Shown one piece after another: positions 1 to 64,000 of a stretch of DNA of 64,000 nucleotides. Position numbers and translations under genes: made by a program. The notes below the pieces were generated by a model that worked only from the letters and a program-made list of their open reading frames with translations, was not told the DNA's origin and made no database searches. The stretch is from Entomortierella parvispora E1425 (Eukaryota > Fungi > Mortierellomycota): positions 2,542,001 to 2,606,000 of the forward strand of contig BQFW01000002.1 in the NCBI GenBank assembly GCA_020891255.1. The letters run 5' to 3'. Position 1 is the stretch's first letter, and each line of letters opens with the position of its first letter.

Positions 1-3000
1 CAATCCGGAGTGCCACAACACATCCTCCAACCTTCCAAATCGAGTCATCCAAACCACGAGGGGCAGCAACCAAAGGATTTCCAACAAGGATACCGATCGC
101 CGACAATGGATTGATTCCACGATGGATCCTTGGGATTGCAGAGTTGAAAAGAATCCGGCAGAACTGATCCTTTTGGTTGATACCTGCAAGAGCGCCTACA
201 GTCCTGGTATCTGCAGAATCCAATAGGTTACCCCCAGAGAATGCAAAAACAAGCTTGTCCTCTGGGATGCTGTTTCCAATCGTGCCTCGGATGGCGTTCA
301 TGAGGGCGATCTGCTCTTCGTGATTACGACTGTTGGGTGAGGATCTCCGGCGGGCAGCTTCAAGGTTGATGTTCAGCGCCGTGGATGTTTCGTACGTCTG
401 GAACTTGCCAAGTGAGTCCTGGAAGTTGCCGTGGTATCTTGGGCTCAGATTATACAAAACGTCCATAATTTGGACATCGAGTGGTTCGTCCACAAGGTAG
501 CAAGGTCCTAAATTCCATGACAACGTGGATCCTTCTTTCTTGGTCGTCATCTTTGGCTTTTGGTGTCTTCCAAGATAACCCTTGACTTCACCACTTGGGG
601 ATGAAAGATATCCACACTTGATCTTATCTCCCAGAATGCCGTCAATGTAGACCGAGAGCGAGCCTCCTGGAATAGTCAGCTTTGGCTTGGAGTGCACCAG
701 AGCGAGGTGATACCAACGTCCAATCTCGAATGCAAAGTTGAAAGACACGGAGTGGTGATGAGAAACACTGACCACCAGCTTATGAGTCTCCGGCTCAATC
801 TGTACGCTCAAGAAACAGCGCTGATCTTCATCCGAGATCTCCAGGATTTGAATCGCCAGCTCGTCGTCAAAGGACTCAATGCAAAGCCAGGCCAAGAAAG
901 TATAGCCACTGGTCGGGGGAAAGTTGTGAGAACCGAGTGATCGGAGATCAAGCCGACTGTACCCATCAAACTGGACAAAGCTCGGCCATCGAGAATGAGT
1001 GACGCCGTGCAAGAGCATATCCAGCAATCCAGAACATTCGCCAAATGAAATTTCCTTGGTGGCACTAAACTTCTCCATGAGGTAACGGAACCCGACAGAT
1101 GACATGCCCATCTCGATAAGACGTTTCGATAATCGTGACATGATATCACGCTTGGCACCTCCATCGTCGTCAGTACCTCCGTTTTCAATAGCCTGAGCCG
1201 GATTGTCAAATAGAACCTTGAGTAGCTCGTCCAGCAGTCCAGTCTGACCCATTAAGACCTGATTCCTCCTGTTGGCGCAAGACAATGCAAACAGTGACAT
1301 CATCGCACAGAAAGCAAGAGATTCTTGGTCCTTAAGATCCATAGAGATCTTCCAGATGCCAAGGACGACATGTGGGTTTTGAACACAGATCTTGGGGCTA
1401 TTGAGCCACTTGGCGACCATTTCCGGCGTTTGTTCGACCTCGTCGGGGTTGTCAAAGATATGAAGCACAGACTCGTTCTGGATCGCAAAAGCAAACAGAA
1501 TTCCCAGCATGCTGGCGGTATCTCCGGAAGGACCAAAGACTCCTGTCAGCTGTAATGCGTCGGCTAGGGATCCGAACCCGATATGTTCTTCAAAGTAATT
1601 ACTGTTTCCTGGGTGATCCCGCATAGACTCTGAAAGGACAGAAAATACCTTGGTAAACAACTCCATCATGTCTGCTTTTGTAGGGATTCTTTCATCCGTT
1701 TTGGGGTCCCGACGCTGTTTCCGCTTTGGCGTCTCGAGCTTGTCAAACTGTTCGATCATCACATATGCGTCCTCAAGTCGAATCAAAAGCGATACGATCG
1801 AGACATATCCTCCACCTTCTCTGAAGACGTCCTTGAGCTCAGCGCACTCCAGGAAAACCTCACTCAAAGCGTTCAGGATCGCCATCTTCATTTTGAAGTC
1901 GTATCGGTTCAATGACTGAAGGATTTCACAAAGCTGTGTGAGTTGGTAGGGAGCCGACATCAGCTTAGGACCTTGAGATCCCGCCCCTGAACTGGCCGGT
2001 GATCTGACTGCTGAAGGTTCCTTGTCCTCCAAAAAGAATCGATAGCTTTCGACAACCAGCACAATGACCACTCTCAGGATTCCATCGCGGGTCTCATTAT
2101 AATGGAGCAGTGAAAATAGGTCTCCGCGGAAGCTGTAGAAAAAAAATATATTAGACCATGGCCTAGAAAATACATGACAGGATACAGCTGTGACGAGATC
2201 GCTAAACATGACTCGACTTACGTAGACTGGAAGAGGGCAATGTTACTCCTACTTCCTCGAAGCAACTCCACCAAGCATCCCATGATACTGTTGAAGTGGT
2301 GGACAACTTCAATACCGTACTTGCGTGGCTTGGATACACCAGATGTGAAAGCTTTTCCGAAATCGATCACTGACAGACGATTGTTGAAACTAGGACTTCC
2401 AAATGTTTCTCGCAAGACGATCGACAGCTCCTCCAGCATGTTGCAAAACATATCTATCAAGCCAACTTCCCGTAAAACGTCTTTGAATCCTGGCGATGTT
2501 TGGAGAAGACTCGCTACTGTGTCACAGACCAGTGCTGTGGTTCTCGGAGAAGAAGTTCCTTGAAAATGAATGGAAAGGATCACAAGATCGCGGAATGGTA
2601 CGTAGTTCAAGTCCTTGAGTACAAAGGTGAAAAGCTCCATCACAGATGCCTATTAGGATTTATAATAGTCGACGTTAATACCCTGCCTTTGCCATGGCGA
2701 TATCTGTTACTCGGCGTGGACAACGAATATCCTACCTGTAGGTCCGGATGGTATGTGTCTAGCCGCTCAATTGCATATGAGAGAATATTTAACCTCTCCA
2801 ATAGGAAATAGTTCATAGGATGGTCTCTAATGATGGAAAGCAGGGTTGCGAATACAGTCAACGAGAACTGATTGGGTGGTGCATCCTGTTCCTTGTTTCC
2901 GGGTGGCAAAAGTGTCATGGCAGAAATGTTGGGGTATAAAAGCGCCGTGACCAACACTTGGCACGCCTCCATGTTTCGAACGACAGCACCAGCTAATAGG

Positions 3001-5240
3001 GTACACAAGTTCGAGTCATTAGCATCGATCACCATTGGATGATAAACGCATTTCGGATTTTGATGAAGTTTTTACCATGCTCAGGGCCCACCACCGGGAG
3101 TGTAAAGTCTATTTCAAAATGTATGAGGTTAGAAAAAGAATAACAGACATTGACCTGTCATATTTTTTAGCACATACCATGATGCTGATATGGAGTGCCC
3201 TCTTCTGGTGTCGGCAGAGCCTCCTTGTCGATGAAAACCAACTCTTCGATCAGAGAGATAATGGTATACTAAAGTCAAGAATAATAAAAAATCATCAGAT
3301 CATGACTCAATACTGCCCAGCATCTTCAATATGAGGTTACCTTGAATGTCAACATATCCTCATCGAAGGGTGGAGAGACGAGGAGCATCGCTAACGTCTC
3401 GTATATCTTGTTGGCCTTGAAATCATCTAGCAACACGCTTGACATCAATGACGATTTCTAAAGAGTGTAAAGCTTAGTTAGTTGAAAACAAGAATAAATG
3501 ACAACAGACTTGGACAACCCTGTACAGTTACCTTGATCAACTTGACAATGATCCGCAGAATAAGAATCCCTTCCTCCCTATGTACAGAGTCTATGCTTCC
3601 ATCCACCAGATATTCGCCCAAAGCATCTGATAAAAGCTTTGCACACTGCTTGGAATGGAGATATGGCATCACATCGGTTTCTGTTGTTTCTACGACAAAG
3701 TCAAGCACGTCCATAACCCTGTATAACAAATGATGCACGTTAGAATACCTTTGTCAAACATTGTCGTCAAGTTATGGCAGTCTACATTACCTAGCCTTCC
3801 ATATATACAGTTCCGCTGGATCTCCCCCGAGTGTATTGCTACGCTGGATAACCAGCGCCTCAAACATCTCGTAGAACTCGTCGCTTCCAATCAAAACAGA
3901 TATGACTGGCTTTCTCCACAGCAGCTTTTTCAGTGCATTCGTCAGGGTCGATATAACTAAAATCGATGCCACACTCTGTTCTTGGGGATCCTCAAACTCT
4001 TGGGACGGAAACTCGACAAAGTTGAGGAACACTTTCAAAAGTCCCGAATGCACCTTTTGTTGCGCAAGGATGGTCAGCAAATTGTCCTAATGTGAACGGG
4101 AGGTTTTGTGGTATGAGTACATTGGGTAAGAGCAGAGTGCCATGCGTCGGGCTCTCGCTTAGGTTATTCGTTCTTACCGGAGCCTTTGAGAGAATATCGA
4201 TGGTTTTCAGAGCATTGAATGTCTCTGATCTCCGTAGAACCTTCATGTATTCTATTCGTGATCATATTCTGTTAGATTCTCCGATACAAGCACAACCATT
4301 GAGTGAAAAATGGGGGGAGAGATATGGACAAACCTAGACTGGCCTTCTTCCGCGGCAAAGATAGCTTTTCTACCGAGTCAATAGCATTGACGATCTGGGC
4401 GCTGGCCATTGCCGTAAATGCCTTGGTATCATGGATGCTAGAGTGGAAAGGCAGGAGTTACCGTCAACGTCTGCGCAAATGAACTCTCGTTAGGCTGTCC
4501 TAATCTTTTTGCCATCCGGGAATATCTTTGGTGTCAAGTACAAGGGGGCTGTATCCACGTATATGCCCTCCTGGCCAAATGATAGTCAAGATGATCTGCC
4601 CCTGTTGATCTGGTCACGCCACGATCCTGCGAATCCGTTCGCCGACGAGAAAGTAACTGCTTCGTCGAGTTTCGAGGGAATGTGCGGGTTGGAACTCACC
4701 TCTCCGACACTTGCTGGCCAGAGACCTGTCTGCCAAAAATGGAAGCAAACAGTTGGAGTGCTATCTGGAGTTGCTGGTTTCGCTGCTACGGACAGAAAGG
4801 AGCAAAAGTCAGGGTGGAACGGAGAACGTGTAAACCGGGCGAGTCATTGTTGGTAGGGTCATTGGTCCAGTACCTGCTCCTGGTCAGCCTCCATGCATGC
4901 AAAAAATGCTGCTCGCAATCTAACAAGGGTGATTGTTCGCAAAAAGAACGTGCACGATCAGTCGGAGCACTCTGCAACTCCAGAGTCCCAGTGACCATTG
5001 TGCGCGCGAGAGCGACAAAGGGCTCACGGCTGTGTCAGCAACATTGCAGGGTTGATTGAAGAAGAGACGCTGCACGTACTGAGCGAGTTGCGCATGCGAG
5101 GTCGCATTCTCGGGCACCGCGCCCGCTACGCCGGTCGAATCGCGTTCGTCCCAGCTGTTCTCGAGATCACGCTCCGACTGCGAGTCCAGGTAGGAGGATG
5201 CAGGTAAGGGCTGGAACTTGCCGACGAGGGTCTTCCACAT
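1..5240 (-). CDS. BEACH-domain protein, WDFY3/Alfy/Bph1-like; N-terminal part only, multi-exon, continues beyond position 1
   Basis: Probable ATG at 5240 (MWKTLVGKFQ). Spliced exons give LRAAFFACMEADQEQ-QRNQQLQIALQLFASIFGRQ, then FKDVLREVGLIDM, then SMRDHPGNSNYFEEHIGFGSLADALQLTG. A long terminal exon contains LSWNLGPCYL and LSPRYHGNFQDSLGKFQTYETSTALN and reaches IWKVGGCVVAL. These match WDFY3/Bph1-type segments as I recall them. The BEACH/WD40 end lies outside the window, and the 5' exon boundaries are approximate. Confidence 0.8.
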
Positions 5241-5705
5241 GGTGTGGACGCGTTAAAACTTTTTTTTTTTTGTTCTTGCCGTTGTTAGATAGGGTATGAT
5301 AACAGGCAAAGATTGACCCGAAGAGTGTGTGCGAGCTTGGAGGACAGAGGACAAAGGACAATGAAAGAAAGAGACAAAGAGCGACTTAGCAATGGACTCG
5401 GTCGAGCAGGGACATTCAGAATGAGAGAGGAGAATGGCGCTGCGAGTGAAATGCGATGCGATCCGGTGAGAGCGGGACAAGAAGGAGAGCGCGCGAGGGA
5501 AGAAGGAGAGGAGAGGAGAGGCGAAACGAAAAAAAAAAGAAAGAGAAAAAGAGCGGCGCGAGATTATAGGGGGCGAATGATGAAAAGACGAACAAGTGGA
5601 AGAAGAAGAAGGGGGTGTGTGATGGATGGGATGGGATGGGATTGGATTGGACTGGCGTGGACCAGAAAAGGGGGAGAAGAGAGAAAGAGGACTCTTTCGA
5701 GGGAA

Positions 5706-5757
5706 GGAAGCAAGGAAGCAAGGAAGCAAGGAAGCAAGGAAGCAGGGAAGCAGGGAA
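5706..5757. repeat. (GGAAGCAA)n-type 8-nt tandem repeat in divergent promoter region
   Basis: Directly visible gcaaggaa units degrading to gcagggaa. Confidence 0.9.
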
Positions 5758-5914
5758 AGAAGAGAAGAGAAAAGAGAGAAAGAGAAAGGGCTGTTGTGCA
5801 GATGAGAGAGAAAGAGAGATCTGCTCTCTTCTCTCTTTGTCCATGCTCTCCATCCCTGGCCACTGGATGCAACCAGACCCTCATTCACACGCACCCCTCT
5901 TCTGGACTGGCCGT

Positions 5915-5953
5915 GGGCAGGGCAGGGCAGGGCAGGGCAGGGCAGGGCAGGGG
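5915..5953 (+). repeat. (GGGCA)7 microsatellite, G-quadruplex-capable
   Basis: Seven consecutive gggca units followed by gggg. Confidence 0.9.
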
Positions 5954-6164
5954 ATGCTGCTATGTAAAGGCCCATGTATATAATCATCTCAGCCCGGTCC
6001 CTGCTGTCCGCGGGCTGTGCCTCTGTTTGTTCCGAGGCTTCCTGCTATTCCCTCCGTCGCTGTGTGTCTGCCAGTAGGCCTCGATCCAATGTGGTACTGT
6101 GCTTGGATGGTTGTGTTCAGCAAGGACAGCCGTGTGTCTCCTCGCCTTCAACCTTTCTCTCTCC

Positions 6165-6207
6165 TTGTCCTTGTCCTGGTCCTGGTCCTGGTCCTGGTCC
6201 TGGTCCT
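6165..6207. repeat. (GTCCTG)n hexamer repeat
   Basis: Reads gtccttgtcctggtcctggtcctggtcctggtcctggtcc. Confidence 0.9.
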
Positions 6208-6627
6208 TTGCCTCTCCTCTTGTTCATCTTCCTCCAGACACCATCCAACCAAACCAACCCACAAAAGCGCGGCACGGAACCCATTCACTCACAGACACAC
6301 AGCGACGCGTCTTTTTCGCTCGTGTCCCTCTCCTGCCAACCCACCCCGCAGAGCCGACTTGTTCACCCACCAAACACACGCGTGCTGGCCGCCCAACGAG
6401 ACCCAAATCCACGCCATCATCCTCCGTTCCTGTCCCTGCAAAGGCTCTTTTTTTTCGCTTCTTCCTCTCTTTCCTCTTTTCCTCTTTTCCTTTCCTCTCT
6501 CGTTTCGTCTCGTCTCCTCTCTTTCCCGCTCAGCTCGCCCCAACTCCATCCCCACTGACCGCCATCTGTCCATCTCTTCATTCTCTACATCAGCTACTTG
6601 ACTGAATCACATACACACCCCTCGGGA

Positions 6628-9600
6628 ATGGATCACGCCGTCTTCAACACCCTGACAGACACGCTGTCTCAAGATGCCAACGTGCGCATGGCTGCAGAGC
6701 TCCATCTCAAAGAACTGCAGACTAATCCAGGTAACTTGCAGAGATGTCTGTTTGCGCATCACCTTCGCCTTTGGCAACGTAGCCACGGAAAGCAGCGAGC
6801 ACAAACTACAGGCGCGTCTTGTCCTCTCCGCCGAACTTTTGCATGTACACTGATGGGCCCCATTCTAACTGCATACCTCGCGTGTTCCTGAAATGCAACT
6901 GTGCACAGAGTTCCCGATCAGTCTCTCCAAGCTGGCCTTGGCGCGAGAGTGCGACCTCTCCCCTCGGCACTCTGCTGCGGTCCTCCTCAAGAGCTATGTC
7001 GACAGTCAGTGGTCCGAGAAGAGTCCAAAGTTTCGTGGGCCAGAGCCCCCCACAGAGGTAACCGGGTGTTTTTGGTCTGGGATCGGGTTTGCCACCAATT
7101 TCAAACTGTTTGCTCCTTTGCTCGCTATCCTTACAACGAGTTCGATTTCCTTTTGGCTCTCTCGTCATGGACCTTTTAATAGACCAAGGCCATTGTCCGC
7201 AACCTCATCTTGACAGGACTCTCCGATCCTACCACCAGAATCCGCACCGCCTGCGTAAGAAAATGTCCAATGGATTCAGACTCTTTGATGGCGCACTATT
7301 CGGCTCACAGATCGCTGACCCCCTATCATGATATTTCAGGCTTATGTTGTATCAAAGATTGCCCATCTTGACTGGCCCGACTCTTGGTCCAACCTACTGG
7401 ATGTTCTTGTGCATCACCTAAAGAGCGGGACGACAGACGAGGTCCATGGTTCAATGAGAGTCCTGGCAGGTGAGTGACCAACACAATCGAACGACCATCC
7501 TGATGCTGCACAGGTCGCTTAGACATTAACAATCATGGTACCCGTAACTCCTGTTGTAGAGTTTGTTAGCAAAGACATCTCTCATGTTCAGCTCCCAGTG
7601 ATAGCGCCTGTCCTCTTTCCAGAACTGCTGCGGATTTTGAAATCAGAACAGGTCAGTGAACGCGACACCTTTTTCATGTGTAGAGAGAGACACACTCATC
7701 CCAGGTTTCGCGTTACTAACGCGTCCACGATGGATTCCATATTCTCTAAATTACTATTGGCAAGTGTAGGCGTACTCCCATGCCACTCGCTCCAGATGCG
7801 CCTCCATCTTTCGGCATGCGGTCGAAATGCTCTTCACTATCAAAGATGAACATCCAGAAGACGTGAAGACATATCTCACACCCATTTTCGCGGATTGGAA
7901 TGACGCCTTCCTTGCAATTCTCAACAAACGCACCACCGACTCGCCCGAGATTGAGGTCGCAGAATGGGGTTTGAAAGCAGAAATATTGAAGGTACTATTC
8001 TATCTCAAGGAAAAAGAAGACTTAAAATGCAGCATGCAAAGAATCTCACCGTTCCTTATTCCTTAGTGTATCAATATGTCGACTGCTGGCTTCCCAAAAC
8101 TCACAGGACCCTACGTCATGCCGGTACTCTCCGCGGTTTGGCAGGATATTGTTCAACTGCGACCAAGGTATCTGCGAGAGAGTGTCAACAGTAACCCAGA
8201 AAGCACGTGGAACACATACCAAGACTCGGATGGCGACAACATTGGGTTTGAATCATTACTCTTTGTTCAGTTTGAATTTATTCAAAGTGCGTGCCGGAGG
8301 GTCAAACTGACAAAGAATGCATTCATCGGCGAAGATGGTCAATCAGGGATCATACATGAGCTCGTATGGAGCGCTTTAAACTATATGCAAATGACGGATG
8401 AACAGGCAGAGTCTTGGAACGCCGATCCGAACCAGTTTATTGCTGACGAGGAGGATGACAGCTGCTCATTCAATGTGCGCATTGCCGCATTAGATATCCT
8501 TTTGACTCTGGTTGATAACTACGAATCTCGAACGCTGCAGACTCTGAGCTTAAGTGTGAATCAGGTCATGACAGACTCACTGAACGACAAGGCCAACGGA
8601 CTCCCTGGCTGGTGGAAAGCCCAAGAGTCCAGTCTATTGGCCGTAGGACTCATGGCAGAGGATATCTGCGATGCGATCAAGAACGGGGAATCGTCCCCTA
8701 TTAATGTTGCGGCTCTTTTCGACCATGTTGTCCTGGCTAATTTGTCCGCTCACGACATTCCATTTCTTCAAGGACGGTCGTTTATTTTCGCCTCCCAGTT
8801 TGCCCCCATCTTACCTGTCAACTTGGCGGCGCAATACGTTTCGGCCGCTGTAGATGCCATACTTAATGCCCAGTCAGCCGTTGTCAAGGTCTCTGCTCTC
8901 AAGGCTCTTAACAACTTCAACCAATATCTCAACAAGGAATACCTTGCACCCCATCAACGAGCCATTCTGCAAGGAATTGCCCCACTTATCGAAATCACCA
9001 CAGAGGAAACTCTGACGTTGATCTTCCGCACGCTGAGCACAACTTCCAAGGTAACTTGATGAGAATCCAAGTATTATCATTGCTGTTTACAGAATGAGAA
9101 CTGACACCTCGTGTTTAGATTGACGAGCAAGTAACAGCCGAATACGAATCCATCTTGGGTCCCTTGGTCATGGAGTGCTGGACAAAATACCCTGCAGAAC
9201 ACTTGATGGCGCCTACAGTTATGGACTTTTTTGAAACCTTGGCAAGCAATCCTTTCATGAATCCTGCCCTGAGCGCTAGAGCGCTCCCAGTTCTCCTGAA
9301 CATGATTTCGGTTGAGTACCCTGACAAACCTATGATGGCTGCTGCCATTGACTTGCTTGCTGCCTTGATTCGCGGTGGACCTTCGCCTTTACTTCCAGGA
9401 TCGATTGCTCAGATTCTTCCGAACGTCATGTCTGTTCTCCTGACTCTAGAAGACCGTGATATTTTACAGGTAATTTCACCTAATTTATTTGGAGTTTTCT
9501 ATCTTTTTGAAAAGATATCAGGATGTAATGAAGAATCCATCATTCGGTAATCTAGAGCGGACAAGAGTGTCTCAAGGTTGTCATTCAGAAAGATCTGCGG

Positions 9601-10964
9601 CAGGTTGTAGAATGGTAATGATTGTGATGTTTCTTTCTGGCGCCTTGGTAGAACCATATCCGAGATCTCACGCGCATTATTATCTTTTTTAGGCGCGAGC
9701 CAACAAGTGGAAAGACAGGTCTAGAACTCCTTCTCCAGTTTATCGCCAAGTTACTCGATCCATCTCAGTCCGAGTCTGCAGCGTTGTTTGTGGGTGATTT
9801 GATTTCCAAGTTAATCAAAAAGGGGGGAGATCTCATCTCCCCGATCCTACCAGAGCTTTTGAATGCGGTGACCATCCGCCTAGTGGATGCAAAGTTACCC
9901 TCGTTTATCCAGGTAAAACATCAGAAATAGCCTCTACTCTTAACCAAGAAGCTTGTGTTGTACCCTCTTGTACTTTCATACTAACTTCTCATAATTCTCT
10001 GAATATTGATCCAGCCTCTTCTCATGGTATTTGCCCACTTGTGCATTGATCAGCATGAAGTGGTTATCAACTTTTTGAGTGGTCTCACGGTTCAGGGACG
10101 AAGTGGACTTGATGTGGTACTTTCAACCTGGCTGATGAACCACGCGGATTTCCAGGGCCTTTACAGCCAGAAAGTGAGGTATGCAATCCGTGAACCATGA
10201 TTTATTGCCAAAACTGACATGAATGATTGTGTAAGGCTAACCGCCTCTACTTTCAAAAACACATAGTGCTGTCGCTCTGACAAAAGTGTTTGCCCTGTCA
10301 GATCCTCGTGTCCTTGCCATTCAAGTGAAGGGTGATATGATTATCACGACCTCCTCACGTCGTGTAACTCGATCCAAGGCCAAGAACAGTAAGTTTTCTA
10401 TGGCTGGTACCTCTTTCTTGCTTCTTGACTTCAAGTAGGACCATCTAACACCACCCCTCTATGCTAATAGCCCCCAACCAATACACTGTTACCACAGTGC
10501 CAGTGAAGATTATCAAACTTCTGTGCACAGACCTGACCAACAAGATTGAGGAAGAGTATGCAGGGGAGCTCGATTCTGAGGAAGAAGATGACGATTCTGG
10601 CGACGAATACGAAGACGATGAACAGAACGAGGAACCGGTAGATGAAACACCCATCGGTCGTCATACCTCAGGAGCAGTCCAAAATAGCGCCAAAGGAACC
10701 TCTGTCAGAGACCAGTATGCATTCCTATCGGATTATTTGGAATCTCAAGGACGCCCACTCGATTATTTTGACGCTGCAGAGGACGAGGCCGATGTGTTGG
10801 ATACGGATGTGCTGAACGATCCCATCTACCAAATGGACATGAAGGACTTTTTGGTCAACTTTTTCCAACAGTGCATTCAGCAAAACTCTCCAGCTTTTGC
10901 CGAGTGTGTTGCAGAGCTCAGTGAGGTCCAGAAGCAGACACTGTCAGCCCTTCTTGAAAACTAA
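6628..10964 (+). CDS. IPO9: Importin-9 (Kap114) family karyopherin, multi-exon
   Basis: ATG at 6628 gives MDHAVFNTLTDTLSQDANVRMAAELHLKEL (IBN-N-like). Later segments are RHSAAVLLKSYVDSQWS, WNADPNQFIADEED...VRIAALDIL, WWKAQESSLLAVG, PFLQGRSFIFASQF and TTVPVKIIKLL followed by an acidic tract and DPIYQMDMKDFLVNFF. Stop at 10964. Confidence 0.9.
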
Positions 10965-11217
10965 GCGGGTCAAGGACAAAGGGTTGGCTTGGCCCACTTC
11001 TTCCGTTTCATTGGACCAATCAGCGATATATTTGTTGAACAGAAAGGACAGATATGTAGATAGGAATACGTGGTATAAAACGGTTTCTTTATTGTACAAT
11101 GCCTCCTCGGAGATGCGGACGGGACTGTGGTCAGAGTGTCCTTTTAGAGTTGGTGGTGAATTTGGCCCAGCTATCCCGTTCCTGCTTCCAGAGACAATCA
11201 AGTAGGGGATCTCACGA

Positions 11218-11785
11218 CTATTTGGCATCCTCCACTTTGTATGTGTTCTCGTTCAGGATCTGGTCAATATCCTCCCTGAGTTGATCGACACAAGACGCAT
11301 CCACAAAGACATGAGTGTCGTCCAGATCCTCAATGATGAATTGACCCTTTTCGTTCAAACCCAGGATAATCTGCTTCACAGCAGAGTCGCTATCACATGA
11401 AAAAAAAAAAAAAAAAAAAAAGGTCAGGGAAAACATTCTTTTTAGCTCTATGCGCCACCAATTTTCAGGAATGTAAAAATGCATGTGTCCTGATTTGTAA
11501 TTTCCTGAAGAGTGCATTAGAGCCTTTTTCATTGTTCCATTGCTCTATTGTCGACAAGAACCGGGACTCGAGAGGCGAGGTCAGGTAGCCGAGGAAAAGC
11601 ACAGCACTGCACCCAAAGCTCCAAGCAATTCATTCAGAGCTCTTCCGTTTTCTTTACCATTCGACAACGACACCTAACATGAACATGCACAACAGAATGA
11701 ATACAGGGACGACTCATGACTTTCTTTTTTATCCTTATTTCTTGAGCTCCTTTCAGAGGTGAATACCTTTAACAGCTTTGACCAT
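11218..11785 (-). CDS. TFB5: TFIIH subunit Tfb5/p8 (68 aa, 3 exons: 11785-11767, 11673-11658, 11389-11218)
   Basis: Spliced product [41 protein letters not shown]...NENTY. Both introns are GT-AG, and the exon lengths of 19+16+172 nt total 207 nt in frame. Confidence 0.92.
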
Positions 11786-12265
11786 GGAGCAAACGTTTTT
11801 TGGGGGTTGAGAGGAAGGTGTTGAAAGACGACATGGAGGGAAGCCCTCGTTTTTGAAAAAAAGATTGGATCACGTGAATGTAAAATTGGTGGCGTCGTCT
11901 TCCGACTCTTGCGTTGCGCGTTTGCCATCCCTCTCGATAGCACAATTTCTTGAGCGGGTATCGCACCAATGCTTTGTAACAACAATGGTGATGGCAGACA
12001 GAGCAACATATCTTATCGGCCTCGCTCTTGGTTTTGCACCGCCCTCGTCGCGATCGGGTTAATATTTCGGGCATTTTTTTTTTTCCTTTTTTTTTTCTTG
12101 TGCAAATGCAAGATCATCCTTTTATCCAGATAAAATCCTGGTATCCACATAGGGTCAAGGAAAGAAGAAAAGCCTCCACTGAGAGTACAGTGGAGAAGAA
12201 ATTATTATTTTATTTCGTAGAAAGAGTACATCCCAATAAATCGTCCAGCCGTGTTATGGCTACAC

Positions 12266-14166
12266 CTAATGCTCTCGAGGCAATTCCTGAAGTTTTCTTT
12301 GCGCGTTGGTATCTCCTTGCATGGCCGCTTTGTTCAACCACTCGGCGGCCTGCCGATAATCCAAGGGAACACCGTCTCCTCGCTGATAAAACACGCCAAT
12401 ACTGTATTGAGCCGCTGCGTTTCCTCGTTTGGCCGCTTTTAAATACCATTGCGCCGCCTGCTGATAATCCCGAGGGACACCTAGGCCACGTCGGTACATT
12501 TCACCAATATTGCATTGAGCAACTGCGTCTCCTTGATCAGCAGCTTTCCTATACCAGTCCATGGCCTTCAAGCAATCCTCTGCAACGCCGTTTCCATGCC
12601 GGTACATAGCACCAATGTTGCATTGAGCCACAGCGTGTCCTTGATTAGCAGCCTTCAGGTACCATTCTCTTGCCTGATGATAATCCTGGGAAACACCTTC
12701 TCCACGCCGGTACATCAACCCAACGTTGTATTGAGCCGTAGAGTCTCCCTGATTGGCAGCTTTCATATACCATTCCATTGCCTTTTGATAATCTACAGGA
12801 ACACCATGGCCGTACTGGTATAGCACGCCCAAATTACATTGGGCAACAATGTGTCCTTGATTAGCAGCCTTCAGATACCACTCCAGGGCCATTTGATTAT
12901 CCTCGGGAACGCCACTGCCGCGCTGGTGCATCAGACCAATGTTGTACTGAGCAACAGCGTAGTCTTGCTGGGCCGCTTTGAGATACCACTCCCTGGCTTT
13001 CTGGATATCCTCAGGAACCCCTTTTCCATGTTGGTACATGAGTCCAAGGTTGCACTGCGCTGCGGCATCTCCTTGATGGGCGGCTTTGGAGTACCATTCC
13101 ACGGCCGTTTGGTAATCGACAGGGACACCATTGCCGCGCTGGTACATCACACCAATGTTGCACTGGGCAACTATATGTCCTTGTACAGCGGCTTTCAAAT
13201 ACCATCCCATGGCTTTCTGATAGTCTAGAGCAACCCCTTGTCCACGCCGGTATATTAGGCCTACGTTGCACTGAGCAGCAGCATCCCCTTTGTGGGCAGC
13301 TTTCAAGTACCACTCTGCGGCCTGTTGGTAATCCTGAGGAACTCCATAGCCACGTTGGTACATCAGACCCAGGTTGCACTGGGCCGCAGCATCTTCTCGA
13401 TGGGCAGCCATCAAATACCAGTCGACTGCTTGCTGGTAGTCCTGAGGAACCCCCTGTCCACGTTGATACATCAAACCGATGCTACTCTGAGCAGAGGCGT
13501 GTCCCTGATCTGCAGCCTTCAGATACCACTCGGCCGCCTGTTGATGATCCTGGGGAAGACCTTGACCTCGTTGATACAGCACGCCCATCCGGTTTTGAGC
13601 AGAGGCGTTGCCTTGTTTGGCCGCCTTCAAAAACCACTCTGCTGCCTGCTGGTGATCCTTGGAAACGCCCTCTCCTCGTTGAAACATCACCCCGAGGTTG
13701 TACTGAGCAACAGCGTGCCCTTGCTCTGCAGCTTTTAGAAACCATTCTTGGGCCGTGGAGTAGCTCTGTGCCACGCCTTTGCCCTCACGGTACAAGACCC
13801 CGACACTGTTCTGGGCAGAGGCTTTTCCTTGAACGGCGGCCTTCATAAAGCACTCGAAGGCGCTGGCGAGCTGCTGCTCACTGTTGATAGCCCTGGCGCC
13901 TGCTCTGTTCTGAGCCGTTGGACTCTCTTCATCTATACCGTCTAAACTAGGAACCACGGCGGTTTCATGGTCAAAGGAGTGGGACATTCTTGTTAAAAAG
14001 GATGCAAATGACTGACACAGGGTGGGACTGCCCGTCTTGCTCTTTACCTGAGTCCATCCAACTCGTGTGTTAAATCGGCGTAGGCTGGTGGAGTCTTTTC
14101 AAAAAAGTTGCGGAATCCGATGTTATTGTGGACTCGATCCGGAGTGGTAACAGGGGTAATTGGCAT
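12266..14166 (-). CDS. Sel1-like repeat protein A (599 aa; 14 Sel1 repeats; N-terminal PPAY motif; 2 exons 14166-14048, 13946-12266)
   Basis: There are 14 36-aa units of the pattern AQxNLGxMYxxGxGVxxDYxxAxEWYLKAAxQG. Upstream exon MPITPVTTPDRVHNNIGFRNFFEKTPPAYADLTHELDGLS joins through a phase-2 GT-AG intron (14047-13947). The ORF-track start at 13987 lies inside that intron. Confidence 0.9.
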
Positions 14167-14613
14167 AGCTGTGTCACCGCTGAGTAGAGGGGAGGGCGCT
14201 TAGCAAGTGTTGTTGTCTTTGCGAGGGGAAAAAAGGGCTTGGAGGTAGATGAAAGAAAAATAAGCAGAAGAAAAAGAGAGAGAGAGCAGGAGGGAGAGAG
14301 AGAGCTGAGAAAATGCGTCCACCCTGCTGAGGGACTTTGCCACTCCCTCTTGGGTTCCACCAAAAAAAAGTCATTTGAGAAAAATGAACTCTGCACAGCC
14401 CAGTTGGACCCTGATCTCTCTGAAGTTCAAAGAACTCCCATCACAGACTCCTCTGATCTCAGTATGGGGCCGTCAACTTTTGCTTTAAAAAACTGTCATT
14501 TTGACCGTGTTCACCTTGTTGAACTATCGAAATCCCTGTGCGAGAATCACATGGATTCTGGGGTTCAAGGAAGAGTCGTAGCACTGTTATTTTCTTAAAG
14601 TCCAACATATCAT

Positions 14614-15926
14614 CTACGAATGTTTAGACAACTCTTCAAGCGATTTAATGGCGCAGTCATCTCCTTGCTCGGCAGCCTTCAAGTACCAGTCTCTCGCCTT
14701 TTCTAGGTCTACGGGGACGCCATGGCCGTGCTGGTACATAATGCCTAGGCTGCACTGAGACGAAACTTGTCCTTGGTTGGCAGATTTTGTATGCCACTCC
14801 ATGGCCTTAGGGTAGTCCACCGGAACATCTTTGCCCAGATGGAACATGGCGCCGACGAAAAACTGCGCGTCGACGTGTCCTTGGTGGGCGGCCTTCAGAT
14901 ACCACTTCATGGCTTTCTGAAAATCCTTGGGTGGGCCATTGCCAGTACGATACAACTCACCCATGATATATTCAGCGTCTGCGTACCCTTGACAAGCGGC
15001 CTTTGTAAACCATCCCATGGCTTTCAAGTAATCCTGTGGGACACCCTTGCCATTTTGGTAACACGACCCAATGTTGTACTGAGCAGTGGCATCTCCTTGG
15101 CGGGCGGCCTTCAAATACCACTCCATGGCCTTTTGGTAGTTTTGTTCGACACCTTGGCCTTGGTTGTACATCAGACCTATGCTACACAGAGAGGAGACAT
15201 GACCTTGGTCGGCAGCTTTCAAAAACCACTGCATGGCTTTCGGGTAGTCCTGAAGAGCTCCTTGCTCTTGACAGTAAAGAAGGCCTAGGTTGAACTGAGC
15301 GGTCACGTTCCCTTGCATGGCGGCTTTCAAATACCACTCTGCGGCCTTCTGATCGTCCTGAGGAACGCCCTTCCCTCGAGAGCATAAAACCCCCATCTTG
15401 AACTGAGCAGCATTGCTTCCTTGGTCCGTCGCTTTCAAAAACCACTCGACCGCTTGGTGGAGGTCCAGGGGAACACCTTGGCCGTTCTCATGCAAAAGAC
15501 CTAGGTTGAACTCGGCGTCGACATAGCCTTGGTCAGCTGCTTTCAAAAACCATTCTTTGGCCATCGAATAGCTTTGCTGGACGCCCTTGCCCTCACGATA
15601 CAAGACACCGAGACTGTTCTGGGCATAGGCGCTTCCTTGACTGGCGCCCTTCTTGAACCACTCTGCAGCATCGGCGTACAACTTTTCAGCATTCTCGCCT
15701 TTGGGACCCACGCTGTTCTCGGATAGATCCCCTTCCACCAGGTCATTGAAACTAAAAAGTCGGCTCGTAGCGTTAAAACCGATCACGGTTGCAGAGTTGA
15801 GATAGTTTTTGTTTATTACCTGAGTTCATCCACCTGGACTACTATATCATTGTATGCTGGCGGACCCTTTTCACTCATGGCACTGAAGTCGACATTTCGG
15901 GTTTGGTTCGGAGTTGGAAGAGGCAT
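14614..15926 (-). CDS. Sel1-like repeat protein B (414 aa; 9 Sel1 repeats; N-terminal PPAY motif; 2 exons 15926-15820, 15751-14614)
   Basis: Nine Sel1 units. Exon 1 MPLPTPNQTRNVDFSAMSEKGPPAYNDIVVQVDELS joins by a phase-2 GT-AG intron (15819-15752) at the same position as in paralog A. The first repeat AQNSLGVLYREGKGVQQSYSMAKEWFLKAA closely matches that of A. Confidence 0.9.
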
Positions 15927-16287
15927 GACGGTATCGTCGGCGGTGGTGATGGGAGGGTCGATCTGCGGTTTTAGGTAATCTGTGAAGAGAGGATAGCCAA
16001 GAAGTGAGAAGGGACGAAGGAGTGAAAGAGGGCGAGGTAGATGCCTCCAACGGCGAGAACAACAAAGTTTTCTCATCTATCTTCTGGTTCCACAAAGAAA
16101 ATTTCAGGGGGAACAGACCCAAAAAAAAAAAAAAAAAAGGTGGGCACATCCACCATGTCCATGGTGCCGCATCCTTCTTCCTAGGATCGACTGTTTTGAA
16201 AACCCCTCCCCACACAGTCATGTTCAAAAGTCCGGATCCTTTTTTTAATGATGTTTGTTGTATTAAAGAGAATGACCTAGATACTAC

Positions 16288-19200
16288 CTATCTGCTCTCA
16301 ATGACTTGTGTGTCCCGGTTCAGTTGATCCTTTAACGCCTCCAGACCTTGGAGCACGACTGGCAACGCCTCTTCTGGGCTCAAGATCGGGATTGCCTGTC
16401 GTAATTCTACAGACTGCTGATGATGGTGCTGCTGTTGCTGTTGTTGTTGCTGCTGTGATGAATGCTGATAAGGGTGCATTCTTGTCTTGAGTTTCCGTGC
16501 CAGATACTCTTGCGAATGGTGTGGCTTGGGAAACGAGATCACATCCAGTGGTGGACTAGCAAACCAGAGGACCTCTCCCTTGTCGTTGTGAGCAAAGAGA
16601 TCTACCGTCTTGGGTGGCAGCAGCTTGGGGATATTGTCCTTGATGGACGTAATCCTGCCATGATCAGCATTGTTCATATGCACGTTCATTCCCATGCCCG
16701 TCAATCCCAGTCCTGTCTGAGCTGCTGCTGCAGGTGTTCCAGGAGCGACAACAGGGGCAGAGGCTGAGCTTGGGGGAGGCATGTGCGCCCCTTCTAGAAT
16801 TGCGCCTCCGCCAACAGATCCGGTCGAGTTGGTCCGTACATGTTGATGGTTTGCGAATGAAGGAACAGGTGAACCCAACGCTGGAGGTAGGGATGCTGCC
16901 ATCGGTGCCTGTTGCTGTGGCTGTTGTTGCTGTTGGGATGGTTGTTGCTGGTGAGGAACAGGTGCTGCAGCGACAGAAACTCCTGGATGGGGTGGCGTCG
17001 ACATGGCCATTGGAATCGGCTTCTGGAAGGGCTGGGCTGATCCTACTGAAACGGCCATGTTACCGTTCTGAGGCTGATAGGGTGGTGAAGACACCTGGGC
17101 CACCAAGGGCGGTTGTTGCTGTTGCAACTGAAGCTGAGCCATATTCTTTTGTTGCTGCTGAAGGGCTTGCTGTTGAATAGCCTGCTGCTGAGCTAATTGT
17201 TGCTGCTGGTGGAGAGCTTGAGCCTGTGCAGCCTGTGTCTGGGCCTGGGTATGAGCCGCAATTTGTGCCTGCTGCTGCGCCTGCTGCTGTGCCTGCTGCT
17301 GTGCCTGCTGCTGTGCCTGCTGCTGTGCCTGCTGCTGCTGTTGCTGCTTCGCCAAGTTGGCAGCCTGTTGCATCGCCAAATGCTGCTGCTGCTGCTGAGC
17401 TTGCAGTAGCTGTTGTTGTTGCAGTTGTTGCTGCTGTTGCTGCTGCTGCTGTTGTTGGACTTGCTGCTGCTGTTGTTGTTGGACCTGTTGTTGCTGCTGT
17501 TGTTGGTGCTGAGCGAGCTGTTGTTGTTGTGCCAGTTGCTGTTGCAAATGAGGGGACTGTCCTGGGTAAACCTGACCATACTGTTGTGCCTGCTGATGTT
17601 GTTGCTGCTGAAGGAGGGCAAGTTGCTGTGGTGAAAACGACGCTGGGGGATATTGCGCCTGATGTTGAGGTGTAGGTGGTCCTTGTTGGTAACCTTGCGG
17701 CTGGAATCCTGGCTGCTGAAATGGAGAAGGCTGGCCAAACTGCTGCTGTGGTTGTTGTTGTTGCTGAGGGTACTGTGCATGCTGCTGTGGATAGCCTGGG
17801 CTGAATTGAGCACCAAATCCAGGAGCACCTTGAGGGTATGCGGGAGGTCGTTGCTGGCCAAGTTGTCCGGGCTGGGGGCTTGGACTATAAGGCTGTTGAT
17901 AAATCCCGCGCTGCTGCTGTTGTTGCTGTTGTTGCATGTGATGCATGGCCTGGGGGTGCTGCTGGGGTGCGTATGGTGAGTTGGGCTGCATGGGCTGCAT
18001 GATCTGACCAGGCATGCCCGGCATACCTGGCATGCCAGGTCGAGGAGGAACACCATATTGACCTGCAGGATTGAACTGATTATAAGCAGCTTGTGGGTGG
18101 CCCGAGTGACCCATTTGTGGCTGAGCACCAGGCCCTTGAGGTACTGCTTGCTGTGCAGGCAGAGTTGTTTCAGGGAGGGGCTTTTTCCTGGGTCGTCCAC
18201 GCTTCATTGCTGGCGGCGCGGGTGCCTGCTGTAGGATGGCGTGCTCATTAGCAACGTGGCGTTGGAGACCTGACTGGTCTGGAAACACACTGTTGCAAGA
18301 GAAAAAAAGGTCAATCAGTGAAATTGAGGCATACAAACAACAAGACGAGATACAACGAAATTAAGTAGCATACGCTGAACATTGAAGGCCGGTGGAAAGA
18401 CTGGCGTAATGGCAGCGGAGCCAGTGTTGAGGAGGAGGAAGCTGTCCAGGAGGGGGCTTTGTCATGGGTGGTGAGCCAGGGTGTTGCTGGATCGAGTTGC
18501 GCGCTGGTACACTGGGTGTCAACTGGGGTGTGATGGATCGTGAATGGCCTTCGCCGTTATCCTGCTTGCCAGCCTTATCGACCATGGAGGCACTAGGGAG
18601 ACGTTTAAGAACAAGCGGCTCGGGGAAAAGATTGAACTTGATGTCGCCGGGCTTATGACCGGGGGGTAGACAGCTCGCCCAGTTCTTGATCTTGGAGACT
18701 GTCTTGTATGTCTCGCTATATCGCTGCTCGCACAAATAAATACTCTGCCCTTGCTTCCATTCTACAGGTCGACCGCGGACAAAATCCCTAGTGTAGAGCA
18801 CAAAACATTTCTCGATGATCTCGTCCACCAGGTGCTCGTGGGATGCCGATGCCTTCAAAACTTCAGAGGGGTAAAATCGGCTGGCGTAAGGGTGAACGAT
18901 TTGGTCTGGTCGCAAGAACCAGGTAGCATCCAGTCCAGTGTGTCCACTATAATAAAAAAGAGCTACAGTCAGAATACAGTTCGCGTTTGAACTTGACTCT
19001 CATCCAAAGTAGCAGTTCCTTACTTTTCATCCTCCCAGAGACTAAAAATCAGGGCAATAATGGGCTTGGAAGGGTCATTGACATTCCGAAGGTGCACAAA
19101 ATCACCTAATATGAATTACGATCCAAAAATTTGAGTACGGCGCATTTTTCAAAACACCCAATCCAATGAAAACGAACCAGCGTCCAACTTACCAACACTG

Positions 19201-20757
19201 TAGGTAACGCCCCGCTGTACAATTTGTTGCATTTCCCTGACATGCCTCCTTGCGTTCTTGTTCTTTGGGTGCTCCCGAGCATCCTTGCCAATCTCTTTCC
19301 AGAAAAGCTCCTGTGGATCCACGGAAGAGATGGGTCAGAAAATGATTGCATGCGTGGTATTTGAATATGTGAAAAGCCCAAAGTTCCTTTACCTGCAAGT
19401 CTTCCGCATCCAAATAGACATCTGATCCTTCAGCATTGTATTGTTTTGCGTTTTCAAACATGAGTTCGAAATCATCCTCGAAGCTTTCTAGTGTGGTGTA
19501 TGCTCCTTGGCTGATTTTCCTCTTGATCATATCCAAGGCAATGGGTCGAGCAATCTAGAAAAGGAAAGGAGAGAGGCTGTTAATACAAGCCCAAGTCTTT
19601 GATCTCATGGTTTTGAATACTGAGTACACAAAACATAAAAGTTACCTCAACATAGTAATCAGGATACTCTTCCTGACTGGGCAATTCGAGGAAAAGGTCT
19701 GCAACTAACCGACCACTGTTGAAGATAGAGGCAATCAAAGATCAGACCATGTGTGCACCAGGTAGTTAAATGAAATGCAGAAAAACAGGTCCCTTTGCAT
19801 TATTTACCTTTCATCTTTGTGGTTCTTGATCGTCTTCAGCACACGGTTACAAAACTCTGGAGAGAACTATGATGTTTATCATAAGACGTCGTTAGATCCT
19901 GCAAGGGGCTGATAATTTCCCAAATGCTGGTACAAGTGTAAATCCTTGCCTGTTCCTGTTCTTCCTGAGCTGGTGAGGCGCCTTCTTCTAGCACTTTTTG
20001 AATGACAGGGATATAATTCTGTGGGTCGAAATGATAAAAAGGGTAACCCCGGGTCAGTAAACGGTGTCTTGGTTTGATGCACATGATCACCTGTCTGTCC
20101 TTGGCCACCTCGGGACAACGAATAAAAGGGGTTCGCGGCGGGGAGGGGGGAGGGGGGGAGAAGAGAGAGAGGTAACAAGGCGTTTTGACGAGCAGTAGTG
20201 CATTCGTGGAGCAAGAGTCGATTCTGCTTACCTCCAACGTTGTTGCATCCTTATGGATAGGGGACCCTTTCCGATTGTACTCCTTTGCGTTGGCAGTCAA
20301 CGTCCTCAGATCTTTGGTGAATTGTCCAATCCGCTCCTTATCATATGCTCCTGCCTTGAGACGATTCTAGGGAAACAAAAGACACGGCGTTGACATAAGC
20401 GACTGTTGACTCCAAATGCGCGGCATTATAGAAAATAATGAGGCGAAGCTTACTCTCATGATATCAAAGGCGATCGGATTCTTGATCATCATGTAGTAAT
20501 CTGGGTACTCGGATCTATCTGGCAACTCCATGAATAGCTCGGATATAAGACGTCCACTAAGAGATGCAAGGGAGGCATGGGTCAGAATCACAGACCGAAT
20601 TAAGCCATGGCGCGCCTTTGTCGTGCCCATTGACAAAACTGTACCTCTTGTCAGCCAAATTTTCCAATCGGTCAAGAATGACGGACATGGCCTCCTTCTT
20701 GTTGGCGAGCGGGAGTCCATCGGTTACTGAGCCCGAACCCTCTTGCTTTCGAGGCAT
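16288..20757 (-). CDS. RSC1: RSC1/RSC2 (polybromo-like) chromatin-remodelling subunit: 2 bromodomains, BAH, C2H2 finger, AT-hook, polyQ
   Basis: Bromodomain 1: GRLISELFMELPDRSEYPDYYMMIKNPIAFD...NAKEYN. Bromodomain 2: LFLELPSQEEYPDYY...IALDMI...FENAKQYNAEGSDVY. BAH: GDFVHLRNVNDPSKPIIALIFSLWED...WFLRPDQIVH...LCEQRY. Spliced C2H2 finger CHYASLSTGLQCSAVFPDQSGLQRHVANEH. AT-hook KRGRPRKK. Confidence 0.88.
17150..17560 (-). repeat. CAG/CAA polyglutamine tracts and a 12-nt (QQQA)n repeat inside the RSC1-like CDS
   Basis: Runs of ctg/ttg on the + strand, with about five gcctgctgctgt units near 17265-17340. Confidence 0.9.
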
Positions 20758-21971
20758 GTTGTGTGGTCTAGAAAGATAAAAGGTGTGCAATGGAGTGAGT
20801 GAAAACGGTGTGCCAGCTGAACGTGCGATGGGTGGGCTGACTGCGTCAAAGTCAAGGAAGGGGAGAGGGAAACCACGGGCTGATTCCCCCTGAGCGAATG
20901 GTCAAAGAGAGGGGGAAAGGGGCAAGGGCGAGGCGTGTAGCGTGGTGTTGGAGACGATGACAAGGACGCGTCTGGGCAAGTAGATCGCTGGTGGCGCGCA
21001 AGGTCTTGCTTTTGTGGTGCAGCTTGTTGATTTGTCTGTGCGCCATTGACCGTCGCATGTGATGAGAGCGCGCGGGGAGCATCCTGGACGAGTGACAGCG
21101 TGATTGCCCATCTGATTTGTTTCATTGTGTTGTTCATCCTTACAGGTGCAGGGGGACGTAGAATGCAGCGGTGATGGAGAGTGATGGGCGTTAGACAATA
21201 ATGGGTGACAAGACGGACAGCCTTGAAGGATCTCGCTTCTGGACGTCCAGAGTTGGGATGTTGCACGTGACTGGATATTGGGTCACTGGATGTCGCTGTC
21301 GCATTTGCTGCATCTCGTCTTCATTCAGGTCGCGTGAAGCGCGTCTGAAAGACACTGTCTTTGCTTCTCTCACAGCATAACCGGCTTACATGTTCACATG
21401 GAATATGGCTCTGGAGGCCTGGGTCACCAGATGGGGGGTGTATACGATCCGTCCACTTGAGCTGTTATGAACACAAATGGTTGATTTATTTATCACTCTT
21501 CGATTGTGCCATGACCCCAACACAGACAACAAGAACAATGATCCTTGAGCTCGTACCCCTACACTCACTGTTAGACCAATTGTAGAAGAGTTGTATCGAG
21601 CAATTAGATACAAAAGTGAGAGTGCGATGGAGGCCCGTGAGTTGCAGACGACATTCAATATCGCCCGTTCCGCTGCAGCCCCTCAAGCACTAAACACAAA
21701 AACAATCTGGAAATATTGAGATCGCAACACGTTGACAAGCTTTGCACGCACCACCCCGAGCAGACGCAATGGCCAATTTTGATGAACTATGCTGGCGGGA
21801 GGGAAGAAGGGCACAAACAAAAGGCGAAGCACATCAAGGAGCTTTGCCATACCCTTTTTTTCTTTTTGTCTTTTCTCTGGCCTTTACATTCTTTCTTCTT
21901 GACCCGTCCACTCTTACCCTACTTTCTCTTTGTCGCTACTTTAATACCCTAATACCTAATAAGCCGCAAAC

Positions 21972-22688
21972 ATGGCCTTCGCAAGAATCCTCCTCGTTAG
22001 GCTACGCGTCTTGGTCCTGGTCCTGGCATACCTCAACCTGGTGGCGCTGGCTGTCAACCGCATTCTATACATCCGCAACGCTTCAAATAAGATATATATC
22101 CATCTCAGTTGGCAGGACTGGACAGAAATAGGATGCTCGTTAATTCTCGCCGTGACCTCACTGTATGGGGTCATTGGACCAACGACAACTTGGAGCTGGA
22201 GACTGAGGTACCTTCGTGCACTTTTCATGTTTGGAATGGCTGTTCTGCTCCTCTGTATCAGCGCTCTGCGTCTCCATGATCAGCTTGAGACGAGTCGACA
22301 ACCCGGCTATCAACAGCAATTCGGCACAACCAACCCGTTTTTCTGCGACCCTGTGAACGGGAACCGAGGACAGTGCTACTCTTACTGGATAAACCTCTTT
22401 TTGTCACTCTTCCTCGGCATACTCCTGGTTCCAGAGGTTTTCCTGAGTTTGGTCTGCGCAGGCGAGCTTCCAGCGTTCAAAATAATGGATGATGTCGAGA
22501 TGGCCCGTTCCCTGTCAAGGGTGGGTCCTTCGTCTTCTCCTGACCCATCGCCAGTACACGAATATCATGTCCAACATGTTTCTCATGCCCGACATGCTTC
22601 TCATGCCCGACATGTTTCTCATGAACCTGACCTGCGAGTGATGTATGGACGCCATTCAGTCGTTTCCTCGGAAGACAGCCCAACATAA
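21972..22688 (+). CDS. Uncharacterised 238-aa, about 4-TM membrane protein (MARVEL-like topology), intronless
   Basis: Single ORF with four hydrophobic segments, a Cys pair in the last loop (FCDPVNGNRGQCYSYW) and a His-rich tail. Confidence 0.7.
   Translation: MAFARILLVRLRVLVLVLAYLNLVALAVNRILYIRNASNKIYIHLSWQDWTEIGCSLILAVTSLYGVIGPTTTWSWRLRYLRALFMFGMAVLLLCISALRLHDQLETSRQPGYQQQFGTTNPFFCDPVNGNRGQCYSYWINLFLSLFLGILLVPEVFLSLVCAGELPAFKIMDDVEMARSLSRVGPSSSPDPSPVHEYHVQHVSHARHASHARHVSHEPDLRVMYGRHSVVSSEDSPT
22575..22624 (+). repeat. 18-nt coding tandem repeat (HVSHAR-HASHAR-HVSHE)
   Basis: Reads catgtttctcatgcccga catgcttctcatgcccga catgtttctcatga. Confidence 0.9.
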
Positions 22689-23035
22689 AGCTCCTAGATT
22701 TATCCAGTCACTTTTCCTATAGATTTTTTGCATATTTTTGGAGACTTTCGCTCCTTGTATCTAAGATGGGTGGCAGGTTCAACTCTTGGTGGACAAGATA
22801 TTTATTAATGTACATGTGCAATTTGCTGCATACAGGTTCAATTCTCATTGCACAAAGAAAAGAGAAAAAAAAAGTTTTTTTTTGTTTTTGTTTTGTTTTT
22901 TTTAGTGATTGTACCCATGCATATGGGGCATCAGAAAGAGAAAGAAAAGTATTTGGCAATAGGGGGGGAACGGATGCCTTTGACACTTGCAAACATAGAC
23001 GATCGGTCGGATGCCCGGTACTTTACAAAGTCTCT

Positions 23036-23692
23036 TTAAGCCTTGGCACGACGGAGCTTCTCAAAGTGAGCCTCCAGGGGACCCTTCTCGCTCAAGTACT
23101 TGACATAGCAACCATCGGGCTGAAGGCGACCAGCGGAGCGCTCGATCATGTAATCCTCACGCGACAACTTGGTGAAGCCCCACTTCTTGGAGACAATAAT
23201 CTTTTGGCGACCGGCAAACTTGAACTTTGCACGGCGAAGGGACTCGATGACGACGGCCTTGTTGGCATCCTTGGTACGGACCGAGAAGATGACCTGACCA
23301 ATGTTGACACGAGCAGCAGTCGAATAAGGCTTACCCCAGGCACCACGCATTCCGGTCTGAAGACGATCAGCACCGGCACAGGACAACATCTTGTTGATAC
23401 GGAGGACGTGGAAGGGGTGGAGGCGAACACGCATATGGAAGGAATCCTTGCCGGACATCTTGGAGATGTACTTGTTGCAGCAGATACGACCGGCCTCCAG
23501 GGCCTCGGACGAGATCTGTTGCTTCTCGTCACAGAGCAAGTGGACGCAGAGGGGGAACTCGTCGACACCGGCCTTCTTACGACCAAGGTCGTAGATACGA
23601 ATCTTTGGGTCGGGGACACCACGGCAGAAACGTGACTTGGGATAAGCCTTGTTCTTTTGGTATCTGTAACAGCGAGCGGGACGGCGACCCAT
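23036..23692 (-). CDS. RPL10: 60S ribosomal protein L10 (uL16), 218 aa, intronless
   Basis: [37 protein letters not shown]...[24 protein letters not shown]. The true ATG is at 23692, inside the longer ORF-track call. Confidence 0.98.
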
Positions 23693-24152
23693 TGTGGATG
23701 GATGGATGGGATGAGTGGTGGTGGGAAAGGGGATGGATGAATGAGAAAGAAAAGAAAGATGAGAGCCAACAGACGGAAGAGGGATATGATATGGGAGGGA
23801 AGGGGACAGTGCGCTGACTGGGAGAGGAAGGGGAAGGGCGCTTCTTTTTGCTGGCACGTCTTTTATGAGGTCTCTCTCCCTGACAAATTTCAGCAACCCA
23901 CATTACTAATGGTCACGTGCACAGTCACGTACTGCGGCAGTGGTCGGTTCATTACGGGTTTCTTGCCCAAATTCGCTTCTCGCTCTGCTGTGCAGTGCGG
24001 GCGGGTTGGTGTATCCTTCCAAAGAGTGCCATCCATCCTGGATAGCATTCGTCATCACCGCGTAAATCTCTTTTGGCGACAGAATCGGCTTTTTTTATCA
24101 TTCATCATACTCCTTTCTTAACTCTCTCCATCCACAGGCAACATCACCAGCA

Positions 24153-25899
24153 ATGAGACTTCGCATTCGACACAAGGATGGCATGGCCACTCTCACTTCC
24201 TTGACAGAGCAGTCAACTCTTCTGGAGCTACATGTAAGGAGATGGACCCTAATGTCGCCATGGGTAGCCATTTCATCCCCATCTAATCCCCATCTTACAT
24301 GCACTTTCCATTAGAATGAGATTGCGCGGGAAGTTAAAACGCCGGCGGCTCGTCTGGAGTGTAAGTGCTGATCACCTCAACTTTGAAATTTTACATTTTT
24401 TTTTGAATGAACGCCCGACGAACGTGCTTCGCCCAAATGAAGACGTGGAAAAAAAAATCTAACGATGGCCCTTTCATTTTCCTTTGTAGTGAAGACTGGC
24501 TACCCTCCAAAACCTCTTTTGATCGACAGCTCCTCTGCCCAGAGCTCACTCCAGAGTTTAGGAATCAAGGATGGCGAGCAGATCATGACCTCGGAGCGAC
24601 CAGACGGGTCGGTTTCATCTTTTGAGTTTGGATCCACCAGTGCGGCGTCCGAACCGACTGTGACATCATCAGCTCCTACTGCGCAGGCGGCTACAGCTAC
24701 ATCTCACGCGGCAGCATTCCAGCCTCCCAAGGCCGTCGGAGGTCTGGCTTTTGGATCTCGCCCTTTGATTCCACTCTCTGGCGCCAATTCTGCATTCCAG
24801 GCAAAACCTGTGGCGGGTGCGCATCCGTTTGGAGGCCTTTCTACCGTGGACTCATCTTATAAACCTCCAACTCCAGCTCCAGCTCCAGTATCCAATCTCA
24901 CAGCTGGACCATCAGGAAGTGTTGGAAGTGTCCGAGTGCGAGATCAAGGAATCCTGGTCGTTCGAGTAAGTCCCTGCTTACTTCAAATGACAGGAACTGA
25001 TAATCTAAAACGCTACTAACATTTGAGGGCCAACTAGGAAGTGGAGGACGACAACAGTTGCTTATTTAATGCTGTGGCATACACGCTGGACCCATCCATG
25101 AAGTCAAATATTGCCGCATTACGACACATCATTGCGAAAGCTATTGAGGCCAACCCGGATGATTATTCAGATGCTGTCCTGGGGTAAGCCGCTTCTTCTT
25201 GATAAAATAACTGCTCAAAAGTGTGCTGTTTTCTACTTGGAGACGTGAAGTAGCCCCATAGTTGACCCAGCCTCTTGTCTAAACACCATCCCTAGACGAC
25301 CTCGCAAGGACTATTGTGATTGGATCAGACGCGAGAATAGCTGGGGAGGAGCAATTGGTAATCCAAAAATCTGGGGCCGCAGTAACACTCTATAACCTTG
25401 GATTTATCTTGTTCTATGCCTTGTTTGTTAACCGTACCTTGCCATTCGCTTATTTCTTTTACCGTTCGACAGAATTAGCCATCTTCTCTGAGCACTACAA
25501 CATTGGTAAATTGTTTTTTGAAGCCTGAGATAGCACAAAAGGCCATGGTGGTTTGCCTCTATTAACATTGGGCTATTTTCATGCCTATGTGGGATATGCG
25601 TGGATTCATGATAGAAATTGACAGTATAGACGTGTCTACCAACAGAGTCGACCGCTTTGGTGAGTTTTCTCTCAGCCTGTGCTCATTAATTGTGGATAAA
25701 CTCGCGATGCGACAAGGACTTTGGAAAAATAAGGCGCAGTACCTAATTTTTTTATTATTTTGTTATTTTCACAGGCGAGGGAAAGTTCACTCAGCGCGCT
25801 CTGTTGATGTATAGGTAAGAAAGAATGGATTGTTGTGCAAGAAATGGTGCAATTGAGGCAGCTTCCCAAGTTCTCCTCACTAAACCCCTTTCACCCTTT

Positions 25900-25932
<33 letters not shown>

Positions 25933-26496
25933 ATCGATCGTAGTGGTATCCGTAAGTGATATCTTGAAAAATGATCTCGGGAAGTAACATGCCGCGTAGC
26001 AAGAAGATCACAGATTTTTGTTAATAACCCATTCGTGATTTTCAGATTACGACGCAGTGGCCCTCACGCCCGGTTTAGACATCCCAGAAGAATGCGACCA
26101 AACACAGTTTGACATTGCAACATCGGAGGAAATTATCAATGCTGGAATCCAACTCTCGATCAAGCTTAAACAGGTAATGAAACAAGAGGGAGAAACCATT
26201 GCACTGACAGGAAGAGTCGTCGCCGATCTTGCAGAGTCCCTGCTAAACGACACGCCTAATGAAACCCTCTTCTCTTTGAACTATCAGGCACACAAGTACA
26301 CAGATGTTGCCAATTTCACCCTCAGGTGCTCAGTTTGTCAGGCTGGACTCAAGGGCGAAAAAGATGCTCAGCAGCATGCTCAACAAACGATGCACACCTC
26401 ATTGTGAGTACCCACTGATTAGATGTTTTTTTTCTAGGAATATGATTGCAGAGTAACTGACTAGCCATTTACATTGCTAGTGAGGAATACAAATAG
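24153..26496 (+). CDS. OTU1: OTU-family deubiquitinase Otu1/YOD1 (UBL - OTU - C2H2), multi-exon with an 8-nt micro-exon
   Basis: MRLRIRHKDG...LKTGYPPK (UBL-like). Catalytic DDNSCLFNAV, then SWGGAIELAIFS, then spliced MY-SGIH-YDAVAL. Zinc finger LRCSVCQAGLKGEKDAQQHAQQTMHTSF-EEYK, stop at 26496. Confidence 0.93.
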
Positions 26497-26610
26497 AGGG
26501 ACCACTCATCCCAGGCCAAGCCCGTTTAGAAGTCGGCCATATTGTGGTATACACGTATACACGACAATAAATCGCTTTATATTCAAATGGTAATAGCACC
26601 TAGTGGGCCC

Positions 26611-27813
26611 TTAGGCCTTCTTCTTCTTGCTCAGCTCTTTGGCTACCGGTGCTGTTGGCTCTAAGGATTTGTTGACCAACTGTCTTTCCCTCCATCCGAG
26701 ATACAATGGAAGGACGGTGCTTACGGAGAGGATGGGCATAACCAAGGTCAAAGCCAATCCCATCTTCAGCTTTTTGAGCTGTCGGCTGGACTGGATCATA
26801 TAAGTGGCGGCCAGCAAGTTGTTGAAGATCATATCCGCGCTGATAGAAGTTTGGCAATGGTTGTGCCAAAGTGCCCTGTAGAGGACAATGGGCTTCATGA
26901 TGGGCGAGAACACAAAAGGAAGCGAATACATGATATGGCTCACCAATGCAATCATGGCCAAGATAAAGTACAGACGAGGAAGACTAAAAGTCGAAAAGCG
27001 CTTGTGGACTTCTGGGTTAAAGGTGATCAACGACGGGATCAGAAACAAGGCATGGGTTGCAATCAGGTTCCTGGTGAACGGGGTCGACATGGACTCGAAG
27101 AATGGAGTGGCCAACACACTTAATTCTCCCAAGAGGATCAAGAGGGCCAGGACTGTGGGGACGGATCGAACCTGGCTGCGCTTCTTTGGTACCGGATCCA
27201 TCTGAGCCAGGAACAAGGGACCACCGACAGACATGCTTCCAAAGAATCCAAGGAGGACAAACCACCAGGTGGGTGTCCATGTGCGCTTTTTGTTGTTGTC
27301 CTTTTTCACAAGACTCTCCTCTCTCAAAGACTGACCCTCCACGGACCAACAGGTCAAGGCTGTGCCAGTGAGTAAAAGTAATTGACTCGACCACCACCAC
27401 TTTGGCAGTGTATTTGTGACAATGGCATAGGCTTGGACACTATGAGAAGCAAAGGTTGACCTTTGTTTAAACTTTCGGCGCTTTTACACTGTGTCCTTTC
27501 TGGCTCACGCATGTCCGTCCATTTGAGAGTTCATGCATGTTTCGACTTACAAGAGATCCGATTCAATAATGAAACGGTCGAGGTCACTACCCAGCTTCTC
27601 ATATTCCTTTTTGAACCAGGAAATGATGTAGAACCAGGTGGTGAAGAGGGAGCAGATGGCGATGAGGACATAGAATGCATTGTTGGCAGAGAGGCGCGTC
27701 CTGGAGATGCAAACAATGAGCGCGGCAATGACGGTGGTGAAGTAGATGGCGATGGATCCGACTGCCTTGTAGTAGAGGGTCGACTCTGTCTGGGCGGGTG
27801 CTCCTGCGTCCAT
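26611..27813 (-). CDS. Uncharacterised multi-pass membrane protein (2 exons) with FVQAYAIV...KWWWSSQLL motif
   Basis: Exon 1 runs MDAGAPAQ...IIESDL with a gtaagt donor at 27550. The acceptor ctcatag gives FVQAYAIVTNTLPKWWWSSQLLLLTG in frame with ORF 26611-27357. It has many hydrophobic segments and a HCQTSISADM motif. Confidence 0.75.
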
Positions 27814-28491
27814 GGTGCGTCCGTTCGGGTGCTGGGTAGTTGCAGGGGTGTATTTAGGGGTGGGAAAGAGACGGAAAGAAAAGAGAGAAGGCAGACAAGA
27901 CGGATCCCCCCCCCCCTTCTTTTGGATCGATCTGCGCGTTTGACGTTGCGTTGCAGGCAAGCGAGTCACATTGTCTTCGCGTTCGTGTCGCGTGTGTGTC
28001 GATGGTGGTCGATGGTGGTCGATGCTGGCTCGCTCTTTGGCTTCTGTCGCTGCCCCTAGGCAGGCTGCTCGGACGAAAGAGTTTCTAGCCAACTCCTTGA
28101 CCTACTGGAGTCCATCCATCGACTGGAAAATGGGGCGCCTCTGTGGCCCAAACAATTGTGCCTTGCCCTCGCTGCTTGCGGGCTGATTGTCGACAAGATC
28201 TGGCACTCCCGTCCAGCATCCAATCATGGCCACAGCACCGCTGTGCCCCATCTGACATCCTTTGCAGAACACAAGGACAACAAAGAATGGCCCAGGCAAG
28301 CCAACAACACAGCGTGAGCAACGCACGGCACCCCACCGCTCTTATTTCACACGGGAAGACAGGCTCGACCCCTCTTCTGTTGTCGACCGTCCTTCCTCTC
28401 TTTTTTCCGCTCCATTCATTCATCTCAAAGATCATTTCTCCATTTGAATTTGTTCATTCCTCCCGAAAAGAAGTTCAACAAACTCAAAGCC

Positions 28492-31400
28492 ATGACGCGA
28501 GCTCTGTCACCCAAGGATTCTGCTCACCTTGCGTCCAAGCGCGCGCTATCCATCCCAGAAATCTTAGAAAGGATCTTTTCCTACTTGCCAGACAAAGCGC
28601 GAGATCGAGTAGGTACGTTGGTCTGCAAGAGCTGGCATGCGATCCTCTGTTGCCAGCATCACGAAAACCACCACCGGTATCCTCGCCAACTCGTCCAGAT
28701 TATCTTCTGCAAAAGAGACTGGCAGACCCATCGTCATAGCTTTGGATACACTCACGACAATGTTACAGCCATTGGCTCTACTCGCGGAGGCCTCTTTGAT
28801 GTCCGCTTCGGATGTTGGACAGATCAAGTGTCTCCTCCAAAGTTTGAGTATCCTGATATTCCACCCCAGCCAAGGGCAAATCGAAAGAATCAGGCCTTCT
28901 TAAAGACTTCCCGGGACGTCTTGGCGTATCCAGTGAAACCATGCATTCTCCAGTCTTCCCTATGGCCCACCCGACTCCCACCCAATATGTGGCAATATCA
29001 TAACGAGTGGGGGTATTTCAGTTTCCGCGACCGAATCCCGGGTCTGGCCCGTGTGGCTCCAGATCCGACCAGCGAAAAGGCGAGTTGGTTGGACTATTTG
29101 GACGGTCTTGGTGCGCTCCAAATGATTCTGACTGGCCGGAACAACACCTTGGCAGACTTTTATCCCATTCCCACCTTCAAAGCCGCCGAGAGATGGCAGG
29201 CGCGAAAGGACCTTTTGGAGGCACTCAGAATTCTCTCTGGATCTGCTTCCTCTCAAATCACGCCCCACGTTGGATATAAACCGCGGGAGCGATTCGCATT
29301 GCTGGAACTCGAGATTCTCTATTTGGATTTGACATATCCTCCACTTCAAGTCGAGGAGGGCCAATCGGCGGTACCTGATGTTCTCTTCGGGCCTGTGAAT
29401 CCAAAAGAGGAATATGTGGCGACAGGGGATGACTATGAAATGTTTCTACGACCGCTGACCTCGATCCCAGGAGTGTCTTGTCATCTTCGAAAGCTGGTGC
29501 TCAAACATTTGATGGTTTGGCCTGGGATTGCACAGTCATCAGATATGCGACGCAAGGGTCGGAGAACCCAACGACAGAAAAAGGGCGAGGGGTTGAAGGA
29601 TGACGAGGGATTATTTCCGATAGGTCCAATTCTCAAGACCTGTCGCCAACTAGAAGAACTCACCCTCGAGTCCGATGATCCATGTGTTAAAGAAGGACGA
29701 AAGATGAACTGGCGGCCATCTGACTGGGAAAGAATCATGATCACTTTGGTTCTCTTTATCGACGGTGCTTGCGATGAGGACGACGGAGGGGAGATGAAGG
29801 AACCCGTGCTCGTAGACGTCTCAGAGCTTGGCGATGATCCTGACCAGCCCACATACCCATGTGAACCTCTGCAAACTCTGTCTGGGTTAAAGCTGAAAAA
29901 GTTACGATTGAAGGAAATCCATGTGCCCGAGGCTGTTCTACAATCACTGATTCAGGCTTCACCCTCTTTGTCAGACCTCTGGATCCAAGCGCCTGTGACC
30001 GAGTTTCCTCCGGGTACTTCTCTTTCGTCCCTGAACCTGATGGAAGATGAGAGACCCCCCAGGCACGATTTTGGTCCGAATGTGACTTGCGACCGAATGG
30101 AGTTTTTTCGCGATCTAGGCGCCCGATGGCCACAACTCACCAAACTACACTTTTCAAAATCGGAACATCGGTACACAGCAGCCCAGATGCGGACTATATT
30201 GAAGGCATTCCCAAATTCAAGTCAGTGGACCATTGGATGGAGGGAGCTTGGAGGTGGAGTCCTTGAGGACTTGAATAGGATTGTCGCCAGAAGCAGTCTG
30301 AACAGGACCCTTGTTGACATGGAAGAAAGTCAAGGCAGCAGCAATGGTGGGCAGTCGTTTTACCGCACTCCAGGGCTTTATGGCAACTTCTTGACGTCTT
30401 TGGACATTGTACCGATCAGGGATTGGTCACCTCAGTGTGGCGACGTAATCCATGTCTTCCTTTGTGAGGCGTGGCACCTGGAATACCTTCGGGCGGGATC
30501 CATTGGGTGCTATTTGGACAATCTAGACTTGAACAATGTTTTGCAGACATCAACCACCGTTCTTTCTGCGGAATCCATCAATGACGAACGTGGTCCTCAG
30601 AGCTATTCTCGCCAGAGGAGAGAGACAGGCCTTTATGAGTTTAGCCCCAAAGCGGTATGGGCGTGTCGAAATCTGAAGGTTTTGCACATTGAATTTACAC
30701 GGCGCCGGACAGCAAAACAAGATAAATATCGCCCCTCTTACCGCCAAGTCTCCATGGCAAGTTCTCAGTCTGGAGCTACTGTGGACGGACCGATGGTACA
30801 AGTTGGCCCTGAGCGTTGGAACGCTCAGCACCATGGTGCATCCTTAGGATGTCACAAAGAGGAATCAGTTGACCCCGAAAAGGCCTCGCGAGTCGTCTTT
30901 GGATATCTGGCGCGGTTCTGTCCCCGTCTTTGTGAAGTCACCCTTGAATGCAGCCTGCTGTCCCTGAGTCTTGAAGGTGGTTTTACAATATTGACGAGGA
31001 TAAAGACTCTGAAAAGGATCTCTATTTTTCATCTCAGGACGGGATTTGAAAAACGAGACGTCCTACCATGGGTGATCAAGAGGTTCGCTTCATCAGGCTC
31101 TTCTCGACAAGAAAATATCATGGGAGACCCCGCGGTTGCAATTAGGCTTTGGACCTACCGGAGAGAGATTCGCAGACTTCGACGCAATAGTGAGAACGAA
31201 CAGCGTGCCATCGTTGGAACAGGCGACTTGGCTGAGATCAACAAAGACGAGAACTCGGACCGAAATGGGGGCGGTTTTTCCAACACAGAGGGAGCCCAGT
31301 GGGTGTGCACTGTATCTAAGGATTGTTACCGGAATCTAGGATACCTGCAAGATTTAGTTCTTACTCTATCGGATCTGATCGAGAAAGACCATCCGAAAAC

Positions 31401-31578
31401 TGGTCGTCTCTCCAAGGTCACACCGTCCTTTGGAGTTAATGACGGGGAGACGTGGCCAGATCTGGTTCGATTGCAGCTTGTCTACATGGAGACACATCTT
31501 CACAAACCATTTCTAGTTCCTTTGCTGCGCAAATATCGCCCCGAGATGGACATTGTTTGGGACAAGTATAGAACATAA
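28492..31578 (+). CDS. F-box-like/LRR-like protein, 1028 aa, intronless (family expanded in Mortierellaceae)
   Basis: N-terminal ALSIPEILERIFSYL...LVCKSWH F-box motif. Degenerate LRR-like units (LRKLVL, CRQLEELTL, LKLKKLRL, WPQLTKLHF) and VWACRNLKVLHI...VFGYLARFCPRLCEVTL, typical of this family. Confidence 0.8.
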   Translation: MTRALSPKDSAHLASKRALSIPEILERIFSYLPDKARDRVGTLVCKSWHAILCCQHHENHHRYPRQLVQIIFCKRDWQTHRHSFGYTHDNVTAIGSTRGGLFDVRFGCWTDQVSPPKFEYPDIPPQPRANRKNQAFLKTSRDVLAYPVKPCILQSSLWPTRLPPNMWQYHNEWGYFSFRDRIPGLARVAPDPTSEKASWLDYLDGLGALQMILTGRNNTLADFYPIPTFKAAERWQARKDLLEALRILSGSASSQITPHVGYKPRERFALLELEILYLDLTYPPLQVEEGQSAVPDVLFGPVNPKEEYVATGDDYEMFLRPLTSIPGVSCHLRKLVLKHLMVWPGIAQSSDMRRKGRRTQRQKKGEGLKDDEGLFPIGPILKTCRQLEELTLESDDPCVKEGRKMNWRPSDWERIMITLVLFIDGACDEDDGGEMKEPVLVDVSELGDDPDQPTYPCEPLQTLSGLKLKKLRLKEIHVPEAVLQSLIQASPSLSDLWIQAPVTEFPPGTSLSSLNLMEDERPPRHDFGPNVTCDRMEFFRDLGARWPQLTKLHFSKSEHRYTAAQMRTILKAFPNSSQWTIGWRELGGGVLEDLNRIVARSSLNRTLVDMEESQGSSNGGQSFYRTPGLYGNFLTSLDIVPIRDWSPQCGDVIHVFLCEAWHLEYLRAGSIGCYLDNLDLNNVLQTSTTVLSAESINDERGPQSYSRQRRETGLYEFSPKAVWACRNLKVLHIEFTRRRTAKQDKYRPSYRQVSMASSQSGATVDGPMVQVGPERWNAQHHGASLGCHKEESVDPEKASRVVFGYLARFCPRLCEVTLECSLLSLSLEGGFTILTRIKTLKRISIFHLRTGFEKRDVLPWVIKRFASSGSSRQENIMGDPAVAIRLWTYRREIRRLRRNSENEQRAIVGTGDLAEINKDENSDRNGGGFSNTEGAQWVCTVSKDCYRNLGYLQDLVLTLSDLIEKDHPKTGRLSKVTPSFGVNDGETWPDLVRLQLVYMETHLHKPFLVPLLRKYRPEMDIVWDKYRT

Positions 31579-31703
31579 AGAGCAAGAAAACCAAAGGGAA
31601 AAAAAAAGGTCATTCATCCTTTTTCTAATAAACAAGAGGGGGGCACCATCTTTATTTGCTATGGCCTCTACAAGCATTTCGCTCAAGTAGGTCTTTCTCG
31701 GTC

Positions 31704-31737
31704 AAAAAAAAAAAGGGGGGGGGGGGGGGGGGGAGGG
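31704..31737 (+). repeat. A11-G19 homopolymer junction between convergent 3' ends
   Basis: Eleven A followed by 19 G, then aggg, directly visible. Confidence 0.9.
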
Positions 31738-31753
31738 AAAGGCGGCAAGGCTC

Positions 31754-34581
31754 TTACGGGAATTGACTAAACTCGCCTTGTTCCTCTATCGTCTTTCCGC
31801 CATGTACATATGAGATATGATATCTCATCCTCACAGGTGCACCACTGTATCCAGGAGGGCATCGAATCATCATCGACTGAGTAACTGATCTCTTTGAGAA
31901 TGCAGGCACCACTTGAGCAGACTGTGGATCCAACTTGAGCTGTAACGTCTTTGGAACAGCGACTCTCAAGGTCAGGGCAGACAGTGGGCTATTCAGCTGG
32001 TTCGAGAATGAAGCCATGATGGCATATTGTTTCTCGCCATTGACGCCACCTTCTTTCTTCCAGTGGATATCCAAATCGATTTGGAATCCGTTTTTGCTGA
32101 TCAGGACCGCTGTAGTCGGAAAATAGACAAGAGGGATGTTAGTCTCCATAAGATAATAACGTCTCTTATATACTCTCCTCTCCCTCAAAGACAATAGTGC
32201 TGTACCAGATGTAGGCTCTGAGCTTTCAGTAGGGCTCTCTCCAGTGTTGGACACAAACTCGAATTCATCCTGACCCGTCAACAGGGACGGTGAAACGGCA
32301 GGAGGAGATGGTGTAGCGCTCTGAGACAGTGATGACCTTTGTCGAGACTGCGCTGGGTTAGAATTGGTGGCGGTGGAAGAAGACGAGCCGACAGAGATTG
32401 GGTTGACACTTGTGATAGGCGATGAAAAAATGTTGTAAGGGAGCGCTCCACCTATTTTGATTTGTAGTTCATTGAAGGTTAATAAGCTCCGTTTCGCTCT
32501 TCAGGGTAGAGGCAATGTCAATTACCTGTCGCGGAGGTAGGAGTGCTGGGTGCACTGCTAAGAGCAGATGAAGATTGTCCCAAGCTAATAGATCCTGCAG
32601 CACCCCATGCTGGAGGGGGTGGGGAGTCATTGAAATTCAAATTCAGCAGGTCATCCATGAGGTTTCCTAGAAAATCACAGCATAATTTAGCAAATGTCTG
32701 TGATGGAGAGAGCAACTTTGCCTTCAAAGCCAACACTCACCAGTCGTCTTTGGCGTGCTGGCAGACGAGTTCGATCCATCAGATCCGTCGTCAATAAGGT
32801 CGATAAGAGATGTTTCCTTGGATTTCTGCTTGGACATCGAGTGTGCTTGACGTGCATGGTTGTTTCCACCGTTGGTTTCATCTTCTTCCTCACTTGGCAG
32901 TGCAACCTTGACCAAGTTGCCTTTCTTGACCTCATCATATTGCTCAATGACGCTGTTGAGGATCTCATTCAGCTTCAAAAGTTTTTCTATTAAGAATAGC
33001 CAATATGGTAAGATAATCAGTATCCCTCGAGCGACATTCTGCAGGTGCTGAATGACATTGATTGCATCCATACCCATGTTGTCTGGATCCTTGTCCTCTG
33101 TTATAATGGACTCTACTCTAGGCTTTGCAGCCTTGCAGGTACCCAGCAGCTCCTATTCGAACGATAAATTAGTATGATGTTGAAGATATCTTCAGTATTA
33201 CACATAGATTACTCCTTTTTCATACCTCAAAAATATCGCCACGCCCAATGATCTCTCCTGGCTTGACATCGTTTAGCATCTCTGTCAGAAGAGTCGCCTT
33301 TTGCATGAACTTGTTTAACTCGGCAGCGGCCTGTTCGGCATAGTCGGGCTTCTGCTCCTGCTCCTATGTCAAGAAACAAACAAACTCTAAGTGAATCGAG
33401 AAAGAAGACCTGAGCCAAACGAGTCTCTCCAAAGCAGTATGTGGTATACGTACATATCCCGTCATCTTTTTAACTAGTTCATTCGCGGCCCGGACATCTT
33501 CTGGGCGGCCGCGACGAATGAGCTCTTGCAGTTTCTGAAAGGGATGCATGGATGAAAAATGTCCTCAGGTGTTAACCTCAAATCACGGAAAACGCCTTCA
33601 AGTGCAATATGGACACTGGCAACACAATTCTTACAGCAGCCTGAGCAACACGGTCCTCCTCTTCGAGCTCAGCAGCCGACTTTAATGTCTAGATATTTTG
33701 ACCGGAATGAAAAATAGAAAAGAATTGTTAGTCTGTGCTCTTCCTTCCCTCTGAAAAACAAACACAGCACGACTACGAAAACATACCGCAACAGGATTAA
33801 GAACAGCAGCAGTCGACTTCTTCATTGGTGGGAATCGATATCCTTTAAAGGCCAAAAGTCGATGCATGTCCCGAATATGGATCAGGTCCTCCTTGTATCG
33901 CGAGGTCTTGCAAAGGGTATGGTACCATTCCTGGATCAATTCCAAGACCCGATTCTGAACCGGAGTCGGGACTGTGAGGGGTCGTTCAGGGAATCGACGG
34001 ACAAGAGAGTTGAGAAACTCCTTGGTGGCGATCTGAAGATGGAATGGGTATCCACAGTTTTTGACACAGTTGTCAAGAAGCTACGGCGGACGGCAAGAAT
34101 AATTACAAGAAAAGGTCAGAATCTAAATGAGGCCACCACTCCTTTGTGGCATCTATGTGTAACTTACAGTCAAAGCCAGCATGCCGACATGCATGTTCTT
34201 ATGGTTGACCAGACGAGCGATATAGATGGCGGCTTCTCGAGGTCTATTTCAGAGAGTTTGCGAAAGTCGAATTAATTATCGCGCCCATTTTTCCAACTGG
34301 TTTCTTCCTCTTTTCTTTCACGAAAAACGCTTCCACTTGCGTGTTTTGCTGCTTCTCTTTGATAACATCGCAGATTTCCAAGTTGAGGTTCATATCAGGC
34401 TCATATCGTGTTGGGTCGCATGCTCGCTCTACGAAAGAATATATGCAGAGTTCACGGATGAGTGGAGATTGTGAGCACCGGAAGGACATTGAGGATGAAC
34501 GAGTGTCGCTTTCATCACGCATGGCGTACCGATGTATGCCTCCAGGACAGATTTCTGCCTCCTCGGCTGGCCGTAGTTCAT
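31754..34581 (-). CDS. GGA1: GGA clathrin adaptor (VHS-GAT-GAE), multi-exon
   Basis: Spliced start MNYGQPRRQKSVLEAYI-ERACDPTRYEPDMNLNLEIC (VHS). Also ELIQEWYHTLCKTSRYKEDL, LQELIRRGRPEDVRAANELVKKM and EKLLKLNEILNSVIEQY (GAT), and VPKTLQLKLDPQS...RYHISY (GAE). Confidence 0.92.
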
Positions 34582-34972
34582 GGTTGGAGAGAGAGAAAGT
34601 AGACAAAATTGATGAGGAGAGAGAAAAGATCAAAGAAAGGTGTGTCTGTGCATGCAAGCAAGCGGGCGAAGAGTCGATGGAACGAACATAAAAAAGGGCG
34701 CCGCCTGCTTTTGGGACGTGGAACGTGGAAGAAACGGGCGGAGGCGAGCGAGGCGCGCTTTTGGACGTGGGCGGAGGGACACAGCCTCCGTGCACGTGAC
34801 GCCGATCTCTTTTTCTTTTTTTTTTTTTTTCTCGTTTTTCCGTTCGCATGCGAATCGACTCTTTTCTTTAGTTCAATCCGCATTCTCACCAGGAAACACG
34901 CGCGTCGCTTCCATTACCGAACAGACCGGCCAACCGCCCAACGACAGCAACGCAAGCAATCTTTATCGCACC

Positions 34973-36448
34973 ATGGACTCATTCTTGCAAGACGACGTTG
35001 CCGTATCGTCGCAGGCGACCCCTTCTGTCGTCAAGCTGCAATACAATGGCGCAGTATACGACAACTCTATCCGTATCTTGCCAACCATCGACAACAAGGA
35101 GTTGTACAATGCTGCACGGAACTTGGCCAACCTGCCCAAGGACACGCCCATCTCTTTGCTCCGCCTTGATCACAAAGGCGAACTTGTTACCAACCCCAGA
35201 ACTTTGATCGACGGCGAGTTGTTGGAGATCATCGAAGGCAACCCTGATGAACGTACGAAGACGACACGACCCTTTTGTTTCTTCTGTAGGTGGCTGTTCG
35301 GACTGGGTACTTCTGAAACTGACGGATTTCTTGTTTTGCGGTGATTTTTTTTTTTGTTGTTAGCCAATGTCGCGGCTCGTCAGACCGAGCTCGACTCTGC
35401 CTCCCAGACCCCTACTGGATCAAACCGTATCGTGCAGTCGCAGTCTGTGAGAGGAACCCTTCAGTTCCTCCATATCGTAGAGAAACTTAAGGTATACTAT
35501 CCAAGTCTGCCTAGTATCTTTCTGAAAGAGTTGGTTTTCTTGCGAGTTGAACTGATGTTTTCTTCTTTATCCATATACAGCGCACCAAGAGAACTGGATG
35601 GGTTAACAACAACATTAAGCCTGCGGAATCGATTGCGGATCACATGTACAGGATGGGCATCATGGCTCTTTTGATTGACGAAAAAACCGCTGGAGTGAAC
35701 AAGGATCGTTGCATCAAGATGGCTATTGTCCATGACCTCGCAGAGAGTTTGGTGGTAGGTTCCTGGACTTTTAATCCGGGATAGTTCGGATCTTGTATCA
35801 GCAATTAACATCTAACGAGAACTCTCTATTTCTCTTTGTTTTTTCTTCTTTTGCTATATCTTTAGGGCGACATCACACCTTTCGATGGTGTTACTGTCGA
35901 GGACAAGCACACCCAAGAACGCGTATGTTTCTTTATTCTTTCTTTGTGCTCGATATCAGAATCGTTAACGGGACGAATGACCTTGATCTAACCTAACCTG
36001 GCTTTTTTTTTTTTTTTTTTTTTTTTTGGGTCCGTTCCCGCTCTATGTGCAGAATGCTATGCACCACCTTTGCAATGAGTTGTTGGGATGGTCAGCACAG
36101 GCTCAAGAGATCTTTGGACTGTTTACTGAATATGAGGCTGCCGCGACTCCTGAAGCCCTTCTTGTCAAGGACTTTGACAAGTTCGAAATGATCATGCAGG
36201 CATTGGAGTACGAGCAGTGTAAGTCATTGCTGCCCTTTTTCCTTTTATTCCAACAATTTTTTAATGACAAATGGGACCAATGTCATGATTCTAACGGCTT
36301 TCTATATATCTGGGTCATAATAGCCGAGGATGTGACTCTGGAAGACTTTTTCGCAGGAACAAGAGGCAAGTTTAAGCACCCCATGGTGACTGCCTGGGTA
36401 AACGAGCTTGAGGCCGAGAGAGCTCAGTCCCGCGCAATCAAGTCGTAA
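34973..36448 (+). CDS. HDDC2: HD-domain 5'-deoxynucleotidase (HDDC2/Ygk1-like) with an extra ~93-aa N-terminal domain
   Basis: LQFLHIVEKLK-RTKRTGWV...ESIADHMYRMG...MAIVHDLAESLV-GDITPFD...VKDFDKFEMIMQALEYE. Exon 1 (34973-35252) splices in phase 1 to 35364, and exon 2 has no in-frame ATG before the HD domain. Confidence 0.88.
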
Positions 36449-37512
36449 ATTACCTAGAACTATCTATCTTGTGATGACAATAGATTTATTCAAAAACGAA
36501 AAGTACTGCACTGGGAGAAGATATATCGCATGCCGTCGCTCACCTATGATGAATGAGATTCCCCCATGTTCAGTCAACAGAAAACATCAGCACTCGGATA
36601 TATGTTGCCATCTCCTCTTCTCTGGGTGCACTTGTTATTTTCATTTTATTGTATTTTATCGTCTATTTTGGGTGAGAAAGAAAACTACGAGACTGCGAGT
36701 TCATCGGCCATTGCTCGAAGGTCGCTGCACCCATTCCAAACATAGAGGACTGTAGTATGGTCAGTGGATGCTGTAAAAACGCGGTTTATCTCTGACGCCA
36801 CAGAGATTATTCTCAGGGAGATTCCCACAACACTCCCACTCTCCCCCTCTTGAACTCCAAACCCCCCAACAGAATCCTTCATTGAACCACCTCCAATTAT
36901 TGACTTCCTCAAGGGTAGAGGCCCCACACCGTCTTCCGGAACAATGACAGCCGCAGAGACGAATTCCCAGAAATAATCCATGCCGCTCTCACCTCTCACT
37001 CTGCTCTGATGATTCATTGAACCTACTTATTGTGTACATGCATGGCGAACAACAAAGGGTGTGGTCTTGGAGTTCTTTGATACATCTCTTCAACCCCCTC
37101 CCCCCCCCAATTTATAGCATCAAGAGCAAAGGATCGTTTCAGCTAGTGTTGATCAATATCCCTTGCGCTATCCAGTCTTCTTGGCCAACATGGTCGCGTA
37201 CTTTGTGGGAGGCAAGACCAGAAAGACTAGCCAAAGCAGACGGAAAAGGTGGCCCTGGACTCTGTCACACCTGTCCTTCTGCTTTCGTTTGTAGTGGTAC
37301 CATCTACCCGACAGCCAATTCTCTCGGATGCAAAAATGCTATTATTTGATGTTTTTATTTGTTTTGAGAAAAGGGCGTTGGTACAGAATATGGTAGAAAA
37401 AAATACAAAGGGGAAAGATATTGAACCGTCTACAACTAAAAGGGGGAACGAGAGTGGGGAATATGTGCAAATCATGAGTGGGCAGTTGTGTATGGCAAGA
37501 AAACGAGTTCCT

Positions 37513-39979
37513 TTAGGCAAAATGGACCTCTGAGAAGGGCAAAAAGGTCTGCTTGTCTTGACTGCTCTGCAAATCAAGATCAACCAAGCGGGCCATCATT
37601 GATTCATAAAGCCACTCTGTCATGTTTGCATCTTCCGAGGGACTGGAGGACTCGCTGGAGCCCAGGTTAAGACTGAACAAAAGCTGTGCCAGACCAGCAT
37701 CGCCTTCCACGTCACCAGAAAGTTCGAATGGAGTCTCGGAGCGTCGTTGACTTGAAAGTACTTTCTGAGCCTCGACCTGTGCCCAAAGATCCTGCTGCAT
37801 CTCCCACTCCAATGCCTCGCCAACGCGCTTATCACCTTCATAATCCTGAACAGTGGCAGGCGTTTCCTTGTGGGCTGATGAAAGTCGACCTTGATCTTCA
37901 GAGAACTTGAACAGATCCATTGAAGCGCCAAGGAAAGTCTGCATGAGCTCGTACACAACCCCCTGCATCAACAGAGGGTTTCGCTCTTCCAGTTTCAGCT
38001 CCTTAGGGGTCCGTTCAACATTCAACCAGGGCCGATCCCACATGTCGTCGTCCTTTGAGTGGGAGGCCTTTGGGCCAAACTGGAACTGCTCTCCAAAGCG
38101 CAACTCGGGGACAAGTGTCGTGTGGACAAAAACAGGGTTCTTGTCTTTCCACGAGCTGCCACTGAGTGATGACGAGTTGGGTACATCCTTGTGGAAGTTG
38201 GGAGTCAGGATGGGGGACTGAGGGCGAGCAGGCATGGAAAGAGTAAGATTGCTCTTTCCGTTGGCGTTAAGGGCTGAGCGAGTGAGGATCGAAGCAAGCA
38301 AGGACTGGTTTTCGCTCGAGAGTGCCGTTGCAGCCTCGGTCATTTGAGGTGTAGAAGTGTTGGCGCTGGCGTTGGCAATAGTAGACTGCGCCAACTGCAA
38401 CTTCATCGACTCCAGCTCTTCCTTGAGTCGTCTGTTCTCTTCCTGGACATAGGTCACCGCCTCACGCAAATGTCGCGCCTCCGTCTTGTGTTGCTCGACT
38501 TGGCCTTCCAAGGTCCCGATGTACTCTAGAAACCACATGAACAAGAAAAATATGAGTATAGGGCACTCTATCTGGACATGCAATATGACGACTTTTCATT
38601 AGGCCGCCACATCAGGCTCCCCTCCCCTCTGCCCCCCTTTTACTTGACTCACCCTTTCTCCTGACCCTGAAATTTCTTGCCGAAATCTTGTTTCGAAGTT
38701 GCCTGCGCTCCTTGGAGGTCATCTTCTTCAGATCGGTGGATGAAGGAATATCATCCGTCTTGATACCCGGCTGCGTCTTCAATCCATGAGTCTTGCCCTC
38801 CTGAGTTTCCTCTCCATTCTCGGCATCCTCCATCTCCTCATCAGAAGCGTCCTCTTCTTTGATGGTCTCGGACTCTGGAGGAGGTGCGATCAGGTGCTTG
38901 GTCGACTCGAGCAGACGAGCCAATGTGTCCTCAATCTCCTCCCGTGTCAGCTTGCCAGTGAATAGATGTGAGACCATGGGTGCCTGCATCTGCTGTTGCA
39001 AAAGGAACTGCAGGGTCGCAGCAGACAGGGTGGTGTTGGCGGGCGATGTCAATGTAGCTAATGTAGGTTCTGGCTCTGGGGCCGCAGCAGGAGTTGACGT
39101 AGTCTTCTTTGGTGAGGCGGCTCTCTCAGTCTTCTTGGGTGAGGAAGCTCGCTCTGTCTTTGCCTGTTTCCGTGCGGCTGAGGTCGGTTCGGGGCTCGGC
39201 CTCTTGGTCGATGTTGTTGATTTGGCAGCTGCAGCTTTCGAAGAATCGATCAGAACAGCAACTGCAGTAAACAAAATAAACAGACGGCAGTGGTGGCGAA
39301 GAATAACAAACAAGGGTCAGTCAGGCATTTAGCGCGCGGAGTTCAAGGAGAGCGCAGTAGATAAGACAGGAGGAGGGTCTTGAGACTTACTCTGTGCAGT
39401 GGCGGTGGCTGCAGTAGAAATTGAGCTGTTAATAGGTGTGGTGGCGGCTGTGGCGGTGGAAGTGGTTGTGCTACTGCTGGAAGCGGCTGTCGTTGCAACA
39501 GAAGCGATGGCACCCACAACATCGGGAACAATGGTTGCTGTTGTAGGCGAGTTGACCAGGGTCAACAGCGGGCTGCCACAAGGCTCATCAATGGCCTTGA
39601 TATCAGCCTGTGGCTGCAATTTTTGCTGTTGCTCCTGAAGAAGCTGCTGTTGTTGCCGAAGCTGCTCCTGCTGCTGCAGGTTATGGGCAAGGAGGACCTG
39701 GATATCATGCTGCTCTTGCTTGATCTGAACATTGGCGTCCAAAGGGCTGATCGAAACCGGTGTGGTCGCAGGCTCGGAGGAGGCAGGGGAGATAGATGTG
39801 TCGATGGAGTCTAGGGACTCGAAGGAGCCGAGCGAGGCCAAGTCGGTGGCAGAGGCACCTGCACTGGAGGTCATGTCTTCGCTGAAGAAGTAAGAGAACA
39901 GGTCATTGTTCGTGTCTGAGGACCCGAGCAGGTCGAGCTCGAGAAAGTCGCCAAAGAGGGGATTGTTAGAGTCGGTCAT
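37513..39979 (-). CDS. bZIP transcription factor (3 exons)
   Basis: Basic region KKMTSKERRQLRNKISARNFRVRRK splices to EYIGTLEGQVEQHKTEARHLREAV (zipper). The N-terminus MTDSNNPLFGDFLELDLL is acidic and Q-rich. Donors at about 39390 and 38652. Confidence 0.85.
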
Positions 39980-40721
39980 AATGCGCGATGGCGAATGGGG
40001 CAAGAGACAGGGACGAGAGGTGTGGACTACAGCCGGAATGAGGGTGTGAAGGTGAAGGATGACTGGAGAAGGTGGGGGGGGGGGGGGATAACGAATGAAA
40101 TGAATGAATGAATGGACGGAAGGAAGGAATGTAAGGTAGAACAGGAAAGGAAAGAAAGAAGGAAGGAAAGAGGAAAGAAAGAAAGACCTGCTGACAAAAG
40201 GCGAAACACTCAAGAACAGAAACAAGGGCCTTGGCGTGGTCAGTTCGTTCATCGTATTGGCATAGTCATATTCATAACAAACCTCTGCCGTCCGTCTGCT
40301 GCCCGCCACCTGGACCGCGGGGCGCAGGCCACGGGACCACCTCGATCAACTCTTTCTGAGCTCTGTAATTGTCCCTGCACACAAGAATGCACCGTCCGCA
40401 CGTCTGCACTGCCCCCAGCCAGGGACCTTGGCCGATCCTTGATCCAGGCACAAGGTCGCCAATACCTGACTGTGCCTCCTCTCAATGTCCGCTGTAACTT
40501 TCTGTCTTTCTTTCAAGCGTCACCTTTAACTGCCTCGATGATGACATTCTTGCCCCAATGGTTCGGCATCCGCAGCCCCTTGGGAGCCCGCGGTTATTTG
40601 GGGAGGGACGTATTATTGCTGTCCTGCACAAGCCCCAAGATCGCCGTGGAAGGTTCCATTGATCACGTGCAATGCATGACGCGTCCCTTTTTTGTGTCAC
40701 ATGATCAAATTGTGAGGCACT

Positions 40722-43438
40722 TTATTTAGGCAGCATACTGCTCCTTTGAATCCGGCTTTCAACCTTGGCTCGCTCCTCGTCCAATCTCGCCTGTATCAAA
40801 GCCAACCGTTGGATCTTGACCTCGTCTGCTTCTTCTTCTGACAGCTCGTGTTCGAGCGTCATGGCAGCAAGGGAAGGGGTTGTTAAGGCTGCCCCTGTCC
40901 CCAGTTTGTCAGAACCTAGACTCAGGTTGCTGATGCTGGAAAATCTTGCAATGTTATTGCCGGAGCTTCCCTCTGGCAGGCTCGTATTAGAAACAAAGGG
41001 TGTGTGGTTTGGACGAGGGGCTGTTATGGGAGGCGGAGGGATATAAAAGGAATTGATACCAAAGACACTCTCTGGTACTGCTTGAGGACTGCCTGGGGAT
41101 CGATTGAAAGAAGGAGGGCGGACATATTGACCCTGGTTGCTATCAAGGGTGATGGCCCCAGCGCGAGAGCCCGTGGGGCTGTTAGGACCATCAAATGTTC
41201 CTAACGTCTGTCCACTCTCCAAAGGAATTGGAGGTGATGCACCACTCCTGATCTTGTCGCTACCGTTGTTGCTGTTATCAACAACAATGGATTGCGGCTG
41301 TTGCGGTAGTTTCTCAGTCGTTATTGGGAGTCCTTGTGGGCTACGAGGATGAGGCCCTGGATGGGTCCAGTAAGGAGATGGAGCTACGAGGGCTTTCAAA
41401 TCCGGAGAGGTAGTACCGATACTTGTCTCTGATAAAAGTACCGTCGATCCCAATGTGTCTGCAACTGAGGCAGGTGGTGGCGACCCACCACCCGGTTGCA
41501 CGTATTGCTGAGTAGTTGCGATAATGGGTACCGCAAGGGACCTTGAAAGAAATGATTCTGATGACGGAGATCGGGAACCGTCTTCACCCGCCTTCTCATT
41601 TTCCTCTCCTTCTTCCTGCTTGCTAATCTGGTATATGTCGCCTCGCTCTAGTTGAGGTGAAAGACGGTGTCGGCGATTGGCAGAGAGAGAGCTCATCACG
41701 GGTAAAGCCATGAGTGAATCCTCGACCTCTCCTTCGTCGTCTCTTTCACCACCTCCTCCTTCTCGTTGTTGGCGATTTCCAAACTCTTGGCCGCCGCGGC
41801 TTTCATAGTCTTTGTCGAGTGCATTTCTTCTTCTCCTGCGCCTGTAGAATACAAAACCAGCAATGAGAAGCACCACCACCAGTGCACCGCATGCTCCACC
41901 AGCAATGGCGCCCACGTTACTGCTGCTGGACGACTTGACGACTTCTTCCTCTTTGAACTGGTTCGTCCATTGGTCCAATTGGGCATTGTAGATGAGTATT
42001 GTAGAGTTCATCATGGTAGCAGCGTTGTCGCCTAGATTTCACCAAAAAAAAGGGGGGGGCTGTGTGAGTTAACTCTTTTGCATCTTTTTTTTTTAACCTT
42101 CGCCTTCGCGTTCATGAACGGGTCACGTACCTCCCCAGGCTATAAAATAGTCGCCGGATGCTCCACAGGCCATACCTCGCCGCGGAGAAACAGAGGGGGT
42201 TCCTTGTGTCCAAACCATGCTGGCGACGTCAAGAATGAAGATTCCACCAGAGGGGACGTTTTTGGCCGATACACCGCCGAAAAGCACCATCTTTGATCCG
42301 TTGTACACTAGGGTTGCAATTCAAACAGGGTAAATTCAGGGTAAACAAGTATTACTTGTACACAAAAGTAGAAAAAAAAACATTGGGAAAAAGGGGGGTG
42401 GTAATCAACACGCGATTCCTTAACAAAGACGAAAAACAAAAGGGTAGACTACTCACTTGGCACCATGCAATGGGCATTGAGATCCCCGGGCGACGGCCCA
42501 GTTGGGTTCTAGAAAGCAAAAGAGAAGAGATGAGAAGAAAGGAAAAAGGCGAGATTTGAAGGTCCTGGGTGAAATTGTGAGGACCCAGTGTGAAATTGGG
42601 AGCCGAACCATCTTGGTACTCTTTTATGGGTAAACCATGCCGAGGCTGTGTTGCATACCATAAGACTCCATGTGCTGGTCGAGGGCTTGAAGGTGTACAT
42701 GTATGGACTTGGCGTCTGAGTGGATGGCACCGTTCCTCCATAGAGGAGCATGCTGTTCAGGACCGTTGACCACACCATGCTGAAAAAGGTCACGCCGATG
42801 GGCATAGGCGATCCCGGCATTGGAGACGTTGTTAGATCCTTAGTCGTCGGATTATATATAAACATGGAGCGAGGTCCGTTAACTGCCGTGGCATTGGCTC
42901 CATTTGGGATATAGATATTGCCTGACCCCGGATCTGTCAAGGCAACAAGACCATCGTACTTGTTGATCCCAACGGGATTGGGCACAGGTGTCTCCCACGT
43001 CTGATTCTGAATGTTAAATATGGAGATGCTGCCTCCGACTTCGTTGTCCCAGAAGATCAACTCTTGTCCATCTTGACTCAACGTCGCCGATTGGAAAACC
43101 TCCGCGGGTGAGACATTTTTACCCTGGCCCTTTTGTACAGCGTGCCAAGGTGGGTTGCTGTCGGGCCAAGGAGTGGTTAAATCAAGAGAGAAGAATTGGC
43201 TGGTGGTCGATAAACTATTGTTAAGCACCAGGTTCCCTCCTTCTATGTAAAGAGTCTCCTCATTCACGGACAGATATTGGGGGCAGCGAACTGGTTGTGG
43301 GGTTTGATAGGCACTGACTAGGGTGGAGGAGAGAGGAGAGGAGGAGAGGACGGTGCTGAAGGAAGGGAAGAGGAGGATTGAAAGCACCAATGAGGGCCTT
43401 GAGTGTTTCCTGCGAGTTTGGAAGTGTGGAGGTGACAT
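40722..43438 (-). CDS. Kelch/galactose-oxidase-like beta-propeller type I membrane protein, multi-exon
   Basis: Signal-like hydrophobic N-terminus. Blades include LYIEGG...QFFSLDLTTPW, MLLYGG...YTFKP and MVLFGG...IFILDVASMVWT. TM AIAGGACGALVVVLLIAGFVFY followed by RRRRRR, then a long S/P-rich cytoplasmic tail ending in a short coiled coil. Confidence 0.8.
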
Positions 43439-44886
43439 CTCTTTTTTTTTTTTTTTTGTCTGCGTCAGCCAAAAAAAAAAAAAAAAAAAGAATAGAAAAA
43501 AAACAGGGGGACGGAACTCCCAGCACTGAAGGTGCTGGTGGGAATTGAGGTGAAAGGAAAAAGGGCAAAGAAAAGAAAAAGGGAGCCAAAGAAGACAATA
43601 TTAAAAAAAAATGGAACAAATAAAGCATCCACTTCGTTTTTTACGTTTTGTTTTACCGAGTCATCCATCCTCTTCGCCCACTTTTCAGCCTCGCCATGTC
43701 TCCACTGGCTTCCATTGAAAATAAGTTGTGGGTCATGCATGCGGCGGAAAAAGGTGGTCGACTGATAAAAAGCAATGGCCCCGAAAAAAAAAAAAAAAAA
43801 AAAAAATCAACAACAGAAAACAAGAACACAGGGAAAAAAAAGAGCGTCGCACGAAGAAAGAAAAGAATTCGACCGCCGACACACATCGGGGAGGGAGAGC
43901 TCTACTGCAAACTAGGTATCTTGCCAACTCTGTGAACTGCTGGCCATAAAGAGTCCAGCGACACGGCAAGAAACAGACTATGAAGAGGGGTTACAATGAG
44001 GACAGAAAGGCCTCAAATAAAGAGGCGGCAGTCAAAAACGAACATCATCACACAAACAATTTGAAAAACATCTTGCTTTGTTGCTCCTGGTCCCAGTGGA
44101 CAGAAACCTTTGTATATTTTTTTGCATGCAGGCACAACACAGGTTTGGCCACCCATGCTGCCCAAACAAGGTTTGTTTGTAGACAGAGCTTCATCTTCAA
44201 TGGGCTAAACCTGACATGCCAATTTGGCCATATGCATCGCCCGACCCGCTCTAACTCATCGAATGCACACAGCAGCCATTGTATTTAACTTTCTTTTTTC
44301 AGACCCAGCTCTCAGGATGATCCGCGAGCATGACGCCAACCTCCTCTTCCCGCCCTAGCTCAATTCGCTCCTTGATGGTGAGACCAACTTGGTTTCGAAG
44401 ATACCTGATGAAAACAAGGCTGGCTGGTACAGCCAGCTGGTGGTATCTTCTATCCGCACTTTGTAAAAGAGTTTGTATGTCAGAACATGGGCAATGCTGC
44501 TCTCATCCCCTCCTTGGACCCTACCGATTGCACGAGCAATTGAACTTGACCCAAAGGGGCTTTGGATGTCAACAGACATGGACTGGCACTATCACGTCCC
44601 TGCATCGGCAAGGATCACAAAAAAGCGGCACTGCCACTGTCAACAAAGTTAGCTCGCGAGCGAAAGAAAAAAAAGGGGGGGAAAGCAACGCGCGCCTGCA
44701 CGCGCCACCAAAAATTACATTTTTTATTATTGTTTTTTTTTTGCTGTGTTTTTTGCCACCAAATTATTGTTGGGTCATCACAAAAAAGAGGGAGAGAGAA
44801 AGAGGGGGAGAGAGGGGAAGATCACGGAAACATGGAGAGGGAAAGGGAGAGAATCATTAAAGTCATTAGAATCATTACAAGGTTCA

Positions 44887-47772
44887 TTACAAGTCGCTGA
44901 TGGCGTTTGTGAGGCTGCTGGAGCGATCCAACACCTTGGTCGCGGGCTGCAAAGGAGCACTAATTGTTCGCTGTCGGACCAAAGGGCTCAAGATCACTGG
45001 GCCTATCCTCGTCGTCACCGCAACGTCCGAACCAGCCCTGGCCAGGACTGTGGGAGGTTGAGGTCGAGGAGGGCCGCTGAGGGTTAAATCTCCCGCAGAT
45101 GCAGAAGCAGCAGCCATTGCCAACAAGGATGGCGAGGATGAACCTTGTCGCGGAGCGGGCGATTCAGAGGGGTTATTAGCACCACTACCATTATCACTAT
45201 CAGTAGCACTACCAGCGCTCAAAGGAGACGTGGAAGAAGCCGAAGAGGGAGAGGGTGGTGGTGCTGGAAGCGGAGAAGCTGGAGGAGGCGCCTGGATTTT
45301 GGCGCTGGAGCGTTTTGACTTTTTCCGATCCTTGACCTTGATTTCTTTGGAACGAGGCTTCTCAAGCCCATAGATTTTCTCATAGTGGGAATCGGGCCGG
45401 GATGACACCGGTGGGGTATAGTGTACGACAGGGAAGCCCGTGAAAGTGGCCCTCAGTGTGTCCGAGGCAGTAGGGACCAAGGGACTTTTGGGTCGAGGAT
45501 CCGAGCTGCGTTGTCGTCGAAATTTTGATGGGGTGGTGGGGTGGTTGGTGGCAAAGAATCCAAGGGATGGCTGGAGCATGCTGGTCACTAAAGGGTGCAC
45601 CGTATTGGAGATGGGTGTATAAGAGCTTCGGGCCAGAAGTTTGGTAGCCTTGGTGCCCAGGAATGAGGCCGAGGCTGTGATCGATCTTCTGGCTCGAGAT
45701 CGCCTTTTCGTGCGCGGGACTGTGGGTGGCAGCAGGACGGGGTCAGAGCCATAAAGGGCCGTCTCTTCCGCGCGTGCGTGCCAAGGGGTCAAGGTCAAGC
45801 GCAAGGTCATGTACCGAATTCCATTTGTGGTTGCAGGAATGATATCATCTTGCTCGAGTGCATCAAAAATATCGATCCATGGCTCTGAAAGTGATTCCAT
45901 GGAGGGGCGAGATGATGCAGAAAAGGGAGACGACAGAGTGAGGTCCGTGGATTGGAACCCGTTCTTGATCATTTCATCAAAGACACTTTCAGAAGAGAAG
46001 CTGGCGCGGATCATCTGGCGCGTGCGAGGGCAGTTGTAGGGCTGTGTTCGTGAGCATGAATAGGTGGTATCCAAGGCAACAGCCGTCGGTGGAGGAGTGG
46101 GTGGTAGCTCTCTGCGTTCGAAATGGTCTCGACGCAGCATGCACTGGTCTTTTCTCGCCTTCAAAATGTCCTGGTCAATTGAAGTGTCGTCCTCGATTTC
46201 TATCGTGGTCTCTTCCACAACAGCCTTTACGGCCACAGTGGCAGCAGTCGCAGCAGTAGCAACAGTAGCAACGGGAGTCACAGGGGTGACTGTAACAGCA
46301 ATGGCGATTGGGGGTAATGGGGTGATGGGGGAGCCTCCAATTCCGTAGATGTTGCTCAGATGATCCCTAAACTCGTCGTCCGAAGCGGTACTGCATACAG
46401 AATTGCGCCGCGAAGATGGACTCTCGTCCTGATCCTTCTTCCCAGCATCCTTGACTAGACTCGTTTGAAGGTGTGGGACGAGGTTCGCCTGCAGGGCTGA
46501 CTCTGTTAGGGCTACTGTCTGTACTGAAGGGGTGGAGCTATCGTCACGGAGGTAGGGACTCTCATCCCGTTGATAAGCGCTATTGTTACTGCGAATATCC
46601 GCCTCGGTTACACGCCTCAGTCTCTGTCGTGTGGGCGGTGAATCCTCTAGCGGAACGCCACTCGACAATGGGTGAAATTTCGCGTCGTAATCAGGAGAAG
46701 GTCCATCTTCATCTGTGACATAACCAACTACAGGGAATGACCTGGACAATGGATTAGGCAGACCGCAGGGAACACCATGAAGGTTCGAGAGGTTGGACGA
46801 TGTCACAGGAGAGAGATTCTCGGGAGTCATGGGAGAGAGGTTGGAGGAGGCCATAGAGAGGGTAGCCGATGTCAAGGGAGAGTCAATGGACATGGATGTC
46901 CCACTTGACGAGGAAGATCCTCCCAGAGTGTCCTGTGAGGGGAGTCTTTGAGACCGGTATCGCGTATCCTGCTTTGGGCGGTAGACACTCACCTCTGGTC
47001 GAACAGAGGTGATTTTTGTCTTTGTCCAGGTAGCAATCACAGGTGGTGGCGGTGCAGAAGACTCTGACGATTTGAGTTCACTTTTGGATATGGGCTGTGA
47101 TTTCATGACAGACGAGGTCCTTGCAGTAGGTTGAGGGGCGTATGTGGTTGATGCACGGTAACCATTTGTCGCAGGGTATGAGCTGGTGACAGGGTATGAG
47201 CTGGTGACAGGGTACGAGCTGATGGGATTGTACGAGTCGGTGGTATATGGGTTGGGGATGGGGTGAGAGTTGGCAAGGGGGTGTTGTGCATGTGTGGTGG
47301 GGTACGAGGGAACAGAGGAGTATGAGGGGGTGGCGGAGTATTGATTCGCTACGGGAAAAGGGCCCGAGATGTTGTACGCAGTCATTGAGCGTTTTGGTGT
47401 GGCGATGGGTTGCGAGCCCATCATGGGCTTTGAGTTTCCTGCATAAGGGTGTCTCACGGCACGACTAATATCTGCTGCACTGTTTGTTCTGGAAGGTATA
47501 CTGGTGGATGCCAGAAAAGCAGACGGCCACTGTTGGCCAGCATTGATGTTCTGAGCGTGACCCATGTCGCCAACCTCATTGCCATCCTGTGGTTTGGGCC
47601 AAAGCTTTTTGATGGGTGTCAAAGAAAGGCGAGCAGAGGGTGGGGCGACAGAGGATACAGGGGTGGGCACCCGTGAGCTCTGTGCCTTTTTGCTCGGTCC
47701 ATTGATATAAGTGTGGGGGCTGACAGGAAGCGTCTTCATCCAAGTACCTGAGTCCACTCCCATATATGCCAT
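44887..47772 (-). CDS. Uncharacterised 961-aa Ser/Pro-rich protein, intronless, with a small conserved-looking core
   Basis: 2.9-kb open frame. The core CPRTRQMIRASFSSESVFDEMIKNGF...RYMTLRLTLTPWHARAEETALYG resembles a fungal domain of unknown function (recollection only). Confidence 0.75.
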   Translation of the reverse strand: MAYMGVDSGTWMKTLPVSPHTYINGPSKKAQSSRVPTPVSSVAPPSARLSLTPIKKLWPKPQDGNEVGDMGHAQNINAGQQWPSAFLASTSIPSRTNSAADISRAVRHPYAGNSKPMMGSQPIATPKRSMTAYNISGPFPVANQYSATPSYSSVPSYPTTHAQHPLANSHPIPNPYTTDSYNPISSYPVTSSYPVTSSYPATNGYRASTTYAPQPTARTSSVMKSQPISKSELKSSESSAPPPPVIATWTKTKITSVRPEVSVYRPKQDTRYRSQRLPSQDTLGGSSSSSGTSMSIDSPLTSATLSMASSNLSPMTPENLSPVTSSNLSNLHGVPCGLPNPLSRSFPVVGYVTDEDGPSPDYDAKFHPLSSGVPLEDSPPTRQRLRRVTEADIRSNNSAYQRDESPYLRDDSSTPSVQTVALTESALQANLVPHLQTSLVKDAGKKDQDESPSSRRNSVCSTASDDEFRDHLSNIYGIGGSPITPLPPIAIAVTVTPVTPVATVATAATAATVAVKAVVEETTIEIEDDTSIDQDILKARKDQCMLRRDHFERRELPPTPPPTAVALDTTYSCSRTQPYNCPRTRQMIRASFSSESVFDEMIKNGFQSTDLTLSSPFSASSRPSMESLSEPWIDIFDALEQDDIIPATTNGIRYMTLRLTLTPWHARAEETALYGSDPVLLPPTVPRTKRRSRARRSITASASFLGTKATKLLARSSYTPISNTVHPLVTSMLQPSLGFFATNHPTTPSKFRRQRSSDPRPKSPLVPTASDTLRATFTGFPVVHYTPPVSSRPDSHYEKIYGLEKPRSKEIKVKDRKKSKRSSAKIQAPPPASPLPAPPPSPSSASSTSPLSAGSATDSDNGSGANNPSESPAPRQGSSSPSLLAMAAASASAGDLTLSGPPRPQPPTVLARAGSDVAVTTRIGPVILSPLVRQRTISAPLQPATKVLDRSSSLTNAISDL
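47173..47224 (-). repeat. 18-nt coding tandem repeat (SSYPVT)
   Basis: agggtatgagctggtgac twice, plus a degenerate third copy. Confidence 0.85.
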
Positions 47773-48874
47773 GGCCTTTTTGTTGCAATGAAGACCAACA
47801 GATAGTAATCCAGAGGGGAGAGAGCGAGAGGGACGGAGAAAGAGAAGTCAGCAGAGAAGGTCTTTGGCAGTTCCAACTCCAAGATAACACTGCCTATTGC
47901 CAGACAGTTACCTCAAGAATTCAGAAACAGGACGCGAAGGAAGAGAAAAATACAGGTTGGCGAAGGGTAGAACAAAAAAGAGAGGGAGCAAAGAAATATG
48001 GACAAGGAATGTACAGAGTATTTGGCTGTTTGGCGGGAGGCAAGGAGGGAAAGAGAGAACAAAACAAAAGGAGAAACGAAAAGAGGGACAAGAGGACAGG
48101 AACGAGAGGGAAAAGGTACCGAAATGCATCAGGCCTTTGACAACGTAATATAGCCCCGGAAGGAGGTAGGGGGGTGCAAGACGTGTGGGACGATCAACAT
48201 CGGCTCCCTAGGACTCAACCCTTTGACAAACAAAAGGACTTTCTCACTACGCCGGCCTTTTTTTTTTTTTTTTTTTTTGAATTTCAAATCTTTTCCCCCT
48301 TCCGACTGTGGCACCGACCACCACCTCAACCACACATACCAGTGCAAGCCGCACGGCCGCGCTGTCATCTGTTCCTTTCCCGCCATTTGCTCTCAATGTG
48401 CGCAACGCCTCCAAACTTTGTCACAGCTGACAGCAAGGAGCCAAAGACAACCCTTGCCCCTGAACAAGATCGCATTAGTGAACTGGGAACACACGTACAT
48501 GTACGACTCAATGTTGCGGAGAGAACACGCAGTGGAAAAGAACATGGTTCGCCGGATGGCTCATGATCGATATTTGGCGCCCGAAAACAACAACAACAAA
48601 AACAGCGATCTCACACACCTCAAGTTCTCCGTGTTTTTTTGATGGGCGCTAACAACATAGCGGGAAACACTAAAAAGCATTTTCAGGGACCGTGAACCAC
48701 AACAACAGGGAAAACCACTTCGATCTTGGAAACCTTGGAAGGTGAATGATGTAAACTGTGTACGGGCGGCGCCAATGTTCTCTCTTTTTTATTGACGCAA
48801 CATCTAACTGAAAAAAAACACCCGACCCTGCAAAGACAAAACAGGCTGGCTCATGAACCCCCCGAAAGGCTCTT

Positions 48875-50709
48875 TTAAAGTCTCTTCACTCCCAGGAAAT
48901 GGTCTGGCTTGATTTTTCGCAGTCTCCACCAGTAATGGGAGCAAGAGCTCCACCACAAGGCCGTCACACGGCCCTCGTCGTTCTGGTACCAGGACTTGCA
49001 AGATGAGGACCAGACCATTCCTTTCATTTTCTCGTCCACCTCATCCACAAAGTCTTGACAGGCTTTGTCTGTGGACTGGATGGAAGACAGGTTGTGCTTC
49101 ATCATAAAGCTGATTGCCTTAATCGCAAAGTCGACCTGGGTTTCAATCATGAACAAGACAGAGTTGTGACCGAGTCCTGTGCTGGGTCCCAACAGGAGAA
49201 ACATGTTTGGGGTATCTGCAGAAGTGATACCGTAGTACGTCTTTGGGTTCTGGCCCCAAGCTTTGGCCATATCCTTTCCGTCTTTGCCAATGACCAGGTT
49301 CTCGGCCAAAACGTCCTGAACATGGAATCCTGTGGCAAGAATCAAAACATCAACCTCTTGCACAGAGCCATCCTTAAGGAACAAGGAATTGCCCTTGACA
49401 CCGGTAATAGTCTCTGTGTGAACGTTGACATTCTTCTTGGTGAGGGTTGGCAAATAATCCGAGGAGACGACAATGCGACGGCAACCCATGACATAGGTTG
49501 GGGTCAGCTTCTTGCGCAAGACTGGATCACGGACGTTCCAGTATCTGAAAGACCAGGCCAGGAATGTCGCCACCATACGAACAAAGGTGTGGCGCTTCTT
49601 GGAGCTGAAGGCACGGATCGTGAATTCGGACCCCCAGTACGTGAGCTTGTAAAACAAAAAGTGCACAAAGGGAATGTACTTGAACATAAACTTCAAGAGG
49701 GCCGAGTTAGTGGCGTTTCGGCGTGGAACAATGTAGGAGGCAGTGCGCTGATAAAATTCAAGGGTCTTGACCTTGTCCACGATCGACGGGACAACTTGAA
49801 TGGCACTAGTGCATACAAGAAAGCGACAACTCAGCAAAGCGTGGCGGTTTTCAATCATGGACGAAGATTCCGGCAAATAAAACCAAAAAAATTCCTCTCA
49901 TACCTAGCACCACTTCCGACAATGGCCACGCGCTTGCCAGTGAGATCATAGTCGTGGTTCCACTGGGCCGTGTGCCACTTGGGACCCTCAAAGGCATCAA
50001 ACTGCTTGGGGATTTGAGGGATACGAAGAGGGCCCATTCCTGAAAAGACAATGTCTGCCCTAGTTTGGTGTTGCTCACCCGTTTGCAGGTTGGTATAGTC
50101 CAGGACCCATTGCTGTAGGTCTTCGTGCCATTCTGCGTGCTTAATCTCCGTTCTGAAGCGGATCTTTTCGTAAATGTTGTACTTTCTTGCCGTCTTTTTC
50201 AAGTACTCCCAAATCTCTTGTTGTCCAGCATACGTCTTGGACCATTCGTAATTTGGCTCGAAGGAGAACTGATAGTTGATCGACTTGACATCACAGGCGC
50301 ACCCTGCAACGCGAAAATAAAAAGACAAAGATGGAAGGGTCTACATTAGCATTTGAAGCCTCGAAAGGGCAAGACTGAAGTGAAGCGAGTGTTCCTGATA
50401 GATCCTTTACCTGGATAAGTGTTTGATAACCAAGTGCCACCTAGTTCGTGTTCCAGCTCAAAAATCTCGAAGGTATTCAGGTTGAGCAGTGTCTGCAATC
50501 TGATACCAGCACAGATGCCTGAGAATCTATGACAAAGAGGAAAAAGAGACGCGAAAAAATGGCGCGGTTCCTGAATTAATTTTCCGTGGGCCGTGTTCAC
50601 TTTGAGCAGGACCTGGCCCGAAGAACGAACAAGGGTATCGCACATACCCTGCACCGATAATGACAACCTTGGGGGTCGAGCCGTCCTTGTAGGTTGTTGT
50701 GAGGCCCAT
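48875..50709 (-). CDS. Baeyer-Villiger / flavin-binding monooxygenase (4 exons)
   Basis: VVIIGAG-FSG FAD motif, GGTWLSNTYPG-CACD, BVMO fingerprint FEGPKWHTAQW (FxGxxxHxxxW), NADPH motif VAIVGSGA-SAIQ, GCRR, ATGF, and SSCKSWY near the C-terminus. Confidence 0.93.
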
Positions 50710-51389
50710 TTCAGCAGTTGGGGTTGAAAGCAGATTTGAGAGAAAAGGGATGGGGGGGACTATGAGTAGAAGAGATGTGATTCAAATGAATGCAATGGAG
50801 GAGTAGGAATGGAGCAAACGAAAGAAAAAGAAAAAGGTCGGAGTCTTGCTCTGTATTTTTTTTCTTGGTGGACACCCGACGGCTCAAAGAATGCTTCTAA
50901 TTGCCCCACACTTGGCTTGCAGCTGCTTCAGTGAAGGTTATCTGTCATCCGAGAGCTCGTGTGCCTGTCTGCACATGCCAAAGCAAGCAGAACCAGCAGA
51001 ACCGAAAGGCCAGAAGACTCTGCAGGACCTGAAGGTCGTGTTTTGAGGACGGAAAGCGAAGCGCGTGCACGGCGACGGGCGGGGATGCGATCGAGCCGCA
51101 AGAGGGGCACAGGCCAGGCACCGTCCGTCGTCAATCTTCCTTCTCCACGACCCGAAGAAGAGAAAGAGGGGAAAGGGTCCTTCCCTCCCACTCCCCACCA
51201 TCGGCTGCTGGACCATCTCGATCGCAGCAAAGAGACAGGCAGTCACACCCATCCACCACGTGGCTACGGTTGCAGGCACATGCGTGGGCGCAAGAGGGGT
51301 GCATGCTCGCTCATCTGCATCATTCGTTTCTTTCTTCATTTCCTTCTTTTGTCTTTATTCTCACACTCTCATCTCTTTCTCTTTCCACC

Positions 51390-52118
51390 ATGTCTAATAT
51401 GCGCCCTGAAGAAATTAAGGAGGCCTTTGCCCTGTTTGATCCTCAGAACACAGGATCTATCCAGCCTCAGGCCTTCCAGAGCTTTCTTGATGCAAGTGTC
51501 TATTCTCTTTGTCTTCTTTCTTTGCGCTTTCGCTTTGCTATCACTCATCCATGGATGACGCGTCTCACGCTCTGAGGTCTCGAAGCCTACCTTCAAGTCG
51601 CTAATCTTTTCGTTTTCCTGTGTTCAGACTTTGGGCGACCAAGAGCTCAAGCAGGCCGTTCGTATCCCAAACCACGCAATTGACCTTCGCGAGTTCACGG
51701 AGCTTATGAATCGTTATAACCAGGACAATAGCAAGGACCCAGAAGAGCCTTACCGTCGCGCCTTTGCCTCCATCAACAAGGATGGCTCTGGTCAGGTGTC
51801 TGCACAAGAACTGCGCGCAGCCATTCAGCAGTTCTTGGGTACCAACGTCCTGTCAGAGGTAAGGAATAGGATCAAGATTGATTGGAATCCTAAAAAAAAA
51901 GTTGATACCAAAATGGTTTTTGCGTGTGGTGAAGGCCTCTGCTACTGCTAATGTTGCTCTTTCTCATGACATATTTTGATCATGTTTGGTTTTAGGCTGA
52001 TGTCGATGAGATCATCAGGGAAGGAGACGTCTCTGGCGACGGACGCATTACACTGGAAGAATTCTTGAAGATCATGCAGAAGAGCGAAAAATACCATCGT
52101 GGCGAGCACGTTCTCTAA
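51390..52118 (+). CDS. Divergent calmodulin/centrin-like EF-hand protein (3 exons)
   Basis: EEIKEAFALFDPQNTGSI...YRRAFASINKDGSGQVSAQELR...ADVDEIIREGDVSGDGRITLEEFLKIM. Stop at 52118. Confidence 0.85.
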
Positions 52119-52249
52119 GCAACACGCTCCCATTTTATTCTTTCCCCCCAGTGGATCAGATCAGCCTTAAAGAAATGTGGAACTTTCGACTGGATCTCCA
52201 ACAACTTTTATTATCTTGTTCTCACAATAAACCGTCAGGGATCCTTTAT

Positions 52250-53818
52250 TCACGAGTCATGGAGCAGATTTGCCAACAACATGTTTGCTTCTTTAGCAGG
52301 TTTGATCCACTCTATTCCCACAGCCATGAGTGAGGGCAGTGAAGGGATTAGCGTTAGATGGTATTGCTTCCCAACGAGCACTGATGTTTTAAGAAATGGG
52401 GCAGCAGAAGATTTGGATCCTGATGATGAAGAGACCAAAATCGGAGCAACGGTCGCGTGTAGTATAAAGGTTCCGCGTCGAACAGATTGACTTGCCAATC
52501 GACCCAAACAAATATCCAGCCAGAGCTTCTCTTCCTCCTTGGCGCGTTGAGAGACATCATTGTCCATGGACTCCACTTGGCCGTCTGAGATCCCCGAAGG
52601 TCCTGATGGCGCCTTGCTTTTGAATGATAATACGCCTCTTCGGCTCAGTATCCTGAGCAATCGCAAGCAGACATTTGAACGGGTTTCATGGTCTGACATA
52701 AAAGTACTCTTTTGTAGACCCAATAGGGTCCAGGCAACGGCTTCTTGATCTTTTCCAACTGTCAAAGTTGCCTCGCCGGTACCATCGCGGATGGAGCATT
52801 CCATCTGAATATCGAGTCTCCACTTTTTCGAACTACATCCAAAAACACAATGCTGGTTCCGGTAATCGTTTTCGCATTCTGCGCAGATGGCGCGAAATAC
52901 ACAGCTTTTGATATTGGTGAGAGAACACAAATGACGGTGGATAGTGTTGGTCTCCTGAGCCCCATCGCTGTCTCCTGGGTTCTTTTTCCTAGCAGCTGAT
53001 TCTAATCCGAGGGTCCAAATATGTGAGAAATTGACGATAGGTGATGGGTCAGACTCGATGGTGTGCACTTTCGGATGATCCCAAGCAGAGTCCAGCAAGT
53101 CGATAGGATCAAAGCTATTAACCAGCGGTTGTTGGAGTGATAAAGTCAAAGGAAGGCTTGCTCCAGTCTGCGGTAGTGGAGAGCGCTTTGGATGTACGCA
53201 GGTCTCTTCCAATATCCAACAGGTTGATTTTGGTTGTCCAATGCAGGCGATTACTGGTGCTCTCCCATGTCTTTGTTCCACAAGCAGAAGAACATCAAAG
53301 ACCTGAATCCTCTCTCCTTCTTTGACACCAGACGTCCGAGATTTCGAGCCGGCCTTCACTGCGTCCCTGCTAAGTAACACGGCAACTAGGGGGTGCTTCT
53401 CCCGGCTGCTGATGTGGTCCTTCTGATCCATTTCTCGGTCAGAGTCAGACCACGATATAGTGGAGTCGGCGTCAGAATCCTTGTCGTCGTCCGAGTCAAT
53501 AATGATGGTAATGTTCTGTTCCTTGGATTGTCTGGTCGAATCTTGAGTTGATAGGCGGTTATTTCCATGTTGATTCGATATGGAGGCAGCCAACCAAAGG
53601 ATGATGGGATCGTCTTTAGCCTCTGTCCCTTGAAGACTGTGGAACGTGTTCAATGCCTGTGAGTGAAGGATGAGAGGAGAGCAGTGTGTGCCTGTGACCC
53701 TTGCGACCTGTCCCTCGAAAGTGACAACGGGAGGGGAGGACGTTGACCGGCGCGATTGAGCAAGGCGGGTGTGAGCGGCTGCAATCACCGCAGTCACGGA
53801 GATGGGAGGAGGTGACAT
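52250..53818 (-). CDS. CTC1 (CST complex)-like OB-fold/zinc-ribbon protein, 522 aa, intronless
   Basis: The C-terminal half parallels my recollection of the CTC1 C-terminal OB fold: CSLTNIKSCVFRAICAECENDYRNQHC (zinc ribbon), CSIRDGTGEATLTV...AWTLLGL (cf. EDGTAEAVVTC...AAALGL), RRGVLSFK, LWLDICL and LTLIPSLPSLMAVGIE. Confidence 0.65.
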   Translation of the reverse strand: MSPPPISVTAVIAAAHTRLAQSRRSTSSPPVVTFEGQVARVTGTHCSPLILHSQALNTFHSLQGTEAKDDPIILWLAASISNQHGNNRLSTQDSTRQSKEQNITIIIDSDDDKDSDADSTISWSDSDREMDQKDHISSREKHPLVAVLLSRDAVKAGSKSRTSGVKEGERIQVFDVLLLVEQRHGRAPVIACIGQPKSTCWILEETCVHPKRSPLPQTGASLPLTLSLQQPLVNSFDPIDLLDSAWDHPKVHTIESDPSPIVNFSHIWTLGLESAARKKNPGDSDGAQETNTIHRHLCSLTNIKSCVFRAICAECENDYRNQHCVFGCSSKKWRLDIQMECSIRDGTGEATLTVGKDQEAVAWTLLGLQKSTFMSDHETRSNVCLRLLRILSRRGVLSFKSKAPSGPSGISDGQVESMDNDVSQRAKEEEKLWLDICLGRLASQSVRRGTFILHATVAPILVSSSSGSKSSAAPFLKTSVLVGKQYHLTLIPSLPSLMAVGIEWIKPAKEANMLLANLLHDS

Positions 53819-54213
53819 GTGGAGAAGGACATTGCCGTGGTGATGATGTCGGAAGAGAGAAAGAGAGATGAAGACACGAGGGATCAAAAGACCACTGAGG
53901 AATGAACAAGGAAAGAAAAGAATAAAAAAATAAAAAATAAAAAATAAAAAAGTGGTGGCGCAGGCGGGGAACAAAAAGAAGGAAAGAAAGAAACAAAAAA
54001 AAAAAAGAAAAAGAAAAAAACGCGAAGAAACGCGAGGTGGTGGCACTGCGATGGGTCACAATGCGTTTCCGGCTATTTTTCTTTTTTTTTTTTCTTGTTT
54101 TTGTTTGCACCCTTTGCACCCTTTGCAACCTTTGCACCCTTTGCTCGCTGTTTCCCTCTTCATCCCATTCCTTTGTTCCTCTTCCCTTGTCTGTCCACTC
54201 AACCCGCCTCTCT

Positions 54214-57200
54214 ATGGCTTTGCCCAACACCCCAGGGGCCACAGGCAAGCTGCCACCTCCCACCTCTGGCGCTGTCTCTCCCCTGACCTCACCGCAGAGT
54301 CAAGGGACCACGACCCCTCCGACAGGACTGCAGCGACTAATGCCCCTGCATCCAACACACGGACATCCTTCTCCCATGGGTCAATTGAGCCCAACACAGT
54401 CCCAAGGCCAGGGCGGGGTCGCACTGAATCAATTGAATCAGATCAACAACAACCTCAGTAGCAACAACCACATCCCTCATGATCCACATTTTCATGACCA
54501 TCTGCAGCGCCAGCTTTTGTCCATCGTCAGCAATCGACAAGTGAAACTGCATCGAGATGTCAACGGGATCATCCAAAGTAAAGATGACGATTCAAACTTT
54601 TTTCTTCTTTTTTTCCCCTTTCTTTCGACATCGAGGGCAGCTTCTGCTTCTTTGAAACGATAAGAAGTAAAGAGAGTCTCACCATGGCCCTCTCTGTATC
54701 TTAGGTTACAACGCGTCCATGGAGCAGGATATGAGTTTTATCGTCAATACTTTCATCCATACAAAGGCGGAACTGGAGCAGGTCCAGAAGGATAATAGTC
54801 TTCTACGAGAGATAAAAGATCAGGCGACCGCCGAGATTGCACGTCTCCGAGAAGCAGGCAACCTTGCCAACATCGAAATAGGGCGACTTCGACAAGCAGG
54901 AACTCAAGTGCAGCAGGAACTGATGAATCTGAGAAGGCTGTATCAGTTGCTTTACAACACTAAGCTGACGTTGGCAGGCGGGAATGTAGGGAATGGAGAA
55001 GTGACCTTCGGAGGGAATGTCGTGATTCCCTGGAACGATCCCAATGATCCCATCACATTGGACAATCCATCACCTGAAAGTCGCACCTCAATTCAAACTG
55101 CAGCTTCTGTAGCCAGTCCGACTTCAACCCCAGCTGCAACTCCAATTGCATCCACGGTCGTAACGCCAACCTTAACTCCCACCTCAGCTCCAACACCAGT
55201 CCCAACCTCTACTTCCTTTAATAGCGCAACCAAACTTCTTACGACCATCACCTCTCCAGATATCAGCGACGGGAATCGTATAATTGAAATCGATTCCCAG
55301 GGGCCAGAAACCTTCTCGGCTGAGGATGAACCAGTTGCAATATCTGATATTGAAATGGTCTCCAAAGAACTTTTACGTGCAACGGAGGATATAGCAGCTC
55401 TGAAGAAGGAGAATCAGAGGCTTGTGGATCACTTGGAATCGGCAAACAAACGCGGGGATGATCTTGAGCTCTCGATCATTAGCAAACAGGCCGTTAACAA
55501 GACACTTGCAGATTTGTATGGGAGCCGGAACCGCTCCCTAATGGAAAAGACTCAGCAGATGGACCAGATGAGACTGCAGCTTGAGCAAGCAAAGGCGGAT
55601 ATAGCCAGGTTTCATGGACTCTTGTCGACAGCAACCACAGATCTTCAGTCGGCACAAAACTTCATATTCGCCCACTATGGTGCTCTAGCCAGGTCTGTTG
55701 CCGAAAAGAAGAAGCAGGCCATGTCGCAACAGGGACCACAGTCTCCAGGAACACCTACTCAGCTGTCATCTCCGTCCTTCATGCCGACTGCAGAGACCGT
55801 AATGCGAACTCTTGAAACCTCAGTGTTGGAAACTGCCAAGGCTGCCTCATCCATTCAAGACTACATACGGCCCACCAATGGAAGTGAACACCACTCGCAG
55901 GCTCAGCAGCTTGCTTTTCCACCGGTCGGCTCATTTGGCTCGTCAGCGCCTACACCTCCAGTTCATACTTTTAGACCGACTGGGAAACCAACCGTACTAC
56001 AGCCGCCAGGAAGACCAGCCCCTATGAGACCAGCTCAAATGACACCAGTAGTGCTGAGTCACCATTTAAATACATCGGCGATTGTGCCAGGAAGATCACC
56101 AGGAGCATCACCCGGGAGACCATCAAACACACTGGGGAGACCGCCTGGAAAATTATCAGGAAGCCTGCCAGTATCCCTTCAGTCTGGAGGTCCGACAGTT
56201 CACTCTTTCGGTCCCTCAGCGCCGATTGTGCAAGGAGAACCTATACCCGCCCCACCATCGACAGCACATTCTTTTAGGCCGACCCTTACTGGGAAACCAA
56301 CAACGCCGATGTCGCCTCCACAATGTATACCAGGTCCTCTACCCACCGTTGGAACGTTCAAGCCGCAGTCCAACTTAGGCATTCACCCTTCACAGCCGAC
56401 GAATGCTGTGTTGCACAATGGTCGCCAAAAAACGGATACACCCTCTGCAGTCATTGATCTCACCTCTACGGATAGCCCACCTCTTGTACCTGAATTACCC
56501 GAACCATCAAGTCTGAGGGGTAAAGCACAGCCAGCGGCAGGAGGAACATTTGTGCCCACTGCAGAACCAGGAGCGCTCCCGCTCTCCATCAAGCAACACA
56601 CGACCAGTTTCGCTAAAACCATGTCTACAGAAAACGTTGTCCAACAGGCGCCAGTAGCGGTCGTGACCGGGCAAAAGGAAGATGCATCAGGATTGAGCTC
56701 CAACGGCGTAGAAAAAAATAAGGAGGTCCATGACGCCAGTTCATCAGCACAGAAGAATGTCCAACAAAGCAAGCCCAACGATGCTGGACAGTTGAGAATA
56801 GAAAACAACAAACAAAATGCAGTGACACCGCCAAACAAAGTTAGTACGCCATCAAATGGAAATATGGCATGGATGGCAGTGGAAACAAAGACGACAACAC
56901 CGCTGCCACCTGCACCCGTCCCTGTTTTGGCGGATCGAACCAATACTGGAGATATCATTGACTCGATAGGACCATCAAGCACTAGCGGCGGACCTAATGC
57001 GAATTCAGAGGATAATGCCACAAAGACAGGCATTCCTAGCACTGTGACCCCGAGTTCAAGTAGTGGCGCTGCGACGTCCGAAGGCACTCATCCTCAGAAT
57101 ATGGCAACTGTAAGCACAGGCGGCAGTCTTCTGACAGGCAAACTATTGTTTGGAGTAAAGGCGAATGGACAGAAACCGTTATCATCCTCAGCTGCAGTAC

Positions 57201-57883
57201 CACCATCAGCAGCGCACTCAGCGTCATTGTCACAAAAGCCGTCCAGCGAAGCTGCACCGGTCGATAGCAACAAGAAAGGACCGCGTAATGCAGAAAAGCA
57301 GGCCAAGGCGGAACGCGTAGCGGCTGCTAGGAAGAGGCTTTTAGCGAAGGCCAAGGCCTTTGAGGAGATGATGGCCGCGAAAGAGTCAACAAACCTGACT
57401 CTCATTGGTGGAAGTAGTGCCAGTGGGAACGGCGCATCACAAGCAGTGCCGCCAACCCAGCCACCCATCCACCCATCGAAAAAGGTGGAGAACAAGCCAG
57501 ATCGACCTCCAGAGGATATTTTGTCAGGAGAAGACGAACGGTCGCCATCACTATCGCCGCCACCGCCATCAACATCATTGTCATCCTCGTCACCATCGCC
57601 ACGTCGGTCGTCATCGTCTGGCCAGATAGCGCCTCTTGAGGCACAAACGCCAGCTAAGGAAGTCCCGGCGGTCAAGGAAGTCCGAACTGCAACGTTGGCC
57701 CGAAAGTCCAGTTTCGTGAAGATACCAGGACGCTTCTATCTTTCAGCGGTTGAGATTCCTATTCGGGACAAAGTAAATCCCACAAAAAGATCATCAGCAC
57801 CCGTCGCCAAGAAGACCCAAGTCAAAGCACCTACGAAGAGGAAATGGGTCATTGTGTCGGGTTCTGATGAGGATGACTATTAA
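54214..57883 (+). CDS. Uncharacterised coiled-coil plus P/S/T-rich protein (2 exons; intron 54578-54704)
   Basis: Upstream exon MALPNTPG...VNGIIQ splices in phase 1 to (S)YNASMEQDM, in frame with the 1054-aa ORF. It has two heptad-rich segments and a basic tail. Confidence 0.75.
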
Positions 57884-58017
57884 TTACTCTGATAGCTTTG
57901 TTCTTATGTACAATACATTGTTCTTGTATTTTATTCTCTTTCATCTCATTCAAAGGATCCACTTGTCCTTGAACATCATGAACGAGGGTTGTGTCTTTTT
58001 TATTTTCTAGAGTTCAC

Positions 58018-60366
58018 TCAAGGCCTTTCCACCAAGTCTCCAGACCTCAGTCGAGGCCAACTGTCACTCATCCACTGCCTCTCGCCTTCGCTGACTCTAT
58101 GCTCATACTTGTGGATGTAGACAGCCCTCAATTTCTTCAACGATTCCAGCTGTTGAACCCCAGAGTCAAAACTCCATTCGAGGGTATAGGGTCTCCGTCG
58201 CCGGACCCACTCCCCCCTGTAGTTAGGCCGAAAATAGCCCAAATCCAGGACCTCCAGATCTGTCCATTTTGCCAACACAGAGAATACCTGATGTTGGATT
58301 TCTCGGGAGCGTTGTTGGAGCATCAATAGTTTTCGACGGCGACAAAGCTGTTGTATCTGCTTCTTGCGCTGCTGCATTGAACTGTGCTCTTCGTTGTCGT
58401 CCCCGCCTGCTCCGTCTCGTCTCCCTTCTCTTCCAATCGCTTCCCCTTCCTCTCCTCCTTCTTGCCATTTCGCTCGCTCGGCTGCTTCATGCCGTCTAAC
58501 TTCATCTAATTCCATATCGGATTGCTCCAGATATATCTCTTCTTGATCTGTCAAGCGAGGGACACCTAGGATCCGACACGAAAACTCTTGCATGCCAGTG
58601 CAAACCCAAGGCTGAGACTTGACCACATCAACGGCTCGAAGGACCAGGTCAGGGCCTTGAATCGATATCAGGTCCTTGCAAGATCGCAACAACAAACAAA
58701 TGGCCAAAGAGCTGCGTCCTCGAAACTTTGTAACCTTCAATCGTTGTAACTTGGGACAATGCCATGTCAATCTCTCAAGGACCTCTGTTCCCAGATTTCC
58801 TCCAAACTCGACTTGGGTCAGGAACGGCATGTCTTGGATCGCGTCAACGATATCGGGTAGAGGGCGGAAGCGTTTTAATCTCAGGGCCAGTTCTCGGACA
58901 GGTAGTTCTATCCCCTTGGTGACGGCCCACGTTTCAGCCGAGCTTGGGAGCGAGCTTGGAGGGCGCTCGGTATGTCTCCAAGAATCCGATACCCCGACAC
59001 GAAAGACTTTGCATTGAGGCATGTACATTCTCAGCAGAGGCACCAAGTCCCAAACCTCATGCCCCAACTGAAGGGCCTCAAATTCTTGTAGTGCCTCGAA
59101 ACGGACTCGGAACGTAGCTAGGCAATGCGCCTTGCCCTGGATTGAAAACTTTCTCAAGGAGGTGTTGACCAGAATGTCTCTTTCCTCCGCCTTTTGAACT
59201 GCACTCTGGCCCACCGCTGGCATGTGTAATTCTTCTAAGTTGGGAAAGATCTCGATAAAGAATCGGACCCGGGAGGCCGTGGTAAGACGACAGCCCAAAG
59301 ATAAACGACGTACACCCGTGTTCAAGAACCTATTCCGCATGAGATTCCAACTGACATGATCTGAAGGCAGAGCAAAGTTGCTCTTCACAGATGTATACGA
59401 TCGTATGCTCAAACACCCGTGACGTTGCCGCTGGGCCATCACCTCGAGCAAAACCTCCTCCGCATCCGAAAGACCTGGTTGGAAATGAGTCAGATTCCTG
59501 TGGGAGCTAAAAATTTGGTTCAAGAAATAGGCCGCGGGAGACTTCTGAAGGAAGAAGGACATGCCATCCGTGGACTGTTCTATAGGATGAACCCCTTCGG
59601 TAGCGTCATTGCCATGTGCATTGTCCGGAGCATGGCGTAGCTCAAGAGTCATTTTTTCAAACGTCACCTGAGACTCAAAGGTCAAACGAGTTAGCTTTGG
59701 AGATTTTTGGATCAATTGCCAGATGGCGCGACCGAACCGCTCCCGGTCTTGATACCCTATGGCAGGCTTTGCAATTATACTAGATATGTTCAAGAGAAAC
59801 ATGTCCTTTTCCAGTGGAAGTAGCCATCCATCGTGTAAGGAAGATGCGTCAGGGGTGACCATGCTTTCTATTCTTGTTGTCTCTTGGTCTGATTCCAATC
59901 GAGAGAATAGACCAGTCCTGAAACCAGACTGAGGGATCCGGCTTGCCTCTGGGATCCAATTGAGATTTAGGACAAACCAGGCTGGATCCAATGTCAGAAC
60001 CAACAACTGGGTTGACTGTTGCTGGGTGATGGACCACTCCACAAAAAGATCAAGGGTCCAAGGGAGTCGAAGATCAAGTTGCCGGACATGGTGAAGGAAC
60101 TGTCCGAGATAGGCGCGTCTCTCTAGGCTCTCCTCTCGGGACTGAGGGTTCGAATACTTTCCCTTGTCTTTAAACCAGAGCTTCCTGAATGTTATCCCGA
60201 GACGAGTAAAGGGTGAATCGTCAATATGGCGCCAATATAGGGGAATGAAGATCTGACGCCAGGCACGGGAGACCTGTGTGCAAGCAGCAAGACTGCTTTC
60301 TCTCTGCATTGCCTGTCCATCGAACGAGAGCATGAGATGTTCGACCAGTTCGGGCAAATGGAACAT
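58018..60366 (-). CDS. F-box-like/LRR-like protein, 782 aa, intronless, intact
   Basis: MFHLPELVEHLM...LAACTQVSRAWRQIFIPLYW F-box. Later segments are FPNLEELHM, HCPKLQRLKV, QPWVCTGMQEF, QVFSVLAKWTDLEVLDLG, TLEWSFDSGVQQLESLKKLR and WMSDSWPRL, the typical family C-terminus. Confidence 0.85.
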   Translation of the reverse strand: MFHLPELVEHLMLSFDGQAMQRESSLAACTQVSRAWRQIFIPLYWRHIDDSPFTRLGITFRKLWFKDKGKYSNPQSREESLERRAYLGQFLHHVRQLDLRLPWTLDLFVEWSITQQQSTQLLVLTLDPAWFVLNLNWIPEASRIPQSGFRTGLFSRLESDQETTRIESMVTPDASSLHDGWLLPLEKDMFLLNISSIIAKPAIGYQDRERFGRAIWQLIQKSPKLTRLTFESQVTFEKMTLELRHAPDNAHGNDATEGVHPIEQSTDGMSFFLQKSPAAYFLNQIFSSHRNLTHFQPGLSDAEEVLLEVMAQRQRHGCLSIRSYTSVKSNFALPSDHVSWNLMRNRFLNTGVRRLSLGCRLTTASRVRFFIEIFPNLEELHMPAVGQSAVQKAEERDILVNTSLRKFSIQGKAHCLATFRVRFEALQEFEALQLGHEVWDLVPLLRMYMPQCKVFRVGVSDSWRHTERPPSSLPSSAETWAVTKGIELPVRELALRLKRFRPLPDIVDAIQDMPFLTQVEFGGNLGTEVLERLTWHCPKLQRLKVTKFRGRSSLAICLLLRSCKDLISIQGPDLVLRAVDVVKSQPWVCTGMQEFSCRILGVPRLTDQEEIYLEQSDMELDEVRRHEAAERAKWQEGGEEGEAIGREGRRDGAGGDDNEEHSSMQQRKKQIQQLCRRRKLLMLQQRSREIQHQVFSVLAKWTDLEVLDLGYFRPNYRGEWVRRRRPYTLEWSFDSGVQQLESLKKLRAVYIHKYEHRVSEGERQWMSDSWPRLRSGDLVERP

Positions 60367-60609
60367 TGTGGATCTAATGATGAGATGAGGAATTGAGAGA
60401 TGAGGAATTGAATGAAGCAATGCTCAACAAGAATGTGATTATTGAAGGGGGAAAACATGAGCGCCCTGCACCGCGCCACCGTCGAGTCATGACTTGTCGC
60501 GTTTTATCTTTTGTTTATTTGTGTCCCCTCGCCTTCCTTTGCTCGTTCGTTTGCTCCAGTTGTCGAAAGGAGTTGCTTTCAGCCTCGTCCATGACGCATC
60601 TTGATAGCC

Positions 60610-61781
60610 TCAAGATCTTAAATTGGCTGCCTTCTCGCGCTGTTCCGTATCCCGCTTCATGGCTTTCTTCGCGCTCCGTAGCACATCCCGTGTTGCTTCT
60701 ACCGCGACTTGGGACGCGCGCTCAAAATCACTGTAGGCCTTGGATCTAAAGTTGGCTTTGACTCTTGAAACCGACTCTAGCTGCGCGATGGCGGCTCGAG
60801 CTCCATTGTACGCTCTCATCAATTGCTCCATGGAATGCGTCTTGCAGATCGCTCCATCTGCAGTCTTGATCAAAGAGGCCGTAGCCACCGGCGCAGCCTT
60901 GGCCGAAGAGATCAAGCCTGCAGTCCAATGAAACTTCCTCTCGTAGTACTCAGCGCTCGTGGCTGTCCCTCGGCTTTGGGCCACAATCTCCTGTTGTGAC
61001 AGGGTAGCACATTTTGCTTGGTGAGCCATGGCCTGCACCATTACCATTGCCTTCTCGACGATCGAGGCAGTGGTCAAGTGAATTATTTCTGGAAATCTTT
61101 GAATGAGTTGCCGAAATGCACGACAGAACCGCTCCTGGTCTGGAAAACTTGTGCGCATCTCTGGAACCCAGTGAAGCATTCTTGCTGGAGCGCGTGAAAG
61201 AAGCATTTCTTGCTCCAGTGGAGGTGGAGGTGGCGGCTCGTCATACAAAGGAGACGCCTCAAGGATGGATATGTCTTCGTTTTCTTTTTGCTCATCTTTT
61301 TCTACCTCATGAAAAAATAAACCGAGTCTGGGACAGATCGAAGGGGGACAACACGGCTCGGCATCAAACGTATGAGTGATCCAACACATCCCCAGTGCTA
61401 AGGTCAACAGATTGGTGGGCTGCTGGTAGATGGTAGACCACTCCAAGAAAAGATCAAGAGTCCAAGGATATTGAAGATCAAGATGCTGAACATGACGGAG
61501 GAATTGCCCAAGATAGGCGCATCTCTCTTGACTCTCCTCGCGGGATTGGGAGTCCGAATACCCCTCCTTGTCTTTGAACCAGAGAGACTTGAATGTTCTT
61601 CCGAGACGGGTTTGGAGTGTGTCGTCAATGTGTCGTCAATGTGGCGCCAGTACAGTGGAATGAAGACCTGACGCCAGGCACGAGAGACTTATATACAGGC
61701 TGCAAGACTGTTCTCTTTTTGAGGTACTTTTATGTCTGAGTGTCTGTCTTTACCCTTTTCTAGAATACGCCCAAGGATCAT
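60610..61781 (-). pseudogene. Chimeric relic: duplicated F-box-like N-terminus fused in frame to an Sla2/HIP1 I/LWEQ (talin-like) fragment
   Basis: 61381-61710 is a clear nucleotide paralog of about 60020-60310. It carries an in-frame TAA (61691-61689) and an 11-nt tandem duplication (61619-61640) that shifts the frame. The downstream frame is open to 60610 and ends in QQEIVAQSRG...WTAGLISSAKA...EQL...AQL...SRVKA. Confidence 0.8.
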
Positions 61782-62091
61782 CCTCCAGAGATCCAAACCT
61801 CAATCTTGGGGCTGGAGGCCACTTATCAACTGCCCCTCCCCTTCTTTTGTTGGAGTCAAAGTTCCACTCGAGGACAGGGCCAGTTCTGTCCACTCCGACA
61901 GCATAGAAAAGATCTGTTGCTGGAGTTCTCGAGATCGTTGTCATCTCCTTCACCTCCTTCATGTATACTCTCTCTCTCTTCCATCAACAAGTTTACAGCA
62001 CGACGCCAAGTTTACCCAAACTTAGAGGCCATTTAATATTTGCACAATCTGAGCCTGTGATCACTTGCATTTTCAGATAAGTTGAGACCAA

Positions 62092-63547
62092 TCAATAGAT
62101 TGGTTTGCGACCAGCCTGCTTCAGCTTCTGTTGGATTGCACTGAAAATCGGCTTGTGTGCCTCATTTGCATCCTTAAAAGCGCTCTCTGCTTTTCTGATG
62201 ATGTCTAACCACCCATTCATCTGTTTTTTCAAGTCTTCGACCCGAATTAGGGCGGCTTCCAATTCATCCGGGACACCATGAACGGGTTCAAAGACAAAGA
62301 CTTCAGCATGTGTGACTCTTCGACCATTCTGCCCACAATTACAGGGATGATCACGTTGCCTCTGTACAAGGACTGCATGCAGGATCTGCTCAAGCAGGTG
62401 GACTCCAAACAGTGGTGAAAGCAGGGTAGTATGAAGGCCATTTCGAGTTTCTTTGACCTCACTTGGAATCACTGCCAAAGCGCGACGATATATGGTCTTG
62501 CACTTATAGCCCTCAATACGCTTATCGACGTCCTTGGAATATCCGATCTTGATCGACAACCTTCCAGAATTCGGAGTATCATCTGCAGGAAATAGAAGGC
62601 ACCAAGAGCCATTAGTCAAAAGCAACAATATATACATTCATGCTGAAGCCCAATAACTTGTCCACGATTACCGTTTTTATACAGCACGGCATACACATAT
62701 CCCTGCGCCAACTTGTCTCGATACTGGCCATGGATATTTCGCAGTTCTTTATCATCACAGTCTTTGTTTGCATCCAGACCCTGCATGATTCCTTCATGCT
62801 TCTTTTTGGCTGCTTCCACAGAGTCAAAGTTGAGGAGGTCTTGAAATTCTTGAATGACCTGACGAATGTTGTCCTTGATTTCACTGGAGTATGAGTAATC
62901 AAAAGCCATCTCTATAATGCGGCAAGAAAGCGAAAGCGGTGGGTATTAACACAACAGATCATCCCTGTTTTACAATCCTGAGCTCTTTCATTCGCTTCTG
63001 GTTACTTACTATCAAAGTCTTTGCCAGATATGAGGACATTCTCTCGGTCCCCAGCCTGGAGTAAAAAGTCCTTCGATTGAGTTCGAAATCGAGTACCAAA
63101 TATACGACTTTTATCATTGAGACAGTGGTACCCACACTGGAACGTTTGCTCGTTGTCATGTGGATGCAGGAGTTTATAGGAGGCGCGGTTGCATTTTCTG
63201 TGAACACAGTCCAGGCGCCACTGGTCAGCTATTGCTGACCCGTGGTCTTGACAGTAGAAACTTGAAAAATAAAAGTTTTCGATACTTTTTCTCTCACATT
63301 CCTGGCAGGTCATACGGGCCCAGTTAGCCTCTGGATTGAGCATGGGGCCATTGGCAAAGGGGTCTGAGTTTGTTTGAACTGAAATAACGGTCGTCTCGTT
63401 TTCTGACGCTTCTTCAGAGGTAGAAAGTGACCGAACAACAGTATTCCTCAGGGGTGCAGCAGGAGCAGAATCCGAAATAGTCAGGCTTTTGACAGACTTC
63501 AAAAGGTCATCGTCGGTGTATACAGTGTTGGATTTTTTGGGGGCCAT
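62092..63547 (-). CDS. T5orf172/MUG113 (GIY-YIG superfamily) domain protein with Cys/His-rich N-terminus, 422 aa, 3 exons (63547-63010, 62911-62672, 62582-62092)
   Basis: Splicing reconstitutes GYVYAVLYKNDDTPNSGRLSIKIGYSKDVDKRI...HLLEQILHAVL...CNCG...THAEVF. Exon lengths of 538+240+491 nt total 1269 nt in frame, with GT-AG introns. Confidence 0.78.
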
Positions 63548-63624
63548 GTTGGGAAGCAAGTGTGATGGAAGGTGAAGCATGATAAAAAAAGAGAGCACCA
63601 GTCTATAATCGGTTGTGGCAGAAT

Positions 63625-63715
63625 CCTTTGCTTTGCCCTCGCTTTGCCTTTGCTTTGCCTCTGCTTTGCCTTTGCTTTGCTTTTGTTTACGTTGCTTCGC
63701 TTTTGCTTTGCCTGT
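63625..63715. repeat. Degenerate (GCTTT/GCCTTT)n tandem repeat between the T5orf172 gene and the F-box relic
   Basis: Reads tttgctttgccctcgctttgcctttgctttgcctctgctttgcctttgctttgc... Confidence 0.85.
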
Positions 63716-63719
63716 TCCC

Positions 63720-64000
63720 ATCTAGCTCGCTCAGCCTCCAATCCGATAGTGGACAGCAACACCAAAATCCCGCATCCCAGAATAAACCCGAGGTTGAGAA
63801 TTGATCACATCAATGGCACGTATGGCCAGTTCCGGTGCCTGAATCGATTTCAGATCACTGCAATCCCGATAGCAAGCAAAGAGCCCGAGAACTGAGCCCT
63901 TGCATCCCCCGGGATCTTCAACTGCCGCAGCCTCGGACAGTGCCGTGCCAACGTCTCTAGAATCCCGGTTCCCAACTTTCCATAAATTTCCGCTTTGGTC
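63720..64000 (-). pseudogene. Frameshifted, internally deleted F-box-like paralog fragment (continues beyond the right end)
   Basis: The minus strand gives GKLGTGILETLARHCPRLRQLKI. After a shift at the C5 run (63906-63910) it gives CSDLKSIQAPELAIRAIDVINSQPRVYSGMRDF, then EAERARWE in a further frame. These are colinear with GNLGTEVLERLTWHCPKLQRLKV...CKDLISIQGPDLVLRAVDVVKSQPWVCTGMQEF...EAAERAKWQE of the 58018-60366 gene. Confidence 0.75.

Follow-up and report, generated by a model that had tools for sequence, protein, structure and literature searches.

We identify here a chimeric gene on contig BQFW01000002.1 of the soil fungus Entomortierella parvispora E1425 that probably arose by local segmental (tandem-type) duplication within an array of SLA2 and F-box-family genes, was once under selection, and is now most likely recently disabled. 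The gene lies on the minus strand of the window, by which we mean the whole stretch of 64,000 nucleotides that was analyzed, and reads from an F-box-family part (61736 to 61072) into a part derived from SLA2 (61071 to 60613). The parent SLA2 gene (EMPS_01672) shares the strand of the copy and lies ~5.3 kb upstream of it, just outside the window; the sequence of its locus extends into the end of the window, and there the two are 100% identical. The features on which the argument draws are the following.

61072 to 61736, minus strand: F-box-family-derived N-terminal part of the chimera, corresponding to codons ~16 to 252 of neighbor gene B
60613 to 61071, minus strand: copied SLA2 I/LWEQ (THATCH) segment, core helices 2 to 5
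60610 to 61635, minus strand: uninterrupted reading frame across the junction, 341 codons plus stop (from translation)
60610 to 61047, minus strand: GenBank CDS of 145 aa (P0091), start Met codon at 61047 (record annotation)
61689 to 61691, minus strand: in-frame TAA within the surviving F-box half-motif, where the neighbor has Gln (direct reading)
61619 to 61640, minus strand: perfect 11-nt tandem duplication, two copies, frame-shifting, just past the F-box motif
61785 to 61941, minus strand: decayed C-terminal relic of paralog A, corresponding to B codons ~684 to 735 (tblastn and DNA alignment)
62092 to 63547, minus strand: annotated T5orf172-domain gene, 422 aa, interrupting paralog A (Pfam PF10544, E = 4.7e-8)
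63761 to 64000, minus strand: middle of pseudogenized paralog A, running beyond the window end toward SLA2 (tblastn)
58018 to 60366, minus strand: intact F-box-like gene B (P0088, 782 aa), directly downstream of the chimera (open reading frame and annotated protein)

The two parental sequences meet at a sharp junction. Homology to the F-box family stops at 61072 and homology to SLA2 begins at 61071, in frame and exact to ~1 nt, which refines the in-frame switch that a preliminary description of this DNA had placed at about 61075. That description had also read the C-terminal segment as colinear with the I/LWEQ (THATCH) domain, and the Pfam hit on which this depends is present (PF01608, 70.1 bits against a cutoff of 27.5, E = 2.8e-19, profile positions 1 to 103 of 151), together with PDB matches to the HIP1R THATCH core (1r0d, E = 2.8e-15) and to Sla2 (9hdd, E = 2e-9). 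The copy is 56% identical at the amino acid level to Mortierellaceae SLA2, ungapped over 145 aa, shares clade-specific residues with it, and is 56% (amino acid) and 71.2% (nucleotide) identical to the adjacent SLA2.

On the other side of the junction, the frame from 61635 to 60613 matches the neighboring gene (60366 to 58021) with 46% identity over 195 aa (BLASTP, E = 1e-41), with a second block of 72% over 36 aa, so that the frame does follow the neighboring F-box gene as first described. The DNA from 61072 to 61721 is 72 to 82% identical to that from 59680 to 60306, and the homology to B starts at 61736 (position 9312 of the locus sequence L010), at B codon ~16. The N-terminal 250 codons of the chimera are, in this sense, paralogous to a member of the fast-evolving, tandemly arrayed fungal F-box-like families (PF12937). 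Even the intact neighbor B stays under the Pfam cutoff for this profile (18.6 bits, E = 0.0016, against 24.3) and two of the three family members match it weakly; the motif of the neighbor is visible by eye (LPELVEHL...VSRAWRQ...LYW), and homologs of its F-box family exist in related Mortierellaceae. In the chimera, the usual C-terminal region of ~530 residues is exchanged for the SLA2 piece. The preliminary description had called that lost region an LRR, a label which is not carried by the neighbor, where no significant LRR match was found; the only hints are that one relative matches PF24758 at E = 9e-4 and COI1 at E = 0.42. A stretch upstream of the junction, EQEML, was considered as SLA2 sequence and rejected, as it belongs to the F-box paralog (PLEKDMFLL in the neighbor and QEQEALLSR in L002).

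We propose that a block from inside the last exon of SLA2, beginning within THATCH helix 2, was copied ~5.3 kb downstream, where it became fused in frame to an F-box-family gene at codon ~252. The resulting gene combined the F-box region, a linker, and a four-helix THATCH core without the auto-inhibitory upstream helix or the dimerizing latch. It can be hypothesized that the intact chimera was an SCF-type adaptor in which the usual C-terminal region had given way to a helical-bundle binding module.

The position and surroundings of the copy argue for a local event. Self-BLAST of L010 aligns SLA2 4707-5042 with the copy at 9976-10311 (71.2%, offset 5269), the start of paralog A (5520-5902) with the start of B (10680-11062; 70.2%, offset 5160), and A 6350-7289 with B 11543-12472. 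The order of the SLA2 end followed by paralog A is therefore colinear with that of the copied piece followed by gene B, at offsets of 5269 for I/LWEQ and 5160 to 5193 for the following F-box gene. Given a donor SLA2 only ~5.3 kb away in the same orientation, and colinear flanks, a local segmental duplication is the reading that we favor. The copy groups with the adjacent SLA2 in the tree, weakly supported (63% UFboot). Two genuine SLA2 genes, P0262 and P0263, are present in this genome; P0092 (1082 aa, with I/LWEQ near the N terminus), considered as a possible second fusion, proved to be a partial SLA2 gene model overrunning the gene end. In Gryganskiella cystojenkinii the same order of SLA2 and then F-box gene is found, with no second I/LWEQ within 6.3 kb.

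A retroposed SLA2 mRNA, or capture by a transposon of the Helitron or Pack type, would offer another route to such a copy, and a retro origin had been hinted at in the preliminary description, which noted the lack of introns. The copy is indeed intronless, but this is uninformative about origin because the parental segment itself lies in the intronless last exon of SLA2, leaving no intron to lose. With that segment moreover adjacent, on the same strand and with colinear F-box flanks, the retro origin is rejected. The copy also begins in mid-exon and mid-helix, the 3' end of the mRNA is absent, no poly(A) tract follows, and the copy is not bracketed by terminal repeats, either inverted or direct, on which count transposon capture was likewise set aside; intron loss, poly(A), target-site duplications, and an unlinked location, which mark a retrogene, are all lacking. 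We consider either route very improbable. The chance that the chimera is an assembly artefact joining unrelated reads appears negligible: the copy differs by ~29 to 32% in DNA from both genomic SLA2 genes, which excludes a mis-join of real SLA2 reads, the assembly was built from Nanopore long reads with Illumina polishing at x409 (PMC8759367), and the GenBank record annotates the same sequence independently. An exact match to the 145-aa sequence exists in NCBI, UniRef, and nr, and its contig also carries the genes for the proteins of neighbor B and SLA2 EMPS_01672.

The arrangement is not explained by one step. A single tandem duplication predicts either that no paralog A stands between SLA2 and the chimera or that an extra intact F-box gene follows B, and neither is observed at the locus, where paralog A intervenes and no F-box gene follows B. 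In the tree of F-box N-terminal parts, the chimera and B group together (87%) to the exclusion of A, which misfits the simplest reading of the colinearity. At least two rearrangement events would thus be needed to account for the gene order. Upstream of the F-box homology of the chimera lies the decayed end of paralog A, whose relic is recognized by tblastn (42% over 31 aa) and by local DNA alignment to B (z 18.7; L010 12733-12888) and from which 48 nt of unassigned sequence lead to the chimera. Fragments of paralog A flank the T5orf172 gene call (L010 7501-8956) on both sides, and its middle part matches residues 517 to 599 of the neighbor by tblastn. The intergenic stretches of the two units show weak homology (z 1.5 to 4.3), with one A-rich match at z 4.3 that is only suggestive. 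Spacer homology was abandoned as a test, since the comparison is without power when the spacers fail to align even between orthologous loci in E. parvispora and G. cystojenkinii (z 1.8).

Chimeras formed at tandem-duplication junctions have been described genome-wide in Drosophila (PMC5460883, PMC4069613), and several of their features recur here: the two parents are neighbors on one strand, the junction is sharp and keeps the frame, one gene supplies the 5' part and the other the 3' part, and intact parent copies remain alongside. In contrast to the Drosophila cases, the E. parvispora chimera is old (~30% DNA divergence) and not segregating, its host is an early-diverging fungus, and more than one rearrangement is needed because it is embedded in a multicopy F-box array.

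The coding history of the copied part is informative about whether the fusion was ever functional. In a codon model, the branch leading to the copy has an omega of 0.21 (likelihood ratio test [LRT] 18.9 against omega = 1 and 26.2 against the background), and three other topologies give omega values of 0.13 to 0.22 (LRT 17.7 to 23.6). A parsimony check restricted to codons identical in two SLA2 genes agrees (pS 0.65 versus pN 0.26, p = 5e-7). As this omega is significantly below 1, the copy was maintained by selection over most of its history, in support of the earlier view that it represents a genuine new gene rather than junk. Judged by these substitution patterns, the copied part has evolved under purifying selection for most of its existence, as a real, fast-evolving gene and not as initial junk. 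Purifying selection has been far weaker than on SLA2 itself, however, with omega at ~0.2 as opposed to 0.01. The F-box part shows an omega of 0.55, marginally under 1 (LRT 4.3); values here of ~0.55 to 0.64 are typical for a fast family. Synonymous sites are near saturation in all SLA2 comparisons, so that dS and timing are imprecise, and dating of the event by dS was rejected for this reason.

Some observations could instead be accommodated by a rearrangement by-product of a decaying F-box array that was never functional and whose frame stayed open by chance. The chimera does sit among relics, with paralog A split by the T5orf172 gene, and a same-strand duplication gives an in-frame, same-sense junction with a chance of ~1/3. 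Among 64 residues that are invariant in fungal SLA2, the copy has kept 37 and changed 27, and retention is not enriched at conserved positions (58% at SLA2-invariant versus 49% at variable positions, p = 0.32), so that the constraint on the copy is not that of SLA2. In a neutral simulation, the I/LWEQ part stays open in 3 to 5% of runs, which is small but not negligible, and at d = 0.1 substitutions per site the 341-codon frame is open in 2% of copies. Against such an origin stand the omega significantly below 1, obtained by likelihood under four topologies as well as by the parsimony count, and an alignment of copy and SLA2 that is ungapped over 145 to 153 codons at ~33% nucleotide divergence. 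Paralog A offers a further comparison: over ~540 codons it has 9 lesions, made up of at least 6 in-frame stops and 3 frameshifts, while the chimera frame is free of lesions. We therefore regard a chimera that was dead from the beginning as improbable.

The chimera that we take to have been selected is nevertheless broken at its 5' end. The F-box half is now dead: start codon and first helix are missing, and the remainder contains the TAA and the 11-nt duplication. Both lesions had been reported in the preliminary description and are confirmed by direct reading. The two copies of the duplication occupy 61619-61629 and 61630-61640, and the spacing of the paralogous blocks goes from 1404 to 1415 across it. 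Of the F-box motif, just the second half is left, and the open frame holds no complete motif of three helices with the LPxE helix first; this sets the chimera apart from the fungal F-box-like families, in which the first helix and start are present and the motif is not broken by a TAA. The sequence LDLWRMILGRIL upstream of the TAA was considered as the missing first helix and discarded, as its DNA corresponds, in another frame, to the coding sequence for the C terminus of the family. A possible intron removing both the TAA and the duplication was also looked for; no plausible splice pair was seen by eye, and one checked candidate makes a stop.

It had been suggested that the fusion follows the logic of an integrated decoy or of a new E3 receptor. 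Neither can operate on the sequence as it now stands, which has lost the start and the first F-box helix and whose remaining F-box part is interrupted by the TAA and the frameshift. A possible parallel with the integrated decoys of plant NLRs is that a piece of a host housekeeping protein has been attached to a member of a clustered family that diversifies rapidly; unlike those receptors, the chimera has no immune-receptor domain.

What was upheld is a real in-frame chimera of F-box and Sla2 I/LWEQ sequence that is broken at its 5' end but otherwise open over a long stretch. The open stretch is longer than the 278 codons first given, at 341 (61635 to 60613), and contains in-frame Met codons at 61389, 61206, 61179, 61158, and 61047. 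No stops or indels occur within the 341 codons, while the first ~50 codons, like paralog A, are heavily lesioned. It is conceivable that the locus still codes for a working protein from an internal start, namely, a monomeric four-helix THATCH core that could compete with, or modulate, the partners of Sla2. The starts would be the annotated ATG at 61047 (145 aa) or the ATGs upstream of it (up to 259 aa), with the F-box stretch serving as a leader. The 145-aa CDS was annotated by AUGUSTUS with cDNA hints, and the lesion-free frame amid lesioned surroundings, the omega of 0.2 on the copied part, and a confidently predicted four-helix bundle (pLDDT 76.8) are all consistent with such a product. On the other side, no recognizable promoter of its own precedes it, the upstream sequence being a decayed gene end, THATCH monomers that lack the upstream helix stay diffuse and show no activity in fission yeast (PMC11476202), and searches of other genomes and of metagenomes turned up no ortholog. 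We consider a product of this kind possible but rather unlikely, and a recently disabled gene remains the most likely present state. Also rather unlikely is the fuller reading in which the fusion was a selected lineage-specific new protein and its THATCH-core part may still be one: either a putative SCF-type adaptor with its substrate-binding region exchanged for a de-inhibited, latch-less four-helix Sla2 module or, at present, a free mini-THATCH of 145 to 259 aa that tunes the link between Sla2 and actin in endocytosis.

The structural limits of the copied piece bear on what either product could have done. In an AlphaFold2 model of the parent, the upstream helix spans residues 21 to 48, the core helices span 57 to 95, 101 to 137, 143 to 164, and 173 to 208, and the latch spans 218 to 252. 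The copy corresponds to model residues 64 to ~217: it starts seven residues into helix 2, lacks the upstream helix (21 to 48), and ends before the latch. The complete five-helix THATCH core that includes the upstream helix is therefore not represented, and the latch is absent also by the profile, whose positions 104 to 151 are unmatched; no latch-like DNA was found downstream of the copy. What it does share with the THATCH domains of Sla2, End4, and HIP1R (1r0d, 9hdd) is significant sequence similarity and the same four predicted core helices. The AlphaFold2 model of the copy is a four-helix bundle with 1r0d_A as its top Foldseek match (TM 0.79). Unlike these proteins, the copy comes without ANTH domain and coiled coil, and it represents only part of the THATCH region within the family layout of ANTH, coiled coil, and THATCH. 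The term actin-binding domain used earlier is not supported, since the copy comprises core helices 2 to 5 alone, has no latch, which dimerization and strong binding to actin require, and departs from fungal SLA2 at 27 of the 64 invariant residues. In the tryptophan block, W62, T63, and G65 to S68 are kept, and K57E, N60F, R61H, and E64A are changed. Latch-less THATCH monomers bind F-actin poorly (PMC11476202). With no latch and with radical changes in the conserved KKNNRWTEG block, the copied module is unlikely to be a strong F-actin binder; its binding specificity has probably changed.

The pairing of an F-box front with a THATCH core did not turn up among ~5.8 billion clustered proteins, ~1.8 billion representatives, and JGI metagenome contigs. 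Intact orthologs of the fusion were likewise not found among 87 hits of 188 to 597 aa, a range in which relatives shorter than 188 aa were possibly missed, nor among the 150 best representatives, two metagenomic contigs with F-box homologs, and the JGI contigs. The proposed process, the origin of a chimeric new gene by local duplication, is a known one; as judged from these searches, it is lineage-specific here and has produced a domain pairing found nowhere else in the searched sets.

The locus presents a compact and fully traceable birth of a new gene by local duplication in an early-diverging fungus: a span of 12 kb holds the donor and the recipient, the junction between them, a signal of selection, and a decayed sibling that serves as internal control. 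The copied module corresponds to a four-helix bundle free of the upstream helix, which recent work on End4 describes as the active actin-binding state, here with the latch missing. If the remnant is expressed, it could serve as a natural experiment on the End4-type mechanism; if it is dead, it would be a clear example of how F-box arrays gain and lose pieces of neighboring genes. Were the adaptor or mini-THATCH reading true, it would represent a dated recruitment of a core endocytic force-transmitting domain to a new role. The 145-aa GenBank model, for its part, appears to be a fragment of the broken chimera.

The minus-strand chimera at 61736-60610 combines a front derived from the F-box family of the neighboring gene B with a copied piece of the SLA2 I/LWEQ (THATCH) domain, and the change between them is abrupt, with F-box-family homology stopping at 61072 and SLA2 homology starting at 61071. 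Compared with B at the protein level, the chimera is 72% identical across the half of the F-box motif that it retains and 46% identical in the 195 residues that follow (E 1e-41); DNA identity across the F-box part is 72-82%. The part downstream of the junction matches Pfam I_LWEQ with 70.1 bits (E 2.8e-19; cut-off 27.5), confined to profile positions 1-103 of 151. THATCH cores of known structure, from HIP1R, Sla2, and talin, match it too. This I/LWEQ remnant is annotated as a 145-aa gene (P0091; positions 10001-10438 of L010, the 20-kb locus around the chimera, where the window coordinate equals 71048 minus the L010 position) and is present as such in NCBI, UniRef, and nr. The F-box paralogy, I/LWEQ switch, TAA, and 11-nt duplication of the preliminary description are all correct at these coordinates; the long open frame that it reported is also there, although longer than stated.

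Features of the chimera and its surroundings (window coordinates unless marked L010)
L010 1318-5301, same orientation as the chimera: SLA2, annotated
61785-64000 and beyond (L010 5522-9263): A, an unannotated F-box-family pseudogene directly downstream of SLA2
62092-63547 (L010 7501-8956), same orientation as the chimera: intact T5orf172-domain gene, annotated
From 61736 down to 61072, minus strand: F-box-family part of the chimera, paralogous to B
61689-61691, minus strand: TAA cutting the F-box motif, read from the sequence
61619-61629 and 61630-61640, minus strand: perfect, frame-shifting 11-nt tandem duplication, read from the sequence
From 61635 to the stop at 60610-60612, minus strand: single open frame of 341 codons, by translation
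60366-58021 (L010 10682-13030), minus strand: B (P0088, 782 aa), annotated

The position of the parent gene gives insight into how the chimera arose. A search with full-length Mortierellaceae SLA2 finds two paralogs in E. parvispora, EMPS_01672 (P0262, 1048 aa) and EMPS_10926 (P0263), and the fetched locus of the former (L008 7731-7984) is 100% identical to window 64000-63747, which places SLA2 on the minus strand of the window. The annotated genes of L010 (SLA2, T5orf172, the 145-aa remnant, and B) all share one orientation, and self-comparison of the locus reveals two colinear units. SLA2 at L010 4707-5042 corresponds to the copy at 9976-10311 (71.2%, offset 5269), while A corresponds to B at 5520-5902 versus 10680-11062 (70.2%) and at 6350-7289 versus 11543-12472 (64.9%), with offsets of 5160-5193. 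Because these units are colinear, the I/LWEQ piece derives from the adjacent SLA2 by local duplication. The copy precedes an F-box gene, the same relative position as SLA2 itself, and is slightly closer to the adjacent SLA2 than to the others (71.2% of nucleotides versus 68.2% for the second paralog, with SLA2 of other species also less close); the nucleotide tree clusters these two with weak support (63%). The 109-nt difference between the two offsets would fit a later loss of the latch-coding end; the intergenic spacers are highly diverged.

As an interpretation, the preliminary description is supported in part; the I/LWEQ piece is instead assigned to a local segmental duplication with the adjacent SLA2 as its source. 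Its hint that intron loss marks a retro origin does not hold, as the parental segment lies in the intronless last exon of every Mortierellaceae SLA2 examined, so that the missing introns of the copy are uninformative, and the parent is adjacent. Neither a poly(A) remnant nor bracketing repeats are found at the copy, which argues against retroposition and transposon capture. The assembly (BQFW01, strain E1425) combines Nanopore and Illumina reads at x409, with AUGUSTUS annotation using cDNA hints (PMC8759367). A mis-join cannot yield such a copy, whose divergence from each of the two genomic SLA2 genes is about 30%.

Had one tandem duplication broken within SLA2 and an F-box gene, the expected order would be SLA2, chimera, intact F-box gene. 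The actual order departs from this, with A lying between SLA2 and the chimera. A carries at least six in-frame stops and three frame changes and is interrupted by the T5orf172 gene between its codons ~596 and ~689; its decayed C-terminal end, which extends as far as the counterpart of B codon ~735 (L010 9263, window 61785), is separated by 48 unassigned bases from the F-box part of the chimera, which begins at B codon ~16. No F-box gene was found beyond B, and in the N-terminal tree the chimera and B form a pair (87%), with A and a metagenomic homolog branching outside it. The gene order requires two or more rearrangements, either a duplication combined with deletions or two nested duplications together with a repeat-mediated deletion. 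In the protein tree, Gryganskiella cystojenkinii holds the sister SLA2 genes, and its SLA2 is likewise followed by F-box-family genes, with no second I/LWEQ within the 6.3 kb available. Accordingly, the duplication is most simply placed after the split from G. cystojenkinii. Chimeric-gene birth at duplication junctions is documented genome-wide in Drosophila (PMC5460883, PMC4069613), and the origin of the chimera follows this classical process.

What was copied can be placed into structural context. An AlphaFold2 model of the parent C-terminus (P0262 790-1048, pLDDT 83.6) contains an upstream helix (21-48), four further core helices (57-95, 101-137, 143-164, and 173-208), and a latch helix (218-252), and the copy aligns with model residues 64 to ~217, that is, with helices 2-5 only. 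In End4, actin binding is inhibited by the upstream helix and requires dimerization, which the latch brings about; a monomeric construct lacking the upstream helix is diffuse in cells (PMC11476202). By analogy with these roles, a copy limited to helices 2-5 would thus be de-inhibited yet monomeric. Its own AlphaFold2 model has four long helices (pLDDT 76.8) and is closest to HIP1R 1r0d_A (TM 0.79, rmsd 2.7 Å), a partly circular likeness as the model alignment draws on SLA2. Of 64 positions at which 15 fungal SLA2 sequences are invariant, 27 are changed in the copy, among them four radical changes beside the conserved tryptophan (K57E, N60F, R61H, and E64A). The bundle fold is preserved and its surface altered.

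Across the copied segment, SLA2 orthologs of Mortierellaceae share at least 91% identity, with dN of 0.01-0.05 against dS of ~1 or more. In a custom-written GY94-type branch codon model, the branch of the copy has dN 0.31, dS 1.44, and omega 0.21; the likelihood-ratio statistic (LRT) is 18.9 for the comparison with omega=1 and 26.2 for that with the background omega, 0.01, and three alternative tree placements give omega 0.13-0.22 (LRT against 1, 17.7-23.6). A model-free check was restricted to codons on which the adjacent and G. cystojenkinii SLA2 agree, so that the ancestral codon is known; for the lineage of the copy alone, pS is 0.65 and pN is 0.26 (Fisher p 5e-7), and three references give omega ~0.25. 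The alignment of copy to SLA2 is free of gaps over 145-153 codons. Under neutral simulation, the I/LWEQ part is stop-free in 3-5% of runs and the whole 341-codon frame survives in only 2% at 0.1 substitutions per site; in the same array, A has nine disabling lesions in ~540 codons. Together, these results say that selection maintained the chimeric frame for most of its life, which supports a past function. This selection was much looser than that on SLA2 and was not centered on the invariant residues of SLA2, as these are retained at 58% versus 49% for variable positions (p 0.32). The F-box-derived part has omega 0.55, resembling the family background of 0.64.

At present, the F-box half is unable to work because the start codon and first helix are missing, a TAA lies within the motif, and a frameshift lies behind it. 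The duplication is still perfect, the F-box stretch is the most B-like part (82% of nucleotides), and the long frame is intact, all of which is consistent with the chimera having been disabled recently. The chimera was probably once a functional protein of F-box plus THATCH core and would now be a young pseudogene; when intact, it was probably an SCF-type adaptor, its usual C-terminal region swapped for a helical binding module of altered specificity. The open frame could also still encode a shorter, live product that starts at an internal ATG, either the annotated one (61047) or one at 61389-61158, which is less likely. Compared with known systems, the chimera product falls outside the Sla2 family and, in its present state, does not qualify as an F-box protein. 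No other protein joining the F-box family of B with I/LWEQ was found among 87 matches of 188-597 aa, a range that shorter orthologs could escape, in the best 150 of 330 representatives, or in JGI metagenome contigs. Three papers mention both terms, and judging by title or abstract none of them seems to deal with a fusion of this kind.

Further features were observed in the window. Just 5' of the start codon of B is a perfect 15-nt tandem repeat (60382-60411, 2x GAGATGAGGAATTGA, plus strand). An 11-nt-period array of CCTTTGCTTTG-like repeats (63625-63719), inside a Lys/Gln-rich ORF (63002-63721, minus), sits at, or a little upstream of, the annotated 5' end of the T5orf172 gene (63547). A 573-aa ORF at 12266-13987 (minus) has 14 Sel1 repeats (Pfam E 2.6e-157), and another F-box-like gene (PF12937, 24.9 bits) occupies 28444-31578.

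Nearly all Mortierellaceae sampled have two SLA2 paralogs, which form two clades (L008, L009, and proteins P0241-P0283), with Actinomortierella sequences branching outside both. Within the THATCH segment, a single residue out of 145 distinguishes the E. parvispora pair, yet dS is ~1.4. In the protein tree, both are sister to G. cystojenkinii and not to Entomortierella lignicola or E. beljakovae; Entomortierella is non-monophyletic in the SLA2 gene tree. A "sla2, partial" model of Lunasporangiospora selenospora (L004, JAABOA010002604.1, 23-3523; P0092, 1082 aa) extends ~730 residues beyond the true SLA2 C-terminus and looks like a read-through gene-model artifact. JGI metagenome 3300029943 (L002, L003, and L005) holds the only two database homologs of B (53-57% identity) together with a close SLA2; the sample probably contains a relative of E. 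parvispora that has yet to be sequenced.
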